The notes under the pieces: model-generated | The model's input: the letters and a program-made list of their open reading frames with translations, nothing else | What the model was told of the DNA's origin: nothing | Databases searched by the model: none | Made by a program: the position numbers and the translations under genes | Source: an uncultured Bacilli bacterium | Lineage (GTDB): Bacteria; Bacillota_I; Bacilli_A; RF39; UBA660 | Length of the DNA stretch: 64,000 bases | Direction: 5' to 3' | Assembly (NCBI GenBank): GCA_934148535.1 | Contig: CAKPDF010000001.1 | Coordinates: 27,025-91,024, forward strand | Shown here: positions 1-64,000 of the stretch, piece after piece | How the letters are laid out: each line of letters starts with the position of its first letter | How positions within the stretch are numbered: position 1 is the first letter of the stretch

Positions 1-123
1 ATTATAAGAAGCTGCAATTATCTTATTATCTTTTACTATAACCGCACCTATTGGTACTTCATCTTTTGATAATGCTTTTTTTGCTTTTTCTAAAGCTTTA
101 TTCATAAAGTATTCATCTGTCAT
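1..123 (-). CDS. tadA: tRNA-specific adenosine deaminase (CMP/dCMP deaminase family), N-terminal part; gene runs off the window start
   Basis: Minus-strand ATG at 123. Translation MTDEYFMNKALEKAKKALSKDEVPIGAVIVKDNKIIAAS... matches the typical TadA N-terminus. Truncated by the window edge. Confidence 0.5.
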   Translation of the reverse strand, partial: MTDEYFMNKALEKAKKALSKDEVPIGAVIVKDNKIIAASYN

Positions 124-134
124 TCAATCACTTC

Positions 135-536
135 CTAATAGCAATTTTTATATTTATTGTAAATACTTTCTAATATTTTTTTATCATTATCATAAGTTAA
201 TTTATTTAACGCATCCTTTAGTGGTAACCATAGATAATCATTTACTTCTTCTTGTTGAAGTTTAATATCATTATTTATTGGTAAGGCAACAAAATATATT
301 ACATCTTTTAATATACCTTCTTTAGGACTATATGTTGTCTTTTCTTTTATATTAGTAATAATATTTACATCTAAGTTTGTTTCTTCTTTTATTTCTCTTA
401 AAGCGCAAAGTTCATCTGTTTCATTATTTTCTATATGACCTTTAGGAAAAGCCCAATGTCCAACATTATGTTTAATTAATAATATTTCATCTTTATTATT
501 AATTATAATAGCGCCACAAGATTTTTCTTTTTTCAT
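135..536 (-). CDS. NUDIX hydrolase
   Basis: Nudix box GHWAFPKGHIENNETDELCALREIKEETNL (GX5EX7REUXEEXGU). Confidence 0.7.
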   Translation of the reverse strand: MKKEKSCGAIIINNKDEILLIKHNVGHWAFPKGHIENNETDELCALREIKEETNLDVNIITNIKEKTTYSPKEGILKDVIYFVALPINNDIKLQQEEVNDYLWLPLKDALNKLTYDNDKKILESIYNKYKNCY

Positions 537-591
537 TAATATTACCTTCTTTCTTATAAGATTTTATCATATTAAAGAAAAAAAGAAAAGA

Positions 592-2622
592 CTATCTTTT
601 CTCAGCTTTAGCTATAGCCATATCTGAAATTATTTCGGCAGTCTTTTCTACTCCTAATAAATCACTATTAATACATAAATCATAATTATCAGGCATTCCC
701 CAATTTTTTCCTGTATAGTGTTTATAATGATTACTTCTTAATTTATTAATTCTTTTTATTTCTTTTAAAGCATTTTTCTTATCTATATTATAATGAGTTG
801 TTACTCTTTTTATTTTATCATCCATATCACTATAGATAAACACTTTTAAGATATTTTTTTCATCTTTTAAGATATCGTCAGCGCATCTTCCAATTATTAC
901 ACAAGAAGAAGAAGAAAGGGATTTAATTAATTTTGATTCTTCTAAATATAGATTATCTTGAGTTGTTAATCCTGCTATATTAGAACTGATATTAGCAATA
1001 TTATCTCTTTTTTGTTCGTTTGATTCAATGTAATCTAGAGATAGTCCTGTTTCTTCTGCTAATTTAACCATTATATCTTTATCATAAAATTTAATTCCTA
1101 ACTTTTGAGCTACTAGTCTACCTACATATCTTCCACCAGATCCATATTCTCTTGCTATAGTTATAATAATTTTATTTTTTAAGATATTAGATTCTTTTAT
1201 ATCTTCTGATAAAGCTGTAATATTTACTTCTTTCTTATTTAGATTTTTATTTTCTGTAATTAATAATATTACTGATATTATAAATGCTAAGCCATCTGCT
1301 ATAGGCCCTGCATATAGTACTCCTTTTACTCCAATAATACTACTCATTATAATCATTGCAGGTATTAAGAATAGAATTTGTCTTGATAGTGATAAGAATG
1401 CACTCTTTCCACTTTTTCCTATTGCTTGGAAGAATATTCCCGATACTATTTGAACTGAGTTACATATAGTTAATAAAAGCATTATTCTAAATGTTAAACA
1501 AGCAAATTCATTATATAAATCATTACCAGATCCAAATATTGAAATTAATGGTTCTGGTATAGTTTGGAAAAGAATAAACGCTACTAAACCTACAAATAGA
1601 CTTACTTTTATTACATATTTTAGTGTTTCCTTTACTCTTTTATAATTACTAGCGCCATAATTATAACCAATAATTGGTTGGCTTCCAGCGGCAATGCCAA
1701 TAATTATACTATTTAATATTTGATTTATTTTCATTACTATTCCTATTACTGTTATAGGAATTTCTGTTCCATATTTTGAATAAACACCATATTTAGCAAG
1801 CATATTATTTTGTACTGCTATTACTATAACTATTGACATTTGAGTAATAAAGCTTGATATTCCTAACATTGCTATATTCTTAGTGATATTTAAATTAAAT
1901 TTATAATCTTTCTTTGTTAGAGTAATTGATTTAAATTTTCTTAAATATGCTATATTCATTATAAATGTTACTATTTGACTTATTACAGTTGCTATTGCAG
2001 CACCTTTTACTTGCATATGAAATACAAATATAAATATTGGATCTAATATTATATTTAATATTGCTCCTGTTACCATTGATGTCATAGCGTATTTAGGACT
2101 TCCATCTGCTCTTATTATTGAATTTAATGTTGTACCTATCATTACAAATGGTAATCCTAATGCTATTACATATCCATATTCTAAGGCAAATTTCTTTAAG
2201 GCTTTTGTACAACCAAAAAGATATATTAATTTTGGTAGAAATATTAAACATATTATACATAATAACAAAGATACAATTACTGATGATATAATACCGTTAC
2301 ATACTCCTTTTTTGGCTTCATCTTTTTTCTTTTCTCCTAATTTCAAACTTAGATAAGCACTTGTTCCATCTCCTAGCATTAAAGCAAATGCTAAGGCTAC
2401 TACTGTTATTGGGAATATTATATTAGTAGCACCATTACCTAAATATCCTACTCCCCATCCTATATATATTTGGTCTACTATATTATATAAGGCATTTACT
2501 ACTAAAGATATTATACAGGGAATAGAAAATTTTTTCATTAAGGTTTTGATATTTTCATATCCTAAGATATTTTCTTCTTTTTTCATTATTTCACTCCTTT
2601 TCTTTTTGAGATAAAAAGACAA
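592..2622 (-). CDS. MATE-family efflux transporter fused to a C-terminal cytidylate-kinase-like (Cytidylate_kin2) domain
   Basis: The N-terminal ~460 aa is polytopic with MATE-like motifs (NIVDQIYIGWGVGYLGNGATNIIFPI). The C-terminal ~200 aa (IIITIAREYGSGGRYVGRLVAQKLGIKFYDKDIMVKLAEETG...) matches cytidylate-kinase-like family proteins. It is one uninterrupted ORF. Confidence 0.55.
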   Translation of the reverse strand: MSFYLKKKRSEIMKKEENILGYENIKTLMKKFSIPCIISLVVNALYNIVDQIYIGWGVGYLGNGATNIIFPITVVALAFALMLGDGTSAYLSLKLGEKKKDEAKKGVCNGIISSVIVSLLLCIICLIFLPKLIYLFGCTKALKKFALEYGYVIALGLPFVMIGTTLNSIIRADGSPKYAMTSMVTGAILNIILDPIFIFVFHMQVKGAAIATVISQIVTFIMNIAYLRKFKSITLTKKDYKFNLNITKNIAMLGISSFITQMSIVIVIAVQNNMLAKYGVYSKYGTEIPITVIGIVMKINQILNSIIIGIAAGSQPIIGYNYGASNYKRVKETLKYVIKVSLFVGLVAFILFQTIPEPLISIFGSGNDLYNEFACLTFRIMLLLTICNSVQIVSGIFFQAIGKSGKSAFLSLSRQILFLIPAMIIMSSIIGVKGVLYAGPIADGLAFIISVILLITENKNLNKKEVNITALSEDIKESNILKNKIIITIAREYGSGGRYVGRLVAQKLGIKFYDKDIMVKLAEETGLSLDYIESNEQKRDNIANISSNIAGLTTQDNLYLEESKLIKSLSSSSCVIIGRCADDILKDEKNILKVFIYSDMDDKIKRVTTHYNIDKKNALKEIKRINKLRSNHYKHYTGKNWGMPDNYDLCINSDLLGVEKTAEIISDMAIAKAEKR

Positions 2623-2689
2623 TACTACTTGTATTGCTCTTTTACCGGCTTTTCCATTATAACACTTTTTTCTTTTTTGTGTAAGTAAT

Positions 2690-2983
2690 TTATTTAATTT
2701 TTCTTCTATATTTACTTTCTAAGTGTTTTTTAGCAATTCTTACTACTGTTAAATAAATTTTGTTGTTTTCTTCTATTTCATTTTCTGATAGATGTAACTT
2801 ATTACTTTTACTGAAATAGTCTAAAAATTTATTTATTGATATTTTCTTTTTAAATAAATAGCCATCTTCTTCTATATACTTATTCATAAGTTCTAATAAT
2901 TCTTTAATAAATTCAATTTTTTCTTCTTGTGGTAGAGATAATAGTTCTTCATCAGTCATTTCTAAATACTTATTTATATCCAT
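2690..2983 (-). CDS. hypothetical small acidic protein
   Basis: 97-aa ORF with no recognisable motif. Confidence 0.3.
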   Translation of the reverse strand: MDINKYLEMTDEELLSLPQEEKIEFIKELLELMNKYIEEDGYLFKKKISINKFLDYFSKSNKLHLSENEIEENNKIYLTVVRIAKKHLESKYRRKIK

Positions 2984-3083
2984 GATAAACCTTCTTTCGA
3001 CTTAGTATTATATATGAAGTTTAACTAGAAGTCAACTGTTATTTATTTACAATATATTACTATATATAAAGTATATTCTAATT

Positions 3084-3105
3084 AAAAAAGCAAGAGTTTT
3101 CTTGC
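3084..3105 (-). terminator. rho-independent terminator downstream of fhs
   Basis: Minus-strand hairpin GCAAG-AAAACT-CTTGC followed by a TTTTTT run, just 3' of the fhs stop. Confidence 0.5.
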
Positions 3106-3179
3106 TTATACTTAATTATTTTATATATTTCTATAAATTATTTAATAAAAATGATATAGTAGTAATTTTTACTATTTTT

Positions 3180-4805
3180 TTAAGATAATCCAACTATATT
3201 ACCATCACTATCTATATCAATTCTTTCATAGTTGGCATGTTTACTTAAACCAGGCATGGTCATTATATCACCTAAATATACAGTAATAAAACCTGCTCCT
3301 GCATATAGAGTAATATCTCTAACTGTTACTGAATAATTTTTAGGATATCCTAATAAGTCTTTATTATCACTAATAGAATACTGAGTTTTTGCAATACATA
3401 CTGGTAATTTATCCATACCTATATTTTCTATATTATTAATTTTTTCTATAGCGTTATCACTATAATTAATATTAGAAGCATGATATATTTCCCTACATAT
3501 TGTTTCAATCTTATCATAAATAGATAAATTAGTATCATATAGCATCTTAAAATCATTTTCTTTATCACAGATATTTACTACTTTCTCTGCTAATTCTATT
3601 GCTCCACTACCACCATTAGAATATGCAGAACTAATAGCAAATTCTACATTCTTAGATTTTACAAATTTTTCTATAATATTTATTTCTTCTATTGTATCAG
3701 TATCATATTTATTTAAACATACTACTATATTAGAAGTATATTTAAGCATATTTTCAATATGTACTTCTAAATTACAAATTCCCCTACTTAGTGCTTCTAC
3801 ATTTTCTTTTAATATATCTTCTTTACCAATGCCAGCATTATATTTTAAAGCTTTAATAGTACAAACTAAAACAATACAATCTGGTTTAAAATTACCATAT
3901 CTGCATTTAATATCCAAAAACTTTTCTGCTCCTAAATCAGAACCAAATCCTGCTTCAGTAACAACATAAGGAGATAGCTTAAGTCCTAAATCAGTAGCAA
4001 TTATACTATTACAACCATGTGCTATATTAGCAAAAGGTCCTCCATGAATAATGACTGGATTATTTTCTAACGTTTGTACTAAATTAGGCTTAATAGCATC
4101 TTTTAAAAGTACTGCTAAAGAACCAGTTAGTTTTAAATCACTACATCTTATAGGTTTTCCTTTAGAATTATATCCAACAATAATGTTAGAAAGTTTATTA
4201 TATAAATCATCAAAGTCTTTGCTTAAACATAAAACACTCATAATTTCACAGGCAGATGTTATATTAAACTTATCGTCTCTATTTAAAACATGAACTTTTC
4301 TTAAAGCCCTATCATTCATATCCATACATCTATAAAAAGAAATTTCTTTAAAATCTAGTTCATTTCCAAAATAAATATGATTATCAATAGCAGCACATAT
4401 CAAATTATTAGCACTTTCTATTGCGTGTATATCTCCAGTAAAATGAAGATTAATATCTTCCATAGGTACTACTTGAGAGTATCCTCCGCCACAGGCACCA
4501 CCTTTAACTCCGAATACTGGACCTAAAGAAGGCTCTCTTAAAACAGCAATACTATTCTTATCTATTTTATTTAAACCATCAACTAATCCAATACTAACTG
4601 TAGTTTTTCCCTCTCCATATGGAGTTGGATTAATAGATGTAACAAGAATTAATTTACCAGATCTGTCTTTTTTTATTTTGTTATATTCTATTTTTGCTTT
4701 GTCATTACCATATAAGATAAGATTATCTTCTATTCCAAGTTTCTTTCCAATTATTTTAATATTTTCCTTTTTACAATTTCTAGCAATTTCAATATCACTT
4801 ATCAT
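3180..4805 (-). CDS. fhs: formate--tetrahydrofolate ligase
   Basis: P-loop-like PTPYGEGKTTVSIGL and an overall Fhs-like sequence of 541 aa. Confidence 0.9.
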   Translation of the reverse strand: MISDIEIARNCKKENIKIIGKKLGIEDNLILYGNDKAKIEYNKIKKDRSGKLILVTSINPTPYGEGKTTVSIGLVDGLNKIDKNSIAVLREPSLGPVFGVKGGACGGGYSQVVPMEDINLHFTGDIHAIESANNLICAAIDNHIYFGNELDFKEISFYRCMDMNDRALRKVHVLNRDDKFNITSACEIMSVLCLSKDFDDLYNKLSNIIVGYNSKGKPIRCSDLKLTGSLAVLLKDAIKPNLVQTLENNPVIIHGGPFANIAHGCNSIIATDLGLKLSPYVVTEAGFGSDLGAEKFLDIKCRYGNFKPDCIVLVCTIKALKYNAGIGKEDILKENVEALSRGICNLEVHIENMLKYTSNIVVCLNKYDTDTIEEINIIEKFVKSKNVEFAISSAYSNGGSGAIELAEKVVNICDKENDFKMLYDTNLSIYDKIETICREIYHASNINYSDNAIEKINNIENIGMDKLPVCIAKTQYSISDNKDLLGYPKNYSVTVRDITLYAGAGFITVYLGDIMTMPGLSKHANYERIDIDSDGNIVGLS

Positions 4806-4811
4806 ATTATA

Positions 4812-6131
4812 TCACCTTTCCTTAGCCGCTTTAAACATTTTCTTCCATATATGACTACCAGAATAATTTAAAATACCTACTTTATATATCTTAAGTCCAT
4901 ACTTCATTAAAATAAATAGTGTTCCTAACATTAAACATATAGATATAATTATGTCTATAATTTCTATATCTCCAAGTATATATAAAGAAGGAGATAACAT
5001 AGTACCTATAAAAGGAACATAGGATAATACTCTAATAAAGATACTACCATTAAACATAGAGGCCATTATAGATAAATAATAACCTGCTAAACTAGTTAAA
5101 ACTATAGGAGTTTGTACCTGCTGATAATCTTCCATACTAGTAGTCATTGAAGCACATATAGCAGATAATAAAGAATATCCTATAAAAGATAAGATAATTA
5201 ATATTAAACTAAGTATTAAAACTAAAATTATATTTCTATTTAAAGTTATATTTTTAATACTATCCATAACATCTATACCACTACTACCTAATATAGAATT
5301 AAAGTCAAAACTTCCACATATATTAAATCTAATATATACACCTATTAATATGTATGCTAACAATAATATACCTTGTAATAATACAAATATATTACCTGAT
5401 AATAACTTAGAAATAAAATGAGTTTTAGGAGAAACATTAGAAATAATAATTTCCATACCTTTAGTAGATTTTTCTTCATTTATTTCTGCTCCTATCATTT
5501 GAATTAAAAACATAGTAAGCATAAATACAGGAAGTATTACTATAGGAAATACTACTCCCATAAATATTTCATTATCATTTTTACTATTTTTGTTTAATAT
5601 TTCTCTTTCAATACTAATACTTTTATTTATATTCATCATAGTATTTGTATCAATACCATTTACAAGTAATGCTTTTTCTTTTTTTATATTATCAAGGCAA
5701 TTAGTAATACTCTGATACGTTATAGTATCTATCTTATCATTACTAACTATTTTTGCATTCATATAATTATAATCATCTTTATTAACTACTACTAAAATAC
5801 TATTATTATCATCACTTTTCTTTACTTTAGATACAAACTTATCATAGGATTCTATAGTATCTATATTCATGTTTAGTGACAATAAATTAGAATATTCATT
5901 CATACTATTTTCAAATTCATCTAATATATCATAATTAGTATTATCAACTACATATATAATAGTCTCTTTACTAAAATCACCTCCAAAAAATTTAATGACG
6001 CTATCAATATTTAAAAGACCTATAATCAATATAGCAAATATAATGTTAGCAACTAAAAACCATTTGGATTTAATCTTTTTATTTAAACTAACCTTTGTTA
6101 AATATTTTAGTTTTTTATTCATATTTTTCAC
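4812..6131 (-). CDS. ABC-2 type transporter permease
   Basis: Polytopic membrane protein that overlaps the upstream ABC ATPase gene. This is the typical NatB-like layout. Confidence 0.6.
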   Translation of the reverse strand: MKNMNKKLKYLTKVSLNKKIKSKWFLVANIIFAILIIGLLNIDSVIKFFGGDFSKETIIYVVDNTNYDILDEFENSMNEYSNLLSLNMNIDTIESYDKFVSKVKKSDDNNSILVVVNKDDYNYMNAKIVSNDKIDTITYQSITNCLDNIKKEKALLVNGIDTNTMMNINKSISIEREILNKNSKNDNEIFMGVVFPIVILPVFMLTMFLIQMIGAEINEEKSTKGMEIIISNVSPKTHFISKLLSGNIFVLLQGILLLAYILIGVYIRFNICGSFDFNSILGSSGIDVMDSIKNITLNRNIILVLILSLILIILSFIGYSLLSAICASMTTSMEDYQQVQTPIVLTSLAGYYLSIMASMFNGSIFIRVLSYVPFIGTMLSPSLYILGDIEIIDIIISICLMLGTLFILMKYGLKIYKVGILNYSGSHIWKKMFKAAKER

Positions 6132-7011
6132 CTACTATGCTTACAAATATTTCATTTAAACTAGCATCTTCTACACTAAATTTATAAATATTAGGAAATT
6201 TACTAATACATTTAAATATTGAAGAAACATAACTATCATCACTAATTTTTATCTCATATTCATCTTTATTTTTAATAACAGAAATAACACCTTTTTGTTT
6301 TAACAATACATCAGGATCTATATCACCACATACTAAAATATTTTTCTTCTTATAATCATTCTTTATATCTTTTAAATATCCTTTAATAACAGTTTTTCCT
6401 TTTACTAAAATAACCAGTTTTTCACAAAAATACTCTACATGATCTAATCTATGTGAAGAAAATATTATACTAGTTCCTTGTTTTTTTAAATTTAGGATAA
6501 TATTTTTAAATAATTCTACATTAATAGGGTCAAGCCCTGAAAATGGTTCATCTAATATTAGTAGTTTAGGCTCATGTATTATAGCGCAGATAAATTGAAT
6601 CTTTTGTTGATTTCCTTTGGATAATTCTTTAATTTTTTTATCTTTAACATCATCCATATGTAACAAACTTAAATATTTATCTAAAGTACTTTCTATTTTA
6701 TCTTCATCCATTCCTTTTAAAACACCATAATATTTTACTTGTTCTAATACAGTCATCTTAGTAAGAAGACTTCTTTCTTCTGTTAGAAAACCAATTTTGT
6801 CAGTAACATCATAATCTATCTTTTTACCATCTAATGTAATAGTACCAGTATAATCATCAATAAGTCCCATAATCATTCTAAACGTAGTTGTTTTTCCAGC
6901 ACCATTAAGGCCTAAAAGACCTAATATTTCTCCAGATTTAACCTCAAAAGAAAGATTGTCAACTGCTAATAAATCACCATAATATTTACTAACATTTACT
7001 ACTTTTAACAA
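6115..7011 (-). CDS. ABC transporter ATP-binding protein
   Basis: Walker A GLNGAGKTTTF and ABC signature LSKGNQQKIQF, followed by LLILDEPFSGLDP. Confidence 0.85.
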   Translation of the reverse strand: MLKVVNVSKYYGDLLAVDNLSFEVKSGEILGLLGLNGAGKTTTFRMIMGLIDDYTGTITLDGKKIDYDVTDKIGFLTEERSLLTKMTVLEQVKYYGVLKGMDEDKIESTLDKYLSLLHMDDVKDKKIKELSKGNQQKIQFICAIIHEPKLLILDEPFSGLDPINVELFKNIILNLKKQGTSIIFSSHRLDHVEYFCEKLVILVKGKTVIKGYLKDIKNDYKKKNILVCGDIDPDVLLKQKGVISVIKNKDEYEIKISDDSYVSSIFKCISKFPNIYKFSVEDASLNEIFVSIVGEKYE

Positions 7012-7228
7012 TTAAACCAACTCCTCTCATAATCATTATATCATCTAATTATAAATAGTCAAAGAATATTTTCTTACTATTTTATTTGAGTATATAATAA
7101 TATTATTATAAATAAAAATATATCCTAATAAAAAAATTACTCATAAATAATTTATGAATAATATAATATAAATTCAACCATTAAATAACTATTAAAATAT
7201 ATTAGTATTTATATTGATGTATTGTATT

Positions 7229-7693
7229 CTAATTAATATAAACTAAAGTATTATTATCATTATCTTTATATACACCTAACATCTCTATAACAATATTCTT
7301 TATCTCATTTTTGTCTTCTAATTTTTCTATTTCTTTATCATATTTTTCTATCTTTTCATTTAACTTATTATCTAAAGAATAATACTCACTAACAATAACT
7401 TCTCCCTCATAAGTACTTTTAATCTTATCTATATTATTTTTATTTTCAGTAATACCAATAATAGCCTTATACAAACCATCATCTTCATAATAAACATAGT
7501 TATTAACACTAGTATTACTAACCATACTATCATAAGTAGAATATGCTCCTGCTTGAATTAAATATATTTTAGTATCATTTAAAGATTTAGATGCACTATC
7601 AACATAAATGCTACATACTAACTTACCACAAATACTTCCACATATAATTGCTAAAAAAATAGGTATAATACCACGTTTGATCTTACTTATCAT
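7229..7693 (-). CDS. membrane-anchored protein with a SPOR-like domain
   Basis: N-terminal TM helix, then IYLIQAGAYSTYDSMVSN...YVYYEDDGLYKAIIGI, which resembles the SPOR repeat consensus (Y.VQ.GAF...G....DG.YRV.VG). Confidence 0.35.
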   Translation of the reverse strand: MISKIKRGIIPIFLAIICGSICGKLVCSIYVDSASKSLNDTKIYLIQAGAYSTYDSMVSNTSVNNYVYYEDDGLYKAIIGITENKNNIDKIKSTYEGEVIVSEYYSLDNKLNEKIEKYDKEIEKLEDKNEIKNIVIEMLGVYKDNDNNTLVYIN

Positions 7694-7745
7694 AATATCA
7701 CCAAACTAATAATATACCTATATAATTAAATAATTTGTCGAATTA

Positions 7746-8846
7746 TTACTTGAATTTATAATAAAATAGTAAATTTGTAGATGGTAATTCATATTTATCA
7801 CTATCTTCATTATTAATATATTTTTTTACATTTTCTTCAGATAATGCATCATTATAAACTAAAACATCCTTAACTGTAATTTTACTAAGACCATTAACAC
7901 TACCATCAGCATCTGGATTACCCCCTACAACTATTGGAGTACTGCTTTTTTTAACTTTACCAGTAAAATCTGCTTCAGCTGAATAATCATTTATATATAA
8001 CTTCATCTTTCCTTTATCATAAACTCCCACTATACTATACCAAGTGTTAGCAGTTACTTTGATTGTAGATTTAGTTTGCTTATATCCACCATCTACGTAT
8101 AATTCGTAAAATATAGTATTATTGGTTGTTTTTACTAGACCGCCACCTGCTGATTCCCAATTTCCAATTATATGTTGTTGCCCATCTGAATTTAAATCAT
8201 TAAATTTAACTTTTATCATAATAGTAATTTTATCATTAAAGTCATAATTATTTAAACCACAATTAACATAAGAATTATTTCCACTAAAAAAGGCCCCATC
8301 AGTATCAGTAGTAACATTATTCTTAAAGCCAATATTCCCTCTTTCTGAATAATCAAATACCATATTATCACTAGTAAATTCTATAGCATAAGGAATAAAT
8401 AGTTTTATACTATAATCTTCATCATTATAAATATTTGTAATTGGAATAACTATAGAAGTATACTTGCTATTAGAAGTAAAGGCCATATCTCCTATTTCTA
8501 AAGTATTACCCATATTTTTTGTATAATTATTATATGTTATATCTTTGGTAGTATTATTTATCGTCAATTTCCTTGTATAGTTTTTTAAATCGTGTTCATC
8601 CCAATAAGTAAAGGTTACTACGTTATTATCTTTTTCTACTTTAGTTAGAGTATAATTATTAATATCTTCCATTATTTTATTTGTTATAATGTTTTTATTA
8701 TTAGTAAATGTTATAGACTTGTAAATATCTTCATCAGTTCTACTAAAAGAAATAGTAAGTCTAACTAAAAAGAATGCAATTCCCATAGCAAGTACTGATG
8801 CAACAATTATCTCTACTATTAAATAACCTTTTCTATTTAATTTCAT
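7746..8846 (-). CDS. prepilin-type N-terminal cleavage/methylation-domain protein (large minor pilin/pseudopilin) with a C-terminal LamG/concanavalin-like domain
   Basis: Start reassigned to the ATG at 8846, which has an AGGTGAT RBS. Leader MKLNRKG, then YLIVEIIVASVLAMGIA (Gly at -1, Glu at +5, hydrophobic helix). The C-terminus shows a LamG-like pattern (..GKVKKSSTPIVVGGNPDADGS..). Confidence 0.5.
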   Translation of the reverse strand: MKLNRKGYLIVEIIVASVLAMGIAFFLVRLTISFSRTDEDIYKSITFTNNKNIITNKIMEDINNYTLTKVEKDNNVVTFTYWDEHDLKNYTRKLTINNTTKDITYNNYTKNMGNTLEIGDMAFTSNSKYTSIVIPITNIYNDEDYSIKLFIPYAIEFTSDNMVFDYSERGNIGFKNNVTTDTDGAFFSGNNSYVNCGLNNYDFNDKITIMIKVKFNDLNSDGQQHIIGNWESAGGGLVKTTNNTIFYELYVDGGYKQTKSTIKVTANTWYSIVGVYDKGKMKLYINDYSAEADFTGKVKKSSTPIVVGGNPDADGSVNGLSKITVKDVLVYNDALSEENVKKYINNEDSDKYELPSTNLLFYYKFK

Positions 8847-8853
8847 ATACATA

Positions 8854-9429
8854 TCACCTAATCCTATAATAACCAAAATATTGATAATCACCATTTTCTA
8901 ATTCTACAATAATAATATAATTAAATTTTTGTTTTTCTTCATCTATCTCATCTTTCTCCGCGAAATTTAAAGAAGTATTCAAATAATCAAGATAATCTTT
9001 AAATCTAACATCAAAACCAGAAACATTACTATTATCTTTATTTACTGCATTAACATTATAAGGAAATATTATTGCATTCTTTATATTATATGTATCTATT
9101 AATCCATCACAAATATTTTTTTCTATATCATTACATTTTGTTCCTTCTTCTGTCTCTTCTATTATTTTATAATTCCTAGAAGCAACCGGCTCACTATCTT
9201 GTTTTTCTATCTTTTTCAAAGCCTCGACAAATTTATCAGAAGAAACCAAATATTTATAAATACTCTCACCAGCATAGACAGCGTCTACATTATAATAATA
9301 ACTTCTTTCTGTATAAACGATATACATTTTATTAAATATAGTATAAAGTCCTACTAAAGTACCCAAAATAACAGTAGAAACAATAATAACCTCAGCCATC
9401 ATAAAACCTTTACAATTTAATTTTATCAT
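8854..9429 (-). CDS. prepilin-type pseudopilin (minor pilin-like)
   Basis: Start reassigned to the ATG at 9429 (RBS AAGGTGTG); the longer track ORF would overlap the divergent ATPase gene. Leader MIKLNCKG, then FMMAEVIIVSTVILGTLVGL (class III signal, Glu at +5). Confidence 0.5.
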   Translation of the reverse strand: MIKLNCKGFMMAEVIIVSTVILGTLVGLYTIFNKMYIVYTERSYYYNVDAVYAGESIYKYLVSSDKFVEALKKIEKQDSEPVASRNYKIIEETEEGTKCNDIEKNICDGLIDTYNIKNAIIFPYNVNAVNKDNSNVSGFDVRFKDYLDYLNTSLNFAEKDEIDEEKQKFNYIIIVELENGDYQYFGYYRIR

Positions 9430-9516
9430 ACACTTTTCACACCTTTTACTTGCTATTATAACAATATTATTATATAATATAAATAGAATAAAGTAAAGAA
9501 TAAAGAAGGGATAAAT

Positions 9517-10845
9517 ATGGATAACAATACAGAAAAAAAAGTTATAAATCCAATGGAAGCAATAAATAACAACAAACAAAGTCCTAACGATCAAAATCTA
9601 CAGCAAGAAAACATAGATACCACAAATTTCAATGCTCTTGCTAAAGAAAAAAATGATTATAACTTTGAAACAACCCCAATAGTGGATATAGTAAACGATA
9701 TATTAATAACTGCTACTAAAAAGGGAGCTAGTGATATACACTTTGATCCCGCTATTGATTGTTTAAAAGTAAGACTTAGGATAGATGGAATATTAAATAC
9801 ATATTTAAAAATTCCAAATGATGTTAAGCAAAATTTAACTGCTAGAATAAAGATTTTAGCAGGAATGAATATAACGGAAACAAGATTACCACAAGATGGT
9901 GCTATAAAAACTACTATAGATGGATTAAAGTTAGATATGCGTGTATCTACTCTACCTACTAAAAAAGGTGAAAAAATAGTTATAAGAATTATGGACTACT
10001 CTATGAGTTTACAAGGTATTGAAACATTATGTTTTAGTACTTCAAATTATAAAAAAGTATTAAAAATGATTAGTGTTCCCAACGGTATTGTTTTGGTAAC
10101 AGGCGCTACTGGTAGTGGTAAATCAACTACAGTTTATTCAATACTTCAGAGATTAAATACAGAAGAGACTAATATAATAACAGTAGAAGATCCAGTTGAA
10201 ATGGAAATGGAAGGCATTAATCAAATCCAAGTTAATAGTGAAATAGGGTTGGACTTTGCTACTGTATTAAGAAGTATTTTAAGGCAAGACCCTAATATTA
10301 TAATGATAGGCGAAATTCGTGATAGTGAAACAGCTAGAATAGCTGTAAGAGCCTCTATTACAGGTCACTTAGTATTATCTACAATACACACTAACAATTC
10401 TTTAAGTACAATAGAAAGATTATTAGATATGGATGTAGAAAGATATTTATTAGCAAGTGCTTTAGAGGGGATAATATCTCAAAAACTAGCAAGGAAATTA
10501 TGCGATAAATGTAGGAAATTAAGGCCTACTACTCAATTTGAAAAGCAATTATTTAAAATAGTATTAGGATTAGATGTTAATCAAATATATGATGCTGTTG
10601 GTTGTGAACATTGTATTGATGGATATCATGGTCGTGTTGCTATTCAAGAAGTATTATCAATTAATCAAGAAGTAAGAGATGCTATAAGTAATAATTTAAG
10701 GAAAGATGCTTTGAGAAAATTAGTATATACTAAGGATACTACAACAATGTTACAAGATGGATTATATAAAGTTTTAGCAGGATTTACAACAATGACAGAA
10801 TTATTAAAATTAGTTGAAATAGATGATTTAAATATACAAAAATAG
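9517..10845 (+). CDS. GspE/PilB/ComGA-family type IV pilus/T2SS assembly ATPase
   Basis: Walker A GATGSGKSTT, the GEIRD box, His box LVLSTIHTNN, and tetracysteine CDKC...CEHC. It has no long N-terminal GSPII_E_N domain, so it is ComGA-like in size. Confidence 0.85.
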   Translation: MDNNTEKKVINPMEAINNNKQSPNDQNLQQENIDTTNFNALAKEKNDYNFETTPIVDIVNDILITATKKGASDIHFDPAIDCLKVRLRIDGILNTYLKIPNDVKQNLTARIKILAGMNITETRLPQDGAIKTTIDGLKLDMRVSTLPTKKGEKIVIRIMDYSMSLQGIETLCFSTSNYKKVLKMISVPNGIVLVTGATGSGKSTTVYSILQRLNTEETNIITVEDPVEMEMEGINQIQVNSEIGLDFATVLRSILRQDPNIIMIGEIRDSETARIAVRASITGHLVLSTIHTNNSLSTIERLLDMDVERYLLASALEGIISQKLARKLCDKCRKLRPTTQFEKQLFKIVLGLDVNQIYDAVGCEHCIDGYHGRVAIQEVLSINQEVRDAISNNLRKDALRKLVYTKDTTTMLQDGLYKVLAGFTTMTELLKLVEIDDLNIQK

Positions 10846-10868
10846 ACTTAAGAAAAATCTTAAGTCTT

Positions 10869-12530
10869 TTAAATTTCTTGAATCACGGTAATAATCATTG
10901 GTTTGCAACCAGTTTGACTAACTAAATATTTACTTAATTCATCTCTAATAGTATTTTTAATTTTATTATATTCAATATAATTATTATGAGTATTATTCTT
11001 AATAATATTTAAACAAATATTTTTCATCTCATCTATTAGTAAAGTACTATCTTTTACATAAACAAATCCTCTTGTCAATATTTCAGGACCTGCTAAAATT
11101 TCTTTACTTTTTTTATTTATAGTAGCAGATATTATAACGATGCCATTATCGGAAAGCATTTCTCTATCTTTTAATACTACTTCTCCAACATCATCACTAG
11201 AATTTCCATCAATAGAAACAAAACCACAAGGAACTTTTTCATAATTTTCTACTAACTTACCATTTACAAATGTAATTGCATCACCATTTTCTTTAAGTAA
11301 TATATTATTATCATTTATACCAACTTTACTAGCAAGTTCTGCATTAGCGACTTGTAATCTATACTCTCCTTTTACTGGAAAATAATATTTAGGTCTCATT
11401 AAATCTATCATCATCATTAAATCTTCACTAGAAGCATGATGTGATAAGTATTTAGATGGAGGCAAACTAACAACATCTACTCCTTGTTTAGAAATATCAT
11501 CAAGTAATTTGTAATAAGTCTTTTCTCTACCTTCATAAACTGGAGTCGCTAAAAATACAGTATCATCTTCTTTTAATTTAATAAACTTATCATATCCAGA
11601 TACAATTTTCATAATATTAGAATATGGTTTTTCTCTTTCATTAGAATTAATAATTACTACATCTTTATCATTAATATTAGATAAATCACCTATAAACTTC
11701 TTATCAATATGTAAATATTTATTCTCCATAGCATCATTAATTATATTTTGTAATCTCTTACCCATGATAACTATTTTCTTATTAGTCTTTGATACTTCAT
11801 TAAATAATTCTTGTATTCTATATAAATGTGAATTCAATACATTAAAAATAATTCTTCCTTGAGCGTGTCCAAAAGTTTCTCTAATCAAATTAGAAATGCG
11901 ATGATTAGGTGCTGTATGACCACGTTTATCCGCATAAACAGATTCAGTCATTAAACATAATACTCCTTGCTTTCCAATATATGCAAGTTTACCAATATCA
12001 GTTTGATAATGTCCTCTCATCATTGCATCAAATACAAAATCAGATGCAAAGAAAATAACACCATCTTTAGTATATATAGCATAACCAAAATTATCTGGTA
12101 TTGAATGTGATAAATTTACTGGAAACACACTAATATTGCCCAAGTTTATAGTCTTATAAGCAGAAATTTCAACCAAGTTATCAGTATTTAATTTAGATGT
12201 TTCAAATTCCTTCCTAACTATATCCATAGTAAACTTAGAGGCATAAATATTAATCCCCTCTAAATCTTTAACTATATCAGATAATGCTCCAATATTTTCA
12301 TCATGCCCATGTGTTAAAAATATTCCTTTTATTCTTTTCTTATTTTCTTTTAAATATTCTATATTTGGAATTAAATAATCAATACCAAGCATTGTTTCAT
12401 CCGCATATCTAAGCCCAGCATCAATTACTAGAATATCTTTATCGACTTCAACGACATACATATTCTTTCCATTTTCATTAAGCCCTCCAAGGGCAAAAAT
12501 CTTAATTTTACTCATAAATTCTCCTTTCAT
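10869..12530 (-). CDS. rnj: ribonuclease J
   Basis: Metallo-beta-lactamase HxHxDH motif (LTHGHDEN) and RNase J architecture of ~550 aa. The true start may be the MSKIKIF Met 6 codons in. Confidence 0.9.
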   Translation of the reverse strand: MKGEFMSKIKIFALGGLNENGKNMYVVEVDKDILVIDAGLRYADETMLGIDYLIPNIEYLKENKKRIKGIFLTHGHDENIGALSDIVKDLEGINIYASKFTMDIVRKEFETSKLNTDNLVEISAYKTINLGNISVFPVNLSHSIPDNFGYAIYTKDGVIFFASDFVFDAMMRGHYQTDIGKLAYIGKQGVLCLMTESVYADKRGHTAPNHRISNLIRETFGHAQGRIIFNVLNSHLYRIQELFNEVSKTNKKIVIMGKRLQNIINDAMENKYLHIDKKFIGDLSNINDKDVVIINSNEREKPYSNIMKIVSGYDKFIKLKEDDTVFLATPVYEGREKTYYKLLDDISKQGVDVVSLPPSKYLSHHASSEDLMMMIDLMRPKYYFPVKGEYRLQVANAELASKVGINDNNILLKENGDAITFVNGKLVENYEKVPCGFVSIDGNSSDDVGEVVLKDREMLSDNGIVIISATINKKSKEILAGPEILTRGFVYVKDSTLLIDEMKNICLNIIKNNTHNNYIEYNKIKNTIRDELSKYLVSQTGCKPMIITVIQEI

Positions 12531-12593
12531 AATTTTTTATAAAGTATAAAAGACTATATAATTATAGCAAATAACCAAATAAAAAGCAAGTAT

Positions 12594-13199
12594 TTACTTG
12601 CTGTTAAGTTTTAGCATTAAAGGTTTAGTCGATATATCTTTTCTTTGGAAATTTTCTAAAAACATAAAATAATCTTTCAAAGTTCGATGATAAACTACAT
12701 CATCATTAAATACAGGAAATAATTTCATATTTTTCTTTCTAAATAATAAAAATATATCTTCATTACTTAAATTTACTAAATCTGATGAATATATAATTTT
12801 ATTTTTTTCAAATACTTCTAAAGTATCATAATCAATATTATTTAATGAATATATACTATCAGTACCATACTCTCTTATTTTATTTTGTCTTCTAATATAA
12901 TCATAGATTTTTTTCATAGATTGAATATAGATTACTTTTACTTTACTTTCATTACAACCTATAGCAATACTAATTTCAGAAGTGGTAGATCCTATGGCAC
13001 TTTCATATATTCCATAATAACATCTAATTATGTAAGTTTCTAATTCACTTAATAAGAATACTTCTCTTACTACCAAATTACATATTTCATTTAACATTTT
13101 TCTTTTAGTAAATTCATCAATACAAATACCAAACTTTATTTCTAAATCATCAAATAATTTATAAATATTTTTAAATAATTTATTACTACTAAATCGCAT
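12594..13199 (-). CDS. hypothetical protein with a sigma-70 region-4-like HTH
   Basis: The segment TSEISIAIGCNESKVKVIYIQSMKKI resembles a region 4 helix-turn-helix. Otherwise unassignable. Confidence 0.3.
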   Translation of the reverse strand: MRFSSNKLFKNIYKLFDDLEIKFGICIDEFTKRKMLNEICNLVVREVFLLSELETYIIRCYYGIYESAIGSTTSEISIAIGCNESKVKVIYIQSMKKIYDYIRRQNKIREYGTDSIYSLNNIDYDTLEVFEKNKIIYSSDLVNLSNEDIFLLFRKKNMKLFPVFNDDVVYHRTLKDYFMFLENFQRKDISTKPLMLKLNSK

Positions 13200-13252
13200 A
13201 CTAATACCACCAAACTAGTAATTAATATAACATATAGAAAAATACAAGTCAA

Positions 13253-13423
13253 TTATTTATATATAATTAAGCAAGAAAAACAGTATATTTGTTCTTCACT
13301 ATAAACGCTATTAGAGACACTAAATTTAATATCAATAATCTCAGGATCATTTTTACTTATAAAATCATTAATATCACTTTCTAAATCTTTTTCATCAGAT
13401 TCATCAAATAATTTAACTTTCAT
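13253..13423 (-). CDS. Cse60-family (YteV-like) small protein
   Basis: MKVKLFDESDEKDLESDINDFISKNDPEIIDIKF...EQIYCFSCLIIYK resembles B. subtilis Cse60 (KLFD.E.EEDLE..N.FL....IIDIKY....EYCFS..IY). Start moved to the internal Met. Confidence 0.45.
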   Translation of the reverse strand: MKVKLFDESDEKDLESDINDFISKNDPEIIDIKFSVSNSVYSEEQIYCFSCLIIYK

Positions 13424-13459
13424 ACTATCACCATAATTAATATAAAACAAAAAAGATAT

Positions 13460-13939
13460 TTATTTTGTCGTTTTATAATAAATATCCTTTACTTCACCAT
13501 CTTCAGTTTTATATTCAATCCATATCTTTAATTCTAAATCAAGTTTCTTAATATCTTTAGTTGTATCAATATAACCAACTAAAGTGATATTAGAAGTATC
13601 AGAAACAGTAAGACTTCTACCTTTGTCAAATACTCCTATAGTAGGAAAAACTTCTTCTGTAAAATAATTATGCACAATCATCATTTTTATATTATTCATA
13701 TTTTCCTTAGGATTTGAAATAACAGTGGTATAACTTACAGATTCATCATTAACTCTATCTATAGATATAGTAATATCGCATGGCAAATCATCATTTTCTG
13801 AAAATTCAGTTCTATCAACTAAATCACTTTTATATGCTAAATATTCACTTTTTTCTTCTTGATCTGTTGTTTCCTGCTTACAACCGGTCATAAAAATAAA
13901 TATAAGTAATATAGTAATTATTTTTTTCAACATACCCAC
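13460..13939 (-). CDS. lipoprotein, hypothetical
   Basis: Signal peptide with lipobox IFMTGC. No other motif. Confidence 0.4.
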   Translation of the reverse strand: MGMLKKIITILLIFIFMTGCKQETTDQEEKSEYLAYKSDLVDRTEFSENDDLPCDITISIDRVNDESVSYTTVISNPKENMNNIKMMIVHNYFTEEVFPTIGVFDKGRSLTVSDTSNITLVGYIDTTKDIKKLDLELKIWIEYKTEDGEVKDIYYKTTK

Positions 13940-15163
13940 CTACTTAACTTGTTCCTCTATTCTTGTTAATCTATTATACTTACTAAGTCTATCACTTCTA
14001 GACATAGAACCAGTCTTAATTTGACCTAATTCTAGCGCTACTGCAAAATCCGCTATATAATTATCTTCTGTCTCACCACTTCTATGAGAAATAATAGTTT
14101 TATAACCATTATTCTTAGCAAGATTAATTGTATCTATAGTCTCACTAACACTACCAATTTGATTTAATTTTATTAATATTGCATTAGCAATTCTCATATC
14201 AATTCCTTTTTGTAATAATTTAGGATTAGTTACAAATAAATCATCACCTACTAATTGTATTTTATCACCTAACTTATCTGTTAATATTTTCCAACCATCA
14301 TAATCCTCTTCAGCCATACCATCTTCAATTGATATAACTGGATATTTACTAATTAACTCAACATAAAAATCAAGCATTTCTTCTTTAGTCATATCATTAC
14401 CTTCAAAATGATACATATTATCTTTAAAAAATTCCGAAGCTGCTACATCTAAACCAAAGAATATATCTTTACCTAATACATAATTAGTACTATTAATGGC
14501 TTCACTAATTAAGTCTAAAGCTTCATGGGTAGAATTAATATTAGGAGCAAAACCGCCTTCATCTCCCACTCCACAAGCTAGACCACGTTTCTTTAAGATA
14601 TTTTTTAAACTATGAAATACCTCTGCTCCCATTCTTAAATTATCACTATAATTATCCTTAGAAGGTATTATCATAAATTCTTGAATATCTAATCCGTTCT
14701 CAGCATGAGCTCCACCATTTAAAATATTCATCATACATCTAGGTAATAATCTACCATTACCAATATATTCGTATAGTTCTTTATTAGAGTACATTGCAGC
14801 TGCTTTTAAACACGCTAGGGAAACACCTAATATAGCATTAGCACCTAAATTACTTTTATCTTCTGTTCCATCTAACTCTAATAACTTATTATCAATTTCT
14901 CTTTGATTTAATGAATCCATCCCAATAATATTATTGCGAATAATATTATTAACATTATTAACAGCTTTTAATACTCCCTTACCATTATATCTTGATGGAT
15001 CACCATCTCTAAGTTCTAATGCTTCATTAACTCCACAAGATGCTCCACTTGGAACAGAAGCTGTAGCCTTTATTCCACTTTCTAATATAACATCTACTTC
15101 AACTGTAGGATTTCCTCTAGAATCTAATATTTCCCTTCCTTTAACATCTTTAATTTTACTCAT
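13940..15163 (-). CDS. eno: enolase (phosphopyruvate hydratase)
   Basis: [11 protein letters not shown] and SHRSGETED motifs. Start set at the MSKIKDV Met. Confidence 0.95.
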
Positions 15164-15899
15164 TCTTATCATCTCCATTATCTTTATTATCTATATTATA
15201 ATTAATACCACCAAATCTTCTATCTCTTTTAGTATATTCTATTAATGCCTTATCAAATTCCTTCTCATCAAAATCAGGAAAATATGTTTTAGGAAAATAA
15301 AATTCTGCATAAGAATTTTGCCATAATAAGAAATTAGATAATCTTAATTCCCCACTAGTTCTTATCATTAAATCGACATCAGGTAAATTTTGATATAAAT
15401 AAGAAGAAAATAATTCTTCATCTATATCATCACTATTAATACCTGCATCAACTATTTTTTTAGCAGCATCTATTATTTCTGCCCTACCACTATAGTTAAG
15501 ACAAATATTTAAAATACCACCAGTATTATTTTTAGTATTCTCCATCATATAATTTCTTCCTTCAATAACCTCTTTACTAAGTGGTTCATCTCTTCCAGAA
15601 AAAACTACTTTAATATTATTTTTATTAAATTCTTTAGTTTTACTTTTAAATAATTTAGTAAAGATATTCATAAGATGTTCTACTTCTTCTTTGCTTCTTT
15701 TAAAATTTTCACAAGAAAAACAATATAAACTAAGTACTTCTACTCCGCAAGATAAAATATACTTACTTAAACTGACCATATTTTTAAATCCTGCATCATG
15801 TCCTTTACTTCTTGGTAAACCTTTTTCCTTAGCCCATCTACCATTACCATCTAATATAATAGCAACATGTCTAGGAATTTTAATATTATTTAAATCCAT
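15156..15899 (-). CDS. uppS: isoprenyl transferase / undecaprenyl diphosphate synthase
   Basis: [26 protein letters not shown]. Start at the MDLNNIKIP Met, which has a GAGAGG RBS. Confidence 0.9.
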
Positions 15900-16173
15900 A
15901 ATTACATCCTCTCTATACAAATAAATGATAACATATATAAAAGATTTTATCAAGAAAAAATCTTTTATGTTAACAATAGTTATTAATGATATACTCTAAA
16001 AATTTGACAATATTAATATAATTGCAAATTATCTATTTACAAAAAAATGATACAATGTACTTAAGTCATTATATCATATAGATAAAACTTTAATTATTTT
16101 TCACAAATTAAAATTTTTGTTACTTTTCATTGTGATTAAATCCATAATATATATTTAAAATTGTAATACGATT

Positions 16174-17226
16174 TTATTTACTATGTTTATTAAAATTATA
16201 TTTTTGTTTAAAATTAATTTTAGTTATTATTTTTGATATTAAAAATAAAAATAATATGTTTATTAATAAATATGTGGTTACATATATTAATATATTTAAT
16301 ATTTTTTGAAAATTTCCTATTAAGTTTAGGTTAAATATTTTTTTTAAAATATTTATATTTGTTAATTCAAAATATATTTTTATTATTAATATTGCTACTA
16401 CTGGTAATAGTACATTTATTATTTGTTTTTGCTTATGACTAATTGAAATCAATAAAATTGACATTAATAAAATTATTAACAAAATTATAATAATATTATA
16501 TTTATTATCGTATGAAAAATATTTTAGTATTTCTGGGATTATTATACTAGTTAAATATATTGAGGATAATGTTATCTTTTTTTGAATATTTTTAGTTTTT
16601 ACTATTATTAATGATATAAATATTAATAACAATATATTTACATAATTAAAACTCTGTTCTATTCCTAATAGCATTGCAGTTGTGGATACATCTATATCTT
16701 TGCTATTTATTACATTCATAATTTTAAAGTTAGTATTTTTTTGTTGATATTCTTCTAAGGTTGGGATTTTTTTGTTTACATCTTCTAATACTTCTTTATT
16801 ACCATTTAGTATATTATCTTTTTGATATTCATTATAATATTTTTTATAATAATTTAATGTTACTACTATTTTGGGTAGAGTTTTTTCTTGCGAGTATCCT
16901 GTGTATACTTCACTTCCTATTATTGTTATTGGTACTGCATTCATTGTTATTTTATATTTATTTTTTATTTCTGTAATTATTTCTTCATTTTTTTCATCTG
17001 ATATTTCATATTTATAAACTTTTATATTTTTATATTGTTTTTCTAATTTCTTTAAATCTTTGATTTCTTCTTTACAATGTGGGCAAGTGTTTGAATGAAT
17101 TAAATAAATATTTATTTGATTATTTTTATAATCTTCTGCGTAAACTTTTGGTACTACTGATAAAAGGAATATTAATAATATTATTTTTAAAATATTATTT
17201 ACTTTAATGTCAATTTTTTGTAACAT
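16174..17226 (-). CDS. secreted thioredoxin-fold (CxxC) protein anchored by a C-terminal multi-TM domain
   Basis: Signal peptide, then a thioredoxin-like domain with the CPHC motif (SNTCPHCKEE), then several hydrophobic helices that contain no cysteines. Confidence 0.5.
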   Translation of the reverse strand: MLQKIDIKVNNILKIILLIFLLSVVPKVYAEDYKNNQINIYLIHSNTCPHCKEEIKDLKKLEKQYKNIKVYKYEISDEKNEEIITEIKNKYKITMNAVPITIIGSEVYTGYSQEKTLPKIVVTLNYYKKYYNEYQKDNILNGNKEVLEDVNKKIPTLEEYQQKNTNFKIMNVINSKDIDVSTTAMLLGIEQSFNYVNILLLIFISLIIVKTKNIQKKITLSSIYLTSIIIPEILKYFSYDNKYNIIIILLIILLMSILLISISHKQKQIINVLLPVVAILIIKIYFELTNINILKKIFNLNLIGNFQKILNILIYVTTYLLINILFLFLISKIITKINFKQKYNFNKHSK

Positions 17227-18323
17227 TCGTCGAAAGTTTTTGTAAATTCTTCTATTTCTTTTTCAGTAGTTAAATATGATAGACTTATTCTTAGGCTAGT
17301 GCTAGCATAATCTTTATTTTTAGTGACGCTATAAACTGATTCTGACATTGTATTTGCTTTTGAACAAGCACTTTTGGTTGATATATATATGTTTTTTTCA
17401 TCTAGAGCATGAACAAATGTCTCTGGTTTTATATCTTTAATACTAAAATTTATTACATATGGTATAGATTTTTCTGTGCTATTGATATGAACCTTGGAAT
17501 ACTTTGTTAAATTATCTTTAACAAGATCATTTAGAATTTTTACTTTATTATAGTTTTCTTCTACTTTAGGTATTATTAATTCTAAGGCTTTCATCATTGA
17601 TACGATTAATGGTAACGCTGGGGTTCCACTTCTGTATACTGTTGTACTTTTTCCTCCATGAATTAATGGATCAATTTCAATATTTTCTTTTTTGTATAAT
17701 AAGCCTATTCCTTTAAAGCCATATATTTTATGAGCGGAAATACTTGCTAAGTCTACTTTTGATAGATCAATATTTATTTTTCCTATTGCTTGAGTACAGT
17801 CTACATGTAAGTAACATTTGGGATAGCATTTAACTATATGAGATATTTTTTCTATTGGTTGCTTTATACCTAATTCACTATCTACAGCACAGATACTTAC
17901 TAATAGGGTGTTATCATTTATTAATTGCTTTAAGTGTTCTAGGTCTACTTCACCATTTTCTAAAATATTTACGTAGTCTACTACAAATCCATTTTCGGTT
18001 AGATATTTTACTGTTTCTGTTATTGATGAGTGTTCTAATTTAGTTGTTATTATATGGTTTGCTCTTTTTTTATATTTAAAACATATTCCTTTTAAGGCTT
18101 GGTTATTTGATTCACTTGCACCTGATGTGTATATTATTTCAGTAGGTTTTACTTTTAATAATTTTGCTATTTTATTAGTAGCATATTCTTCTAATTCTTT
18201 AGATTTAATTCCTAGGCTATGTAATGAATTACTATTAGCATAGTATTCTCTTGCAACTTTGTTATATACTTCTATTACTTTTTCATCTGGTTTGGTTGTT
18301 GCTGAATAATCTAAATATATCAT
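17199..18323 (-). CDS. cysteine desulfurase (class V aminotransferase, NifS/IscS-like)
   Basis: PLP-lysine motif SAHKIYGFKGIGLLY and overall NifS-like sequence. ATG at 18323 has a GAGGTGAT RBS. Confidence 0.85.
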   Translation of the reverse strand: MIYLDYSATTKPDEKVIEVYNKVAREYYANSNSLHSLGIKSKELEEYATNKIAKLLKVKPTEIIYTSGASESNNQALKGICFKYKKRANHIITTKLEHSSITETVKYLTENGFVVDYVNILENGEVDLEHLKQLINDNTLLVSICAVDSELGIKQPIEKISHIVKCYPKCYLHVDCTQAIGKINIDLSKVDLASISAHKIYGFKGIGLLYKKENIEIDPLIHGGKSTTVYRSGTPALPLIVSMMKALELIIPKVEENYNKVKILNDLVKDNLTKYSKVHINSTEKSIPYVINFSIKDIKPETFVHALDEKNIYISTKSACSKANTMSESVYSVTKNKDYASTSLRISLSYLTTEKEIEEFTKTFDECYKKLTLK

Positions 18324-18402
18324 AATAAAAATCACCTCGTTCTAGTTATATTTTATCATATTATAGATAAAATTACTAGTTCTAGGTGATTTTATATTTT
18401 TC

Positions 18403-20049
18403 TTAACTTAGAACAATTCTAAATGTAGTATCTGTCTGAGGGTTACCATCATAGTATGAGGTTTTAAATATATTAGCGTCTTTTTCTGTGTTGGTAGCTC
18501 CTGCTGTTATCCATAATTGTTCTGTAGTTATGTCTGTTATTTCTTCTTGATATTGTATCCATCCTAATTGGTTGGTACTATTAAATACATCATAATATTT
18601 TGAATCTATTTCGTCTAAGAAACTTATATTATTTTTATTTGTTAACATTATTAATTCTTGGGCACCACCTGCCATATCATATACTCCATATATATTTCCT
18701 GTAGTTGATCCTACTATAGTTCTGTCAAATTCATCGGTAGGCAAACCATTTTCATCTAATTTTTGACCAATGTATGAATATTCTCCATAGTCTAAGATTT
18801 TATCTGTGTGTCCCATAGATGATCCGGTGTTATAATATGTACTGTTGTTTGCATAAACTTTTCTACAACCATTTTTAGCACCATTGCATATTCCATAAGT
18901 GCTGTTAGTTAGATATGCTACTGCACTCCATTCTGACATTTTTATAGGATGAGAATCTGTTTTTTCGTCTTGGGTATTTGCTGTGCTTTCAAATATTTTT
19001 GAAGTGTCATATGCAATTTGGGGAGTGATATAAGTTAAAGCGCTGAAATTAGGTAATATTGTTGGATTATCTGTTACTCCTGTTGTTTCAAACTTTCCTA
19101 TCCAAAATCCTGTTAATTCTTTGTCGCCTAATTTGAATGATGGATGTGTATAATAGTCATTGTTGTTGCCATCACATTTTTGATCAGTGCAAACTATTGT
19201 TCCTGTACTTTGAGTTCCTTTTTCGAATACTATATTTATTCCATTTTCTATAGCATTATAACTATAATTATTTTCATCATTTGTCTGATTTATATCCCAT
19301 ACTTGATATTTAAATCTTGGTATCCAAACTAAATATGCTGTTATATCTTCTGAATTGACTATATCTCCGTTTTCTAGTTGTTGATTTTTTTCTAGACTGT
19401 CTTTAGTTACTAGAGCAACATTAGCCCATTTTTTATTTTCATAATTGTACCATTCATAGTTATCGTTTGTGTTTGTTTTATCGGCTTTATGCCAATAGTT
19501 ATCGTTTTCATCAAAATATATTGGTATCATTGTAGATAATAGTTTTGGTACATTGGCACCGCTTGTATCTAGATTTGTGTTTGCTATATTTTTAATATTT
19601 AATGTTTTGGTTATTATTTTTTTGCCTTCTGGTATTATTAGAGCTCCACCATTTATGTATCCGGTTATTACAGATAGGTTTACCGTTATAGTATTATCTG
19701 TATCATTATTTATTATTATTGATACTATTTTATTAGTTTTACCTTCTATTGTATCTTCTGCTTTATTTTGGCTTGTATCAGAGATACCTATATTTAATTC
19801 TGTTTCTGTACTATAAGCAATTGCATAATTTAATGGCTTTTCATATGGATTATTTACATTTATATCTATTGTTTTTGTTTCTTTTGAGGATATTTTTATT
19901 TCTTGTGATTTAGTACTATCTAATATAAAATTGTAGTCTGCTTGATTATCATTGTTGCCATTATCTATTAGAGCAAATGTTGTATATAAACTTGCTACTA
20001 CTACCATTATAATCAATAGCATTAATAGCATTATTCTGTTTTTTTTCAT
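18403..20049 (-). CDS. secreted protein with a SipW-cognate-like signal peptide, a TasA/camelysin-like N-domain and a C-terminal FGE/SUMF1-like domain
   Basis: N-terminus MKKNRIMLLMLLIIMVVVASLYTTFALIDN (compare GGTFAFFSD / GGTWAAFND of SipW substrates). C-terminal motifs GFWIGKFETT, HPIKMSEWSAVAY and GVYDMAGGAQE resemble FGE-sulfatase domain motifs. Several Cys pairs. Confidence 0.5.
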   Translation of the reverse strand: MKKNRIMLLMLLIIMVVVASLYTTFALIDNGNNDNQADYNFILDSTKSQEIKISSKETKTIDINVNNPYEKPLNYAIAYSTETELNIGISDTSQNKAEDTIEGKTNKIVSIIINNDTDNTITVNLSVITGYINGGALIIPEGKKIITKTLNIKNIANTNLDTSGANVPKLLSTMIPIYFDENDNYWHKADKTNTNDNYEWYNYENKKWANVALVTKDSLEKNQQLENGDIVNSEDITAYLVWIPRFKYQVWDINQTNDENNYSYNAIENGINIVFEKGTQSTGTIVCTDQKCDGNNNDYYTHPSFKLGDKELTGFWIGKFETTGVTDNPTILPNFSALTYITPQIAYDTSKIFESTANTQDEKTDSHPIKMSEWSAVAYLTNSTYGICNGAKNGCRKVYANNSTYYNTGSSMGHTDKILDYGEYSYIGQKLDENGLPTDEFDRTIVGSTTGNIYGVYDMAGGAQELIMLTNKNNISFLDEIDSKYYDVFNSTNQLGWIQYQEEITDITTEQLWITAGATNTEKDANIFKTSYYDGNPQTDTTFRIVLS

Positions 20050-20065
20050 GGCTATATCCTCCTTT

Positions 20066-21292
20066 TTATTTTAATATATATGGGGTATCTTGAGTTCCGT
20101 TTCCTTTTATTATATAATTTTCTTCTTTTAATACTATTACTGGTCTTACTTCTAAGTTTGTAGTTGCATCATTATCTATTTTAATACTACCATCTTCTGT
20201 TATTGACATAGTGTATAGATTATTGTTTATATCGTTTAATGTCAATAATAATGTGCCTGGTTTAGTCATCCATGATGTGTTGCAAGTATTTTCTTCTTTA
20301 CAATAAAGTGTGTTTATATAATCTGTAATACTTGGTAATGAGATATTAGTTTCGAAAGTATTTGTAATAGTTATTTGTGATTCTTTGAAATTTTCTTTAT
20401 TTTCTATAGATGTTGTTTCATTATTTACTGTTTGCATATCTAATAGTGATATTGTTTCTTTTGTTAATCCTGTATTAGTGAAATTACATTCTTTTTCAAG
20501 ATTATCTTGATAGCAAGTTCCTTTTGCACTTTTATAATATAATTCATTTAATAAATTGTTTATTTTAGAGTTTTGATAATACTTTAGATTATTATCATAT
20601 TGGTAATTACCTATACTGTTTTCTTTAATTAATTTTAACTTATTGTTATATACTCCTATTATTTGCCACATTTCTTGGTTTATTATTATATGATTATTTG
20701 GATTTGCTCCGTAGTATAATAAGTTTTTATTTTTATCATAGTATAATTCAGTGCTATCTTCTGTATATAGATTAGTAATAAACTCTGCTGCAGTTTGATT
20801 TCTTATGTCTTTTCTTTCAATTTCTTCTGATACCAATATTCTATTTCCATTGATATTTAGCGATGTATCTTCTGATGTTGCTACTCCTAATTTTATTGTA
20901 GCTTTTTTTTGTGAATTATTTATTATTACTATTGTTATATTTCTTGTTTCATTATTGTTAATTATATCTACAGTTGGATATTTTGAGTCATCTAATTTAT
21001 ATGCATATATATCATTGTTATTTGTATTTATTTTTTCTATCCATACTCCATAATATAGTGATGTATTTTGACTATTTGTTAAATTTATACTTAATATTTT
21101 ATAATTATTTGGTTCTACTGTAGTTATTTGATATTCTTCTATACTAGTATCTACTGAGATAGATGTGTCTATTGATACTATATTGTTTGTATCTATTTCT
21201 GCTTCAAACATTGCATATGTGGAATATATGGCTAGACTGAATAAACTTACTACTATTAATAGCATTAAATAACTTTGTTTAAATTTACTCAT
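20066..21292 (-). CDS. secreted protein, paralogous N-domain to the downstream gene, SipW-cognate-like signal peptide
   Basis: N-terminus MSKFKQSYLMLLIVVSLFSLAIYSTYAMFEAE. Region NITIVIINNSQKKATIKLGVATS is similar to NKIVSIIINNDTDNTITVNLSVITG of the neighbour. RBS AGAGGTGGA. Confidence 0.45.
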   Translation of the reverse strand: MSKFKQSYLMLLIVVSLFSLAIYSTYAMFEAEIDTNNIVSIDTSISVDTSIEEYQITTVEPNNYKILSINLTNSQNTSLYYGVWIEKINTNNNDIYAYKLDDSKYPTVDIINNNETRNITIVIINNSQKKATIKLGVATSEDTSLNINGNRILVSEEIERKDIRNQTAAEFITNLYTEDSTELYYDKNKNLLYYGANPNNHIIINQEMWQIIGVYNNKLKLIKENSIGNYQYDNNLKYYQNSKINNLLNELYYKSAKGTCYQDNLEKECNFTNTGLTKETISLLDMQTVNNETTSIENKENFKESQITITNTFETNISLPSITDYINTLYCKEENTCNTSWMTKPGTLLLTLNDINNNLYTMSITEDGSIKIDNDATTNLEVRPVIVLKEENYIIKGNGTQDTPYILK

Positions 21293-21439
21293 TATCCACC
21301 TCTTTTCTACTCTACCTTGCTATCATAATAATAACATAATTACTACTTTTTTACAAGTAATTGATTTAATTATTTTTAAAATATTTTATGTGAATCCGCT
21401 TTATATTTGTTAGACATTTAAGCGGTACTTCTTACTTTT

Positions 21440-21476
21440 GAAAAAGAAAAAAGAAAGAAGTTATTTTCTAACTTCT
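21440..21476 (-). terminator. rho-independent terminator after the yqeY-like gene
   Basis: Minus-strand hairpin AGAAGTT-AGAAAAT-AACTTCT followed by a T-rich run. Confidence 0.5.
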
Positions 21477-21479
21477 CTG

Positions 21480-21938
21480 CTATAAATTCTCTAATTTACT
21501 TTTAATTATTTTATTAACTTCACCCATGTCGGCTTTACCTTTTAATTTTGGGCTTATTTCTTTCATTATTAATCCCATTTGTTTTTGACTAGTAGGATTA
21601 ATCTTAGAAAATGCTTCTTCAATAATTTCATTTATTTCACTTTCTGATAGTTGTTCTGGCATATATGCATTTAAAACATCTATTTCTTTTTGATTTTGTT
21701 CTGCCAAATCAGTTCTTCCAGCTTTATTAAATTCATTTATTGAATCTTTACGCATTTTTATTTGCTTCGATATAACGTCTACTACTTCTTCATCTGACAA
21801 TTCATGTTTAAGATTTATTTTTGACAATTGGATTGCTCCTTTTACCATTCTAATTACTCCTAATTTAAAATTATCTTTTTCTTTCATAGCGTTCTTTATA
21901 TCTTCATTTATTTTTTCATTTAAATTCATTATAATCAC
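21480..21938 (-). CDS. yqeY: GatB/YqeY domain protein
   Basis: Typical YqeY sequence. It sits downstream of rpsU, as in many Firmicutes. Confidence 0.8.
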   Translation of the reverse strand: MIIMNLNEKINEDIKNAMKEKDNFKLGVIRMVKGAIQLSKINLKHELSDEEVVDVISKQIKMRKDSINEFNKAGRTDLAEQNQKEIDVLNAYMPEQLSESEINEIIEEAFSKINPTSQKQMGLIMKEISPKLKGKADMGEVNKIIKSKLENL

Positions 21939-21948
21939 ACCTTTTCTT

Positions 21949-22140
21949 TTAGGATGCGTATCTTCTATTGTTTTTATGGCAATTTTGAGTATTTTTCTTT
22001 TTTTCTTCTCTTCTCTTAACTCCTGGTTTTTTGTATTCTTGTCTTGCTCTTGCAGCAGTTAGGGTTCCATCTTTTGCAACTTGTGCTTTGAATATTTTTA
22101 ATGCACCATCTAGATTGTTGTTTTTAACTATTACTGACAT
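21949..22140 (-). CDS. rpsU: 30S ribosomal protein S21
   Basis: MSVIVKNNNLDGALKIFKAQVAKDGTLTAARARQEYKKPGVKRREEKKK. Start at the internal Met, with a GAAGGGAGGG RBS. Confidence 0.85.
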   Translation of the reverse strand: MSVIVKNNNLDGALKIFKAQVAKDGTLTAARARQEYKKPGVKRREEKKKNTQNCHKNNRRYAS

Positions 22141-22171
22141 ATTTATCCCTCCCTTCTGCATTTCATATAAG

Positions 22172-22200
22172 ATTATAGCATTATTTTGTTTGGTAATCAA
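22172..22200 (-). promoter_or_regulatory. sigma-A type promoter of rpsU
   Basis: Minus strand: TTGATT, 17 nt, then TGCTATAAT (extended -10), about 30 nt upstream of the rpsU ATG. Confidence 0.6.
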
Positions 22201-22241
22201 GAGTTTTTAGGGAGAATTGTTACTTTTTGATGAAAATAGTA

Positions 22242-22406
22242 TTATATTTTACAGTAAGAGTCAGTTGTTGCTCTTCTTATTACATTACCAAGTGCTTGTC
22301 CTAAAGTAAATAGCGTTGATATTGCTTTAACTATTGCATTTATTGTCGTTGTAGATGAAGCACCTCCTTCTATATTTTTTAATTTTTCTATTGATAGTTC
22401 TTTCAT
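22242..22406 (-). CDS. double-glycine-leader bacteriocin-like prepeptide (54 aa)
   Basis: Not in the ORF track. MKELSIEKLKNIEGG|ASSTTTINAIVKAISTLFTLGQALGNVIRRATTDSYCKI. It has a 15-aa GG leader, a GxxxG motif in the mature part, and an AAAGGAAGAAAAGGT RBS. Confidence 0.6.
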   Translation of the reverse strand: MKELSIEKLKNIEGGASSTTTINAIVKAISTLFTLGQALGNVIRRATTDSYCKI

Positions 22407-22424
22407 ACCTTTTCTTCCTTTCGT

Positions 22425-22565
22425 TTAACTGTTGCATTTTTTGGGGTTCACTAAGCCGTCTACTACTCCTATTAAGAATGAGATAGCTCCTGTTGCAATT
22501 GTTACTACTAACCAATTTACTCCTCCTTCTATTTTTTTCATTTCTTTTTTATTTAATTTTTTCAT
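22425..22565 (-). CDS. double-glycine-leader bacteriocin-like prepeptide (46 aa)
   Basis: Not in the ORF track. MKKLNKKEMKKIEGG|VNWLVVTIATGAISFLIGVVDGLVNPKKCNS. It has a GG leader, a GxxxG motif (GVVDG), and a GAAGGGGAG RBS. An alternative in-frame start gives a 7-aa leader MKKIEGG. Confidence 0.55.
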   Translation of the reverse strand: MKKLNKKEMKKIEGGVNWLVVTIATGAISFLIGVVDGLVNPKKCNS

Positions 22566-22630
22566 ATCTCCCCTTCTTTCAGACATTATCTTAATAATAT
22601 TTACATTTTGCTTAGAAATATCTATATTAA

Positions 22631-24709
22631 TTAATAATAATTTTTCTTTTTTAGATTTTCTATTATTCTTCCATCTTCAATTTTAATAACTTGATTATAT
22701 AAATCCATATTTTCTGTTCTATGTGATGTTACTATTATGGTTTTATTAGGATATTTATTAAAAATATTTTTTAATATTCTTCTTTCTAGGTTGATATCCA
22801 TTTCATTTAATCCTTCATCTATGATCAAAATATTTGATGGTTTTAGCAATGATCTTGCTAAAATTATTTTTTGTTTTTGTCCTCCTGAAATGTTTGCTCC
22901 ATTTTCTTCAATAAGCGTATCATATCCTAAGTATAATTCAGATACAATATCATTTACGTAAGTTAATTTGCAAATTTCATTAAAATCTTTACTGTTAATA
23001 TTTCTATTTAGTATTATGTTGTTTTTTATTGTATCTGTATATATAATTTCATTTTGAGAAATATATGTTATTTCTTTTCTAATATTACTAATTGGAATTT
23101 TATTTAAGTCATGATTCCCATATGTAATACAATTGTCTTTTATTTTATAATATTTACATAATATTTTTAATAATGTACTTTTACCAGAGCCAGTTGAACC
23201 TAAAACAAGTACTTTGGAATTATTTGTAATAGTTAAGTTTAAGTTGTTTAATACTTTTTTATTGGGATAGTTAAAAGATAAATTTTTTATTACTATATTT
23301 CCATTAATACTAATTTTATCTTCTTTTGTTAAATTTTCTGTTTCTACTTCAAATATGTTATTGGCTCTTTTTAGAGCATTTATTGCATAGTAATAATTTT
23401 TATTCAGATCAATTATATTTTTTATAGGATTTATAAAATATACCAAAAGTGCATTAAATGTTATTATCTTTTCTAGTTTTATTTGATTGTTTTGTAACAT
23501 TAGAAAGCCAATATAATTAATTATTATTATTCCTAATGCTGTTATAAATTCTTTTAAAAATAATTCAATATTATTCAAGTTTTCCGTTTCTGTGACAATT
23601 TTTGTTAATTTATTATATTTTTTTTGAAATATTTTATATCTATTACTTTCCAAATTTAATCCTTTAATTGTTTCAAATCCTGAAATTGATTCTACTAAGT
23701 AAGAGTTAACTTTAGAATTTTGTTCTTGAACTAGATTTATTCTTTTCTTTGCTAGTGGTTTAAATATATTGAAAATTACAATGTAGTTCAAAATAATTAT
23801 TATTAAAATTATAAACATTTTGGAACTAGTATTATATAATATTATTCCAGATGATATAGAAATAATTGCATCTAATAGTACAGTGAGTATTATTTGATTT
23901 AACATTATTTTTATATATGTTAAATCATTAATTCTTGATAAAATATCACCAGTTGTTTTATTTTTATAATAATTATAAGGAAGTAAAAGTGTTTTTTGGA
24001 AAGCTTTTGTTATTAGAGAGCAATCTATTTTTTGATCTAATTTTATTACTAATCTATTTCTTATGTAATTTGATAAGCATTTTATTGTAATTATTATTGT
24101 AAATATTAAGGTTATGACTTTTAAATTTTTGGCATTTATTCCATATTTTATTAAAATTTCTAAATAATAAGCATATATACAAGAAACAGCAGTAAATATT
24201 ATTGAAAATATTATGATATTTATAACAAAGATTTTATTTGATTTTATTATTTTCAATATTACTTGATTCAAGTAATTTGGTACTTTTATATTTGGTAATT
24301 TTCGATATGGACTAAATTCCATTATATTTCCAGTCCAAATTTTTATGAAATCTTTTATACTTAGATTTAATCTGCCTATAGATGGGTCCATTATTTCTAC
24401 TTTTTTATTTGATATTCTGTATATTACTACAAAATGCAATAAGCCATCATTATCTGTCTGACATAATAATGGAGGACTTAGATTATTTATGTCTTCTATT
24501 TTTGATAGATAATATGCTTTTGTAGATAACCCTATTCTATTTGCTGCTACACTAATATTATAAAAATTAGTACCATTAATAGTTGTAGATGTCATTTTTT
24601 CTAATTCATTTAATGGATAATTTCCTTTATGGTATTTTATTATTGATAATAAGCATGCAGCTCCGCAGCTTTTATTATTTGTTTGCAATACAATTAAATT
24701 TTTTTTCAT
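22631..24709 (-). CDS. bacteriocin/peptide ABC exporter with an N-terminal C39 peptidase domain (LagD/ComA/SunT family)
   Basis: C39 motifs QTNNKSCGAACLLSII and LLHFVVIY, a six-TM ABC exporter domain, Walker A GSTGSGKST, and signature LSGGQKQKIILARSL. RBS GAGGAGG. Confidence 0.9.
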   Translation of the reverse strand: MKKNLIVLQTNNKSCGAACLLSIIKYHKGNYPLNELEKMTSTTINGTNFYNISVAANRIGLSTKAYYLSKIEDINNLSPPLLCQTDNDGLLHFVVIYRISNKKVEIMDPSIGRLNLSIKDFIKIWTGNIMEFSPYRKLPNIKVPNYLNQVILKIIKSNKIFVINIIIFSIIFTAVSCIYAYYLEILIKYGINAKNLKVITLIFTIIITIKCLSNYIRNRLVIKLDQKIDCSLITKAFQKTLLLPYNYYKNKTTGDILSRINDLTYIKIMLNQIILTVLLDAIISISSGIILYNTSSKMFIILIIIILNYIVIFNIFKPLAKKRINLVQEQNSKVNSYLVESISGFETIKGLNLESNRYKIFQKKYNKLTKIVTETENLNNIELFLKEFITALGIIIINYIGFLMLQNNQIKLEKIITFNALLVYFINPIKNIIDLNKNYYYAINALKRANNIFEVETENLTKEDKISINGNIVIKNLSFNYPNKKVLNNLNLTITNNSKVLVLGSTGSGKSTLLKILCKYYKIKDNCITYGNHDLNKIPISNIRKEITYISQNEIIYTDTIKNNIILNRNINSKDFNEICKLTYVNDIVSELYLGYDTLIEENGANISGGQKQKIILARSLLKPSNILIIDEGLNEMDINLERRILKNIFNKYPNKTIIVTSHRTENMDLYNQVIKIEDGRIIENLKKKNYY

Positions 24710-24803
24710 CCTTTTACCTCCTCTATACTTATTATTCTACGCGCAGAGGCAAAAACCCTTTTAATTTTGAAAAAAAGTTTGATTTTTCGTATCTTTTTAG
24801 TTA

Positions 24804-24835
24804 ACAAAAAGATAGCCGGTTTATTTTGACTATCT
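24804..24835 (-). terminator. terminator after tRNA-Thr
   Basis: Minus-strand hairpin AGATAG-(14 nt)-CTATCT followed by TTTTTG. Confidence 0.45.
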
Positions 24836-24850
24836 TAACATTAGTATATA

Positions 24851-24926
24851 TGGTGCCGAAAGCAGGATTTGAACCCGCGACCTACGCGTTACGAGTGCGT
24901 TGCTCTACCAACTAAGCTATTTCGGC
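24851..24926 (-). tRNA. tRNA-Thr (anticodon CGT)
   Basis: Cloverleaf GCCGAAA...CTCGTAA (anticodon loop)...GGTTCAAATCC...TTTCGGCACCA, with encoded CCA. Confidence 0.85.
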
Positions 24927-24951
24927 AAGAAAAAGAGTTTTAATCTCTTTA

Positions 24952-25716
24952 TTAAAATTTCTCTAATAATTCTTTTGTAGCTTCGATTGCTACTTTTATT
25001 TCTCTATCTGTGTCAAAGCAGTTTTCTTGAGTTAGTCCTTTTTTTTCTCTTTCTTGATTCCATATTACTAGTAATATGGCTCCTGCATGTAATTTTAAGG
25101 TACTTGCTACTGTGAATAATGCTGAAGTTTCCATTTCACTGCAAAGTGCTCCACCTTTAATCCAAGCATTCCACTTGTTTTGTAATTCATACGATACTGG
25201 CATTCTTTCTGGACTATGTTGACCATAAAAACTATCTTTACAATGTACTACTCCTGTATGATAATTTAAATTTAATTTTTGGGTGGCATTTTTAAGTGCT
25301 ATTACTACATCTAAATCTGCTACTGCAGGAAATTCTATTGGTAAATATTCTTTGCTTGTTCCTTCTTGTCTTATAGCAGAAGTGGCAATAACTACATCAC
25401 CTGCTGATACTTCTAATTGCATTCCGCCACTTGTCCCTACTCTAATTAGATGAGTAATTCCAATTTGGGCTAACTCTTCTACACATATAGCGGTAGATGG
25501 TCCTCCCATTCCTGTAGATATTATTAATACTTTTTTATCTTTTAAATTTCCTAAATACGCTGTATATTCTCTATTTTGTGATATTTTTTTAGGATTTTCT
25601 AAGTATTTAGCAATGCTTCCTACTCTTCCAGGATCTCCTGGTAATATTGCTATTTTAGCACCTTCTATATCTTTTTTTGATAAATTTATATGATACATTT
25701 TTTCTTTATTTTCCAT
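24952..25716 (-). CDS. udp: uridine phosphorylase (PNP/UDP family)
   Basis: PNP_UDP_1 fold with ILPGDPGRV and GMGGPS motifs. Confidence 0.7.
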   Translation of the reverse strand: MENKEKMYHINLSKKDIEGAKIAILPGDPGRVGSIAKYLENPKKISQNREYTAYLGNLKDKKVLIISTGMGGPSTAICVEELAQIGITHLIRVGTSGGMQLEVSAGDVVIATSAIRQEGTSKEYLPIEFPAVADLDVVIALKNATQKLNLNYHTGVVHCKDSFYGQHSPERMPVSYELQNKWNAWIKGGALCSEMETSALFTVASTLKLHAGAILLVIWNQEREKKGLTQENCFDTDREIKVAIEATKELLEKF

Positions 25717-25810
25717 TTTATCTCCTCTTATTCTTTACGTTTTAAGTATAGCAAATATATTTTATTTAGTAAATACTTAATTTGAAAGATAATTGAAATT
25801 AATTTTAATA

Positions 25811-26590
25811 TTATAAACTTTTCTTATAATCATCTATTAATTCATATGCTTTTTTATAATTTATGGAATTATATTTTTGTGTCTTTTTTAGAGGACCAAT
25901 TAACCCTGGAAAGCTGTATTTCATATACTTATTGTGAAACTCTTTTTCCATTATCTTTTCCAGATTGAAGAAAAATTCTGAAGCATCAGGTGATACTGCA
26001 TCTAATATTTCTTCTATTTCACGATGACTTTTTGAGAATGCTATTTTATTCATAACATTTTCTCCAAATATTTTTTCTAATTCATATGCTATTTTTGTTT
26101 CTTTTGGGTAACCACATGAGGAAGTTAATAAATTATATTTTTTTGCTAACTGTCTTGTTTTTAATTCGTTTATTCCTTCCCTAATTGCAGTAGCTCCTCC
26201 GCTTCCGCAAAAATGCATAGTTTCATGAAGTAAAATTTCTTTATAGTATTCTTCTCCTGTTAAACCTTTTAAGAATACATGTTTTAAATAAGTTATGTAA
26301 GTATTATTGTTTATTATTATATTATCTTTCGTACAAGTTTTATGATTTTTCATTATGCCAAAACCTGGTATTTTTTTTATTTTGTTTAATACGTTGAGTG
26401 CATCTTTAGGAAAATAAAAATTTTTATTACTTACAAATAAGGATATTGTTCCCATTTCTTTTATATGCACTATTTTTTGTAAATCATAGTTTTTGGGAAT
26501 ATCAACAAGATTGGGATATTCTTTTTTGATAATTTTAATTAATTTTTCTATTTCAATAATTAAATTATTTTTTATATTATCTAAGTCCAT
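25811..26590 (-). CDS. hypothetical protein with an HExxH motif
   Basis: LLHETMHFCGSGG suggests a zinc metallopeptidase-like site. No family assigned. Confidence 0.3.
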   Translation of the reverse strand: MDLDNIKNNLIIEIEKLIKIIKKEYPNLVDIPKNYDLQKIVHIKEMGTISLFVSNKNFYFPKDALNVLNKIKKIPGFGIMKNHKTCTKDNIIINNNTYITYLKHVFLKGLTGEEYYKEILLHETMHFCGSGGATAIREGINELKTRQLAKKYNLLTSSCGYPKETKIAYELEKIFGENVMNKIAFSKSHREIEEILDAVSPDASEFFFNLEKIMEKEFHNKYMKYSFPGLIGPLKKTQKYNSINYKKAYELIDDYKKSL

Positions 26591-26943
26591 TAAATCAACT
26601 CCTCAAAACACCATTTCGGTTATAAATAATATTTTTAAATATTTATTTTTTATATTATTATAGACTAAATATATTAAGTATCCATAAAAAGCCATGCTAA
26701 CCATTGAATGTCCAGATGGAAAACTGTATCTAATTTCATTATTTTATGATTAAATATATCTTCTGCTAAGGCTAAAATTAATATTAAACATATGAGTAAA
26801 TTATCCATTTTAAATATTTTGAAATTATTTTTGTTATTTCTTCAATTTCTAATAAATTCTAAAACTATTTTATCATATTTTTTATAACATTTCAAAAGAA
26901 TATAATTAAATAAAAAAACAATCATTTAGATTGAATTTTTATT

Positions 26944-27720
26944 TTAATTTTTAGCAAAATTATTATCTAAATTATAAGTTATAATTTCTTTAAATAGTTC
27001 ATTAATATTTTCTTTAGAAATTTTAAATATTAATCCTTTATTCCTTTGTCTTCCTTTTTCACTACCACTTCTTGAAACTCTACCTACTAATGAAATATCA
27101 ATAATATTTTTTTCTATTAACTCTATAAACTTTTCTGCAGAAATCAATTCATATATTGAAATTTTATAATATCTAAAGTAATCTTTTTTATCAATTATTT
27201 TTTTGCTGGCATAAACAATTGCTAGGCTAGAAAGTTTTGTTTGTAAATGTGTTTTTATGCTATAAAAATCAATATATACACTATTTTCAAGTAAAGTTCC
27301 TGTTATGTCATATATAAACAAAAACATCTTTTCTTGATTATAATCTAATTTTAATTCAAAAAAATATTTGTTATTAACTAATACTTTTTCATTAACTCTC
27401 AAGTTTGCATTTAGTAACTTCTTATCATGATACACTCCATCGTTTTTACCATATTTTTCTAATATTCTATTCATTTCATATAGGAGCGGGCCATCAAAAC
27501 TTTTTGAGAATAAACTTATTGGATATCTGCTATATCTAGTAGTGCATTTTATTTCTGTTCCATAGTAGTCTGGAAAGAACATGCTGTCTGCTTTTTTATC
27601 TAATAATTTTTCAAATGTAAGTCCAACTCCTCCTGTGTCGTTACAGACTGATTCATTCCATCCTTTTTTATTGATGGAAATAAAATTATTTATCAATTTA
27701 TCATATTTTGTATTTTTCAT
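26944..27720 (-). CDS. putative type II restriction endonuclease, MvaI/BcnI-like family
   Basis: N-terminus KGWNESVCNDTGGVGLTFEKLLDKKADSMFFPDYYGTEIKCTTRYSRYPISLFSKSFDGP resembles the BcnI/MvaI N-terminal catalytic region (GGVG..E...PD..G.ELK...R...P.LF). No adjacent methyltransferase. Confidence 0.4.
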   Translation of the reverse strand: MKNTKYDKLINNFISINKKGWNESVCNDTGGVGLTFEKLLDKKADSMFFPDYYGTEIKCTTRYSRYPISLFSKSFDGPLLYEMNRILEKYGKNDGVYHDKKLLNANLRVNEKVLVNNKYFFELKLDYNQEKMFLFIYDITGTLLENSVYIDFYSIKTHLQTKLSSLAIVYASKKIIDKKDYFRYYKISIYELISAEKFIELIEKNIIDISLVGRVSRSGSEKGRQRNKGLIFKISKENINELFKEIITYNLDNNFAKN

Positions 27721-27892
27721 TAAAACCTCCTTACATAACTTATATTACAATATTTATCTATATTTTGGCAATAATTTCTGAATAAAATAGTATTTTTCTT
27801 GATAGTAAAAGTTTATCGGCTCATAAATGGCGGTAAATAGGTTCTTAATAACAAAAAAAATCCAATTTATTGGATTTTATAAGACACTAATA

Positions 27893-27976
27893 TGGTGCGA
27901 GTGAAGGGACTTGAACCCCCACGGATAAACCACTAGATCCTAAGTCTAGCGCGTCTGCCAATTTCGCCACACTCGC
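27893..27976 (-). tRNA. tRNA-Leu (anticodon TAG)
   Basis: 84-nt class II tRNA with a long variable arm, anticodon loop CTTAGGA, and 3' CACTCGCACCA. Confidence 0.85.
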
Positions 27977-27982
27977 ACATTA

Positions 27983-28059
27983 TGGTGGACCCTATAGGAC
28001 TCGAACCTATGACCGCCCGGTTATGAGCCGGATGCTCTAACCAACTGAGCTAAGGGTCC
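27983..28059 (-). tRNA. tRNA-Met (anticodon CAT; elongator or Ile2-lysidine type)
   Basis: GGACCCTTAGCTCAGTTGGTTAGAGC...CTCATAA...GGTTCGAGTCC...GGGTCCACCA. G1-C72 pairing, so not initiator-like. Confidence 0.8.
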
Positions 28060-28153
28060 ATCAACAAATATAATAATATCACATTATTATATTTTTGACA
28101 ATATTATTTTTGTGATTTTTTCAAAAAAATCAATTTTTTTATCTTAGAGTTAA

Positions 28154-28447
28154 TTATGCTCTAGTTTCATAAACACTAACTTGTTTTCTATCTTTTCCTA
28201 AGTGTTCATATTTTACATATCCAGACATTGTTGCATATAATGTGTCGTCTGTTCCTCTTCCAACATTTTTACCTGGATGAATTTTAGTTCCTCTTTGACG
28301 ATAAATAATAGAACCTGCATTTACAAATTCACCATCAGCAGCCTTTGCTCCTAATCTTCTACCAGCTGAATCTCTTCCGTTACTTGTTGAAGATTGTCCT
28401 TTTTTATGAGCAAATAGTTGGATATTAAATTCTAAAAATTTAACCAT
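28154..28447 (-). CDS. rpmA: 50S ribosomal protein L27 with a cleavable N-terminal propeptide
   Basis: [12 protein letters not shown]|AHKKGQSS.. shows the Firmicutes-type N-terminal extension removed by Prp. Confidence 0.95.
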
Positions 28448-28449
28448 TA

Positions 28450-28761
28450 TTATTCCTCCTCTATTATTTCAATATTTTTAGGATAATTACTTCTTATAGT
28501 TTTTAGGGAATTTAACATATTACTCAATAACTTATCAGATATATTATTATGTTTAATAATACTTATATCAATATTATTATCTTTTTGAATTACATCTATA
28601 GTAGATGAGTCCAAAGATAATATTCCATTGATTGTAGTTAATACAGTAGCACTTGCTGCTGCACATACAATATCTTTTCCATATTCAGCGTAATTTGCGT
28701 GTCCTCTAAAAGTTATTTTTTCTATATTATTATCTTTTTTTAATACTTTTATCCTAATCAT
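28450..28761 (-). CDS. prp: ribosomal-processing cysteine protease Prp
   Basis: YsxB/Prp family sequence ([23 protein letters not shown]) lying between rplU and rpmA. Confidence 0.85.
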
Positions 28762-28769
28762 TATGTCAC

Positions 28770-29069
28770 CTAGCCAATTTTTTTAATTTCAACTTTTGTA
28801 TATGGTTGACGATGACCTTGTTTTTTTCTAGTACTAGTTTTATTTGGTTTATATGTAAATATTGTTAATTTTTTACCTTTACCATTTTTTAAAACTACAC
28901 CTTCTACTTTTGAACCTTCAACATATGGATTTCCTACAACACCATTAGACATTAGTACTTTGTCAAATACAACTTTTTTTCCTTCTTCTACGTCTAATTT
29001 TTCAACATAAATAATGCTTCCTTCTTCTACGCTGTATTGTTTTCCACCTGTTTCAATAATAGCTTTCAT
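28770..29069 (-). CDS. rplU: 50S ribosomal protein L21
   Basis: [25 protein letters not shown]... Confidence 0.95.
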
Positions 29070-29192
29070 ATTTTTACCTCCTTATTTTCATATTGGATTT
29101 AAGACTCGCCTTTAAGGTAGATATAATCTTTTTTTACCTTTTCAGTGCGGTTGAGTTAACAACTCGAGGTTCTTAAAAACATATAAATTTTA
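29070..29192 (-). promoter_or_regulatory. candidate L21 leader / 5' UTR of the rplU-prp-rpmA operon
   Basis: 123-nt untranslated gap with GC-containing stem elements (CCTCGAGTTG...CAACCGCACTG) upstream of rplU. This is the position of the Firmicutes L21 leader. Not verified structurally. Confidence 0.3.
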
Positions 29193-29951
29193 TCATACTT
29201 TTCTATGTAAGTCAAACAAATTGTTTAAAAAGTCTGATTCTTTTTGATATTTTTGGTGATTTTTTATAATATGACTTCTATTTTTATACATTTTCTTTGG
29301 AGAGGATACTATTTTTTTATCTTGGTAACTTATTTTATACAAGTATCTTTCTAGTAAAAATTTATTAAATAGATAATCTAATTCTTTATAAAACATATAT
29401 ATATAATTTAATAATATTGCCATAATCATTATATATGAATAATTATTTTTATATATATTTAATGAAAGTATAAATATTAAAGATATTACTGATATGTATA
29501 AAGTTACTTTGTTAGATGATAAATATGGTATATATTTATTTAGTATTAAGTTTAGTATTTTAGCACCATCTAATGGATAAATTGGTAGAAGATTAAAGAA
29601 AATTAATCTATTATTATAAAGTTTAAATAAATTATATGTATAATACCTTATTACTCCAAATTCATATAGTTTTAATATTATAAGATAAAATATTATTTGA
29701 AATATCATTCCTGACACTGCTATTAATAATTCTTTATTAATATCTTTATTTATTAAATCTTCTATTTTTGTTAGCCCTCCGTAGGGATAAATAATTATTT
29801 TTTTTACATTAAAATGTTGTAATCTTGCTACTAGATAATGACCTAATTCATGAAATATTATAAGAGAAGTAAACGCTATTAAATTTTGATAATATCCTGT
29901 TAGGATAAAGCCTATAGCCATTATTATATAGGTATAATGAAATTTAATCAT
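29193..29951 (-). CDS. M50 site-2 protease family membrane metalloprotease (SpoIVFB-like)
   Basis: The HExxH motif IIFHELGHYL lies in a TM helix. The gene is immediately upstream of rplU, as spoIVFB is in Bacillus. Confidence 0.6.
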   Translation of the reverse strand: MIKFHYTYIIMAIGFILTGYYQNLIAFTSLIIFHELGHYLVARLQHFNVKKIIIYPYGGLTKIEDLINKDINKELLIAVSGMIFQIIFYLIILKLYEFGVIRYYTYNLFKLYNNRLIFFNLLPIYPLDGAKILNLILNKYIPYLSSNKVTLYISVISLIFILSLNIYKNNYSYIMIMAILLNYIYMFYKELDYLFNKFLLERYLYKISYQDKKIVSSPKKMYKNRSHIIKNHQKYQKESDFLNNLFDLHRKV

Positions 29952-30907
29952 TTACTTTCTATTTTTAGCTTTCCTCTATCACATCTATTTCCCCAAGAAT
30001 CTATTATTTTATTATTTTTTGAGACACATATTATTTCGCAGTTATTAGCGCAACGTTTACAATAAATACCTTTTGTTTCAAATTTGATATCTTCTATATT
30101 AAAAGTGAATTCCATTTCTATTTTGCTTTCTTTTGCTAATATTGCTGCTCCTAAAGCACCCATTAAGTGAGAATTTTTGTCTACTATTATTTTTTGTTTA
30201 GTTATATCTTCAAAGGCTTTTATTACTCCTATATTTTTGCTTACTCCTCCTTGAAATACTATTGGTGGTAATATTCTTTTACCTTTGCCTACGTTATTTA
30301 GGTAGTTTGTGGCTACTGCTTTACATAATCCTGCTATTATGTCTTCTTTTTTATGACCTATTTGAGCTTTGTGTACTAAGTCTGATTCGGCAAATACTGT
30401 ACATCTTGCTGCTATATTAGTAGGGTTTTTACTAGTTAGTGCTATTTTGCCAAAGTCTTCTACTTCTACTCCTAATCTTCTAGATTGTGATGATAGAAAT
30501 GAGCCTGTTCCTGCTGCACATAATGTATTCATTGCGTAGTCTGTTACTATTCCATTATCTAATATTATTATTTTTGAGTCTTGACCTCCTATTTCAAATA
30601 TTGTTCTTACGTCTGGTATTATTGAGGTTGTTCCTATCGCGTGGGCTGTTATTTCATTTTTTACTATGCTTGCATTTAGTATTGTTCCGATTAATTTTCT
30701 AGCTGATCCTGTTGTTCCTACTGATACTACTTTGTATTTATTATGATCTAATTGTCCTTTTAAGGAGTGTATTAATTGTTTTACTGCACCTATTGGATTT
30801 CCTTCTGTTTTTAAATAATCACTTGCTAATATATTATTATCTTTATCTATTATTACTCCTTTTGTGCTTATTGATCCTATATCTACTCCTAAATATGTTT
30901 TTTCCAT
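29948..30907 (-). CDS. BadF/BadG/BcrA/BcrD-type ATPase (acyl-CoA dehydratase activase-like) with a Cys-rich C-terminal tail
   Basis: LGVDIGSISTKGVIID and LCAAGTGSFL (HgdC-like) plus a C-terminal CKRCANNCEIICV...CDRG. The stop overlaps the start of the M50 protease gene (ATGA). Confidence 0.55.
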   Translation of the reverse strand: MEKTYLGVDIGSISTKGVIIDKDNNILASDYLKTEGNPIGAVKQLIHSLKGQLDHNKYKVVSVGTTGSARKLIGTILNASIVKNEITAHAIGTTSIIPDVRTIFEIGGQDSKIIILDNGIVTDYAMNTLCAAGTGSFLSSQSRRLGVEVEDFGKIALTSKNPTNIAARCTVFAESDLVHKAQIGHKKEDIIAGLCKAVATNYLNNVGKGKRILPPIVFQGGVSKNIGVIKAFEDITKQKIIVDKNSHLMGALGAAILAKESKIEMEFTFNIEDIKFETKGIYCKRCANNCEIICVSKNNKIIDSWGNRCDRGKLKIESK

Positions 30908-31010
30908 AATATTCCTCTTTTCCTGTTAATTATATGTCTTAATTATTAGAAATATTATTTTGTTTTGTGGTTTACAATACATAATACAAAGAAAAGAACC
31001 AGTTGGTTCT

Positions 31011-31520
31011 TTATATTCTTAGTAATAATAATAATGATATCACATAGGCATTTGGTAACTTACATAGTGCTTTTGAACCATATGAATATGAAAATTCATA
31101 TGTTGCTACTATTTTATCTACAAAACTTACTATCCAAGATTCCATATATTTAGGTACTTTATTGGGTACCAATGGAAACATATGTGCTTCTATAATATTT
31201 TTTTCTCTTTCTGATAAAGTAAAATTTTCCTCGGCATTTGCTAAAGCCTTTTTAGGATGTACAAAAGCACTTATTGTTCTTTCTTTTTTTGTCATGTCTT
31301 TTGTTACAAAGAAATCATGTAATAATCCTGCTCTTGCTACTTCTTTTGTATTTAATAATAATATTTTTGATAATTTGTAAGAATAATATGATACTCTTAA
31401 ACTATGATCTAATCTAGATAGTCCATGATGTACACTACCATCTATTTTTCTAAATTCTTTATTATATAAAATATCATCTACTATATTAAGGTACTCATTA
31501 TCATTATATATTTTTTTCAT
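31011..31520 (-). CDS. HD-domain phosphohydrolase
   Basis: HHGLSRLDHSLRV ... GLLHDF (H..HD motif). Confidence 0.6.
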   Translation of the reverse strand: MKKIYNDNEYLNIVDDILYNKEFRKIDGSVHHGLSRLDHSLRVSYYSYKLSKILLLNTKEVARAGLLHDFFVTKDMTKKERTISAFVHPKKALANAEENFTLSEREKNIIEAHMFPLVPNKVPKYMESWIVSFVDKIVATYEFSYSYGSKALCKLPNAYVISLLLLLRI

Positions 31521-31588
31521 TGTATACTCCTTACTATATATACTAATATGTTATATGCTATTTTATAAGTAGATAACATTACTGTCAT

Positions 31589-32008
31589 CTACTTGTCTAA
31601 CATATTTAATAAGTTAATTTTAAACATATCTTTTTCAGCGTGTGATTTAGATACCATTACGCCTTTATAAGTTGATAATTCTTTTTGATGTCCTTCTGTT
31701 AATATCTCTTCTGGATCTATTGTATCTAGCATTACTATTTTTTGAGTTTCATATACTGTATAATGTAATATTATATCTCCGTGTACTTTAGAAAACATTG
31801 CATCTGTTGGTAATTTTAAGTCGTACTTAAAGATTTTATCTTTTGTATTTTTCGAAGCTATGACGCCATCAAATTTACCTTCTCTAAAGTTTGGATAAAA
31901 ATCAAACATTAGTTTTTTATATGCTAGCATGTTATATTTTTTTACTGCTCTTTCTTTTTTTCTAAATTCATTTTCGTTTAAATATTCAATTACATAAGAA
32001 TTTTTCAT
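31589..32008 (-). CDS. hypothetical protein
   Basis: 139 aa. Only a weak RelE/ParE-like C-terminal resemblance (ILHYTVYETQKIVMLDTIDP), so no call. Confidence 0.3.
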   Translation of the reverse strand: MKNSYVIEYLNENEFRKKERAVKKYNMLAYKKLMFDFYPNFREGKFDGVIASKNTKDKIFKYDLKLPTDAMFSKVHGDIILHYTVYETQKIVMLDTIDPEEILTEGHQKELSTYKGVMVSKSHAEKDMFKINLLNMLDK

Positions 32009-32283
32009 AATAATTCCCCCTATTCTTGTACTACAATATTATCAACCAAACACGCTTATGATTATAGCATATATTGTGTTCTTTGTCAATAGTTTTTGTT
32101 ACTTGTTGTTAATTCAGTTGCTTTTCCCTTATTAATAAAGGGAATAAAAGATAAACATTAAGTAACATCATCAAAATCATTATCTCTACCTATTGTTATT
32201 ATATCATTAATTTTTTAGGGTTACTACTCAAAAATAATTTGTTTACATTTTTTTAGGAAATTTTACATATTCTTCTTTTATAA

Positions 32284-32694
32284 TTATTTATTGGTTTTGA
32301 AGTTTATTTTTATTTCTTCTATTATATGTCCTATGTTACCTTCTCCTGCATATTTTGTTATATCAAAAAAATTATCATTTATATCAATCCATTCTAATTT
32401 ATTAACTTTTTCTATTAACTCAACTTCTTTATTTAAAATTCCATAATATACTTCAATTAATTTATCATATACAATATACTCAATATTCATAAAGTGCGTT
32501 AATTTTATATCAGTGTTATCTATATTTGTTTCTTCTTTTAATTCTCTATATGCTTCATTTAAACCGTCATTATCTTTTTCTATTTTTCCACCAACTAAAT
32601 TTAACATACCTTTATATGGATTTTTAGTTCGTTTACACATTAATGTTCTTTTCATATCTTTACTAAAAATTACTATAACATTATATTTTTTCAT
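32284..32694 (-). CDS. NUDIX hydrolase
   Basis: Nudix box LVGGKIEKDNDGLNEAYRELKEETNI. Confidence 0.7.
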   Translation of the reverse strand: MKKYNVIVIFSKDMKRTLMCKRTKNPYKGMLNLVGGKIEKDNDGLNEAYRELKEETNIDNTDIKLTHFMNIEYIVYDKLIEVYYGILNKEVELIEKVNKLEWIDINDNFFDITKYAGEGNIGHIIEEIKINFKTNK

Positions 32695-32725
32695 TCTTTC
32701 ACCTTTCCTTAATAATTATAATATT

Positions 32726-34069
32726 TTACTTATTAAATTCTTTATTTAATATATCAATATATCGCTTTCTCATATCACTTAGTATTACATCTAATACTTG
32801 AAATGAGATTTCTCTTTCACTTTTATTAGTAGTATCAAACATATGGAAGTTAATATTAAATTTACTTGATAGTTCTTTCATATTTACGAGTGAATTATTA
32901 TATTCGTTGATATTTTTTTCATTTAAAAATGTTCTTTTTTCTAATGATATGTTAGCGGAGTAATCTCTTTTTAATGATGTTAAACTATCGGTGTATAGTC
33001 CTAAAACAATGTTTATTTTATTTTTTATTAGTGGAGTATATTTATTAATATAATTATCATATTCTTCTTTTGTTACTCCGTTTTTGTTATACAGTCTATC
33101 CATCCATATCATTCTATCAAAAAGAGATCTATCAACTAATATAATATCATAATCTTTTGAAACTTCAGTATTTAAATCCTCTAAGACATATTTAGGAATT
33201 TCAGTATTTATAACACTTTTATACTCATTTTTTAATCTAGGATATATATCTTTTTTATATCTTTTGGAAGTAGTAAATTCTTCTAATGTGCTAGTGGTAA
33301 ATCCACCTTTTTTGAAAAAATCATATAAATTATTCATAAGAGTAGTTTTACCTGTTCTTGGAGTACCAGTAAATTCTATTACATATGTTTTATTTTTTTC
33401 TAAAACACTTTTCATTTTATATATTTCTTGTTTTCTATAATGAAATTTTTTTAATTTATTATATTCTTCAATATTATCTGAAAATATTTTTCTTTCCAAT
33501 TCATCATGTTTATTGTCATAAAAAATGTAATCGATAAGTAATTTTAATCTTACGAACATGTCATTTTTTTCATCTTCATTATATATTAGACTATCATATA
33601 CTCCAGTATAGTACCATTTTTGTTTATCAAATCCTCTTTTGAATGCTGAAAAATCTTTTTTTCCGTTTATTTCAAAAATAATTCTCAAATCTTCTAAATT
33701 ACTTATTTTATCAGCACATACTATTGCTTTATGTCTTAAATCTAGTGTCTTTACTTTGGTTATTGTTTCTTGTTTTCTTTCTTCCCAACTTAGACTTTTA
33801 TCTTCTTCTGTTGCTCCTAGTACTAATGAGACTACGTCTTCTCCAAATGATTTTAATAAATCTTCTTTAGTATAGTTTGTATCTTCTATTACATCATGCA
33901 AGTACCCTGCAGCAATAACATTATCGTCAAAATTATATTCTTGTAAGATATTAGCAACGTTTATTGGATGAATAATTTTCGGCTTTTCTTTGTCTGATTT
34001 TCTTATCTGACCAATATGTGCTGTAATTGCAAATGATTTTGCTTTTTCAGTTATTTTCATAAGATTCAC
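32726..34069 (-). CDS. fusion protein: N-terminal HD domain (RelA/SpoT-type (p)ppGpp hydrolase-like) plus C-terminal P-loop nucleoside-kinase-like domain
   Basis: N-terminus: HIGQIRKSDKEKPKIIHPINVA...GYLHDVIEDT. C-terminus: Walker A FTGTPRTGKTTL and a DRSLFDR motif reminiscent of the deoxynucleoside kinase ERS motif. Confidence 0.55.
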   Translation of the reverse strand: MNLMKITEKAKSFAITAHIGQIRKSDKEKPKIIHPINVANILQEYNFDDNVIAAGYLHDVIEDTNYTKEDLLKSFGEDVVSLVLGATEEDKSLSWEERKQETITKVKTLDLRHKAIVCADKISNLEDLRIIFEINGKKDFSAFKRGFDKQKWYYTGVYDSLIYNEDEKNDMFVRLKLLIDYIFYDNKHDELERKIFSDNIEEYNKLKKFHYRKQEIYKMKSVLEKNKTYVIEFTGTPRTGKTTLMNNLYDFFKKGGFTTSTLEEFTTSKRYKKDIYPRLKNEYKSVINTEIPKYVLEDLNTEVSKDYDIILVDRSLFDRMIWMDRLYNKNGVTKEEYDNYINKYTPLIKNKINIVLGLYTDSLTSLKRDYSANISLEKRTFLNEKNINEYNNSLVNMKELSSKFNINFHMFDTTNKSEREISFQVLDVILSDMRKRYIDILNKEFNK

Positions 34070-34123
34070 TTCCTTTACTATTTCTTTATTTTTATTTTAT
34101 CATATATTACCACTTATATAAAG

Positions 34124-34150
34124 AAAAAAGCTAAGGCATTTCTACCTTAG
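34124..34150 (-). terminator. terminator after ppdK
   Basis: Minus-strand hairpin CTAAGG-TAGAAATG-CCTTAG followed by TTTTTTC. Confidence 0.5.
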
Positions 34151-34160
34151 TTTAGTCTTG

Positions 34161-36791
34161 TTAATTATTATTTTTTTCTTTTATAACGGCCCATGCTGCT
34201 GCTAGTCTTGCTACTGGGACTCTAAATGGGGAACAAGATACATAATCTAAGCCTATTTGATGACAGAATTCTACTGAATTTGGTTCTCCTCCATGTTCTC
34301 CACATATACCTAAGCTGATGTCTGGTCTTGTTTTTCTTCCTAATTCAGTTGCTATCTTCATCAATTTACCTACACCTTTAGTATCGATTCTTTCAAATGG
34401 ATCTGTTTCAAAGATATTCTTTTTATAGTAATCTGTTAAGAATTTTGAGGAATCATCTCTTGAAAATCCATAAGTCATTTGAGTTAGATCATTAGTTCCA
34501 AATGAGAAGAATTCTGCACTTTCTGCTATCTCATCTGCTAATATTGCTGCTCTAGGTAGTTCTATCATTGTTCCTACTAAATATTTCATTTTTATATTAT
34601 TTTCTTTTAATATTTCATCTATAGTTGTAACTACTATATTTTTAACATAATCTAATTCTTTTTTATCTCCTACTAATGGGATCATTATTTCTGGAGTTAC
34701 TTCTAATCCTTGTTTCTTTACATTGATTGCTGCTTCTATTACTGCTCTTGTTTGCATTACTGCTATTTCTGGGTATGTAACTGCTAATCTACAACCACGA
34801 TGTCCCATCATTGGGTTAAATTCTTTCAATGATTCTATCCTTGTTTTTAATTCTTCATATGTCATATCTAGGCTTTCTGCTAATTTCTTTATTTCATCTT
34901 CTTCTTTTGGTAAGAATTCATGTAATGGTGGATCTAGATATCTTATAACTACTGGATCTCCTTCCATTGCTAAGAATAATTTTTCAAAGTCATCTTTTTG
35001 ATATGGCAATATTTTTGCTAGGGCTTCTTTTCTTTGTTCTTCTGTTTTAGCGGTAATCATTTTTCTGAAATTAAAGATTCTATCTTTATCAAAGAACATG
35101 TGTTCTGTTCTACATAATCCTATACCTTCTGCTCCTAATTTTCTTGCTTGAACGGCATCTTTAGGAGTATCGGCATTTGCTCTTACTTTTAATACTCTAA
35201 CGCTGTCGGCCCATTCCATAAATGTTTTAAAGTCTCCACTTATTTCTACTGGTTTTGTTTTAATTTTTCCAGCATATACATTACCAGTATTTCCATCTAT
35301 TGAAATATAGTCTCCTTCTTTTAATACTAGACCATCACTTGTTGTAATTGTTTTAGCATCTTCATCAATGGTTAATCCTTCACATCCTGCTACACAGCAT
35401 GCTCCCATTCCTCTTGCTACTACTGCAGCGTGTGAAGTTCTTCCACCTCTTATTGTTAATATTCCATTGGCATCTTTCATTCCTTGAATATCTTCAGGAG
35501 ATGTTTCTAGTCTTACTAATATAGAGTCGATGTTATTTTTTCTTGCTTTACTTACGTCTTCTGCTGTAAAGTATATTTTTCCACATCCTGCTCCTGGAGA
35601 TGCTGCTAGACCACTAGCAATTACTTTAGTATTTCGTAATGATTCTTCATCAAATGTTTCGTGTAACAATTGATCTAATTGTTTTGGTTCTACTCTTAAT
35701 AGTGCTTCTTCTTTAGTTATCATATTTTCTTTTACTAGGTCTGTTGCTATTTTTATAGCAGCGGCAGCAGTTCTTTTTCCATTTCTGGTTTGAAGCATAA
35801 ATAATTTTCCGTTTTCAATTGTAAATTCCATATCTTGCATATCTTTATAATGATTTTCTAGGATATTACAAACACTTTCAAATTGTTTGAATATTTCTGG
35901 CATGATATTTTTTAATGTTTCTATACTTTGAGGGGTTCTTACTCCTGCTACTACATCTTCACCTTGGGCATTTATTAGGTATTCTCCATATAGTTTATTT
36001 TCTCCTGTTGCGGGATTTCTAGTGAAGGCTACTCCTGTTCCAGAGTCATCTCCCATATTTCCGTATACCATTTCTTGAATATTTACTGCTGTTCCCCAAG
36101 ATGATGGAATATCATTCATTTTTCTATATATTATAGCTCTTTCATTATTCCATGATCTAAATACTGCAGTTACGGCTTCTATTAATTGAATTTTTGGATC
36201 TTGTGGAAAATCTTCTTTTGATAGCTCTTTATATATGTTTTTAAACTTCTTTGTTATTTCATATAAGTCATCTTCGGTTAATTCTGTATCATATTTTGCA
36301 TGATGCTCTTGTTTGTATTTATCTAATACTCTTTCAAAAGAACTTTTTGGATAACCTTTTACTACGTCTGCAAACATCATTATAAATCTTCTATATGAGT
36401 CATAAGCAAATCTTTTGTTATTGGTTTCTTTTGCTAGATTTTCTGCTACTATGTCATTTAATCCAAGATTTAGAACTGTATCCATCATTCCTGGCATTGA
36501 TGCTCTAGCACCACTTCTTACTGATACTAGTAAGGGGTTTGTTGTGCTTCCCATAATTTTTCCTGTTTGTTGTTCTAGTTTTTCTAGGGAGGTAAATATT
36601 TGTTCTTTGATTTCTTCTTTTAGTACTTTACCGTCTTCATAGTATTTATTGCAGGCTTCTGTTGTTACAGTGAATCCTTTTGGTACTGGTAGTCCTAGAG
36701 AGGTCATTTCTGCTAAGTTTGCTCCTTTTCCTCCTAGGATTTCTTTCATGTCTTTGTTTCCTTCGTTAAATGAATATACATATTTTGTCAT
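34161..36791 (-). CDS. ppdK: pyruvate, phosphate dikinase
   Basis: PEP-utilising enzyme motifs, including catalytic His GGRTSHAAVVARG and the C-terminal TIM barrel. Start taken at the MTKYVYSF Met. Confidence 0.95.
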   Translation of the reverse strand: MTKYVYSFNEGNKDMKEILGGKGANLAEMTSLGLPVPKGFTVTTEACNKYYEDGKVLKEEIKEQIFTSLEKLEQQTGKIMGSTTNPLLVSVRSGARASMPGMMDTVLNLGLNDIVAENLAKETNNKRFAYDSYRRFIMMFADVVKGYPKSSFERVLDKYKQEHHAKYDTELTEDDLYEITKKFKNIYKELSKEDFPQDPKIQLIEAVTAVFRSWNNERAIIYRKMNDIPSSWGTAVNIQEMVYGNMGDDSGTGVAFTRNPATGENKLYGEYLINAQGEDVVAGVRTPQSIETLKNIMPEIFKQFESVCNILENHYKDMQDMEFTIENGKLFMLQTRNGKRTAAAAIKIATDLVKENMITKEEALLRVEPKQLDQLLHETFDEESLRNTKVIASGLAASPGAGCGKIYFTAEDVSKARKNNIDSILVRLETSPEDIQGMKDANGILTIRGGRTSHAAVVARGMGACCVAGCEGLTIDEDAKTITTSDGLVLKEGDYISIDGNTGNVYAGKIKTKPVEISGDFKTFMEWADSVRVLKVRANADTPKDAVQARKLGAEGIGLCRTEHMFFDKDRIFNFRKMITAKTEEQRKEALAKILPYQKDDFEKLFLAMEGDPVVIRYLDPPLHEFLPKEEDEIKKLAESLDMTYEELKTRIESLKEFNPMMGHRGCRLAVTYPEIAVMQTRAVIEAAINVKKQGLEVTPEIMIPLVGDKKELDYVKNIVVTTIDEILKENNIKMKYLVGTMIELPRAAILADEIAESAEFFSFGTNDLTQMTYGFSRDDSSKFLTDYYKKNIFETDPFERIDTKGVGKLMKIATELGRKTRPDISLGICGEHGGEPNSVEFCHQIGLDYVSCSPFRVPVARLAAAWAVIKEKNNN

Positions 36792-37017
36792 ATTAAGTAT
36801 CATTCCTTTCTTAGTATACATTTATAGTATAACAGAATGATTTTATTTATTCAAGAAAATTAACTAATATTTACATTTTAGGATTTACAATACACCAGTA
36901 ACTTTTATTTATCTTAATAGTTATTATGGTTACTAATGTAATCTTAATTTTTCATAATTATTAAACTAGCCTATACACTTTTTAAATAGGTACATAATCT
37001 ATTTTAGGAGTGATGAT

Positions 37018-37536
37018 ATGAATAATTATAATTATGGATATATGAGATACTCAGATGATATTTATAATGATAATTTTAATGATGTAAATTATCAATCAGA
37101 TGAGAGAGTCAATTATATGCCTAACATTGATAACTATAAGATTCAATTTATGAATTCTAATACACAAAATACTACTTTGAATAAGCAAGATAATATACTA
37201 GATCCTTATCAAGGATTTATAAGAGGAAATATGTTTTCTAACTTATATGATGGATATAAGAATTATAAAATTTATAATGTTAATTCTACTAATGAGAGAG
37301 AAAATTTACTTAATCAGTGGCAACAATATAATTTTGCTTTAGTAGATTTAAATTTATATTTGGATACTCATCCAAATGATACAAATGCTATAAAATTATA
37401 TAATAATTACAATAATATTTTAAAACAAATATCTAAAAAATATGAAAGTATGTATGGTCCATTAACTGTAAATAGTGATAACAATCAAAATAGTTGGATT
37501 TGGATTAATAGTCCTTGGCCTTGGGAGGAGATTTAA
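37018..37536 (+). CDS. cotJAB: CotJA-like / CotJB-like fused spore coat protein
   Basis: N-part LDPYQGFIRGNMFSNLYDGY (CotJA-like). C-part QWQQYNFALVDLNLYLDTHPNDTNAIKLYNNYN (CotJB: VDFVLVELTLYLDTHPDD). Immediately followed by cotJC. Confidence 0.5.
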   Translation: MNNYNYGYMRYSDDIYNDNFNDVNYQSDERVNYMPNIDNYKIQFMNSNTQNTTLNKQDNILDPYQGFIRGNMFSNLYDGYKNYKIYNVNSTNERENLLNQWQQYNFALVDLNLYLDTHPNDTNAIKLYNNYNNILKQISKKYESMYGPLTVNSDNNQNSWIWINSPWPWEEI

Positions 37537-37537
37537 G

Positions 37538-38098
37538 ATGTTTAAATATGTTAAGAGTTTAGAATATCCAATTAATATAAAAAAGAAAGATTTGAGAATG
37601 GCTAAATATCTAATTACTCAATATGGAGGTGCAAATGGCGAGCTTGCTGCTGCTTGTAGGTATTTAAATCAAAGATTTACTATGCCTGATGATAAAGGAA
37701 AGGCACTTCTTACTGATATTGGTACTGAGGAACTTGCTCATATTGAGATGATTTCTGCTATGGTATATCAACTAATGAAAGATGCTACTTTGGAGGAAAT
37801 AAAACAGGCTGGTTTGGAGTCTAATTACGCTGAACATGGAAAAGACTTATTCCCAACAGATTCTAATGGTGTACCTTTTACAGCATCATATTTTGCCGCG
37901 GTTGGTGATCCTATTGCTGATTTAGTTGAGGATATGGCAGCAGAGCAAAAGGCTAGAGCAATATATGAAAATTTAATTGACTTGACTAATGATCCTGATG
38001 TTATTGGACCTTTACTATTTTTAAGACAAAGAGAGGTAATTCATTTTCAAAGATTTAAAGAATTGTATGAGGAATATTTAAAAAAAGGATATAAATAA
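37538..38098 (+). CDS. cotJC: spore coat protein CotJC (Mn-catalase family)
   Basis: AKYLITQYGGANGELAAACRYLNQRFTMPD...LLTDIGTEELAHIEMI is a close match to the CotJC consensus. Start taken at MFKYV after the cotJAB stop, with a GGGAGGAG RBS. Confidence 0.85.
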   Translation: MFKYVKSLEYPINIKKKDLRMAKYLITQYGGANGELAAACRYLNQRFTMPDDKGKALLTDIGTEELAHIEMISAMVYQLMKDATLEEIKQAGLESNYAEHGKDLFPTDSNGVPFTASYFAAVGDPIADLVEDMAAEQKARAIYENLIDLTNDPDVIGPLLFLRQREVIHFQRFKELYEEYLKKGYK

Positions 38099-38107
38099 AG
38101 AGAATCG

Positions 38108-38395
38108 TTATTGATTCTCTTTTATCTTTTTTAAGATAAAATATTTACAGTCGTTAGCGCAATTCTCTTTTAGATATGTGTCTAGGTTTTTATAATTGTT
38201 TATTTTGTTTGCTTTTTTATTAAGACTATCATAAAATCCTTTTAATCTTAAAGAATTGTATGCTATGTCTCCTACTATATAATCATATGGTGTGAAATAG
38301 TCTGTATAACTTTCTTTTACTTCTTCTTCGTCGTAGGCGTTTTTATAATTTTTTATTAATTCATATTCTGTATTTTCTAATTTTATTTTTTTCAT
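38108..38395 (-). CDS. YutD-family (DUF1027) protein
   Basis: YTDYFTPYDYIVGDIAYNSLRLKGFYD...NCANDCKYFILKK matches the YutD pattern. Confidence 0.55.
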   Translation of the reverse strand: MKKIKLENTEYELIKNYKNAYDEEEVKESYTDYFTPYDYIVGDIAYNSLRLKGFYDSLNKKANKINNYKNLDTYLKENCANDCKYFILKKIKENQ

Positions 38396-40122
38396 TGTTG
38401 ATACTCCTTTAAATAATCTATTTGATATGCTTTCTTTTGAGCCTTATATTTTTCTAGATTAGAATTTGATAACCAGGTTATGTATCCTCCATCTAATCCT
38501 CCTTCATAGAGTGCTCTTATTTCTTGTTCTACTTCTTCTGCATTATAACTTATTCCAGATGGGTCTACATATTTCATAACATCATAGGCTTGAATCCAAG
38601 TCCTTGCTCCTGCTGCTGATGGTGTTTCATCTTGTCTTTCTTTAGCATATCTTGCCCAAGTATTTAATAATTTATAAGGATTATTCCATGGTTTATTTAT
38701 CCCATAATATCCATTTGAGAAATGATCTGGGTATGGCATTCCACATATTACATCTGCTACATTGCTTATTGCAGGCCAATATTGACCGTAAGCTGTCATA
38801 TATGTTCCGTTAGTGCTTTCACCAAATACGTCTATTGAGACATAAGTATTTAATTTATGTAATTCGTCGGTAGCATATTGAACGAATCTTTGGATTGCTT
38901 GGCTTTTGTCTTCGTTGTAAGTGTTTAATAAGTCTACATTATTTTCCACTGATTGCATTCTATCAGGAAATCTTACATAATCAAAATTTATTTCATTAAA
39001 TCCAAATTCTTTTACTGCTTCTTTAGCAAGTGATACTGTATAATACCATACATTTCTGCTATAAGGACTTGGCCAATATGATCCTGTATGAAGATATGGT
39101 TCATTAGTTTGTTTATTAGTTATTGCATCTTCTTTATGATCTTGGATATAAAAGTTATCTTTAAATGTTGTTATTCTGCCTATTACATAGAATCCTGCTT
39201 CTTTTAACTTGGTTACAGCATTTTTATAATCGTCGTAGGAATTAATAGCTCTTTCATAGTTAATTGGACTCAATTCTTTGAATGTATTAGCAGGATATCC
39301 TGGAGTTTCGTTATCTTTTATGTCTAGTACGAAGGCATTTATTTTAGTATCTTTTGCTAATTCTATATAATCATCTATATTTTTTATAACATTAGTACCA
39401 TTATTTAAGTATAGTGCATAAACAGAGTCTGGCATAACATTATTTTGAAATTTTGGTTTTTCTTCTGGGTAAAAGTCTAGGTTTATAGCTTTGCCTCCAT
39501 TAAATGTATCTGCTACTTTCGAATGAATTTGGTCATATGTCTCTGCTTCATAATTCTTGGCTGCTTCTTCTTTAGTCATGGTGGTATAATTTGATTTTAC
39601 ATAACCTTTTATGTCATTTATTTGTATATAATAATAATCTACTTCTCCATCTTCTTGGATTTTATTATATCCTAATACTTGTAATTCATCTTCTTTCTTG
39701 GCAAGTCCACTTATTTTAGCAGTTTCTAAATCTTCTAAGATATAGGTTGGAGTTCTGTCATAGATTTTTTCTTCTTGTACTATTTTATTTTTATCTGTTA
39801 CAAGATTTTCTTCTTTTATGTAATAGGTATTTTTATTTATATAGACTTTTTGATAAATTGTTTCTTCTATTATTTCTTTTGAACCTCTTGTTTTTATTTC
39901 AGTACCTCTTATTAATTTTTCTTTTTCTTTTAATGTACCTTCTTTATCTTTTATGTATGCAGTTACTTCTTTAGTTTTCGATGCTAAATATTTTGTTTCT
40001 TGTAATTCATTTTTATTTTTTTCTTTTAGGACTATTGGAGTAGATAAAATTATTACTAATAAAATAAAAATAATTATTTTAATTTTCTTTTTTATTTTAC
40101 GCTTATGTTTCTTTTTTTTCAT
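38392..40122 (-). CDS. putative glycoside-hydrolase-like protein (YngK/GHL10-type) with an N-terminal signal anchor and SH3-like repeats
   Basis: NAFVLDIKDN and INFDYVRFPD motifs are typical of this putative glycosidase family. N-terminal TM. Confidence 0.45.
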   Translation of the reverse strand: MKKKKHKRKIKKKIKIIIFILLVIILSTPIVLKEKNKNELQETKYLASKTKEVTAYIKDKEGTLKEKEKLIRGTEIKTRGSKEIIEETIYQKVYINKNTYYIKEENLVTDKNKIVQEEKIYDRTPTYILEDLETAKISGLAKKEDELQVLGYNKIQEDGEVDYYYIQINDIKGYVKSNYTTMTKEEAAKNYEAETYDQIHSKVADTFNGGKAINLDFYPEEKPKFQNNVMPDSVYALYLNNGTNVIKNIDDYIELAKDTKINAFVLDIKDNETPGYPANTFKELSPINYERAINSYDDYKNAVTKLKEAGFYVIGRITTFKDNFYIQDHKEDAITNKQTNEPYLHTGSYWPSPYSRNVWYYTVSLAKEAVKEFGFNEINFDYVRFPDRMQSVENNVDLLNTYNEDKSQAIQRFVQYATDELHKLNTYVSIDVFGESTNGTYMTAYGQYWPAISNVADVICGMPYPDHFSNGYYGINKPWNNPYKLLNTWARYAKERQDETPSAAGARTWIQAYDVMKYVDPSGISYNAEEVEQEIRALYEGGLDGGYITWLSNSNLEKYKAQKKAYQIDYLKEYQQ

Positions 40123-40198
40123 AGGACACCTTCTTACTACATTTAGTATAACTAAATTTGAGGATTTTATAGGAAAAAAAGACTATTTTAAATAATCT

Positions 40199-41137
40199 TT
40201 ATACTCCTATTCCATATTTGCTTATAAAGTAATATATTACTGTTGTTAGGGCAAATATTGCTATTAGAAGTAATATTACTTTTATTGCAGAATGACTTTT
40301 TTTTGTTATATCTAGAAAGTTATCATCATCATCAATAAAATCCTTTTTAGAGAATTTATAAGAACTTGTATAAAAGTCATTATCTATATTGTTATTTGTA
40401 TTTTTAAATGTTTCTTCTTTTATTACATTTATATCTTTTATATTTTTTTCTTCTTTAGTATTAGTTGATGGTATTTCTTTGATTATTGGTTTTTCTTCTA
40501 CATCATCAATTTCTGAATTAGCAAATATACTGTCTTTTTCTACTTTTACTGGTTCTGATATAAATGTATTTCCATCTGGTTTTAAGTCTTCAAATAAATC
40601 TAATGGTGAGGAATCATATTCTTTTTCTTGGTGTTCTTCTTTTATTGTATCTATTTCTTTTGTTACTTCTAATCTTTTATCTTTAAATTTTAATTCTCTT
40701 GTCATATATAATTCTTCTTTGTCTGTATTTTCTTCTTCTAAGGCTTTCTTTACTTCTGTTACTGGTAATTCATTACTTTCTAGGGTTGATAAAAATTTAT
40801 ATGTCGGAGAAATAATTTTCTTTTCTTCTTTGGGACGGTAATTACTTTTGGCTTGTTCTAGTATTTTATTTATATCATATACTTTGTAAGGGTCATCTTC
40901 TTCTTTGATTTTGGTTGCTATCATATGGGATGTTTCTTCTTTTGGCATTTGTTTTACATTTTCTCTTTTTACTATTTCTTGTAATTGTTCCATATCTATT
41001 TCGTTAGTGTTATCTGCTATAGGTAGATTTTCTAAGGATGAATAATTACCATATACTTCTTTATACAATTCTTTATTTCGGGATGTTCTTCTAGTCATAG
41101 GCATTTCATTGTAATATTTTTCCATTCTGCTATTCAT
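40199..41137 (-). CDS. hypothetical tail-anchored E/K-rich protein
   Basis: Highly charged protein with a single C-terminal TM helix (ILLLIAIFALTTVIYYFI). Confidence 0.3.
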   Translation of the reverse strand: MNSRMEKYYNEMPMTRRTSRNKELYKEVYGNYSSLENLPIADNTNEIDMEQLQEIVKRENVKQMPKEETSHMIATKIKEEDDPYKVYDINKILEQAKSNYRPKEEKKIISPTYKFLSTLESNELPVTEVKKALEEENTDKEELYMTRELKFKDKRLEVTKEIDTIKEEHQEKEYDSSPLDLFEDLKPDGNTFISEPVKVEKDSIFANSEIDDVEEKPIIKEIPSTNTKEEKNIKDINVIKEETFKNTNNNIDNDFYTSSYKFSKKDFIDDDDNFLDITKKSHSAIKVILLLIAIFALTTVIYYFISKYGIGV

Positions 41138-41253
41138 TATACCACCTCATATTTTTACTAATATTATAATAACATATTTTATAGGAAAATAAAACTATTT
41201 TGTTGATTTTTGTAAAAATTACTACTATAATTAATTATGAAAGGTGGTTAATT

Positions 41254-41460
41254 ATGAAGACAAAAGTTAATGATAAATGTATTGGTTGTGGAACTTGTGT
41301 GAGTTTGACTGATCAAAAGGTTTTTGATTTTGATGATGATGGTCGTGCTCGTTGTATTGTTTCAGTAGTTCCTAGTGATATGGAAGATATTGTTAGACAA
41401 GCAAAAGATTTCTGTCCTGCTCCTGATGGTGGCGCTATAGAAATCGAGGAAAGTGAATAG
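41254..41460 (+). CDS. ferredoxin (single [4Fe-4S]-type)
   Basis: CIGCGTC...C..AP motif. Start taken at the ATG with an AAAGGTGG RBS. Confidence 0.7.
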   Translation: MKTKVNDKCIGCGTCVSLTDQKVFDFDDDGRARCIVSVVPSDMEDIVRQAKDFCPAPDGGAIEIEESE

Positions 41461-41462
41461 TT

Positions 41463-42122
41463 ATGGCTTCTACTATTATGCATATTGCTATAGCAGAAAA
41501 TATTTATAGAAAGATTAATAATAAAAATGAGATTAATTATTATGATTTTATTCTTGGTTCTATAGCTCCTGATATTAGTAAGCAAATTGGTGAGGATAAA
41601 AAAATATCTCATTTTATTTCTGATGATTCTAGTAATCCTGATCTTATTTCTTTTTTAAATAAGTATAGAGATAGTTTAACTAATTCTTTTATGTTAGGAT
41701 ATTATGTTCATCTTTTTTCTGATAGATTATTTTATAGTGAATTTCTTCCTTTATTTGTTAGAGATGATATTATTAATTCTTATGTAAAGTGTTTGGATGG
41801 CAATACTTTAAATATGTCTAAAGATGAGAGAAAATCTTTATTATATAATGATTATACTAATTTAAATATTTCTTTAATTGATGAATATGGTTTAAATTTA
41901 GAAATATTTTATGATGATTATAAGATGCCTATTTGTGATATCGAGGAGATAGATTTAAGTAAGTTACCTGTTCTTATTGATAATATTGGCGTTATTATTG
42001 AGAATGCTACTAATAATAAAAATTATATTATTGATATTAGTAAGGTTAAATCTTTTATAGATAGTTGTAGTGATGAAATATATAATAATTTAATATCTTT
42101 AAATGTTATAAAACAAGGATAA
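41463..42122 (+). CDS. hypothetical protein, possibly zinc-dependent phospholipase C-like
   Basis: N-terminal MHIAIAENIY...GSIAPD pattern only. Weak. Confidence 0.3.
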   Translation: MASTIMHIAIAENIYRKINNKNEINYYDFILGSIAPDISKQIGEDKKISHFISDDSSNPDLISFLNKYRDSLTNSFMLGYYVHLFSDRLFYSEFLPLFVRDDIINSYVKCLDGNTLNMSKDERKSLLYNDYTNLNISLIDEYGLNLEIFYDDYKMPICDIEEIDLSKLPVLIDNIGVIIENATNNKNYIIDISKVKSFIDSCSDEIYNNLISLNVIKQG

Positions 42123-42135
42123 TGTTTCCTTGTTT

Positions 42136-42729
42136 TTATGTGTATTTTATTTTGGAAAAATCTATTATTTTGAAGAATACATCTATGTATGATTCTTTTG
42201 TTTTATAATCTAGGTAATAAGCATGTTCCCATAGATCTATATTGAATACCGGAATTAATCCATATGATATTGGGTTATCCTCATTTGATGTATTAATTAT
42301 TTTTAGATTACCATCATCATCTTTTACTAGATATGTATATCCTGATCCTTTTAAATTTAAGGCGGATTTTTTAAATTCATTTTTAAAATTATTATATGAT
42401 CCATAATATTTGTTTATATCATTTAATAGTTTTCCTGTAGGAATATTATTATATTTATTGGAAAGGGAGTTAAAATATAATTCATGATTTATTGTAGATG
42501 ATAAATAATACTCTATATATCCTCTTACATTTAAATTAAAAATATTAATATTTTTTAATAATTGTTCTTTAGTATATTTATAATCATAATTATTTTCTTG
42601 TAATAATTTATTTAACATATTTATATCTTTTAAGTATATTAAATAATGATTATATAAGTTATCTGGAGAGATATATGGTATTAAATAATTGTAATCTAAT
42701 ATAATTGGTTTATACATATTAATCACCAT
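42136..42729 (-). CDS. sodA: superoxide dismutase (Fe/Mn)
   Basis: DLWEHAYYLDY motif. The start may be the MYKP Met 4 codons in. Confidence 0.9.
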   Translation of the reverse strand: MVINMYKPIILDYNYLIPYISPDNLYNHYLIYLKDINMLNKLLQENNYDYKYTKEQLLKNINIFNLNVRGYIEYYLSSTINHELYFNSLSNKYNNIPTGKLLNDINKYYGSYNNFKNEFKKSALNLKGSGYTYLVKDDDGNLKIINTSNEDNPISYGLIPVFNIDLWEHAYYLDYKTKESYIDVFFKIIDFSKIKYT

Positions 42730-42738
42730 AATATTATA

Positions 42739-43122
42739 TTAATTAAATGCTATTTCGGTTTCTATATTTTCATCATTAATAGCGATATATAGAAATAATA
42801 ATCCACTTATCAGTACTAATAAGGTTGCAATAAATGATATATAAGTAAATTCTATTTTGGTATTACTATCATAACTTTTTAATTCTTTTATATCTTTATA
42901 GTTATCATAGGTAAAATAGGCATACACTAGGCATAATATTGTAAATATAAATATCATTAGATTTTGATATGTTTTTTTATCTTTTATATCATTTTTGATA
43001 AAGTAATTCCTTTCGATAGAGTTTGCTATAAATGATAATATTATTATGATTAAATATAATATCCATATTATGTCTTCTATTTTAATTTTTTCTAATCTTT
43101 TTTCAATACTTTCATTATTCAT
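42739..43122 (-). CDS. hypothetical small membrane protein
   Basis: Three predicted TM helices and no motif. Confidence 0.3.
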   Translation of the reverse strand: MNNESIEKRLEKIKIEDIIWILYLIIIILSFIANSIERNYFIKNDIKDKKTYQNLMIFIFTILCLVYAYFTYDNYKDIKELKSYDSNTKIEFTYISFIATLLVLISGLLFLYIAINDENIETEIAFN

Positions 43123-43168
43123 ATTAAATTATATAACTTTATATTTAATTTAATTCTTGTTTTAAAAA

Positions 43169-44572
43169 TTAGAGATTTTTAGTCTTTGTTTTATGTTTTT
43201 CTTGAGGTCCTATTATTATTCTTTTATATTCTAAATATCTAGGATGTATTGTATTTTTATTTAATAAATTTAATATTTCTTTGTCTTTTGTTAAATGGTA
43301 ATAGGTTGAAATAAATAATGCTTTTTGAATAGTATTCTCATCTTCGGTATTGAATATATCTTCTAACATCATATACGTTTCTTTTTGTACTTGGTTGCAG
43401 TAATCATCTATATGGTCATCAACTTCTATATTATCTAGAGCTAGAGAGATATATCTATCACTTAAATATAAATTTTCATCTTTGTTATCTAAAAGATATA
43501 ATAATCTTCTTTTTATATCTATTAAATTTTTGCTTGGGGTATCATTAATATATTCATTTAATTTTGTTAAGTATGTTAGGTAAAAATACCTTACTGCTTC
43601 ACCCATCTCTAAGAAATATTCACTATCTTCTTCGTCATTTTCATATTCGTCTTTAAAATCTTCATAATTGTCATTTATTTCTTCTTCATATTCTTCTTCA
43701 TATTCTTCTTCATAGTTTTCATAATCGTAATCTTCTTCATAATATGTTTCTGGATTTTGATTTAAATCATTAAAGTAAATATTACTTATTTTTGTTTCTA
43801 CATAATTACAATAATTTGGATTTTCGTTAAATATAGCATATTGATAGATATTATAGAGATTTATTTCTAAGTATGCTATATCTTCTATGGCTTTTTCATT
43901 ATCTTCTTGTGGTATTGTTATTGGTAGTTCTTCGTATTCTTCTTGATTTACAGTTCTTATGTGAGTTATTGCTTCTTGATATGTCTGTTTATCGGTAATA
44001 TCAAGTTTTTCCATTAATTCAAAGAATTTATCTCTTACTACTAATAACTTTTTAATTTTTGATTTTATGTTAGGCTGAGACTCATTATATAAATTATAAT
44101 ATAAGTATTCTATTAAATATTCTATTTGTAAATACTCTTCTAAAGTATTATCTACAGTATTTATATTTAATATTTTTTTTATTTTTTCTGCTCTTTCACA
44201 ATCTATATTATATGGTTCAAATATTGCTGTTGTTTCTAAATACTCCATATGCATTTTTCTTATTTCTTCTTCTATATTTTCACTTGTTATTCCTTCTTTT
44301 AAGAATAAACTATTATTTTTTAAATAAATAATATTTCCGTATGTTTCTACAAATTCTTGTAATAGTTTATCTTGATTGTAATTTGGAATTTTCTCTAATA
44401 CTTTATTTATATTTTTTAAATCTTTTACTTGAGCGCAATCTTTTTTTAACATTTCCATATATATTTTTAGCGATGCTTCTAGTTTTTCTTTGGGTATTGT
44501 TGATACTTTTTCGTATCTGTTTACAAATTCTAGTATTACTAATAATAGACAGTTATAATATGCATTAATCAT
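43169..44572 (-). CDS. hypothetical acidic protein with EEEY repeats
   Basis: Contains YYEEDYDYENYEEEYEEEYEEEINDNYEDFKDEYENDEEDSEY. Confidence 0.3.
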   Translation of the reverse strand: MINAYYNCLLLVILEFVNRYEKVSTIPKEKLEASLKIYMEMLKKDCAQVKDLKNINKVLEKIPNYNQDKLLQEFVETYGNIIYLKNNSLFLKEGITSENIEEEIRKMHMEYLETTAIFEPYNIDCERAEKIKKILNINTVDNTLEEYLQIEYLIEYLYYNLYNESQPNIKSKIKKLLVVRDKFFELMEKLDITDKQTYQEAITHIRTVNQEEYEELPITIPQEDNEKAIEDIAYLEINLYNIYQYAIFNENPNYCNYVETKISNIYFNDLNQNPETYYEEDYDYENYEEEYEEEYEEEINDNYEDFKDEYENDEEDSEYFLEMGEAVRYFYLTYLTKLNEYINDTPSKNLIDIKRRLLYLLDNKDENLYLSDRYISLALDNIEVDDHIDDYCNQVQKETYMMLEDIFNTEDENTIQKALFISTYYHLTKDKEILNLLNKNTIHPRYLEYKRIIIGPQEKHKTKTKNL

Positions 44573-44643
44573 TTGTATACACTTCTTTCTTTTGTATATT
44601 ATAGCATATTAATTTATTTATGTGCTGATAATTAACTATATAG

Positions 44644-44668
44644 AAAAAAGATGCTATTTCTTAGCATC
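44644..44668 (-). terminator. terminator overlapping the typA stop
   Basis: Minus-strand hairpin GATGCTA-AGAAA-TAGCATC followed by TTTTTTC. Confidence 0.5.
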
Positions 44669-46462
44669 AAATTTCTTTCTTTGTTCTGTATTTAGTATTT
44701 GTTTTCTTAATCTTACGTTTTCTGGAGTTACTTCTACTAATTCATCTGAATTTATATATTCTAGGGCATACTCTAATGTGATTGGTCTTGGTCTTTTTAA
44801 TACTACGGTATGATCTGATCCTGATGCTCTAGTGTTTGTTAATTGTTTACCTTTTACTACATTAACTGCTAAATCATTGTCTCTGTTGCATTCTCCTACT
44901 ATCATTCCTTCGTATACTTCACAACCTGGTTCGATAAACATTACCCCTCTATCTTCTAGGTTACCGATTGCATATGCTGTGGCTTTACCATTTTCCATAG
45001 ATACTAGTACTCCTAGTTTTCTTTCTCCAACATTAACGTTTTCTATTGGTTCATAATCTTTGAATGTATGGTTTATTATTCCATAACCTTTTGTCATTGT
45101 CATAAAGTCTGTCATAAATCCTATTAATCCACGTGATGGAATTATATAAGTTAATCTTGTTAAATTATTTACTGTTGTCATATTTTGCATTATAGCGCCT
45201 CTTAGTCCTAAGGCTTCTATTACTGCTCCCATTGATTCTTCTGGTACTTCTATTTGTACGTCTTCATATGGTTCACATTTTACACCATCTATTTCTTTGA
45301 TGATTACTTCTGGTCTTGATACTTGTAGTTCGTATCCTTCTCTTCTCATATTTTCTATTAATATAGATAAGTGTAATTCTCCTCTTCCTGAAACAGTCCA
45401 AGATTCATTTCCTGATTGTTCTACTCTTAAACTTACATCTTTTTGAGTTTCTCTGAATAATCTTTCTCCTATTTTACTAGCAGTTATGAATTTTCCTTCA
45501 CGGCCTGTAAATGGGCTATTGTTTGTCATAAATGTCATTTTTAGAGTTGGTTCATCTATTCTTAATATTGGTAATGCAACTTCTTTTCCAATTTCGCATA
45601 CTGTTTCTCCTACTGATATATCTGCAAGTCCTGCTATTGCTACTATATCTCCAGCATGAGCTTCTTCTATTTCTATTCTTTTTAGTCCTAAGAAACCAAA
45701 TAATTTTTGAATTCTAAATTGTTTTGTAGTACCATCTAATCTTACACAAGATACCATTTCATTTACTTTTATTTTTCCTGATTTTACTAATCCTATACCA
45801 ATTCTTCCAACAAAGTCATTATAGTCTAGTAATGCTGGTTGAAATTGTAATGGGTGGTCTGGGTTTACTCTTGGTTCTGGAATTTCTTCTACTATTAAAT
45901 CTAATAAGCCATCATAACTTTCTTGTTGAGTAGAAATATCTGGATCTAATGAACATGTACCATTTAGTGCTGAAACATATGCTGTTTTAAATTCTAATTG
46001 GTCGTCATCTGCTCCTAATTCAATAAATAAATCTAATACTTCATCTACTACTTGATTTACTCTTGCTGTTGGTTTATCTACTTTATTAATTACTACTATT
46101 GGTTTTACTTTTGCTTCTAGTGCTTTTTTTAATACAAATCTTGTTTGAGGCATTGTTCCTTCATAAGCATCTACTACTAGTAATACTCCATCAACCATAT
46201 TCATAATTCTTTCTACTTCTCCACCAAAGTCAGCGTGTCCTGGGGTATCTAGAATATTAATTCTTGTACCTTTATAATTTATAGCGGTTGTTTTTGCTAA
46301 TATTGTTATTCCTCTTTCTTTTTCAATATCATTTGAGTCCATTACTCTTTCGCTTACATTTTCATTTTCTCTAAATGTTCCAGATTTCTTTAATAATTGG
46401 TCTACTAAAGTTGTTTTTCCATGGTCTACATGGGCTATAATTGCTATGTTTCTAATATTCAT
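44654..46462 (-). CDS. typA: translational GTPase TypA/BipA
   Basis: [17 protein letters not shown] and NKVD GTPase motifs in a 602-aa BipA-like protein. Confidence 0.95.
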
Positions 46463-46492
46463 ATAATAACACTCCTTTTTGCGTACCGCTTA

Positions 46493-46501
46493 ATTATAGC
46501 A
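46493..46501 (-). promoter_or_regulatory. extended -10 element (TGCTATAAT) upstream of typA
   Basis: Minus strand TGCTATAAT about 30 nt upstream of the typA ATG. No good -35. Confidence 0.35.
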
Positions 46502-46532
46502 CAAATTTTGAAAAAGTACACTATTTTTTATG

Positions 46533-46559
46533 AAAAAAACTAGAAAAATTAATTTCTAG
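46533..46559 (-). terminator. terminator after tsf
   Basis: Minus-strand hairpin CTAGAAA-TTAATT-TTTCTAG followed by TTTTTTT. Confidence 0.5.
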
Positions 46560-46572
46560 TTATTTATATTCA

Positions 46573-47454
46573 TTATCCATTGATTTGTTTCATTACTTCG
46601 TCAGCAAAGTTTTCTTCTTTCTTTTCGATTCCTTCTCCTACTTCATAACGAACAAATTTAACAATTTTACTATTTTTAGATTCAACATATTTCCCAACTT
46701 TCATTTTGTTTTCTTTGATGAATCCTTGATCTACTAAACATATTTCTTCATAGAATTTGTTTAGTCTTCCATTAACTATCATTGGTAGTTTGTTAGCGTC
46801 TAATCCTTCGTTTTCTGCTTGTTCTGTTAGGATTTCTCTTTCTTTTTCTACTCTTTCTTCTGGTACTTCATCACGATTTAAGTAGCTTGGTTTCATAGCT
46901 GCTATTTGCATTGCTATATCTTTTGCTAATTCTTCATCGTTACCTTCTAAAAGTGCTAAAGAAACGATTTTTCCTCCCATATGAGAGTAACTTCCAAATA
47001 CTTGATTGTCTTCTTTTGTAAGTACTTCAAATCTTCTGAATGATAGTTTTTCTCCAATTGTTGCTATACGAGATGTAATTAAATCAGATAATTTAGTTCC
47101 ATCTACTTCTAATTCTAGAGCACTATCCATAGTTGTTACATCGCTATTTATAATAGTATTAGCAATTGTACTAACTAGGTTTTGGAATTCTTCATTTTTA
47201 GCTACAAAGTCTGTTTCTGAATTTACTTCTATAATAACAGCTTTGTTTCCTTCTATTTTAGCGTATGCTAAACCTTCTGCTGCTATTCTTGAAGATTTTT
47301 TTGCAGCTTTTGAAATTCCTTTTTCTCTTAACCAATTGATAGCTTCTTCCATATTGCCATTAGTTGCTTCTAATGCTTTTTTACAATCTAACATTCCGGC
47401 TCCTGAAGTTTCTCTTAGTTCTTTTACCATACTTGCACTAATCATTACCTTCAC
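46573..47454 (-). CDS. tsf: elongation factor Ts
   Basis: SASMVKELRETSGAGMLDCKKAL N-terminus. Confidence 0.95.
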   Translation of the reverse strand: MKVMISASMVKELRETSGAGMLDCKKALEATNGNMEEAINWLREKGISKAAKKSSRIAAEGLAYAKIEGNKAVIIEVNSETDFVAKNEEFQNLVSTIANTIINSDVTTMDSALELEVDGTKLSDLITSRIATIGEKLSFRRFEVLTKEDNQVFGSYSHMGGKIVSLALLEGNDEELAKDIAMQIAAMKPSYLNRDEVPEERVEKEREILTEQAENEGLDANKLPMIVNGRLNKFYEEICLVDQGFIKENKMKVGKYVESKNSKIVKFVRYEVGEGIEKKEENFADEVMKQING

Positions 47455-47466
47455 TCCTTTTGCTTT

Positions 47467-48426
47467 TTATTTTAAATTTTCAATTAATTCTTCTTTTTTC
47501 ATTTTTGAATAGCCTTTTACTTCTTTTTTCTTAGCTAATTCTCTTAATTCTGCAACTGTTAGAATGTTTAAATCTAATTTTGGTTCAACAGTTACTTCTT
47601 TTTTTGGCTTTTCTTCTGTAACTTCTTTATTATTTTCTTTTCTTTCTTTTTTGAAAAACTTATGTCCTTTTTCTTCTTTCTTGTCGAAAGATGATTGTTT
47701 CATATTCTTTCTTGTTTCGTCTTCTGTTACGTAATCAACTATTGTTCCACCGTTTACTTCAACGATTGCATTTGTTAATGCTCCTAAAACAACTTTGATT
47801 GCTCTTACTGCGTCATCATTTCCTGGGATAACGTAGTCTACCATATCAGGGTCACAATTTGTGTCAACTATTCCAAATACTGGGATATTTAACTTCTTAG
47901 CTTCTTTGATAGCATTTTCTTCTTTCATAGAATCTACGATAATTAATGCCTGTGGTAATTTAGTCATTTCTCTAATTCCACAAAGATTTTTATTTAATTT
48001 ATCGTATTCTTTCTTTAATCCAACTACTTCTTTTTTAGGTAGTTTTTCGAATGTTCCGTCTGCTTCCATTTTTTCAATTTCATCTAGACGATTAACTCTT
48101 CTTCTGATAGTTCTGAAGTTAGTTAAAGTTCCACCTAACCAACGTTCTGTCATATAATACATTCCTGAACGTTCTGCTTCTTCTTTACATACTTCACTAG
48201 CTTGTTTCTTAGTTCCAACATATAGAACTTTTCCACCATTTTCAATTATTTTCTTTAAAGCTGTGTAAGCTTCTTCCATTTTTTCTACAGTTTTTTGTAA
48301 GTTGATAATATATATATCATCTCTAGAGTTGTAGATATACTCTTTCATTTTTGGATTCCATCTCTTAGTTTGATGTCCGAAATGAACTCCAGCTTCTAAT
48401 AAGTAGCTCATTGATACTACTGCCAT
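47467..48426 (-). CDS. rpsB: 30S ribosomal protein S2 with a C-terminal Rho_N-like extension
   Basis: S2 core ([22 protein letters not shown]...). The extra ~85 aa end [34 protein letters not shown], which follows the Rho N-terminal domain pattern. Confidence 0.9.
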
Positions 48427-48592
48427 ATTTTTCATCTCCTTTTGTTTTGCTTCCAAATACTTCTTACTTAAATTTCACCTATTGGCACTAGAAATTTAAG
48501 TCCATATTTGTGAATATTTTTTGAAAAGCCATAATTATATTAGCATATTTATAAATAATATGCAACTTCTTTTTGATTTTTTTTGGAAAAAT

Positions 48593-48628
48593 CGACCAGT
48601 ACTGTTAATGGTAATGGTCGTTATTTTT
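48593..48628 (-). terminator. possible bidirectional terminator
   Basis: Hairpin CGACCA-(16 nt)-TGGTCG with T/A runs on both sides, downstream of the gene ending at 48688. Confidence 0.35.
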
Positions 48629-48687
48629 AATAATATTTTATTTGTTAGAGGTACCGCTTTTACTTATAGTGGTAACAAGCGGATCTG

Positions 48688-49932
48688 TTAATCTAACTCA
48701 TCTATTATTTTCATGACGCTAATTCTTCCATAAGAATACATTAATCCACCTTGTTGATATGCAATAAATGGTGGTCTTATTGGACCGTCACAAGATAGTT
48801 CTATAGATGAACCTTGAACGAATGTTCCAGCAGCCATTATTACTTGATCTGTATATCCTGGCATATCCCATGGTATGGGTTTAACATTAGCATCTATTGG
48901 AGAAGTCTTTTGGATAGAACCACAATATTTTATTAATTTTTCTTTGTCGTTAAATACTATATTTTGTACTATATCTGCCCTAATATCGTTATATTTTGGT
49001 TCTACAGTAAATCCAAGACTTTTTAGCACATAACTTGTTAGTACTGCTGTTTTTAAAGCTGATGCTACTACTGATGGTGCAAAATATAGTCCTTGTAATA
49101 GTTGTTTATTCATTCCTAATGATGGTCCTACTTCCTTAGCTTCTCCTGGTACGTTTAATCTTTCGGCACATAATTTAATTAAATCAGCTTTTCCTGATAT
49201 ATATGCTCCATTTGAAGCTAATCCTGCTCCTAAATTTTTTATAAGGGAACCTACTATTAAATCAGCTCCTATTTCTATTGGTTCTTTTTTAGTAACAAAT
49301 TCACAGTAACAATTATCTATCATAATTATTATATTTTTATCTATTTCTTTTATAAATTTTATTACTTTTTCTAATTTATCTATATCTATACTTTTTCTTG
49401 TTGAATATCCTTTACTTCTTTGAATTTCTATTAATTTTATTTTTCTACTAGTTATAGTTTCTTTTATTTTCTCATAATCAAAATCATCATTTATTAAATC
49501 TATTTGTTGATATTTTATATTATATGACATTAGTGATGATGGATTTTCTTTAAGACCTATTACTTCATCTAATGTATCATATGGTTTCCCTGTTATTGAT
49601 AGCATTATATCTCCTGGCCTTAAGCAAGCAAATAAAGCTGTTGTTAGGGCATGGGTGCCAGAGATAAATTGACTTCTTACTAGGGAATCTTCGCTTTTAA
49701 ATATTTCGCTATAAATACTTTCTATTGTATCTCTTCCTATATCGTTATATCCATATCCTGTTGTCATATTAAAATGTATCTCTGACAGATTATTATTTAT
49801 AAATGCACTTAAAACTTTAGCGCTATTGTAATTACTTACATCTTCTATTTCTTTATAAACTTTTTCTAACTTTTTTTCTGCGTCTTCAACCATTTTTATT
49901 GATGATGGTTTTATATTTAAAGATTCAAACAT
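48688..49932 (-). CDS. aluminium-resistance / methionine gamma-lyase-like PLP enzyme family protein
   Basis: YGYNDIGRDTIESIY...SQFISGTHALTTALFACLRPGD pattern of the Met_gamma_lyase (aluminium resistance) family. Confidence 0.65.
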   Translation of the reverse strand: MFESLNIKPSSIKMVEDAEKKLEKVYKEIEDVSNYNSAKVLSAFINNNLSEIHFNMTTGYGYNDIGRDTIESIYSEIFKSEDSLVRSQFISGTHALTTALFACLRPGDIMLSITGKPYDTLDEVIGLKENPSSLMSYNIKYQQIDLINDDFDYEKIKETITSRKIKLIEIQRSKGYSTRKSIDIDKLEKVIKFIKEIDKNIIIMIDNCYCEFVTKKEPIEIGADLIVGSLIKNLGAGLASNGAYISGKADLIKLCAERLNVPGEAKEVGPSLGMNKQLLQGLYFAPSVVASALKTAVLTSYVLKSLGFTVEPKYNDIRADIVQNIVFNDKEKLIKYCGSIQKTSPIDANVKPIPWDMPGYTDQVIMAAGTFVQGSSIELSCDGPIRPPFIAYQQGGLMYSYGRISVMKIIDELD

Positions 49933-49934
49933 TT

Positions 49935-50204
49935 TTACCTTCCATTCTTAAAGTATAAATACGCTAAAAAGATTAGAGCTATTGCTAGTAGTATTTTTAT
50001 AAATTCATGATCTAGAAGACTTGCTATTATATATATTACTGCTGCTACTAAAGAAATTGGAGTTAAGTATGTTAAGGCAGTGTTTAAGAAATCTGTTAGA
50101 TATGGTATTGTTACGCTAAAATAATTTCCTGCTAGGACTAATATTATTAACATTATTTCTACTATTACTATTTTTTCACTCAAGAATTTAATTGTTTTTA
50201 TCAT
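49935..50204 (-). CDS. small membrane protein, translationally coupled to proS
   Basis: Start reassigned to the ATG at 50204, which overlaps the proS stop (TAATG). Two TM helices. Confidence 0.3.
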   Translation of the reverse strand: MIKTIKFLSEKIVIVEIMLIILVLAGNYFSVTIPYLTDFLNTALTYLTPISLVAAVIYIIASLLDHEFIKILLAIALIFLAYLYFKNGR

Positions 50205-51640
50205 TAGTATTGTACCCCCCAAACTACCATAGTTTTTGCTTCTTTTCCGCAGCAAACACATTTATCAGATAGATGTTCTTGATTATCATCAAAAGGTATA
50301 CATCTTGATTTTATTCCGTGAATTTCTTTTATTTTATTTTCACATTCTTCATCTCCACACCACATTGCTTTTATAAATCCTGGTTGAGTTTCAATGATTT
50401 TATTCATTTCTTCTAAATTAGTAGCTGTATATGTGAACTTATCTCTTCTTTCTTTTGCTTTATTATAGAGATTATTTTGTATCATTTCTAGAATTTGTTC
50501 TATTTTTTCTATTGTAACTTCATTTAAATTTACTTGGATTTTTTCAAATGTGTCTCTTCTTGCTAGTGTTACTTTATTTTGTTCTAGATCTCTAGCTCCT
50601 ACTTCTATTCTTAGTGGTATTCCATTTACTTCTGCTTCTGCAAATTTAAATCCTGGTGATTTTTCTGAGTTATCTATGTATATTTTAAATTTATCTTTTA
50701 GGGTATTATATATGTTATCACAGGCATTTGTTACTTCTTCATTATTTCCTATTGGAATTATTACAATTTGTCTTGGCGCTATTTTTGGTGGCAATACCAA
50801 TCCTTGATCATCAGAATGAACCATTATTAAGGCACCTATCATTCTAGTTGTAGCTCCCCATGATGTTTGATAGCAATATTCTAATTCATTATTTCTATTT
50901 GCAAATTTTATGTCATATGCTTTTGCAAATTTTTGACCAAAATAGTGGCTTGTTGCTGATTGTAAGCAAACTCCATTATACATTTGTGCTTCTATGGTAT
51001 AAGTATATTCTGCTCCGGCAAATTTTTCTTTTTCAGTTTTTTTACCTATTATTGTAGGAATTGCAAGATAATCGTTAAATAATTTATTATAGATATCTAA
51101 CATTTGTCTTGTTTCAGTTTCTGCTTCAGCACTTGTTTCATGTACTGTGTGTCCTTCTTGCCATAAAAATTCACGACTTCTTAGAAATGGTCTTGTTTCT
51201 TTTTCCCATCTTAATACACTGCACCATTGATTATATTTTTTTGGTAAATCTCTATATGATTTTACTACATTGCTATAGTAATCACTAAATAGTGTTTCAG
51301 AAGTTGGTCTTATACATAATCTTTCTTCTAGTTTCTTTTGGCCACCTTCTGTTACCCATGCTACTTCTGGAGCGAATCCTTCTACTAATTCTCCTTCTTT
51401 TTTTAGTAAGTTTTCTGGAATTAGCATTGGCATTGCTACATTTTGATGTCCTGTTTCTTTAAACTTTTTATCAAGAATACTTTGCATATTTTCCCAAATT
51501 GCATATCCATTTGGTTCTATGTTTATGCACCCTTTTACATTTGAATATGTTGCTAAATGGGCTGCCATTACTACATCTGTATACCATTTTGCAAAATCTT
51601 CATTTCTTGGTGTTATTGCTTTGTTTTTCATTTTCATCAC
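50204..51640 (-). CDS. proS: proline--tRNA ligase (archaeal/eukaryote-like class II type)
   Basis: ~475 aa ProRS with a C-terminal zinc-binding tail (CIPFDDNQEHLSDKCVCCGK). Confidence 0.9.
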   Translation of the reverse strand: MMKMKNKAITPRNEDFAKWYTDVVMAAHLATYSNVKGCINIEPNGYAIWENMQSILDKKFKETGHQNVAMPMLIPENLLKKEGELVEGFAPEVAWVTEGGQKKLEERLCIRPTSETLFSDYYSNVVKSYRDLPKKYNQWCSVLRWEKETRPFLRSREFLWQEGHTVHETSAEAETETRQMLDIYNKLFNDYLAIPTIIGKKTEKEKFAGAEYTYTIEAQMYNGVCLQSATSHYFGQKFAKAYDIKFANRNNELEYCYQTSWGATTRMIGALIMVHSDDQGLVLPPKIAPRQIVIIPIGNNEEVTNACDNIYNTLKDKFKIYIDNSEKSPGFKFAEAEVNGIPLRIEVGARDLEQNKVTLARRDTFEKIQVNLNEVTIEKIEQILEMIQNNLYNKAKERRDKFTYTATNLEEMNKIIETQPGFIKAMWCGDEECENKIKEIHGIKSRCIPFDDNQEHLSDKCVCCGKEAKTMVVWGVQY

Positions 51641-51701
51641 ACTTTCTTTCTTTGATTATTTTACTATTTTTTAAGGTTTTGTCAACTATATTACTTATTA
51701 T

Positions 51702-52646
51702 CTAGTTTATAAATATATCCAAAATTTCTTTTATTAAATTACTTTCTTCTGTAAATCTATTTTTGATTTCTTCATATGTTTCTTTCTTTAAATAATAGGG
51801 TTTAAATAAAAGTCTATATGTCTTTACTCCTATATATATTTTGTTATTTATTATTGCTATTATGATTTTTCTATAGCCCTTAGGGCCTTGATTTAAGATT
51901 GGATTTTCTAATTTTTCTTCTAATTTGATAATTTTATATAATAACTCTATTCCTACTTCTTTGGTTATTTTTTGAGGATTTTCTAAATAAAAATCATATT
52001 TTTCATCAAAGTATTCATTATTAGTTTTTGATTTTACATACTTACTTCTAGGAAGAGTTATTCCTATATTTTTAGAGGTTATTACTATTTTTGGTAAATT
52101 TGTTTCATAATCTATTGCAATATAAAATCCTTTTGTAATTTCTCTTCTTATCATTTTTAATGTTATATTTTTGAAACAAAAATTATGTTGTTTATATTCT
52201 CCTTCTATTTTTATGTTATTGGTTGCTCGCTCATTATATAAAAGGATTCCAGAACTATCATATAAACATAAAATTTTTGATAGGAATTTATCTTTACTTT
52301 TATTATAGTCATATTTTAAGTTCTTAAATTTTTGAGTTTTTATTGCTGGAGTTATTAGATTTTTATTAATATAATTATTAAATATTATATTTGTTTTGGG
52401 AAGCGATATTTTAAAAACATCATAAAAGAGAAAAATTGCTGAAACCGGAATTAATGATATTAAAATAAATAATGCTATAACCTCTTTAATTTTAAATTGG
52501 ATGGTTGCACCATATGACCAATAGTATAAAGTTACTATAAGGAATGCTGCAAAAAGCAGTGTTATCATTATACCTATTAATATAAAAATATCTTGGATGA
52601 TTGCTCTTCTTTTTAAGATTTGAAACTGTTTTTCTTTTTCGTCCAT
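51702..52646 (-). CDS. hypothetical membrane protein
   Basis: Two N-terminal TM helices. No confident family. Confidence 0.3.
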   Translation of the reverse strand: MDEKEKQFQILKRRAIIQDIFILIGIMITLLFAAFLIVTLYYWSYGATIQFKIKEVIALFILISLIPVSAIFLFYDVFKISLPKTNIIFNNYINKNLITPAIKTQKFKNLKYDYNKSKDKFLSKILCLYDSSGILLYNERATNNIKIEGEYKQHNFCFKNITLKMIRREITKGFYIAIDYETNLPKIVITSKNIGITLPRSKYVKSKTNNEYFDEKYDFYLENPQKITKEVGIELLYKIIKLEEKLENPILNQGPKGYRKIIIAIINNKIYIGVKTYRLLFKPYYLKKETYEEIKNRFTEESNLIKEILDIFIN

Positions 52647-52651
52647 TATTA

Positions 52652-53386
52652 TTAGACTCCACCATCAACTCTAATAATAGTACCGTTTATGTAACTAGCA
52701 TTACTGCTTGATAAGAAATATATTACTTTTGCTATTTCTTCTGGTTCAGCAAATCTTTTTAATGATATTTTTTGTTCTTCTTCTTTTTTGAAATCTTCAC
52801 TTAAATATTTATTCATAGGAGTATTTACCCATCCGGGGCATATTGCATTTACTCTTATATATGGGGCATACTCTTTTGCTAAATTTTTTGTTAGTGATAA
52901 TACTGCTGCTTTAGATGCATCATAATCTAGGCTTTCTATATATGGTGTATCTATACCGTTAGTTGATGATATATTTATTATATTTCCACTTTTTTGATTC
53001 TTCATATATGGGTATACATACTTACACATTAAAAATGTTCCTACTGTATTTACATCCAATATTTTTAAGAAGTTTTCTTTATTTTTATCTTCATAGGTTG
53101 TATCTATAGATAGTCCAGCATTATTTATAAGTACATCTATTCTGCCAAATTTTTCTATGCTTTTTGTAACACATTCTTTTATACTTTTTTCATCAGATAA
53201 ATCTAGATGTAATACTAGTGTTTCTACTTTGTACTTTTCTTTTATTTGATTTTCTAAAAATTTTGCTCTTTCTAATCCAGTATTATATGTAATTATTATA
53301 TTATCATTATTTTTTGCATACTCTAATGCAGTACTTTTACCTATTCCAGAAGATGCTCCTGTTATTAGTATTACTTTATTCATCAT
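52652..53386 (-). CDS. SDR-family oxidoreductase
   Basis: TGASSGIGKSTA (NAD(P)-binding) and YDASKAAV (YxxxK) motifs. Confidence 0.8.
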   Translation of the reverse strand: MMNKVILITGASSGIGKSTALEYAKNNDNIIITYNTGLERAKFLENQIKEKYKVETLVLHLDLSDEKSIKECVTKSIEKFGRIDVLINNAGLSIDTTYEDKNKENFLKILDVNTVGTFLMCKYVYPYMKNQKSGNIINISSTNGIDTPYIESLDYDASKAAVLSLTKNLAKEYAPYIRVNAICPGWVNTPMNKYLSEDFKKEEEQKISLKRFAEPEEIAKVIYFLSSSNASYINGTIIRVDGGV

Positions 53387-53753
53387 ATTTCTCCTTTATA
53401 TATTTTAAGTAATTATTATAAACTTCTTTATTTAATAACACATGACTATATTTGGGTTCGGTCATATCACATAGATAATCATTATTATTTATAGTTACTA
53501 TACAGAAATAATGATTATTAATATTTTTCTTAATTGTATCTAGATTGTGGGAAAAGCATATTTCTGAAAATAATGCAGTTAATTCTTTGGAAATATTATC
53601 ATCTAATTTTGGTTTATATGTTGTTATCATTTTTGCTTTGTATGTAACATAATTAAAAAATAATTCTAATTCTTCTTTAGTTAAAATTTGTCCATTAATT
53701 ATTTTAGTTTTTAATTCATTGGATATAAAATTAACTTTTTCCATCTTTCTCAC
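53376..53753 (-). CDS. hypothetical protein
   Basis: 125 aa with no motif. Confidence 0.3.
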   Translation of the reverse strand: MRKMEKVNFISNELKTKIINGQILTKEELELFFNYVTYKAKMITTYKPKLDDNISKELTALFSEICFSHNLDTIKKNINNHYFCIVTINNNDYLCDMTEPKYSHVLLNKEVYNNYLKYIKEKYDE

Positions 53754-55139
53754 CTACTCGATCCCTTTAGCATTATTAACAATTCTCTTTATTTCTTCAT
53801 CTTCTAATTTAGGTGTCCTTATTCTTATGTCATTATAATTTATAAGTCCCGGTAATTTATTCAAGTCATTTTTATAATTAACGTAGTCGGTTGGTACTGA
53901 ACCATAGAAGTATATTTTATTTTTTATTACACTGTATATTTTATCTAATAATGGTGATTTATTTGTAATTGATGTAGAGATAATTGTGTGAATATTTACT
54001 TTATTTCCATATAGTAAAATTGGTTCTAGAAGTTCCCAAATTTCATTATCACTAGCATTTATATCAAATATTTCATCTATTATTACTATTAAAGGTTCGT
54101 GTTCTTCATCTTTATCTTTTCTTAGTTTTATTTCTTCATTGATACTCATTAGGTAATCTAATACTAATTCTGGATTATTTAATAATGGTAAAACTAAATG
54201 TGGTAATTTTTCATATATATCCAATCCAGTTTGGCGTTTGTCTATTAGGATAAAGCTTAATTCATCTGGTTTATACTCTAACAAACAGTTATTTATTATT
54301 ACATTTAAAAGATTGGTTTTTCCAGTTCCTACATCCCCTAAAAGTAATAATGGTGATGACTCTGTTAAACTTATTTTTACCAAATTTTGTTCTTCATCTT
54401 CTCCTAATGGAATTTCTAATTTTTTATTCTTATTACATTTACAATTTATTAAAGTATATGGATGACATTTTTTTAATGGGATTTTAATATATATAATATT
54501 GCTTTCTGTTGTAGATATTTCTATTTCTACTTTTGTACCTAATTTTAATTCCAAATCTTTTTGCAATTCTAAAATATCATCTATTTTTGTTCCACTGGTA
54601 ATTTGATATCTATATGTTAATAACCAACTATTTTGATATTGAGATTTGTACTTTACTTTTAATTTAAAACTTTTGAAAAAACTATTTATTTTATTTTCGT
54701 AATGCTCTTTGTTTATCTTTTCGTCATGAGTATTTAATAGTGTTTTAGGTGGTACTTTATAATCTTTATATATAACTTTATTTCTTTCTATATTTTCTTT
54801 TAATGATAATTTATAATCATAATCTTTTATATTTAAGTAGAATATAAATAACCAAAACAATATAGTACAACAAGTTGACATGATTATATTATATATATTT
54901 ATATTTTTTTCAAAGAAACTTAAATATATGAAAATTACACTTGCTAAAAGCAATATTTCAGATGGTGTATTTATTTCTATATTACACTTTTTTCCTAGTA
55001 TTTTTGGTACACTAAAGAAACATAACATTAAAAATATAGCACCTATACTTATATATGCCCCCATTAAATCTCCATAAATTATTCCCATTAAAAATATCAT
55101 GAAACTTACTACTCCTAATATATTTTTTAATATTCTCAT
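53754..55139 (-). CDS. short FtsK/SpoIIIE-family membrane ATPase
   Basis: N-terminal TM helices. LLLLGDVGTGKTNLLNVIINNCLLEYKPDELSFILIDKRQTGLDIYEKLPHLV fits the FtsK motor pattern (PHLL.AG.TGSGKS....LIDPK..EL..Y..IPHLL), followed by VIIDEIFD. It is only 461 aa and lacks a gamma domain. Confidence 0.45.
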   Translation of the reverse strand: MRILKNILGVVSFMIFLMGIIYGDLMGAYISIGAIFLMLCFFSVPKILGKKCNIEINTPSEILLLASVIFIYLSFFEKNINIYNIIMSTCCTILFWLFIFYLNIKDYDYKLSLKENIERNKVIYKDYKVPPKTLLNTHDEKINKEHYENKINSFFKSFKLKVKYKSQYQNSWLLTYRYQITSGTKIDDILELQKDLELKLGTKVEIEISTTESNIIYIKIPLKKCHPYTLINCKCNKNKKLEIPLGEDEEQNLVKISLTESSPLLLLGDVGTGKTNLLNVIINNCLLEYKPDELSFILIDKRQTGLDIYEKLPHLVLPLLNNPELVLDYLMSINEEIKLRKDKDEEHEPLIVIIDEIFDINASDNEIWELLEPILLYGNKVNIHTIISTSITNKSPLLDKIYSVIKNKIYFYGSVPTDYVNYKNDLNKLPGLINYNDIRIRTPKLEDEEIKRIVNNAKGIE

Positions 55140-55237
55140 TTTTACACCTCTTTTTATATCATAATTATATCATAATTAATAAATAATTCTAAAAAAAACT
55201 ATAAACTTTACATTTTATAGTTTTTTCTATGTCTAAA

Positions 55238-55864
55238 TTATTTCTTTATTGGTTGTTGTTTTGTTAAACGTCTTTGCAAACGACCATGTTGGGGTGTTGT
55301 ACTTAAAGCATTATCTAATGTTAAATTTATATCTGATTGAATTTCTGAGATTGCTTTTTCTTCAGTCATTCCACTTTGTTTCTTCATTCTATATCTTAAT
55401 AATGCTGGTGTTAATATTGAATTTACATATTCTGTATAATCTTTATCACTTGTAAAGTATGATGATAAATTAAACAATTTTTGAGTTATTTCTTCATTTA
55501 AAATCAATTTATTTAATCTTACTATTTTATCATATGTCTTATTTCTTACTAGTCTTATATAATTATCCATACTCTCCTGTGATAATTCTGACATATTTTT
55601 AGGTTGCTTATCAAATATTACCGCGATTGATAATATGTCGTCCACAAGTAAATCTTGTGTGATGGCATTTTCATTTCTTACTATGTATGAAACACTATAA
55701 TCTACAAAGTTAAATGCTTTCAAGGCTTCTCCTTTTGTTATGATTGATTTAAATGAAATTAACTTTGTTTTTGCTACCTCATCATTTGACTGATAATTTG
55801 GATACTTATTTTTTACAACCTCCATTATTGTTTTTATTGCAAGATTTCTTTCTTGTCTTTCCAT
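55238..55864 (-). CDS. hypothetical protein
   Basis: Start at the MERQERN Met with a strong GGGAGGAAAA RBS. No family call. Confidence 0.35.
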   Translation of the reverse strand: MERQERNLAIKTIMEVVKNKYPNYQSNDEVAKTKLISFKSIITKGEALKAFNFVDYSVSYIVRNENAITQDLLVDDILSIAVIFDKQPKNMSELSQESMDNYIRLVRNKTYDKIVRLNKLILNEEITQKLFNLSSYFTSDKDYTEYVNSILTPALLRYRMKKQSGMTEEKAISEIQSDINLTLDNALSTTPQHGRLQRRLTKQQPIKK

Positions 55865-56060
55865 TTGATTTTCCTCCCGTTCGCAATAAAAAAGCACTAA
55901 ACCACAACAGTGACTTCGTGCATTTTAATGCTCGTGTAGGTTTCCCCAGCATAGCTCACCATAATAGGCTTATATGCTCTCACAGTTTTATTGTATTCAT
56001 TAATAATTAAATAGTTACTAATAAATGCCTTTTTATTTTAATTTTTTATATACATATTAA

Positions 56061-56137
56061 TGGGACGGATGGTGGGAATCGAACCCACGTATGTTGGAAC
56101 CACAATCCAATGTGTTAACCACTTCACCACATCCGCC
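56061..56137 (-). tRNA. tRNA-His (anticodon GTG)
   Basis: Anticodon stem-loop TTGGA-TTGTGGT-TCCAA. Encoded G-1 pairs with discriminator C73 (GGCGGATG...CATCCGTCCCA), a His-specific hallmark. Confidence 0.85.
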
Positions 56138-56198
56138 ATAAATACGTAATATAATATATCATATTTTCTTTAACTTGACAATACTTTTTTTGATTTTT

Positions 56199-58406
56199 TT
56201 ATAATCTATTTGGATTTATATCTATTTCTACATTACATTTACTATCAGTTTTATACCTATTATCTATATCAATTAATGTTTGTCTTAAGTTTTTATCACT
56301 CTTATATTTTATTATACATTGATAATGATAAACATTATTAATTTTAAATGGATTAGCCAAGGATGGTCCTAAAACAAAACTATTTTTATCTAATTTATTT
56401 CTTAGGTAATCTCCTATTTTTCTTGATTCTGCAAAACCATAATCATAATCTTTGCATTTTATACTTATTAATATTATAAAATAATATGGGCTATAATTTA
56501 ATTGCTTTCTTATTTTCATTTCTTCTTTATAAAATTCTAAATAATTATGTGTTTTAGCAAGAGTTATACTATAATGAGTATTATTGTATGTTTGAATTAT
56601 TACTTCTCCAGGATAATCATTTCTACCTGCTCTTCCTGATACTTGACACAATAATTGGAATGTTCTTTCTGAACTTCTGAAATCTGGGATATTTAAGCTT
56701 GCATCTGCATTTATTACTCCTACTAATGTTACTAATGGAAAATCTAATCCTTTTGCAATCATTTGGGTACCTACCAAAATATCATATTCATAATTAGCAA
56801 ATTTATTAATAATTTTTTCGTGGGCTCCTTTTTTAGAAGTGGTATCCATGTCCATTCTAACTATTCTAGCATTTTCATACACCTTTGATAATTCTTCTTC
56901 TAATTTTTGAGTTCCCAATCCAAAATCTTTTAATTCTTTACTGTGGCAGTTTGAACATTCATTTTTTCTTTTGATAGCATATCCACAATAATGACATCTT
57001 AACATATCACTTGTTTTATGATAGGTTAGACTTATGTCACATCTTGGACATTTTTCTACATTTCCACATTTTGAGCAGGTTAACATTGATGAGTATCCTC
57101 TTCTATTTAAGAGTAATATTATTTGTTCGTGTTTATCTAATTTTTCTTGGATTTTATCTTTTAAACTTTGAGATAGTATAAAGTTTCCTTTTTTTAATTC
57201 TTGCTTCATGTCTATTATATCTACATTTGGCAAGGTACTGTGGCCTGCTCTTTTAGTTAGTGTTAATAATTCATAAACATGGTTACCTGCCCTGGCAAAA
57301 CTTTCTAGGCTTGGGGTAGCACTGCCTAATACTACAGGGCAATTATGATATTTGCTTCTTAACATAGCTATATCTTTAGCATCATATCTAGGATGATTGT
57401 CTTGTTTGTATGTTGTTATGTGCTCTTCATCTATTATTATTACTCCTATATTTTTAAGAGGGGCAAAAATAGCACTTCTTGCTCCTACTACTATTTTTAC
57501 TAAGCCATTTTTTATTTTACGATATTCATCATACTTTTCTGCATCATTTAATCCTGAATGCAGTACCGCAATATTATTACCAAATCTTGAGACAAATCTT
57601 TCAACTATTTGTGGTGTTAAACTTATTTCTGGTACTAACATTATAGCAGTTTTACCTTGATTTAAAGCCTCTTTTATTATATGCATATATACTTCTGTTT
57701 TTCCACTACCTGTTATTCCATATAAAAGAAATGTTTTTGAGGTATCAAATGAGGCAACTACTTTTTTAAAAGCATTAGTTTGTTCTTCATTTAATGTAAC
57801 TTGAATATCTTCTTTTTGGCAGTTTAGATTATATCTATATTTTTCTTTTTCTTCTATTTTTATTATTTCTTTTTTTAGTAATGTTTTTATGGAACTGTCT
57901 TGTTTTGTGATTAGTATTTCTTTTTGTTCTAATAGTTTGTTTAATAAATTAACTTGATTTTCATATTTACATTTTTTTATGTATTCTAATACTTCATCTA
58001 TATCTTTATTTAAAGTTACATACTTATCTGTTTTTATTTTTATTTCAGTGTTATGACTTGCTTTTAATGCTTTAGGTAACATTGCTTGATAGGCTGAAAT
58101 TAGAGAACAAAGAAGATTATTAGCCATAGTGCGACCTAATGATAACATTTCTTCATTTAAGATTGGTTCTTCATCTATTAAATCAATAATTGGCTTTATA
58201 TCTAAATCAACTTGAGTACTGTTTTCTAATTCTAATACAAATCCTTCTAGAGTTTGGTAGCCAAAGGATACTAATACTCTAGATCCTATTTTTATTTTTT
58301 CTTGAAATTTTGGAGGCACTAAATATGTAAACATTTTATCTACATTTTTTACTCCTATTTCCACTATGACTTTTGCATACATATTTTTACTCCTTTCTAT
58401 AGGCAT
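56199..58406 (-). CDS. priA: primosomal protein N' (PriA helicase)
   Basis: Walker A GITGSGKTEVY, DExH box IIIDEEH, and zinc-binding CxxC clusters. Confidence 0.9.
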   Translation of the reverse strand: MPIERSKNMYAKVIVEIGVKNVDKMFTYLVPPKFQEKIKIGSRVLVSFGYQTLEGFVLELENSTQVDLDIKPIIDLIDEEPILNEEMLSLGRTMANNLLCSLISAYQAMLPKALKASHNTEIKIKTDKYVTLNKDIDEVLEYIKKCKYENQVNLLNKLLEQKEILITKQDSSIKTLLKKEIIKIEEKEKYRYNLNCQKEDIQVTLNEEQTNAFKKVVASFDTSKTFLLYGITGSGKTEVYMHIIKEALNQGKTAIMLVPEISLTPQIVERFVSRFGNNIAVLHSGLNDAEKYDEYRKIKNGLVKIVVGARSAIFAPLKNIGVIIIDEEHITTYKQDNHPRYDAKDIAMLRSKYHNCPVVLGSATPSLESFARAGNHVYELLTLTKRAGHSTLPNVDIIDMKQELKKGNFILSQSLKDKIQEKLDKHEQIILLLNRRGYSSMLTCSKCGNVEKCPRCDISLTYHKTSDMLRCHYCGYAIKRKNECSNCHSKELKDFGLGTQKLEEELSKVYENARIVRMDMDTTSKKGAHEKIINKFANYEYDILVGTQMIAKGLDFPLVTLVGVINADASLNIPDFRSSERTFQLLCQVSGRAGRNDYPGEVIIQTYNNTHYSITLAKTHNYLEFYKEEMKIRKQLNYSPYYFIILISIKCKDYDYGFAESRKIGDYLRNKLDKNSFVLGPSLANPFKINNVYHYQCIIKYKSDKNLRQTLIDIDNRYKTDSKCNVEIDINPNRL

Positions 58407-59077
58407 TTATTTTCAAAATAACTAAAATAGTTATTATTTCCAATTATTAAATGATCTAATAATGGTATTGCATGGAGGATACCTATTTTTTTAATATTCT
58501 CTGTCAATTTATTATCTTCTTTACTTGGAGTAGCATCGCCAGTTGGATGGTTATGAATACAGATAAAACATGATGCTGATAATAAATATGCTTCTTTAAA
58601 GATTTCTCTAGGATGAGATAGAGAACTATCTAAGGTACCAATAAATAATTGCTTTATTCCCAATACTTTTTTCTTATTATCAAGATAAATTACATAAAAT
58701 TGTTCTTGTTTAATATCTTTGAATAGATAGTTAAAGTGTCTTATTATGTTTTCTGGATTGGTACATGATATCATTTCTTCATATGTTACATCTTCAAATA
58801 TTCTACGCCCTAATTCTACTATTGCCTTTAGTTCTATTGCTTTTACTTCGCCTATTCCGTTTATCTTCTTTAAGGAATTTATTTCTAAATTTTTTAAGTT
58901 TTTAATATCTTGTATTGTTGATAATAGATTATAGGAAACTTCTTTCACTGATTCGTTTTTTGTACCTGTTTTTAATATTATTGAAAGTAATTCTTCGTTT
59001 GAGAGATTTTTTTCACCATATTTAACTAATCTTTCTCTTGGCCTTTCTGAAGTTGGCAAAGATTTTAATTTTACCAT
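58397..59077 (-). CDS. radC: DNA repair protein RadC (JAB/MPN domain)
   Basis: HNHPTGDATPSKED JAMM motif. Confidence 0.85.
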   Translation of the reverse strand: MVKLKSLPTSERPRERLVKYGEKNLSNEELLSIILKTGTKNESVKEVSYNLLSTIQDIKNLKNLEINSLKKINGIGEVKAIELKAIVELGRRIFEDVTYEEMISCTNPENIIRHFNYLFKDIKQEQFYVIYLDNKKKVLGIKQLFIGTLDSSLSHPREIFKEAYLLSASCFICIHNHPTGDATPSKEDNKLTENIKKIGILHAIPLLDHLIIGNNNYFSYFENKCL

Positions 59078-59114
59078 ATTATTCCCCCTTTTGTTTTTTT
59101 CTTTTGAAAAAAGA

Positions 59115-59678
59115 TTATTTTAATAATAATCTTAAAGCTTCCTTTATTTGTTCTTCTAAAGTGTTGTTGATATCAACTTTGGTAATTACTTTTTTAACAT
59201 CTGCTTGTTTATAACCTAAGCCTAGTAATACTTCCATTAATTCATTGTTACTCTTTTGAACATTTGCAAATAATCCAGTATTTATAACATTTAGTTTTCC
59301 TTTTAAATCCAAAACCATTTGATGAGCAACCTTGTCCCCTATTTTTGGAAACTTTTTCAAATACGATAAATTGTTATTCTCTATCGCATCTGCTATTTCT
59401 TCTACTGAACCCATAGCAATAATTGGTAGTGCCATTTTAGGTCCTAATCCTTTTACTGAAATTAACTTTAAGAATAATTCTTTTTCTTCTGGTTTTTTGA
59501 AACCATATAGAGAATATTCTTCTTCTCTTATATGAGTATAAGTATATACTGTATAAAATTGTTCTAGTAAGTATGCATATGGATTTGGTACGTATATCAT
59601 ATATCCTATATCATTATTATCTATTATTATATAATTACTATTTATTTCTTTGATTGTTCCTTTGATGTATCCGTACAT
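59115..59678 (-). CDS. ruvA: Holliday junction DNA helicase subunit RuvA
   Basis: MYGYIKGTIKEI.. N-terminus and HhH region LISVKGLGPKMA. Confidence 0.85.
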   Translation of the reverse strand: MYGYIKGTIKEINSNYIIIDNNDIGYMIYVPNPYAYLLEQFYTVYTYTHIREEEYSLYGFKKPEEKELFLKLISVKGLGPKMALPIIAMGSVEEIADAIENNNLSYLKKFPKIGDKVAHQMVLDLKGKLNVINTGLFANVQKSNNELMEVLLGLGYKQADVKKVITKVDINNTLEEQIKEALRLLLK

Positions 59679-60832
59679 TATTTCATCTCCTGAATGTTTT
59701 TATTATTCATATTTTTTAATATATCTGAGTCAAGTGTTAAGGTCATTCCTTCTTTTTTAGTTACATTTTTGATTGCGTCTTCTATCATAATATTTAATAG
59801 TTCACGATAAGAAATGTTTCTACTTTCCCATAAATGATGTGAAAAACAACTTGGAATAGAATTTATTTCATTTACATATAATTTTTTATTTTTAGAATCA
59901 TATAAGAAATCAACTCTTGCTACACCCTTCATATTTAACATTTTAAATGCCATTAATGAATAGGTTTCTATTTCTTCTTTTAATTTATCACTTATTTTAG
60001 CAGGATATACTCTTCTTATTGGTGATTCTTTATCTTCATCATTTATATATTTATCTCTATATTCTCTTATTCCTTTGTTACTTACTATTTCTTCAATGTC
60101 ACTAGTGATATTTCCTTGTGGTGTTAATAAAACACTACAATTGTATTCTACTACATTTTCTATTTCTTCTTCAATTATCAATTTACTATCATATTTGAAT
60201 ACTCTTTCAATAGTAGAATCTAACTCTTCTTTCCTATCTATTGCTTCTATTCCGATACTGCTTCCTAAAGTTGCTGGTTTAATTATTAATGGATATTTTA
60301 ATTCATCAATTTGTTTAAATAGTTCTTCTTTTTTATTTCTATAAAATCTTTCTCCAAACCAAACATATTTTGTTACAGGAACTCCTACTGCTTGTAATAA
60401 TTGATGAGTAAATACTTTATCTTGGGCTACAGCTGACGGGTAAGTATTACTTCCTACATATGGAATTCCTACTAAATTAAGGTATCCTTGAATAGAACCG
60501 TCTTCAATATTTGCCCCATGTACTATTGGGAAGGCCAAATGCAATTCACAATATTCACTTTTTATTAATCCTGCTCTTTGTAAGACATATCTTCCATTTT
60601 TATTTACTAAGTTAACTTTTTTAGCATATCTTTTGATTAAATCAAAATCTTTAAATGTATCAATAAATCTTAAACAACCACCTGTATACCATTCTAAATC
60701 TTTAGTTATATATATTGGTATTATTTCATATTTTTCTTTATCAATATTATCCATTGCTTGGATTGCTGTTATTATTGATATTTCGTGTTCTACACTTTTT
60801 CCTCCAAATATTACACCTATATTTATTTTCAT
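59678..60832 (-). CDS. ddl: D-alanine--D-alanine ligase
   Basis: INIGVIFGGKSVEHEISIITA N-terminus and an ATP-grasp domain. Start taken at MKINIGV. Confidence 0.9.
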   Translation of the reverse strand: MKINIGVIFGGKSVEHEISIITAIQAMDNIDKEKYEIIPIYITKDLEWYTGGCLRFIDTFKDFDLIKRYAKKVNLVNKNGRYVLQRAGLIKSEYCELHLAFPIVHGANIEDGSIQGYLNLVGIPYVGSNTYPSAVAQDKVFTHQLLQAVGVPVTKYVWFGERFYRNKKEELFKQIDELKYPLIIKPATLGSSIGIEAIDRKEELDSTIERVFKYDSKLIIEEEIENVVEYNCSVLLTPQGNITSDIEEIVSNKGIREYRDKYINDEDKESPIRRVYPAKISDKLKEEIETYSLMAFKMLNMKGVARVDFLYDSKNKKLYVNEINSIPSCFSHHLWESRNISYRELLNIMIEDAIKNVTKKEGMTLTLDSDILKNMNNKNIQEMK

Positions 60833-60913
60833 ATTCTTAATCACTTCCTTAACTTTATTATATAATAATTTTCTTTTCATAGCAAATAAATATTATTGTT
60901 CCTTTACACTTTT

Positions 60914-61048
60914 TTACCTTTCTACCATCACATAACTTCTATTTATGTTGTCATAATTTTTAGCATTTTCAGTTAGAATAAAAGTAAATAGTGCTAACAT
61001 AATATAAAATATTATTACTCCTTTATTATTTCTTAGAAATTCCATCAT
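60914..61048 (-). CDS. small hydrophobic protein (44 aa), hypothetical
   Basis: Not in the ORF track. MMEFLRNNKGVIIFYIMLALFTFILTENAKNYDNINRSYVMVER, with a strong AAGGAG RBS 8 nt upstream. Lies between ftsQ and ddl. Confidence 0.3.
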   Translation of the reverse strand: MMEFLRNNKGVIIFYIMLALFTFILTENAKNYDNINRSYVMVER

Positions 61049-61153
61049 AAATCACCACTCCTTAATACATCTTAATTATACCAAGAGTTTAGAAAGTAGT
61101 CAATACTTTTTAGTATCTTTTGATACTTTTTTATTTTTTAAAAATATGTAACA

Positions 61154-61864
61154 TTATTCAGTTGATGTTACATATTCTGTTATGTTTTTAATTTCTATAT
61201 AATCTCCACTATCTAGATATATAATGCCATGAGAGCCATCCATCTTTTCTACTATTTCATTATACTTGTTGATTTTTTCTATTTTTGTTAGGGTTATATA
61301 TACTTCATTTCCATCATCCATATATAATAGAAATCTTTCATTGTCAACGGATGTTTTGCTATATTCTATTTGTGATATTTGTCTTAAGACATTTTTATCT
61401 ACTTTAGAAAACTTTTTAATAAAATCATTTTCTATTTTTTTATCATAATCATCATTTACTAAATTTGGAATATCAGTTAGTCCGTAATCATTATTTAGTT
61501 TTGTTCCGTTAAAAAGTAGAATTTTACCACTTTTCAAAATACATAGTGGTTGCTGTTCTTTTATTTCTATTGTTATTATATTCCCAAGTTGTTTTTTTAT
61601 ATTTATACTTTCTATATATTTATTTTTTTTAAGATTATTTTTTATTTCTTTTTTACTTGTTAATAAAAAAGAGGGATATGTATCTAATTTGGCTAAGGTT
61701 AATATTTCACTTTCTTTAATTATATTGTTTCCTTTAATATAAATATTATTTATTGGTAACATTAGTATATAATAACCAGTTAATCCTAGTAGAGAAAGTA
61801 CTAGCAAACAGATAAATATATTTTTTAATTTAAGTCTTGTTTTTTTCTTCTTTTTCTTAGCCAT
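61154..61864 (-). CDS. ftsQ: cell division protein FtsQ/DivIB
   Basis: Lys-rich cytoplasmic N-terminus, a single TM helix, then a POTRA-like domain. Confidence 0.7.
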   Translation of the reverse strand: MAKKKKKKTRLKLKNIFICLLVLSLLGLTGYYILMLPINNIYIKGNNIIKESEILTLAKLDTYPSFLLTSKKEIKNNLKKNKYIESINIKKQLGNIITIEIKEQQPLCILKSGKILLFNGTKLNNDYGLTDIPNLVNDDYDKKIENDFIKKFSKVDKNVLRQISQIEYSKTSVDNERFLLYMDDGNEVYITLTKIEKINKYNEIVEKMDGSHGIIYLDSGDYIEIKNITEYVTSTE

Positions 61865-61877
61865 ATTACCACCTTTT

Positions 61878-62768
61878 TTATTCGATAATCAATTGTTCTA
61901 ATATTAGTTCTACGTTGTAGGTTTCTAATACTTTTTGTTTAATTAGTTCAATAAGTTCTATTATTTCACTACCTTTAGCATTACCTGTATTTACTATAAA
62001 ATTAGCGTGTTTATCACTAATCATTGCGTCACCTATTTTATAACCTTTTAATCCACATTTTTCTATTAATTCACCGGCATACATTCCTTCAGGATTTCTG
62101 AATACGCTTCCTGCTGAAGGAAATTCTAATGGTTGATTTTCTATTCTTTTAATTCTTCTTTTACTTATTAAATCTTCTATTTCTTTAGCGTCTCCTAAAG
62201 ATAGTTCTAATGTGGCTTCTACTATAAAATAATTAGGATTTTGTTTTATAAATGAATCTCTATATGAAAAGTTTAATTCTTCTTTGGTAAGGGTTATTAT
62301 TTCTAGATTTGGATTTATTACTTTTACTTCTTTTACTATATCTGACATAGAACTTTTATAAGCTCCAGCATTCATAGCAATAGAGGCTCCAATAAGTCCT
62401 GGAATACCACTAGCAAATTCAAATCCGGCAATGGATCTTTTCATACATTCTATTGCTAATTTTACTAATGAGTATCCTGCTTCTACTTCTATAGTGGTGT
62501 CATTAAATACTACTTTATTTAATCTATCTAATTTAATTATTACTCCATCATATTCATCATTTTTAAAAATAATATTACTACCATTACCTAAAACTAAGTA
62601 TTTGATATTGTTTTCTTTTAAAAAATTTAAAAGAAGGACTAATGTTCCTAGATCGTCTGGGAATACTACATATTTGCAAGTTACATCTAATTTGTAAGTA
62701 TTGTACTTTTTCAATGAAACATTTTCATAGAATTCAATGTTGTGTGCTTTAATAAAATTTTTTATCAT
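61878..62768 (-). CDS. murB: UDP-N-acetylenolpyruvoylglucosamine reductase
   Basis: FAD-binding domain and MurB C-terminal domain. Typical ~300 aa. Confidence 0.9.
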   Translation of the reverse strand: MIKNFIKAHNIEFYENVSLKKYNTYKLDVTCKYVVFPDDLGTLVLLLNFLKENNIKYLVLGNGSNIIFKNDEYDGVIIKLDRLNKVVFNDTTIEVEAGYSLVKLAIECMKRSIAGFEFASGIPGLIGASIAMNAGAYKSSMSDIVKEVKVINPNLEIITLTKEELNFSYRDSFIKQNPNYFIVEATLELSLGDAKEIEDLISKRRIKRIENQPLEFPSAGSVFRNPEGMYAGELIEKCGLKGYKIGDAMISDKHANFIVNTGNAKGSEIIELIELIKQKVLETYNVELILEQLIIE

Positions 62769-63843
62769 CCATTATCATTTCCTTTAATATCTCGTAGATT
62801 CTACTTGATGAGTCTTTGACTGCTAATTTTTTTAAGTTATTTTTAATTTCATTATATTTCTTTTTATCTTCTAAAAGATTATCTATAGTAGTTATTAAGT
62901 TATTTTTACTTAGTTTATCTTCTTCTATAATTAAGGCTGCATTTTTTGATACTAAATCCATAGCATTTTTATATTGATGATTATTAGTTACATATGGACT
63001 TGGTATAAAGATTGAAGGTACTCCTAGTGCCATTATTTCACTCATTGTAGAGGCTCCAGCACGAGTTACCATTACATCAGTTTTTTTCATTAGGGATGGC
63101 ATTTCATAGATAAATGGTAATACATGAACGTTATCTGGAAATCTTTTATTTTTAACTTTTTCGTAGTATGAATTTCCTGTTACAAATACTACTTCATATG
63201 GTTTATTTCTAAATCCATATACATATTCTACCATTTTCTCATTTACAGTATTACTTCCTAAAGAACCCATTACAATAAGTACTAATTTTTTATCATCCGA
63301 TAATTTAAAATCTGCTTTATTAGCAGGTTTTATAGCTATAGCTTTCTCGCTACAAGGGTTTCCTGTTAATACTACTTTTTCTTTAGGAAAATCATTTAGT
63401 GTACTTTCAAAACTTACTCCTATTTTGTCAGCATATTTTGATAAATATTTATTAGATAATCCTACTACAGAATTTTGCTCATGAATAAATGTTTTTTTAC
63501 CTAATTTCTTTCCAGCCCAAATAACTGGAGCGGTTACATATCCTCCGGTTCCAATTACTACATCGGGATTAAATTCTGCTATTACTTTCTTACATTCTTT
63601 TCTTGCATGCAAAAAATTTGTTAGGGTTTTTATATTTTCTAGAGTTAGTTTTCTTTTGAATCCTGTTACTTCTAGTCCAACATAAGGAATATCAAATTCA
63701 GGAATTAAATCTTTTTCCATTCTATTATTTGTTCCTATATATAAAAATTCACTATTTGGTTCTTCTTTTTTTATTTTACTTATTATTGCTAAGGCAGGAT
63801 AGATATGTCCTCCTGTTCCACCAGCACTTACTACTACACGCAT
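62749..63843 (-). CDS. murG: UDP-N-acetylglucosamine--N-acetylmuramyl-(pentapeptide) pyrophosphoryl-undecaprenol N-acetylglucosamine transferase
   Basis: SAGGTGGHIYPALA N-terminal motif and GT28 architecture. Confidence 0.9.
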   Translation of the reverse strand: MRVVVSAGGTGGHIYPALAIISKIKKEEPNSEFLYIGTNNRMEKDLIPEFDIPYVGLEVTGFKRKLTLENIKTLTNFLHARKECKKVIAEFNPDVVIGTGGYVTAPVIWAGKKLGKKTFIHEQNSVVGLSNKYLSKYADKIGVSFESTLNDFPKEKVVLTGNPCSEKAIAIKPANKADFKLSDDKKLVLIVMGSLGSNTVNEKMVEYVYGFRNKPYEVVFVTGNSYYEKVKNKRFPDNVHVLPFIYEMPSLMKKTDVMVTRAGASTMSEIMALGVPSIFIPSPYVTNNHQYKNAMDLVSKNAALIIEEDKLSKNNLITTIDNLLEDKKKYNEIKNNLKKLAVKDSSSRIYEILKEMIMDDKKFY

Positions 63844-64000
63844 CTTATCACCTCAGTACATTATATTATAACACTTTTTTGTATATTTGTAAGTAATATC
63901 TATTTAATTATATTATTTAACTAGAAAATTAAGAATATCTGTAAAGTTTATTTTGGATATTAATATTAATATTGCTGCCATGGATAGAAATGGTCCAAAT

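Follow-up and report, generated by a model that had tools for sequence, protein, structure and literature searches.

The stretch of DNA analysed here (64,000 nt, referred to as the window) derives from a low GC (about 25%), uncultured, Erysipelotrichales-like member of the human gut Bacilli (a Firmicute) that is apparently spore-forming. Near its start, three genes on the minus strand are divergent from a fourth on the plus strand. The minus strand genes encode a small prepilin-like minor pilin (PIL1, 191 aa, 8854..9429), a larger prepilin-like protein with a LamG domain (PIL2, 366 aa, 7746-8846) and, as the third gene of the pilin operon, a conserved bitopic membrane protein of 154 aa (7229..7693). 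The plus strand gene encodes a pilB-like type IV filament extension ATPase (442 aa, 9517..10845). The AT-rich, 87 bp intergenic region between the PIL1 and pilB starts (9430..9516) presumably holds back-to-back promoters. Sigma-70-like matches were found on both of its strands, at a level not above the background of AT-rich DNA, and it contained no Rfam element. A hairpin with a 10-bp stem (10844..10867, both strands), resembling a bidirectional intrinsic terminator, lies where pilB and the RNase J gene converge, which implies that pilB is monocistronic. Hairpins of this intrinsic-terminator-like form were found at two sites, compared with 0.6 expected.

The mechanically predicted PIL1 ORF (8854-9594, with a TTG start) overran the ATPase start at 9517, and a reading of the sequence made before this analysis (the sequence-only reading) had asked for its start to be corrected. 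The ATG at 9429 is preceded by a Shine-Dalgarno-like sequence and was the start chosen by the gene callers on 23 metagenome contigs, in agreement with that request.

Both proteins begin as prepilins do. The leader of PIL1 has eight residues (MIKLNCKG) and is followed by FMMAEVIIVS, while that of PIL2 has seven (MKLNRKG) and is followed by YLIVEIIVAS, with Glu at +5 in each. When the entire window was scanned in all six frames for a G-x4-E motif followed by a hydrophobic stretch, only two sites emerged, those of PIL1 and PIL2. The PIL1 motif KG/FM[ML]AEV was present in 26 out of 26 orthologues, with Gly-1 and Glu+5 (E13) invariant. In PIL2, G7, Y8 and E12 were invariant among 76 diverse family members, and Gly-1 and Glu+5 were also kept in a set of 34 PIL2 sequences. 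This invariance held among PIL1 and PIL2 relatives that are only 25-40% identical. Canonical pilins of this clade (GFTL[IV]E) share the leader MKLNxKG, and the N-terminus of PIL1 aligned with theirs in register (hhalign probability 94%).

The standard prepilin models did not recover these proteins. Full-length PIL1 and PIL2 had no match to the N_methyl models of Pfam (PF07963) and NCBIfam (TIGR02532) at E <= 1, their N-terminal 44-47 residues had no match to PF07963 even at E <= 10, and none of the 76 PIL2-family members matched an N_methyl model at E <= 1e-3. The sequence-only reading had proposed two tandem class III prepilin genes. Their coordinates were confirmed and the motif is invariant, but the N_methyl HMMs were silent, a result that the same reading had named as evidence against its proposal. 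We give more weight to the invariant motif, to the leader shared with the clade's canonical pilins and to the predicted pilin fold than to this failure. We infer that PIL1 and PIL2 are cleaved by a prepilin peptidase and built into a filament.

The AF2 model of PIL2 comprised a helix (residues 5-64), a beta-sheet (66-152) and a beta-sandwich (185-363), and its N-terminal module is tentatively predicted to adopt a pilin (lollipop) fold, joined to a LamG sandwich. The pilin, or carrier, module (residues 1-155) is encoded at 8382..8846 on the minus strand, and the low confidence linker (about 154-181), the LamG / concanavalin-A-like lectin module and the stop codon at 7746..8381. LamG had already been recognised from the sequence, and this held: residues 189-340 (nt 7827-8282) matched PF13385 (Laminin_G_3, E = 7.9e-15), with a further match to TS_C (9.3e-5). 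In Foldseek the sandwich matched a trans-sialidase lectin domain, laminin G and the receptor-binding (Hc) fragment of botulinum neurotoxin, with E down to 3e-9. The pilin module had no PDB match to solved pilins. With its pilin module, linker and Laminin_G_3 domain, PIL2 fits the definition of a modular pilin, namely an N-terminal pilin module, a linker and a domain that is not pilus-specific (Raynaud et al. 2021). The combination of a pilin with PF13385 is among the 15 commonest modular pilin architectures (PMC8179133). For PIL1, the AF2 model (pLDDT 81) had an N-terminal helix (7-45) followed by an alpha/beta domain. PIL1 had no Pfam, PDB or Foldseek match, and none to any solved pilin.

The PIL2 carrier family included 465 representatives (50% clustering) at E <= 1e-3, and the alignment began at the N-terminus of the matched protein in nearly all of the 150 matches listed. 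The cargo of the carrier is swappable, and includes LamG, galectin-like, LRR, DUF285 and fn3 domains and Listeria-Bacteroides repeats. C-terminal modules of adhesin type in the PIL2 family matched Flg_new, ALK_LTK_GRD, DUF285, Laminin_G_3, LRR, fn3, Gal-bind_lectin and pAdhesive_10, with a minimum of eight module types besides that of PIL2, and in close relatives near-identical N-terminal modules were joined to unrelated C-termini. A canonical N_methyl pilin (P0019) bears the same LamG module as PIL2, including its LLFYYKF ending. Domains homologous to PIL2 C-termini are also carried by proteins with a SipW/TasA-like N-terminus, both in the window (18403-21292) and in the related locus L032.

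The sequence-only reading had described the product of the plus strand gene as a PilB/GspE-type ATPase, divergent from the pilin genes and with a tetracysteine, and the matches agreed with this (PF00437, E = 1.3e-122). The protein consists of the N2 and C-terminal ATPase domains and lacks N1/MshEN. Like the ATPases of T2SS and T4aP, it has a Walker A motif (at 196), a Walker B motif (261), a His box (282) and a tetracysteine Zn motif (C329/C332/C363/C366), the last of which was invariant in the 14 orthologues compared. It aligned end to end over N2 and the C-terminal domain with structures of this group (E of about 1e-100), the top PDB match being Vibrio GspE (4pht, 5.5e-100), followed by Thermus PilF and Myxococcus and Geobacter PilB. 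At 442 aa it is shorter than these matches (500-900 aa). It reached none of the NCBIfam equivalog cut-offs for GspE, PilB and ComGA. Its scores for GspE (TIGR02533, 482.7 against 630) and PilB (TIGR02538, 469 against 676) fell short because of the missing N-terminal domains. Database homologues numbered more than 8000, of which the best 120 were all at least 74% identical.

The module, with the ATPase gene divergent from PIL1, PIL2 and the 154-aa gene, recurred in about 14 species of related gut Bacilli. The PIL1-PIL2 pair was found in 25 loci, and identical copies of the window module were present on at least 23 metagenome contigs. In locus L036 PIL2 and PIL1 genes alternate in tandem, an order that suggests cognate pairs. 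Canonical pilins lay within 10 kb of the module in eight relatives, and in L032 one was directly upstream of PIL1.

The 154-aa gene directly followed PIL2 in the window and in 12 related loci, while the L025 copy was non-adjacent. Its product has an N-terminal TM segment, a probable beta-alpha-beta-beta-alpha-beta domain and a C-terminal helical region, and matched no Pfam, NCBIfam or PDB profile. The label “SPOR-like”, given to it from the sequence, received no HMM support. The window protein did not match SPOR (PF05036), and the match in one orthologue was 12.6 bits (cut-off 21), covered 19 residues and was out of register.

The sequence-only reading had regarded the module as orphan, with no PilC, prepilin peptidase or major pilin nearby, and as something possibly minimal or novel. 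The window ends (63913..64000, minus strand, 88 nt) within a pilD gene, of which it includes the 3′ end with the last 28 codons and stop. These 88 nt translate to FGPFLSMAAILILISKINFTDILNFLVK followed by a stop, which is the C-terminus of an A24_N_bact plus Peptidase_A24 protein of 255 aa on L043 and L044, the L044 contig matching the window at 100% identity along 11,252 nt. On these contigs pilD is intact, with GGGDIK and two CxxC motifs. Upstream of it, just outside the window (about 64695-66077 in extended coordinates), lies pilC (460 aa, T2SSF, PF00482). The pilC-pilD pair, which spans the window end directly upstream of murG, shares a contig with the ATPase and pilin genes at a distance of about 53 kb, and is also conserved in related metagenome loci. 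In L062 pilC, pilD, pilB, PIL1 and PIL2 all lie within 7 kb, with two small ORFs separating pilC-pilD from the ATPase and pilin genes. The label “orphan” is thus wrong and that of a minimal or novel system is not supported, the module being best seen as a known machine with scattered parts. The earlier suggestion of further parts in other places was supported. Neither the window nor its flanks of 10 kb each (84 kb in total) yielded a major pilin, PilT or PilM/N/O, and none of these was found in 587 kb of related loci.

The reading that we prefer, with a probability of roughly 0.7, is that the locus encodes one portion of a type IV pilus (type IV filament) system with dispersed genes. PIL1 and PIL2 would be synthesised as prepilins with basic leaders of 7-8 residues, and PilD, encoded 53 kb away beside pilC and murG, would cleave them after Gly-1. 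A hexameric PilB-like ATPase would then power the PilC platform, lifting the pilins from the membrane into the filament. PIL1 and PIL2, as a cognate pair, would prime assembly and cap a filament whose body would be a canonical major pilin encoded elsewhere. The LamG lectin of PIL2 would be positioned at the tip, where it may bind glycans of host mucin, diet or other microbes, and interchange of adhesin modules on the PIL2 carrier across the clade would alter binding specificity. The tip location and glycan binding of PIL2 are suggested by analogy, and the pairing of PIL1 with PIL2 and a role of the 154-aa protein in the system are likewise probable rather than observed.

The known system that comes closest is the lectin tip complex formed by PilA and PilC in Streptococcus sanguinis, together with the concept of modular pilins (PilB, PMC8179133). 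In that complex the minor pilin PilA stabilises PilC, a modular pilin that bears the lectin, at the tip of the pilus (PMC9934059). In both cases the host is monoderm, a small minor pilin gene lies beside a large modular pilin gene, and the pair is a proposed tip-located adhesin complex, that of the window being predicted. In PilC, as in PIL2, a linker joins a short pilin module to a lectin module of concanavalin-A-like type, and the S. sanguinis leaders also have 7-8 residues with a final Gly, followed by Glu at +5. IPR012902, an N_methyl signature, recognises the S. sanguinis pilins (PMC8179133), whereas the window pilins were missed by the Pfam and NCBIfam N_methyl models, and PIL1 and the PIL2 pilin module have no detectable sequence or Foldseek similarity to solved pilins. 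PIL2 also lacks an Ig-like spacer module, and the window system has the extra, conserved 154-aa membrane protein. The pil genes of S. sanguinis form one contiguous locus, unlike those of the window, where pilB is divergent from the minor pilin genes and pilC-pilD are 53 kb distant.

A more far-reaching proposal, which we put forward tentatively as less probable than the dispersed pilus in general, is that a type IV filament subtype of its own, monoderm and confined to this uncultured gut Bacilli clade, is defined by PIL1, PIL2, the short PilB and the 154-aa protein. Its two tip pilin families would be invisible to current pilin HMMs, PIL2 would be a plug-and-play carrier with adhesin cargo exchanged between strains, and the 154-aa protein would be a new component that might, for example, aid the pilus in crossing the thick cell wall. 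The cargo domains of PIL2 would then also have a second display route, on the proteins with SipW/TasA-type signals (18403-21292 and L032).

It is rather unlikely that the genes instead form a diverged competence (Com-type) DNA-uptake pseudopilus, with the ATPase as ComGA, PilC as ComGB, PilD as ComC, and PIL1 and PIL2 in place of ComGD-GG. The sequence-only reading had offered a competence-type system as one option. The monoderm, Bacilli-related host fits this, Erysipelotrichia have Com systems (PMC7212644, PMC12786226), and a gene identified by eye as ComEC-like lies about 5 kb from pilC in L062. The Com pilus (comGA-GG and comC) likewise has a very small machinery of ATPase, platform, peptidase and pilins (PMC7212644, PMC12786226), with the peptidase gene apart from the pilin genes, and in the present system no PilT or PilMNO was seen near any part, which is similar to Com systems (PMC7212644). 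The ATPase has no N1 domain and matched the ComGA model over its full length (positions 2-265 of 267). However, its score was 268.8 bits against a cut-off of 300. PilC missed all NCBIfam equivalog cut-offs, and scored 128.1 bits for ComGB (cut-off 240) but far better for GspF (286) and PilC (275). The gene order, as the sequence-only reading had pointed out, differs from the co-oriented comGABCDEFG order, which cultured Erysipelotrichales retain (PMC12786226). The conserved tetracysteine of the ATPase is a further difference from the Com pilus. The minor pilins bear adhesin modules, and the strain-variable lectin, LRR and other modules on PIL2 point to adhesion rather than to the uptake of DNA. 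Canonical pilins in the clade, moreover, are 114-171 aa long, and ComGC-type pilins are shorter.

Much less probable is the suggestion that PIL1 and PIL2 are not pilins but plain, N-terminally anchored surface proteins, with a coincidental Gly and Glu and an ATPase that serves another system. The silent N_methyl HMMs would agree with it, as would the lack of a PDB pilin match for either N-terminal module (and of any Foldseek match for PIL1) and the presence of homologues of the PIL2 C-terminus on proteins with a SipW/TasA-like N-terminus. However, Gly-1 and Glu+5 are invariant in diverged relatives, and a charged Glu in a plain membrane anchor would not stay conserved. Bona fide pilins of the clade have an identical leader, the genes are linked to pilB in about 14 species and, in L062, to pilC-pilD as well, and PIL2 has a predicted pilin fold. 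That the genes are a decaying, non-working remnant of a once-contiguous pilus operon can hardly be maintained, as despite their scattering and the lack of a major pilin within 84 kb every ORF is intact, the ATPase is 64-91% identical across related loci of different species with invariant catalytic and Zn motifs, the module is kept in about 14 species and on its many identical contigs, and pilC and pilD are intact, the latter with its motifs.

If the locus belongs to a dispersed type IV pilus, as we favour, a seemingly orphan pilus ATPase can merely reflect genes dispersed outside the window. Two sizeable pilin families escape the standard N_methyl signatures, and any survey of pilins or modular pilins that relies on IPR012902/PF07963 will therefore undercount them. 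Adhesive type IV pili with modular lectin tips are known experimentally from one oral streptococcus, and they appear to occur widely among gut Bacilli of an uncultured but abundant group found in humans and animals. In these bacteria such pili would be prime candidates for attachment to mucin and other glycans and for strain-level niche specificity.

[quoted passage not shown] The sequence-only reading had placed a pilin and ATPase module at 7229-10845 of the window (G+C about 25%), and four genes were found there, confirming the observation. The gene for a 442-aa PilB/GspE-type ATPase (pilB, 9517-10845, forward strand) lies 87 bp from the divergent prepilin-like gene PIL1 (191 aa, 8854-9429, reverse strand). 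PIL1 is followed on the same strand by a second prepilin-like gene, PIL2 (366 aa, 7746-8846), and by a gene for a 154-aa membrane protein (7229-7693). The gaps measure 7 nt from the PIL1 stop to the PIL2 start and 52 nt from the PIL2 stop to the 154-aa gene. No terminator-like sites were found between these three genes, and pilB is closed by a bidirectional hairpin (10844-10867). The mechanical ORF for PIL1 reaches a TTG at 9594, within pilB. Since the gene callers picked the ATG at 9429, the earlier correction of this start was right. A promoter scan of the module gave matches no better than the background of AT-rich DNA. Riboswitch or leader control was ruled out, Rfam having no match in the module; its only matches in the window were four tRNA genes and the ribosomal protein L21 leader that precedes rplU-ysxB-rpmA (24854-24926, 27896-28059, 56064-56136 and 29092-29162, reverse strand). 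Identical copies of the region were carried by at least 23 contigs, up to 220 kb long, of human-gut metagenomes from the Hadza and other cohorts.

Elsewhere in the window, a MatE-family transporter has a cytidylate-kinase-like domain fused to its C-terminus (592-2622, reverse strand; PF01554 and PF13189 on the called 664-aa product), and a 692-aa ABC transporter (22631-24709, reverse strand) has an N-terminal segment that by eye is C39 peptidase-like, as in bacteriocin and peptide exporters. The host appears to be spore-forming, because CotJB/CotJC-like spore-coat genes were recognised by eye at 37018-38098 (forward strand), a collagen-repeat BclA_C exosporium-type protein is encoded just upstream of the window (12470-13600 of the contig L041), and related loci have, by eye, sigma-F, SpoVA and SASP genes.

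The module had been described as an orphan, with no PilC or peptidase in the vicinity and its remaining parts possibly elsewhere; orphan status was refuted, and the fallback of parts elsewhere was confirmed. Only a 10-kb walk beyond the window end, with the window gene murG (62749-63843) as a handle, brought to light the genes for the platform protein (pilC) and the prepilin peptidase (pilD). Directly upstream of murG lie genes for a 460-aa T2SSF protein and a 255-aa protein with A24_N_bact and Peptidase_A24 domains, the latter carrying GGGDIK and two CxxC motifs. An equivalent walk beyond the window start yielded nothing related. The 213-kb contig L044 was 100% identical to the window over an 11,252-nt overlap, and by translation the last 88 nt of the window (63913-64000, reverse strand) encode the final 28 residues of PilD, with pilC just beyond. 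Thus pilB and pilC-pilD are on one molecule, 53 kb apart. The 28-residue fragment had been missed by phmmer because its six-frame input was limited to segments of at least 50 aa, and it was unseen in the ORF lists because these omit ORFs running off the end. In the window and 33 related loci (L001 and L007-L038; 587 kb in total), phmmer with E. coli HofC, GspF and GspO detected no platform or peptidase genes, and a later search of the same loci with the clade's own PilC and PilD likewise detected none.

A metagenome scan with the clade PilC recovered relatives in which the pilC-pilD pair was conserved. The related locus L062 (Ga0137297_10332) has all five genes within 7 kb: pilC and pilD come first, then two small ORFs, and after these pilB, which is on the opposite strand, followed by a PIL1-like gene (G/FVLTE) and a PIL2-like gene (G/FTAVE). 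This clustering, together with the conserved pair, argues that the pilB-pilin locus and the pilC-pilD locus are parts of one system. A distant organism (locus L070) has a classical co-oriented operon. Across 84 kb, neither a major pilin nor PilT or PilM/N/O turned up. A 184-aa glycine/asparagine-rich protein with GGASRMAGG repeats, for which there was no family match, is encoded just beyond the window end (7106-7660 of the overlapping contigs L043 and L044, minus strand in the locus). Of the recovered pilC loci that continue upstream of pilC, most have this gene there in divergent orientation. L062 also has a ComEC-like gene (by eye, no HMM) about 5 kb upstream of pilC, and its ATPase (11309-12907) has a Pro/Gln-rich C-terminal extension of about 100 residues.

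The GspE/PilB ATPase with a tetracysteine was borne out. PF00437 matched residues 52-430 (E = 1.3e-122), and Walker A (196), Walker B (261) and His box (282) motifs were present along with the tetracysteine (C329/C332/C363/C366), which was invariant in 14 orthologues. Among solved structures it was closest to Vibrio GspE, Thermus PilF and Myxococcus/Geobacter PilB, matching their N2 and C-terminal domains at about 1e-100 but lacking the N1/MshEN domains. More than 8000 homologues were found, the best 120 of them all at least 74% identical, and the protein is very strongly conserved; the named homologues were "GspE/PulE family protein" from Bacilli or Erysipelotrichaceae MAGs. A SpoIIIAA-type sporulation ATPase was rejected, as this family was absent among the NCBIfam families listed and the protein was PilB/GspE-like end to end. 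Its scores were under the NCBIfam cut-offs for GspE, PilB and ComGA. The last bears on whether the locus encodes a Com pilus, which would agree with the small machinery and with the Com systems known in Erysipelotrichia (PMC7212644, PMC12786226). However, PilC was also under its Com cut-off (128 bits for ComGB, cut-off 240, against 286 for GspF and 275 for PilC), and neither the gene order nor the adhesin cargo on PIL2 fits. A Com pilus is therefore a distinctly doubtful reading.

Prepilin identity was likewise considered for PIL1 (MIKLNCKG/FMMAEVIIVSTVILG) and PIL2 (MKLNRKG/YLIVEIIVASVLAMG). Both combine a short, basic leader with Gly at -1, Glu at +5 and a hydrophobic stretch, and a six-frame regular-expression scan of the 64 kb found the prepilin pattern at these two sites only. 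The N_methyl models of Pfam and NCBIfam did not match the full proteins at E <= 1, nor did Pfam N_methyl match the isolated N-termini at E <= 10, formally the result that the sequence-only reading had named as counting against pilins. Nevertheless, KG/FM[ML]AEV was kept in 26 PIL1 orthologues, and G7, Y8 and E12 of PIL2 were invariant in 34 genome relatives and 76 diverse representatives at an overall identity of only 25-40%. The clade's canonical pilins (GFTL[IV]E, 114-171 aa) share the leader MKLNxKG with the PIL1/PIL2 type, and the N-termini of both types align in register (hhalign, 94% probability). In our judgement this comparative evidence outweighs the N_methyl failure and upholds the prepilin claim; that PIL1 and PIL2 are not pilins is unlikely, given this conservation. 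Their pilin families escape current HMM signatures. AlphaFold2 modelled PIL1 (pLDDT 81) as a long N-terminal helix with an alpha/beta domain. In its PIL2 model (pLDDT 75.5) an N-terminal helix of 60 residues is followed by a beta-sheet (66-152), which a disordered linker joins to a beta-sandwich (185-363). PDB sequence-profile searches with the two pilin modules gave no meaningful match, Foldseek of the PIL1 model against the PDB gave nothing significant (best E = 0.65), and the top 50 matches for whole PIL2 were to lectin domains only.

We surveyed one genome per species with a profile of the PIL2 pilin module and clustered the ORFs of the recovered loci. The 32 loci, none of them from the species of the window (best match 63% identical), came almost entirely from uncultured gut Bacilli MAGs, Clostridium sp. 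CAG:762 or Firmicutes CAG:321; module contigs filed under Oribacterium, Muribaculaceae and Paludibacteraceae MAGs (L007, L018, L022, L034) are probably mis-binned. The PIL1-PIL2 pair occurred in 25 loci. A reverse-strand ATPase gene facing away from forward-strand PIL1, PIL2 and the 154-aa gene recurred in about 14 species, so divergence is a conserved trait of the module rather than a peculiarity of this genome. Such conservation also speaks against a decaying remnant, which is unlikely. Canonical pilins lay within 10 kb of the module in eight loci, in L032 directly upstream of PIL1. One locus (L036, 7-5038) has an alternating tandem PIL2-PIL1-PIL2-PIL1-PIL2, resembling adhesin cassettes. Another (L013, 9093-9974) has a third pilin-like gene between PIL1 and PIL2 (G/FAITATIYG), whose lack of Glu5 recalls the tip subunits GspK and ComGG. 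The 154-aa gene is next after PIL2 in 12 related loci, as in the window (38-62% identity among aligned orthologues). Its product had no relative in Pfam, NCBIfam or the PDB, and the SPOR-like label given to it was rejected; it may be an accessory assembly factor. Of the earlier interpretation, the pilin/ATPase module and the parts elsewhere thus stood, and the orphan status and SPOR did not.

The LamG domain reported on the larger pilin was recovered as Laminin_G_3 (E = 7.9e-15), and the folds that Foldseek matched to the sandwich were the trans-sialidase lectin domain, laminin G and the receptor-binding (Hc) fragment of botulinum neurotoxin. With the PIL2 pilin module as query, a full HMMER search over 1.84 billion representatives gave 465 proteins of 90 to 808 aa (E <= 1e-3), and in nearly all of the best 150 the match began at the protein's own N-terminus. 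Among 76 long members Pfam detected Listeria-Bacteroides repeats, the ALK/LTK glycine-rich domain, DUF285, Laminin_G_3, LRRs, fn3, a galectin-type lectin and a putative adhesin domain, and N_methyl in none. Close relatives of PIL2 had unrelated C-termini behind an almost identical pilin module. Such varied C-termini on a common N-terminal module identify PIL2 as a carrier pilin for interchangeable adhesin modules. The LamG module, with the LLFYYKF ending of PIL2, was also found on the canonical N_methyl pilin P0019.

Two large secreted proteins of 548 and 408 aa (18403-21292, reverse strand) have N-termini (…SLYTTFA, …IYSTYAMFEAE) resembling SipW/TasA-type signals, not prepilins, although NCBIfam gave no confirmation. 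Similar proteins are encoded in three related loci (L032, 10534-14273; L020, 3717-5543; L017, 11863-12948). Their passenger domains in the window are homologous to C-terminal modules of relatives' PIL2-family pilins: the 548-aa protein was 30% identical to the L008 PIL2 pilin over 646 alignment columns, and the 408-aa protein matched P0016 (E = 7e-21).

We consider the following mechanism most likely, with a probability of about 0.7. PilD would cut off the PIL1 and PIL2 leaders, PilB and PilC would build the body of a filament from a canonical major pilin with its gene elsewhere, and the PIL1-PIL2 pair would prime and cap the filament, presenting the LamG lectin to glycans. The layout of PIL2 is that of the modular pilins PilB and PilC of S. 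sanguinis, in which lectin-bearing PilC forms a tip complex with the small minor pilin PilA, its binding and stabilising partner, and fusion of a pilin to PF13385 already counts as one of the commonest modular architectures (PMC8179133, PMC9934059). Adhesin modules are shuffled across the clade, and one set of cargo seems to be displayed via two routes, PIL2-type pilins and SipW/TasA-like proteins.

Follow-up and report, generated by a model that had tools for sequence, protein, structure and literature searches.

Two consecutive genes of an uncultured low-GC gut bacterium, here called A and B, probably encode a pair of exported ligand-binding proteins, surface-located or secreted, each composed of a leader, a stalk and a lectin-like head, with B being of fixed specificity and the NifS-like and Trx-TM genes downstream constituting a separate pair. 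Our analysis covers a 64-kb window, i.e., the whole stretch of DNA presented above, with the rest of the genome lying outside. The features described in the first-pass annotation are present and, according to the ORF list, map without exception to the minus strand, while its interpretation as a whole is supported in part. Coordinates are collected in Table 1.

Table 1. Features of the A/B locus in the 64-kb window.
Feature	Position	Strand	Evidence
End of yqeY, then terminator-like hairpin with U-run and second hairpin (CCGCUU...AAGCGG)	21385..21482	-	RNA fold, sequence
Promoter-like site and RBS (AGAGGTGG) 5' of gene A	21293..21356	-	consensus scan, sequence
Gene A, 408 aa: leader, beta-sandwich, C-type-lectin-like (DUF6273-like) head	20066..21292	-	ORF, AlphaFold, orthologues
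Gene A leader, aa 1-27	21212..21292	-	leader HMM, alignment
Gene A 8-stranded beta-sandwich 'stalk', aa about 40-160	20813..21175	-	
Gene A C-terminal head, aa 168-408, conserved Cys pairs	20069..20791	-	
Gene B, 548 aa: leader, beta-sandwich, C-type-lectin/FGE-fold head	18403..20049	-	ORF, AlphaFold, homologues
Gene B leader, aa 1-26	19972..20049	-	sequence, leader HMM
Gene B beta-sandwich, aa 37-150	19600..19941	-	AlphaFold model; hhalign to A family
Gene B C-type-lectin/FGE-sulfatase-superfamily head, aa 160-548	18406..19572	-	
Gene B segment equivalent to DGR variable region, aa 505-548, WITAGATNTEKDANIFKTSYYDGNPQTDTTFRIVLS	18406..18537	-	alignment to VRs of DGR-targeted homologues
NifS/IscS-like cysteine desulfurase (class-V aminotransferase)	17199..18323	-	Pfam Aminotran_5, E 2.6e-67
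Trx-TM, 350 aa: CPHC thioredoxin/glutaredoxin-like domain and about 5 TM segments	16174..17226	-	sub-threshold thioredoxin-fold matches, synteny

The four genes follow each other in the order A, B, NifS-like, Trx-TM; the first-pass annotation had placed the thioredoxin before the desulfurase. Upstream of A, the hairpin region folds with -20.4 kcal/mol (z = -3.6 against shuffles), and its terminator-like hairpin sets rpsU-yqeY apart from gene A. A putative promoter of gene A is suggested by a consensus match (TTGTAA, 17 nt, TG-TATTAT at 21356..21328). Gene B starts 16 nt behind the stop of gene A and has a strong RBS (AAGGAGG). A and B probably are a co-transcribed tandem pair.

The N-terminal modules of A and B are paralogous. 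The pairwise BLASTP alignment is not significant (26% identity, E 6.4), but at the profile level residues 5-162 of A align with residues 4-150 of B at 98.2% probability (hhalign, E 3.8e-14). AlphaFold models, proposed as a check along with the first description of the locus and built for both proteins (pLDDT 83 for A, 87.9 for B), reveal the same 8-strand sandwich, in good agreement with the shared N-terminal domain that had been read from the sequence. The N-termini are MSKFKQSYLMLLIVVSLFSLAIYSTYAMFEAE in A and MKKNRIMLLMLLIIMVVVASLYTTFALIDNG in B. In A, a basic n-region and a hydrophobic helix lead to Y-S-T-Y-A, followed by M-F, and this leader scores 49 bits against an HMM derived from the leaders of 139 family representatives. 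The leader of B, which ends in L-Y-T-T-F-A followed by L-I-D (B-family consensus L..TYA), is a weaker version of the A type and scores 7.9 bits.

With residues 1-165 of A, phmmer returned 273 cluster representatives of 84-1461 aa, in each of which the match lies at the very N-terminus. The leader follows the pattern K..YLL.LIV.GL.SL..Y-S-T-Y-A-[ML]-F-T and its motif is near-invariant, with T-Y-A reaching 90% conservation or more and F never varying (alignment A4). Behind it follow passenger domains of the kind usually seen in surface proteins, with ALK_LTK_GRD in 23 of 69 and, besides, Laminin_G_3, InlB-type repeats and SpaA-like domains. Within the window, no ORF other than A and B has this type of leader.

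Many members of the B family, including most of the DGR-targeted ones, carry prepilin N-termini (KGFTLIELL) in place of the leader and sandwich, joined to the same type of head at the same point. These type IV pilin- or pseudopilin-fused lectin heads belong to the same protein family as B but differ in the N-terminus. The prepilin motif G/[FY]-T-L-[IL]-E (N_methyl, PF07963) is absent from A and B, which, lacking this cleavage and methylation motif, are not substrates of a prepilin peptidase. Elsewhere in the window the motif occurs in the ORF at 7746..8894, and a T2SSE ATPase and a prepilin-like Laminin_G_3 protein are also encoded.

The head of A is a decorated C-type-lectin-like domain, DUF6273-like and resembling the N-terminal domain of the IgA peptidase (IgAse) of Thomasclavelia ramosa (9qa6), with which it shares the fold, yet at 14-17% identity. 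In IgAse this decorated C-type-lectin-like domain is not needed for catalysis (PMC12237041). Unlike the T. ramosa protein, A has no peptidase domain. At the sequence level no PDB match to the head was found, and A reaches no Pfam model at E up to 0.1, DUF6273 included, whereas PF19789 (DUF6273) is carried by its distant homologues P0183 and P0184, both of which match the C-terminal half of A. Orthologues of A share 44-100% identity with it.

Gene B has more than 5000 homologues and belongs to a cellular, not a phage-borne family (at least 551 genome loci versus 2 viral loci). No Pfam family covers the protein, and a B-family profile search of the PDB returned TaqVP as the sole match. The cysteine pairs pointed out in the first-pass annotation are well kept in the family, C287/C292 at 90% conservation or more and C388/C395 invariantly. 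Of the FGE/SUMF1 domain claimed for B, the fold stands: the motifs resembling FGE sit in a genuine match to the FGE/C-type-lectin superfamily fold, which B has in common with the FGE family (PF03781; SUMF1/SUMF2, PvdO, EgtB). An enzymatic role of B is not supported. The Pfam FGE-sulfatase model (PF03781) does not match gene B at E up to 0.1, nor is it annotated in more than 100 B homologues; moreover, the last cysteine of B is C395, so that the catalytic Cys pair, located in the C-terminal segment of FGE, appears to be absent. On these two grounds B was rejected as an FGE enzyme; in contrast to that family, it would be an exported, lectin-like and non-enzymatic protein.

TaqVP (5vf4), TvpA (2y3c) and Mtd (1yu0) have a C-type-lectin-fold head and a VR scaffold in common with B; they are not known to carry an N-terminal leader and sandwich as found in B. 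At the C-terminus of B (residues 505-548), the scaffold W..RGG..AG.F....G......R aligns with real VRs. Eight loci with B homologues (L009, L010, L017, L037, L039, L041, L071, and L077) contain VR/TR pairs of 116-155 nt and 76-93% identity, with RT and Avd present in seven of these; bAvd and RVT_1 RT were confirmed. Mismatches fall on TR adenines in 15/15, 10/10, 16/16, 16/17 and 16/17 cases in five loci and in 19/21 in L009, while L037 (18/26) and L010 (19/31) are more mixed. In sister genomes, an Avd/RT cassette rewrites B homologues over their final 40-50 codons from an Asn-rich template repeat, and in the targeted homologue of L010 leader, sandwich and lectin head are arranged as in B of the window.

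Gene B itself has kept the VR scaffold, but the segment is not diversified. Neither the window nor the orthologue loci contain a repeat copy of its 3' end; tblastn searches of the window for RT, Avd and a MutS_I-like ORF remained above E 0.7 throughout, and RT and Avd were not found in the orthologue loci either. Sixteen strain variants of B carry 0-24 substitutions, which are lineage-structured and scattered over the full length of the protein; residues 505-548 are not enriched in them. Given this ordinary strain variation and the lack of a template, RT and Avd nearby, we regard B as a protein of fixed specificity that, unlike DGR variable proteins, is not hypervariable. DGRs act on remote targets, and B would be an active one if a template repeat and RT outside the 64-kb window acted in trans; the targeting of the family, including a homologue of the same architecture, and the divergence of the VR-equivalent segment, the highest among B orthologues (27-41% identity versus 51-61% for the lectin core), could be read this way. 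We consider it extremely improbable in view of the strain variants and the missing DGR components, and also because the conserved R-G-G of the scaffold has decayed to T-A-G and the segment shows no enrichment in AAY codons (0.067 versus 0.115 overall).

The NifS-like and Trx-TM genes are a separate conserved gene pair, independent of A and B. For the former (ORF 17199..18335, probable ATG at 18323), the claim of a NifS-type desulfurase agrees with the Aminotran_5 match (Table 1); scores against the NifS and IscS models, 287-296 bits, stay below the equivalog cut-offs. Trx-TM consists of an N-terminal signal or anchor, the CPHC motif and about five C-terminal TM segments without Cys. Its matches to thioredoxin, AhpC and glutaredoxin models are all sub-cut-off (AhpC-TSA 22.6 versus 26 bits, YruB 23.2 versus 88.55), and some of its homologues carry PF00462 or PF01323. 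In three unrelated contexts (L087-L089), Trx-TM homologues of 26-37% identity always come after a NifS-like gene and without A or B, in two of the three beside an extra small thioredoxin. Conversely, at the 79 loci of distant B homologues, neither a NifS nor a Trx-TM homologue lies within 10 kb. The functional link of thioredoxin and desulfurase to A and B, put forward in the first-pass annotation, is not supported by either distribution.

A module of all four genes, in which the CPHC oxidoreductase introduces disulfides into A and B, or B acts as an FGE-type enzyme with the desulfurase in cysteine chemistry, or both, is accordingly very unlikely. Shared strand and adjacency are conserved in related species with A and B at 44-57% identity, but this synteny extends to rpsU and yqeY and hence reflects close relatedness only. 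The conserved Cys pairs of A and B and the CPHC motif, which is of DsbA type, would suit such a module, although the FGE part of it conflicts with the missing model match and the lack of Cys in the FGE catalytic region of B. The interval between B and NifS revealed no terminator-like site in the consensus scan; it does, however, span 79 nt and contain a -10-like element, as opposed to the 28-nt overlap of the NifS-like and Trx-TM genes.

We return to A and B as a probable ligand-binding pair on their own, members of a large, modular family in uncultured low-GC gut Bacilli. The leader (n-region, helix, Y-[ST]-T-[YF]-A, then [ML]-F-T) would direct Sec export and be cut after Ala by type I signal peptidase. 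The 8-stranded Ig-like beta-sandwich may serve as stalk or retention module, and the C-terminal binding head would be the interchangeable part. The head of B, with its C-type-lectin/FGE-sulfatase-superfamily fold of the kind employed by DGRs, would make the protein a lectin-like adhesin or receptor of fixed specificity and not an FGE enzyme. Export and cleavage of the leader are predicted from sequence, and the location at the surface and the binding of a ligand are putative too. An extracytoplasmic location is consistent with the short-range Cys pairs and with the faster evolution of A and B than of their neighbours, the identities among related species being 44-57% for A and B, 65-72% for NifS and 79-87% for YqeY. 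Against this reading stand the score of the B leader, 7.9 bits against the family model; the failure of A to reach any Pfam model; and the lack of an LPXTG-like anchor, which leaves surface retention after leader cleavage without an explanation.

Retention would be explained if the N-terminal helix were an uncleaved type II signal-anchor, with T-Y-A-x-F as an interface element and the sandwich spacing the head from the membrane. Neither a wall anchor like LPXTG nor another wall-sorting signal or a C-terminal anchor is recognisable in A and B; their models contain long continuous N-terminal helices (residues 3-22 and 2-27), and the prepilin N-termini with which the B family exchanges the module retain their helix. 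This alternative is nevertheless rather doubtful. Thr at -3 and Ala at -1 with invariant residues behind them have the look of a peptidase site, and such strict sequence conservation is rare in plain anchors. In addition, weak matches of the sandwich to the WxLIP peptidoglycan-binding domain in 9 of 29 related N-modules (best E 8.8e-4) indicate another possible route of retention after cleavage.

The leaders had been described as SipW-type signals, a claim that stands as motif likeness. The motif, T-[WFY]-A and then x-F after a hydrophobic core, is fitted by STYA/MF of A and resembles GTWA/AFND of TasA among the TasA/CalY/BsaA fibres; B has TTFA/LI, so that its +2 position is not aromatic. A match to the SipW-cognate model TIGR04088 (curated cut-off 19 bits) was not obtained with either N-terminus at E up to 10, whereas the TasA control scored 40.4 bits; the relative P0192 and an ORF of L037 reached a sub-threshold 10.3 and 14.9 bits. 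The model also misses two sipW-adjacent ORFs in L025 (E up to 0.01) and so may have poor sensitivity in this clade. The TasA/camelysin-like assignment was not borne out. Peptidase_M73 (PF12389) matches neither A nor B. Their sandwich is roughly half as large as TasA, bears no specific resemblance to it and does not adopt a TasA-like jelly-roll fold; once the leader is removed, its comparison with TasA-like N-modules (hhalign 7%) and with TasA is not significant either. Unlike A and B, TasA has no large lectin head attached. As stated in the first-pass annotation, there is no sipW in the window: searches for a signal peptidase I motif ORF, a SipW homologue and a TasA-like gene in the 64 kb were all negative.

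These results bear on the possibility that A and B are SipW/TasA-type fibre subunits, the leader being the cognate signal of an ER-type (SipW-like) peptidase encoded elsewhere, and a new N-terminal strand polymerising the sandwiches by donor-strand exchange, as in TasA, BsaA and archaeal Abp, into filaments with lectin heads. The segment following the leader is disordered in both models, and a leader near-invariant over about 270 clusters with unrelated passengers is typical of dedicated sorting signals, not of ordinary Sec signals. Moreover, Peptidase_M73 is matched by 3 of 29 related N-modules (best E 7.8e-9), the N-module profile weakly matches AbpX (E 0.014), and the type IV prepilin N-termini alternating with the module in the B family are themselves fibre-forming. 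The related MAG CAJKHY combines B homologues (L010, L025) with a SipW-type peptidase (L025; TIGR02228, 95.5 bits versus a cut-off of 51.85) that adjoins two TasA-like ORFs with 'ATFAWFTAT'; the family leader HMM, however, does not pick up these ORFs. Taking this together with the negative TIGR04088, window and sandwich comparisons, we judge fibre subunits of this type to be unlikely.

In the ligand-binding pair that we favour, A and B combine a common conserved leader and stalk with different lectin-like heads, and the head type of B is hypermutated by DGRs in relatives. A more far-reaching proposal, to which we give a low probability, is that leader and 8-stranded sandwich represent an undescribed Gram-positive sorting and assembly module, perhaps with SipW-like processing, polymerising or docking via the new N-terminal strand. 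If true, this sorting module would swap with type IV pilin N-termini and display exchangeable lectin heads, some of them DGR-diversified, and A and B would be two cargoes of a novel system by which uncultured gut Bacilli display surface fibres or adhesins.

The first-pass annotation was accurate in placing four genes on one strand, the minus strand, of this window of about 25% G+C. Their adjacency is correct as well, although the last two had been ordered loosely: the NifS/IscS-like desulfurase gene (NifS) precedes the gene of the thioredoxin-like membrane protein (Trx-TM), whose matches to thioredoxin, glutaredoxin and AhpC models all remain below threshold. Upstream of gene A lie a C39-ABC exporter, two small double-glycine peptides, rpsU and yqeY, and the four genes are followed by uppS and enolase. 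The interval between yqeY and A holds a terminator-like hairpin with a U-run and then a second hairpin (z = -3.6), and a promoter-like site and a ribosome binding site (RBS) stand ahead of A. A and B are separated by 16 nt carrying an AAGGAGG RBS, B and NifS by 79 nt containing a -10-like element, while NifS and Trx-TM overlap by 28 nt. An inverted repeat, AATCACCT ... AGGTGATT, extends across the B-NifS spacer with the NifS RBS inside one arm, and could serve RBS sequestration or as an operator. The class II bacteriocin-like locus upstream is kept in related species (L083, L085).

Features of the window, and of fetched genome loci of relatives (L0xx) where named
Feature	Position	Strand	Remarks
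Gene A	20066..21292	-	408 aa
Gene B	18403..20049	-	548 aa
VR-equivalent tail of B	18406..18537	-	compared with P0002-P0014
Inverted repeat, B-NifS spacer	18336..18402	-	
NifS/IscS-like class-V aminotransferase	17199..18335	-	probable ATG 18323; Aminotran_5 E 2.6e-67
Trx-TM	16174..17226	-	350 aa; N-terminal signal or anchor, CPHC motif, ~5 C-terminal TM segments
NifS + Trx-TM pair	16174..18323	-	also L087, L088, L089
Class II bacteriocin-like locus	22242..24709	-	
C39-peptidase ABC exporter	22631..24709	-	bacteriocin-like locus
Small double-glycine-leader ORF	22425..22586	-	...KKIEGG/VNWLVV...
Small double-glycine-leader ORF	22242..22406	-	...KNIEGG/ASSTTT...
Prepilin-like protein	7746..8894	-	...NRKG/YLIVEIIVA...; Laminin_G_3 domain
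T2SSE-family ATPase	9517..10845	+	PF00437 E 1e-122
tasA/sipW-like operon, L025	16973..19150		
DGR cassette region with MutS domain I-like ORF, L071	11572..13494		
DGR cassette region with MutS domain I-like ORF, L010	11994..14265		

A common N-terminal domain had been proposed for A and B. Pairwise BLASTP does not reveal it at a significant level (26% identity over 157 residues, E 6.4), whereas it emerges clearly once the profiles of both families are aligned to each other (98.2% probability, E 3.8e-14, A 5-162 against B 4-150). Confident AlphaFold models (pLDDT 83.2 for A and 87.9 for B) agree in layout: a helix leads through a disordered linker into the same sandwich of eight strands, and the C-terminal head follows, at residues 168-408 in A and 160-548 in B. 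With A residues 1-165 as query and an E limit of 0.001, phmmer retrieved 273 clusters from 1.84 billion representatives; every match begins within residues 1-26, and the proteins range from 84 to 1461 aa in length. The leader follows the consensus K..YLL.LIV.GL.SL..Y-S-T-Y-A-[ML]-F-T, in which T-Y-A is conserved to at least 90% and the F two residues past the Ala is invariant. Among the ORFs of the window this leader type is confined to A and B, which reach 49 and 7.9 bits, respectively, with the leader HMM; with so low a score, the B leader represents a divergent version. Passengers of the module are surface-protein domains, namely Laminin_G_3, InlB-type repeats, SpaA-like and Ig-like domains. 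A glycine-rich domain of the ALK/LTK type (PF12810, best E 1.8e-91), best known from animal receptor kinases, is fused to the module in 23 of 69 sampled proteins (P0270-P0361).

Is this leader a SipW-type signal, as the first-pass annotation held? In favor of the claim, the motif resembles that of TasA (GTWA/AFND), and a leader kept so strictly in front of unrelated passengers is what one expects of a dedicated sorting signal. On the other hand, both models named for checking this assignment were run on A and B with negative outcome: TIGR04088 did not match the isolated N-termini at E up to 10, while the TasA positive control scored 40.4 bits, and Peptidase_M73 matched neither protein. Further points in favor are that Peptidase_M73 does match three of 29 related N-modules (best E 7.8e-9) and that the N-module profile weakly matches the archaeal matrix protein AbpX (E 0.014), which has been treated together with TasA and archaeal bundling pili (10.64898/2026.01.04.697558). 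Also in favor, in L025, a locus from a metagenome-assembled genome (MAG) with several B homologues, we observed a tasA/sipW-like operon of two small ORFs with 'GATFAWFTATA...SGNL' signals followed by a signal peptidase, which scores 95.5 bits with TIGR02228, above the cut-off of 51.85; a B homologue located 7 kb away carries the leader 'YYTYAMFTANV'. With an E limit of 0.01, neither TIGR04088 nor Peptidase_M73 recognised the two sipW-adjacent ORFs. Curated models thus appear to miss the TasA-like ORFs of this clade, and since TIGR04088 fails on these ORFs, its negative result for A and B is weak evidence here.

The sandwich itself is a different matter. Compared without the leader, the profile of the window-type sandwich resembled neither the TasA-like N-modules (hhalign 7%) nor TasA, and by this comparison the sandwich is not a TasA domain. 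A global hhalign with the leader kept gave 96.8% and was discounted, as the score derives largely from the signal region. The leader HMM, run against all fetched ORFs, showed no link to the TasA-like ORFs of L025. That the window lacks sipW, as noted in the first pass, was confirmed: a regex scan detected no signal peptidase I motifs, and tblastn no SipW or TasA-like proteins. We read the leader as a probable cleavable signal with a dedicated function, acting in the manner of the SipW class, of which it is a candidate rather than an established member.

The C-terminal domain of B had been read as an FGE/SUMF1 domain. At the superfamily level this fold is right: structural matches of the B head include PvdO, TvpA, CarF, PorK, SUMF2, EgtB/OvoA and Mtd, followed by canonical C-type lectins, and from PDB sequences the B-family profile found TaqVP alone (E 0.013; HPAF...WIGKF...EWAAVA). 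An FGE-type enzymatic role is not supported. Pfam and NCBIfam searches with full-length A and B matched nothing relevant, and B has no cysteine past residue 395, whereas FGE carries its catalytic Cys pair in the C-terminal region that we take to be equivalent. A word-indexed search returned more than 5000 clusters of B homologues at 90% identity, nearly all of those listed being without a precomputed Pfam domain. A phage receptor-binding origin of the locus was considered and rejected, because the family is almost absent from viral contigs; with at least 551 loci in genomes against two viral ones, it is cellular.

The head of A appears to be of another kind. For A, 73 homologues were found, and the distant ones have the C-terminal 230 residues in common; DUF6273 is present in two of these, and a prepilin N-terminus in one, which NCBI names 'type II secretion system protein'. 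The A-family profile returned only noise from PDB sequences. By structure, the head matches the IgA peptidase of Thomasclavelia ramosa (9qa6), whose N-terminal domain is described as C-type-lectin-like with decorations; it is not needed for catalysis and resembles the C-terminal domain of Legionella Lcl, 8Q4E (PMC12237041). We infer that this domain accounts for the match, since it is C-type-lectin-like, since 8q4e, several C-type lectins and TvpA stand in the same match list, and since the peptidase otherwise consists of a metzincin catalytic domain and beta domains. On that reading, A and B both bear lectin-like heads of two different kinds.

Relatives of B were studied in species-representative genomes, from which 79 loci were taken; nearly all of these genomes are MAGs of uncultured gut 'Bacilli', Tenericutes or Mollicutes, and Clostridium sp. 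CAG:762 is represented too. Each genome contains several paralogues, and the relatives from the genome-contig scan all show at most 42% identity. In seven of 56 full-length homologues the last 116-155 nt are copied 100-700 nt downstream at 82-93% identity, and the mismatches fall mostly on adenines of the downstream copy. In five loci they do so almost without exception (15/15 in L039, 10/10 in L017, 16/16 in L077, 16/17 in both L071 and L041); L009 has 19/21, and L037 a more mixed 18/26. L010 is an eighth case, with 76% identity and 19/31. The downstream copies, the template repeats (TRs), encode Asn-rich strings, e.g., WFNRGGNYNNGANAGVFNSNNNNGNSNSNNSSRS. On the 3' side follow a 125-aa MutS domain I-like ORF (PF01624, E 1.8e-9), bAvd (PF22296, E 7.9e-19) and a reverse transcriptase (RVT_1, E 1e-16 to 1e-19); the L037 locus stops just past the TR, ahead of where such genes would lie. 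These are bona fide cassettes of diversity-generating retroelements (DGRs). The MutS domain I-like ORF sits between TR and bAvd in L071, L077, L039, L041, L017 and L010 and is missing from L009; to our knowledge, it is not a standard DGR accessory gene. Most DGR-targeted homologues have prepilin N-termini (KGFTLIELL), and that of L010 shows exactly the leader-sandwich-lectin architecture of B.

The B gene of the window, by comparison, is not diversified. Its 3' end has no repeat within the 64 kb and no TR in the orthologue loci either, and tblastn detected no homologue of RT, Avd or the MutS domain I-like ORF in the window. Residues 505-548 align to the scaffold of the variable region (VR), with W, G, A, F, G and R kept and R-G-G degraded; AAY codons are not enriched there. 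Sixteen strain variants differ at 0-24 positions, which are lineage-structured and distributed along the entire protein. The VR-equivalent tail is the most diverged segment among orthologues (27-41% identity vs. 51-61% for the lectin core), which fits a ligand-contact surface. The window genes represent a static, ordinary-looking instance of the family.

To read the two remaining genes with B as one module of FGE enzyme, thioredoxin and desulfurase is attractive, but the genomic distribution fails to support it. NifS and Trx-TM adjoin A/B solely in close relatives, whose synteny extends to rpsU, yqeY and the bacteriocin locus; neither lies within 10 kb in any of the 79 distant B loci. Trx-TM homologues (26-37% identity) occur in three unrelated neighborhoods, each directly 3' of a class-V aminotransferase gene and never with A/B-like genes. 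Since Trx-TM follows a NifS-like gene in these other contexts, the two constitute a conserved unit of their own. Trx-TM joins an exported CPHC thioredoxin-like domain to about five cysteine-free TM helices. The pair recurs in at least three other contexts, and in two of them an extra small thioredoxin (PF00085) is inserted between the genes. A general DsbA-like role of Trx-TM that also benefits A and B is possible; nothing points to a dedicated link.

A and B would be driven by their own promoter and sent out via Sec by the conserved leader. We would give about even odds that a type I signal peptidase, perhaps one of the SipW type from another part of the genome, then cuts behind T-Y-A or T-F-A. 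The sandwich may keep the head off the cell or retain it there; weak matches of a WxLIP peptidoglycan-binding domain to nine of 29 modules (best E 8.8e-4) hint at wall binding. The heads have lectin-type folds; their ligands would be, e.g., glycans or proteins from the host, from mucus or from other microbes. Conserved short-range cysteine pairs fit an oxidising extracytoplasmic location. Elsewhere in the window, a T2SSE-family ATPase gene adjoins that of the prepilin-like protein; this pair suggests a type IV pilus or pseudopilus displaying lectin domains, parallel to the prepilin-fused B homologues.

Surface proteins of C-type-lectin fold are well known, and so are DGR targets. Pilin-type domains bearing VRs are mentioned only in passing in surveys (PMC11661182), and type V pilus adhesins of Bacteroides are diversified by DGRs (10.1101/2024.11.15.621889). 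Neither Pfam nor NCBIfam nor the literature searched yielded the leader-sandwich module, its exchange for prepilin N-termini in front of the same head, or the family itself. The interpretation given in the first-pass annotation is partly supported. A large unannotated family obtains a fold and a likely role, that of lectin-like surface heads in uncultured gut Bacilli, some of them hypermutated by DGRs, and the conserved leader may represent a dedicated signal of a new class, a proposal concrete enough to be tested. The occurrence of one head type on either a prepilin N-terminus or the leader-sandwich module suggests that these little-known gut bacteria have two alternative systems for displaying proteins that bind the host or glycans.

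Follow-up and report, generated by a model that had tools for sequence, protein, structure and literature searches.

A putative two-peptide bacteriocin cassette with a PCAT-type exporter beside rpsU in uncultured gut Bacilli

Introduction

Two very short genes lie directly downstream of a peptidase-containing ABC exporter gene on the chromosome of an uncultured Bacilli bacterium, known as a MAG from metagenomes of the human gut. What do they encode, and on which cells do their products act? The original prediction, made from the letters of a 64-kb stretch of DNA (the window), read them as a class IIb two-peptide bacteriocin. The present analysis, which extends to divergent relatives, favours a closely similar reading with a probability of about 0.6: a chromosomal cassette for a class IIb-like two-peptide bacteriocin, with a PCAT-type transporter for its processing and export and with an antimicrobial activity that we infer.

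The locus

The features of the cassette and its neighbours are as follows.

24926..24851, minus strand: tRNA-Thr (anticodon CGU), from ARAGORN and the Rfam tRNA model (69.9 bits)
24709..22631, minus strand: exporter ORF, 692 aa, a C39-peptidase ABC exporter by its Pfam domains
22566..22630, minus strand: spacer of 65 nt between exporter and pepA, read from the sequence, with the pepA Shine-Dalgarno (GAAGGGGAG)
22565..22425, minus strand: pepA, a 46-aa precursor, 65 nt 3' of the exporter
22406..22242, minus strand: pepB, a 54-aa precursor, 18 nt 3' of pepA
22200..22172, minus strand: sigma-70-like promoter of rpsU-yqeY, TTGATT-N17-TGcTATAAT, from a consensus scan
22140..21949, minus strand: rpsU (ribosomal protein S21), Pfam Ribosomal_S21 5e-15 and TIGR00030
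21938..21480, minus strand: yqeY, in the flank downstream of rpsU

A purine-rich Shine-Dalgarno sequence precedes each small gene (GAAGGGGAGAT-ATG and AAAGGAAGAAAAGGT-ATG). The pepA precursor consists of the leader MKKLNKKEMKKIEGG and the mature part VNWLVVTIATGAISFLIGVVDGLVNPKKCNS, that of pepB of the leader MKELSIEKLKNIEGG and the mature part ASSTTTINAIVKAISTLFTLGQALGNVIRRATTDSYCKI. The tRNA-Thr gene forms the upstream edge of the locus in the window strain; rpsU is a conserved downstream neighbour and stands outside the cassette. What had been described at the sequence level (the genes, the 65-nt and 18-nt gaps, the ribosome binding sites and the flanks) all holds, with tRNA-Thr on the exporter side and the rpsU-yqeY promoter about 41 nt past the pepB stop. 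The window cassette has no further ORF, pepB being followed by the rpsU promoter, and an Rfam scan of the window gave no match inside the cassette locus.

The exporter and its accessory protein

By homology, the 692-aa protein is a PCAT/AMS-type peptidase-containing ABC transporter, and leader cleavage is predicted for it. A C39 cysteine peptidase at the N-terminus is followed by a six-helix ABC exporter transmembrane domain and a nucleotide-binding domain, and all three Pfam models pass cutoff (Peptidase_C39 6e-31, ABC_membrane 4e-35, ABC_tran 2e-24). Among proteins of solved structure, PCAT1 of Clostridium thermocellum (4RY2) is the best match, and the exporter aligns with it over its full length (E 1.9e-112, residues 2-685). 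The catalytic Cys/His/Asp are kept, the peptidase motifs Q..CGAACL, HFVVIY and DP aligning with those of PCAT1, and so are the ATPase motifs, i.e. Walker A GSTGSGKST, the signature SGGQ and Walker B ILIIDE. With a TIGR01193 score of 395, short of the curated cutoff of 524, the exporter is a divergent member of the TIGR01193 (PCAT/AMS) group.

Does the exporter work with a partner? The absence of both an HlyD-like gene and an immunity gene had been remarked upon, and it is confirmed for the window. Relatives (L009, L013, L020, L021, L025, L026, L029 and L032) encode, straight after the exporter, a protein of 124-155 aa with a single, N-terminal transmembrane helix, whose predicted fold matches membrane-fusion beta-barrel domains (HlyD/MexA/MacA-type) best. 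Its gene occupies the position of the exporter-pepA spacer and is absent from that position in the window; a profile search of the 1406 six-frame ORFs detected no homologue anywhere in the 64 kb. Could this protein be the missing immunity factor? That idea was rejected, and the protein taken for an export accessory, because in L013, L020/L021, L026 and L032 its start overlaps the stop of the exporter by 8 nt, and the one N-terminal helix and predicted membrane-fusion-like beta-barrel also run counter to an immunity role. The window lineage has lost the accessory secondarily, and relatives keep this putative membrane-fusion-type protein. PCAT1-type exporters function in Gram-positive membranes without an accessory partner, so export is still expected in the window lineage.

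No recognisable immunity gene was found in or beside the cassette, either in the window or in about ten divergent relatives, nor does a multi-transmembrane or immunity-like gene flank the cassette in these relatives.

Two small genes conserved as a pair

Are the small reading frames genes at all? Public gene callers predict both on every related contig shown, and dN/dS is 0.14-0.53 over the two genes (0.15-0.53 for pepB); for the mature part, it is 0.08 in pepA and 0.23 in pepB. Substitution patterns of this kind (dN/dS < 1) indicate that pepA and pepB are real genes under purifying selection. Profiles of the two families, run against the 1406 six-frame ORFs of the window, match only pepA and pepB (E 1e-24 and 6e-29).

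Mature pepA has 31 aa, a net charge of +1 and the character of a transmembrane helix (best 19-residue Kyte-Doolittle mean 1.97), and follows a 15-aa double-glycine leader. Its landmarks are VNW at the N-terminus of the mature part, F30-x2-G33-x3-G37, P41 and C44. The pepA family comprises 363 clusters (50% identity) at E<=1e-3; G14, G15, F30, G33, G37, P41 and C44 are near-invariant in it, and its signature is F..IG..DG..NP.KCN. Mature pepB, also preceded by a 15-aa double-glycine leader, has 39 aa and a net charge of +3, and forms an amphipathic helix (helical moment 0.56) marked by G36-x3-G40, a basic IRR tail and C52. Invariant in the pepB family are G14, G15, N23, G40, I43 and C52.

The two leaders score 18.7 and 18.9 against the model TIGR01847 'bacteriocin_sig' and pass its cutoff of 15.7, which, together with the near-invariance of the Gly-Gly pair in both families, bears out the canonical double-glycine leaders of the original prediction and their retention in orthologous loci across divergent relatives. 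The GxxxG motifs and lone C-terminal cysteines pointed out at the same time are equally well conserved: the glycines are invariant or near-invariant in both families (G33xxxG37 in pepA, G36xxxG40 in pepB), and each family keeps one near-invariant Cys near the C-terminus at a fixed spacing, G37-C44 in pepA and G40-C52 in pepB.

The mature parts are harder to place. A check against bacteriocin models is positive for the leaders and negative for the mature peptides, as both window peptides fall below the curated cutoff of every mature-peptide family model, and the weak similarity that exists lies largely in the leader. The best NCBIfam match of pepA is to NF038034 (lactococcin G-beta/enterocin 1071B), at 26.5 bits with a cutoff of 37; TIGR03949 (lactobin A/cerein 7B) gives 17.1 bits with a cutoff of 21.5, over residues 2-31, which are mostly leader. 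Among 138 representatives of the pepA family, however, 105 match TIGR03949 (best 7e-9) and 78 match NF038034 (best 5e-9) at E<=0.01. The family sits at the edge of these two class IIb bacteriocin models. Two relatives already carry names that agree with this, 'bacteriocin-like protein' (JGI) and 'class IIb bacteriocin, lactobin A/cerein 7B family' (NCBI; MDD4035894.1, from a Bacilli MAG). A search of PDB sequences with both peptide profiles returned matches at the level of the leader only (the carnobacteriocin B2 precursor and the CtA leader).

Do pepA and pepB belong together? They might be independent one-peptide (class IId-like) bacteriocins that share an exporter and form no complementary pair, as many double-glycine leader loci encode several unrelated peptides and, by their mature parts, pepA and pepB fall in different families. 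Their distribution argues otherwise. At ten distinct intact loci, which span 33-95% identity of the mature peptides, the genes are adjacent in the same order and strand, 0-24 nt apart, and a pepB partner accompanies pepA at 11/11 distinct loci examined (intact, or degraded in L024). A search of genome contigs with pepA patterns found two distant loci only, neither of them in the window's own species. Moreover, a GxxxG motif and one Cys at a constant distance are retained in both peptides, and a hydrophobic peptide paired with a cationic amphipathic one is characteristic of class IIb (PMC2850506). Two unconnected bacteriocins are thus quite improbable.

The peptides could also be quorum-sensing pheromones of the ComC/BlpC type, one or both of them processed by a ComA-like exporter, an alternative raised in the original prediction. 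A double-glycine leader and a C39 ABC exporter are common to ComC/ComAB and BlpC/BlpAB, and pepB weakly matches the EntF induction-factor model (20 bits with a cutoff of 35, in the leader only). A pheromone would be expected near its sensor; the kinase/regulator pair that was looked for did not turn up, no protein with a HATPase or Response_reg domain being present among the ORFs of the 64-kb window or in the relatives' flanks. The 31-aa transmembrane-like helix of mature pepA differs from soluble pheromones, and the strong conservation of the mature sequences contrasts with the typical diversification of pheromones into pherotypes. A signalling role is very improbable.

Genomic context and history

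Did the cassette arrive recently, as an insertion between tRNA-Thr and rpsU? This suggestion is not sustained, and the cassette is not a recent insertion. It is present on 23/23 contigs read with identical S21, and its linkage to rpsU is seen in loci where the exporter is only 36-40% identical, which points to an old association. An insertion at tRNA-Thr was rejected since even deeply diverged loci keep the cassette-rpsU junction, and variation is confined to the flank upstream of the exporter; it is there, between tRNA-Thr and the exporter, that extra genes occur in related strains. The cassette is adjacent to rpsU in the window, L009, L013, L016, L025 and L026, and one gene away from it in L029; in L020, L021, L024 and L032, it lies elsewhere.

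What holds the cassette beside rpsU? Each locus has its own rpsU promoter, and the promoter site of the window is kept in three related loci (L016, L023 and L013). No terminator separates pepB from the rpsU promoter in the window lineage. Clear intrinsic terminators do so in L013, L026 and L025, which implies that there is no functional operon link; with these terminators and the separate promoters, co-transcription with rpsU was rejected as the cause of the synteny. An anti-Shine-Dalgarno hairpin upstream of rpsU was likewise discarded, the spacer folding no better than shuffles (z = 0.18). A literature search for a double-glycine peptide locus at rpsU returned nothing relevant.

Two further events bear on function. 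In a near-identical genome, the exporter gene alone has been replaced by an allele with 57% identity to it. In L024, the exporter is frameshifted and pepA carries an in-frame stop; at least this lineage can thus do without the system, and such decay is what a dispensable competition locus would be expected to show.

Could the peptides instead serve the producer itself? They might be small membrane-inserted subunits, or envelope or sporulation factors, that mature by removal of the leader, with a conserved core function in a low-GC spore-forming Bacilli clade. Such a role would suit the presence of the cassette on every contig read for the species, but the decay of L024 is difficult to reconcile with a core function. 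It would suit the position beside rpsU-yqeY, kept at 36-40% exporter identity, but four loci have the cassette elsewhere, and terminators in relatives separate it from rpsU. The strong purifying selection on mature pepA (dN/dS 0.08) and the lack of an immunity gene at any sampled locus are in its favour, and we know of no established natural function for the PCAT1 substrate either. The exchange of the exporter, however, is typical of competition loci, and all sequence similarity points to bacteriocin families. A self-directed role is on the whole unlikely.

Against the bacteriocin reading stand the missing immunity gene, the 23/23 presence and the sub-cutoff scores. Bacteriocin loci are usually strain-variable; by contrast, this one is on all 23 contigs, and its place by rpsU is kept across deep divergence.

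A proposed mode of action

If the cassette is a two-peptide bacteriocin, the C39 peptidase of the exporter would bind the 15-residue leaders of both precursors and cleave behind Gly-Gly, and the ABC core would export the mature peptides. Outside, these might pair via their GxxxG faces to form one membrane-inserting helix-helix unit. This unit could make the membranes of competitors leaky, probably via a membrane-protein receptor as in lactococcin G. A literature search found no antimicrobial activity reported for any member of the pepA and pepB families.

Do the conserved cysteines join the two chains? More speculatively, the single Cys near each C-terminus may link them by a disulfide, as had been suggested from the window sequence; one Cys per peptide, at a fixed spacing from GxxxG, is compatible with this. 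A literature search for disulfide-linked two-peptide bacteriocins returned nothing relevant. The source organism is a gut anaerobe, an environment where extracellular disulfide formation is not assured.

A bolder version would make the covalent pepA/pepB heterodimer a new sub-type of two-peptide system, in a large, vertically inherited family that every sampled genome of these uncultured low-GC gut Bacilli carries and that has no immunity gene. Producers would then be insensitive, e.g. through a missing receptor, or the peptides would be self-directed, with a role tied to the conserved rpsU neighbourhood. This version is doubtful.

Significance

The locus is genuine, one of a large family that has yet to be studied; it is a variation on a well-known type of system, and not new in kind. 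If active, it would be the first characterized member of a two-peptide bacteriocin family of several hundred clusters, from uncultured, very AT-rich Bacilli of the human and animal gut. To our knowledge, there is essentially no experimental biology on these hosts. Activity would also extend class IIb in several directions: each chain carries a conserved Cys, the locus has no immunity gene, the membrane-fusion accessory is of miniature size and was lost in the window lineage, and near-identical genomes can differ by a swap of the exporter allele alone. At 31 and 39 aa, and with no apparent modification, the peptides are short enough to be made synthetically and tested directly.

Comparison with known systems

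How close is the cassette to characterized class IIb systems? In these, both peptides are made with a double-glycine leader of 15-30 residues, leader removal and export are the work of a dedicated ABC transporter, whose gene is accompanied by one for an accessory protein, the mature peptides carry GxxxG motifs, and the immunity gene is always within the peptide operon (PMC2850506). The window has the peptide pair on one strand, the 15-aa leaders, the dedicated C39 ABC exporter with its predicted cleavage, and the GxxxG motifs; it lacks an immunity gene in the operon and an accessory encoded with the transporter. Physically, the peptides fit the class as well, being cationic, 31 and 39 aa long, one hydrophobic and one amphipathic. 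Membership by curated cutoff fails for pepA with both TIGR03949 and NF038034. Of the original reading as a class IIb two-peptide system with a LagD/ComA-type exporter, the architecture stands, and the immunity gene and accessory protein expected of the class are not there.

The nearest likeness is to lactococcin G, lactococcin Q and enterocin 1071, in which two adjacent double-glycine leader genes and a C39 ABC exporter likewise share one locus. With its N-terminal Trp region and F-x2-G-x3-G, pepA resembles lactococcin G beta (the peptide of NF038034), and pepB, with G-x3-G and a cationic C-terminal tail, resembles alpha (NF038035). The motifs proposed to pair in lactococcin G are G7xxxG11 of alpha and G18xxxG22 of beta (PMC2850506). 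An hhalign comparison places LGQALG of pepB on the former and FLIGVVDG of pepA on the latter; this is not significant, with probabilities of 0.5-2% (0.5% for G-beta) against the mature lactococcin G sequences, and homology of the mature peptides on these grounds was rejected.

The differences are equally plain. The lactococcin G peptides presumably lack the Cys conserved near each C-terminus of pepA and pepB. Lactococcin G has an immunity gene and the window cassette has none. Lactobin A and cerein 7B are approached through TIGR03949 and the naming of MDD4035894.1; they are glycine-rich, and the pepA-family signature appears to differ from their sequences. Unlike the plasmid-borne or strain-variable lactococcin G group, the cassette is chromosomal, beside rpsU and on every contig read. 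The exporter also aligns over its full length with ComA (E 1e-87), and its likeness to PCAT1 extends to the lack, in the window, of an accessory partner. Where relatives do pair an accessory with the exporter, it is a miniature membrane-fusion-like protein, much smaller than the LcnD/ComB-type accessory of about 450 aa. Finally, gene order sets the two groups apart: exporter, accessory, beta-like and alpha-like peptide in the window family, as against alpha, beta, immunity, exporter and accessory in lactococcin G.

Layout and setting of the locus

The locus comprises an exporter gene and two small double-glycine-leader genes, pepA and pepB, and every checkable detail of its description in the original prediction proved accurate. 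The features below are given by window position, the first three genes on the minus strand from ORF reading.

24709..22631, minus, exporter, 692 aa
22565..22425, minus, pepA, 46-aa ORF, 65 nt 3' of the exporter
22406..22242, minus, pepB, 54-aa ORF, 18 nt 3' of pepA
22200..22172, sigma-70-like site TTGATT-N17-TGcTATAAT, between pepB and rpsU
22140..21949, minus, rpsU, downstream of pepB and followed by yqeY
24926..24851, tRNA-Thr(CGU), upstream flank of the exporter

Purine-rich ribosome-binding sites lie 5' of both pepA and pepB. The surroundings are those of an ordinary chromosome, among them enolase, UppS, RNase J, L21-L27, S2-Tsf, PriA and mur genes. The window has about 25% G+C and matches human gut metagenome contigs (Hadza and other cohorts). 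The window's species has the spore genes CotJB/CotJC, and relatives have YabP, YqfD and a SpoIVB-like protein.

Some other features of the region are worth recording. A ribosomal protein L21 leader (RF00559; 29092-29162, minus), scoring just over the gathering score, precedes the L21-Prp-L27 genes. An MvaI/BcnI-family restriction endonuclease (26944-27720, minus), with no methyltransferase gene visible beside it, has as neighbour a 259-aa protein with an HETMH motif and no Pfam match (25811-26590, minus). Adjacent 408- and 548-aa proteins (20066-21292 and 18403-20049, minus) resemble each other in their N-terminal signal anchors and lack any Pfam match; the pair is kept downstream of yqeY in the related loci L013 and L016 and is absent there in more distant loci.

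The peptide families

Are pepA and pepB real genes? Their 15-residue leaders score 18.7 and 18.9, over the curated TIGR01847 cutoff of 15.7. Profiles made from each peptide's relatives match just these two among the 1406 six-frame ORFs of the window (E 1e-24 and 6e-29), and on all related contigs shown both genes had been picked up by public gene callers. Compared with three related loci, the window gives Nei-Gojobori dN/dS values of 0.14-0.36 (pepA) and 0.15-0.53 (pepB); for the mature parts, compared with L013, they are 0.08 and 0.23, respectively. The underlying counts are small though consistent.

Searching 1.84 billion cluster representatives with a profile of pepA and close relatives gave 363 clusters at E<=1e-3; nearly all are 43-50 aa long and align over their full length. 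Near-invariant among 138 representatives are M1, G14, G15, F30, G33, G37, P41 and C44; the signature is leader-GG, a hydrophobic helix and F-x-I-G-x-x-D-G-x-x-(N/R)-P-x-K-C-(N/R). A scan of species-representative genome contigs for the pepA pattern picked up just two distant loci (48-49% identity) and missed the window's species, which the pattern LVNPKKCN should match; either the representative genome is without this region or the species lies outside the collection.

pepB matches no named family, and all relatives found by word-based search are >90% identical. At the loci of distant pepA relatives, a pepB homologue lies directly downstream each time. In 11 sequences G14, G15, N23, G40, I43 and C52 are invariant and G36 and R45 nearly so, within the motif (V/L)-G-(Q/R)-x-(V/L)-G-x-x-I-(R/K)-(R/L)-x6-C. 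The spacing between the second motif glycine and the lone cysteine is fixed (7 residues in pepA, 12 in pepB), and the cysteine is kept in at least 90% of the pepA representatives and in 11/11 pepB sequences. The 90% protein cluster containing pepB also lists unrelated 318-aa Hyphomicrobiaceae cytochrome c proteins, one as representative. This mixture is a clustering artefact, and is probably why the homology search did not list pepB as a representative. A predicted protein on a 28-kb ENA contig (P0006; window ~22278..21949) is a 93-aa in-frame fusion of pepB residues 1-43 with S21 from about residue 15; pepB and rpsU have been joined here either by a natural deletion or by an assembly artefact.

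Exporter and putative accessory gene

The Peptidase_C39, ABC_membrane and ABC_tran domains of the exporter are all far over Pfam cutoffs, and the protein aligns end to end with PCAT1, a peptidase-containing ABC transporter of solved structure (4RY2; E 1.9e-112), and ComA (about 1e-87). In alignment it retains the peptidase motifs Q..CGAACL, HFVVIY and DP, together with Walker A, signature and Walker B. L023 comes from a near-identical genome, in which the peptide genes, rpsU, yqeY and the PNP gene upstream share 91-100% of their DNA sequence with the window. Only the exporter (5639-7720) stands apart, with 53-79% DNA identity and 57% protein identity to that of the window (22631-24709), and it is just as far from the L013 allele. 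The pattern suggests that the transporter alone was replaced by another allele, or that it is an old polymorphism.

In relatives (L009/L010, L013, L020, L021, L025, L026, L029 and L032; 22-29% G+C, exporters 36-60% identical to that of the window) the cassette is a four-gene unit, exporter-accessory-pepA-pepB. The putative accessory gene encodes 124-155 aa and in L013, L020/L021, L026 and L032 starts 8 nt before the exporter stop codon. The protein has no Pfam match. Compared by predicted fold with membrane-fusion-type proteins, it matches BesA (7.9), a Bacteroides efflux adaptor (7.8), MacA (7.1), MexA (7.0), ZneB (6.7), EmrA (6.6) and Spr0693 (6.5), and with moderate confidence may be considered a miniature HlyD/LcnD-type export accessory. 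It is absent from the window's lineage (window, L001-L008, L016-L019, L022 and L023), and the window contains no homologue elsewhere. The lack of an HlyD-like gene, noted from the start, is therefore a secondary loss.

L024 (5500-8200) carries a decaying copy, with the exporter frameshifted and split into two ORFs, the accessory truncated and an in-frame TAG in pepA; pepB is intact. This copy adjoins a transposase-like gene and rpsB-tsf, not rpsU.

Linkage to rpsU

Is the cassette an insertion between tRNA-Thr and rpsU, a possibility raised in the original prediction? rpsU directly follows pepB in the window, L009, L013, L016, L025 and L026, with one extra gene between in L029. S21 of distant loci is only 41-53% identical to that of the window, yet the adjacency is kept. 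The intact exporter and the 46-aa and 54-aa genes are present on 23/23 contigs read with the window's exact S21, with eight distinct upstream contexts shown; what varies is the tRNA-Thr-to-exporter stretch, where an acetyltransferase, a 234-aa gene or wholly different upstream sequence is found. As the rpsU junction is kept in divergent loci and only the upstream flank varies, the insertion idea has to be given up. From these comparisons the cassette is judged to be deeply vertically inherited and not a recent insertion, with departures from rpsU in L020/L021, L032 and L024.

An operon as the cause of this synteny is ruled out, because clear intrinsic terminators separate pepB from rpsU in L013 (6836-7000), L026 (7306-7388) and L025 (1601-1913), and rpsU has its own promoter at every locus. 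This terminator is gone from the window's lineage (none in the spacer, 22141-22241), and read-through into rpsU is therefore possible. In read-through transcripts the rpsU Shine-Dalgarno could base-pair with the stretch UUCUCCCU, which lies 5' of the rpsU promoter; the predicted fold of this region is no better than shuffles (z = 0.18).

In the window (24851-24926) a tRNA-Thr(CGU) gene precedes the exporter; in L020 (10411-10486), where the cassette is not beside rpsU, one lies directly downstream of pepB. The likeness may be chance, or the trace of an old neighbourhood since rearranged.

Function and comparison with class IIb bacteriocins

A class IIb-like two-peptide bacteriocin is the best available reading of these sequences, with a probability of roughly 0.6. 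By homology, the C39 domain would bind the leaders of pepA and pepB and cut after G15, and the ABC core would export the cleaved peptides. Mature pepA (31 aa, net charge +1, GRAVY 0.98) has a transmembrane-like best 19-residue window of mean hydropathy 1.97; mature pepB (39 aa, net charge +3) is amphipathic, with a helical hydrophobic moment of 0.56. In class IIb systems the target membrane is spanned by two helices packed against each other via GxxxG (PMC2850506), and the helices of pepA and pepB would do likewise. The conservation and spacing of the lone cysteines are compatible with a possible interchain disulfide.

The class IIb review places an immunity gene always in the peptide operon (PMC2850506). 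The original prediction saw none at this locus, rightly, and none occurs in the window or in the flanks of the cassette of some ten divergent relatives. Might the peptides instead have a self-directed, non-antimicrobial role? We consider this unlikely, given the decayed cassette in L024, the relocations (L020/L021, L032, L024) and the exporter swap in L023, but the idea stays alive because of the missing immunity gene and because it is unusual for a bacteriocin locus to be so deeply vertically inherited and to occur on all contigs read for its species. The other suggestion, of ComC/BlpC-type pheromones, is weak, as no histidine kinase or response regulator is found anywhere in the 64-kb window. 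The original interpretation is upheld only in part: the class IIb-like reading stands, the insertion idea falls, the pheromone alternative is weak and the disulfide stays conjectural.

How close is the cassette to known families? At E<=0.01, 105/138 pepA representatives match lactobin A/cerein 7B (class IIb, TIGR03949) and 78/138 match lactococcin G-beta/enterocin 1071B (NF038034), with the window's pepA under both curated cutoffs (17.1 vs 21.5 and 26.5 vs 37). One family member is named a class IIb bacteriocin (NCBI) and another 'bacteriocin-like' (JGI). With scores that are not significant, hhalign sets F-L-I-G-V-V-D-G of pepA on G18xxxG22 of lactococcin G-beta and L-G-Q-A-L-G of pepB on G7xxxG11 of lactococcin G-alpha, the motifs proposed to pair (PMC2850506). 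Class IIb families differ in having an immunity gene, do not share the paired conserved cysteines or the miniature accessory of the relatives (lost in the window's lineage), and are unlike the cassette in its presence on every contig read. What the cassette shares with class IIb is a transmembrane-like peptide paired with an amphipathic one, both having a conserved GxxxG, and its peptides belong to a large, uncharacterised family at the fringe of the known class IIb families.
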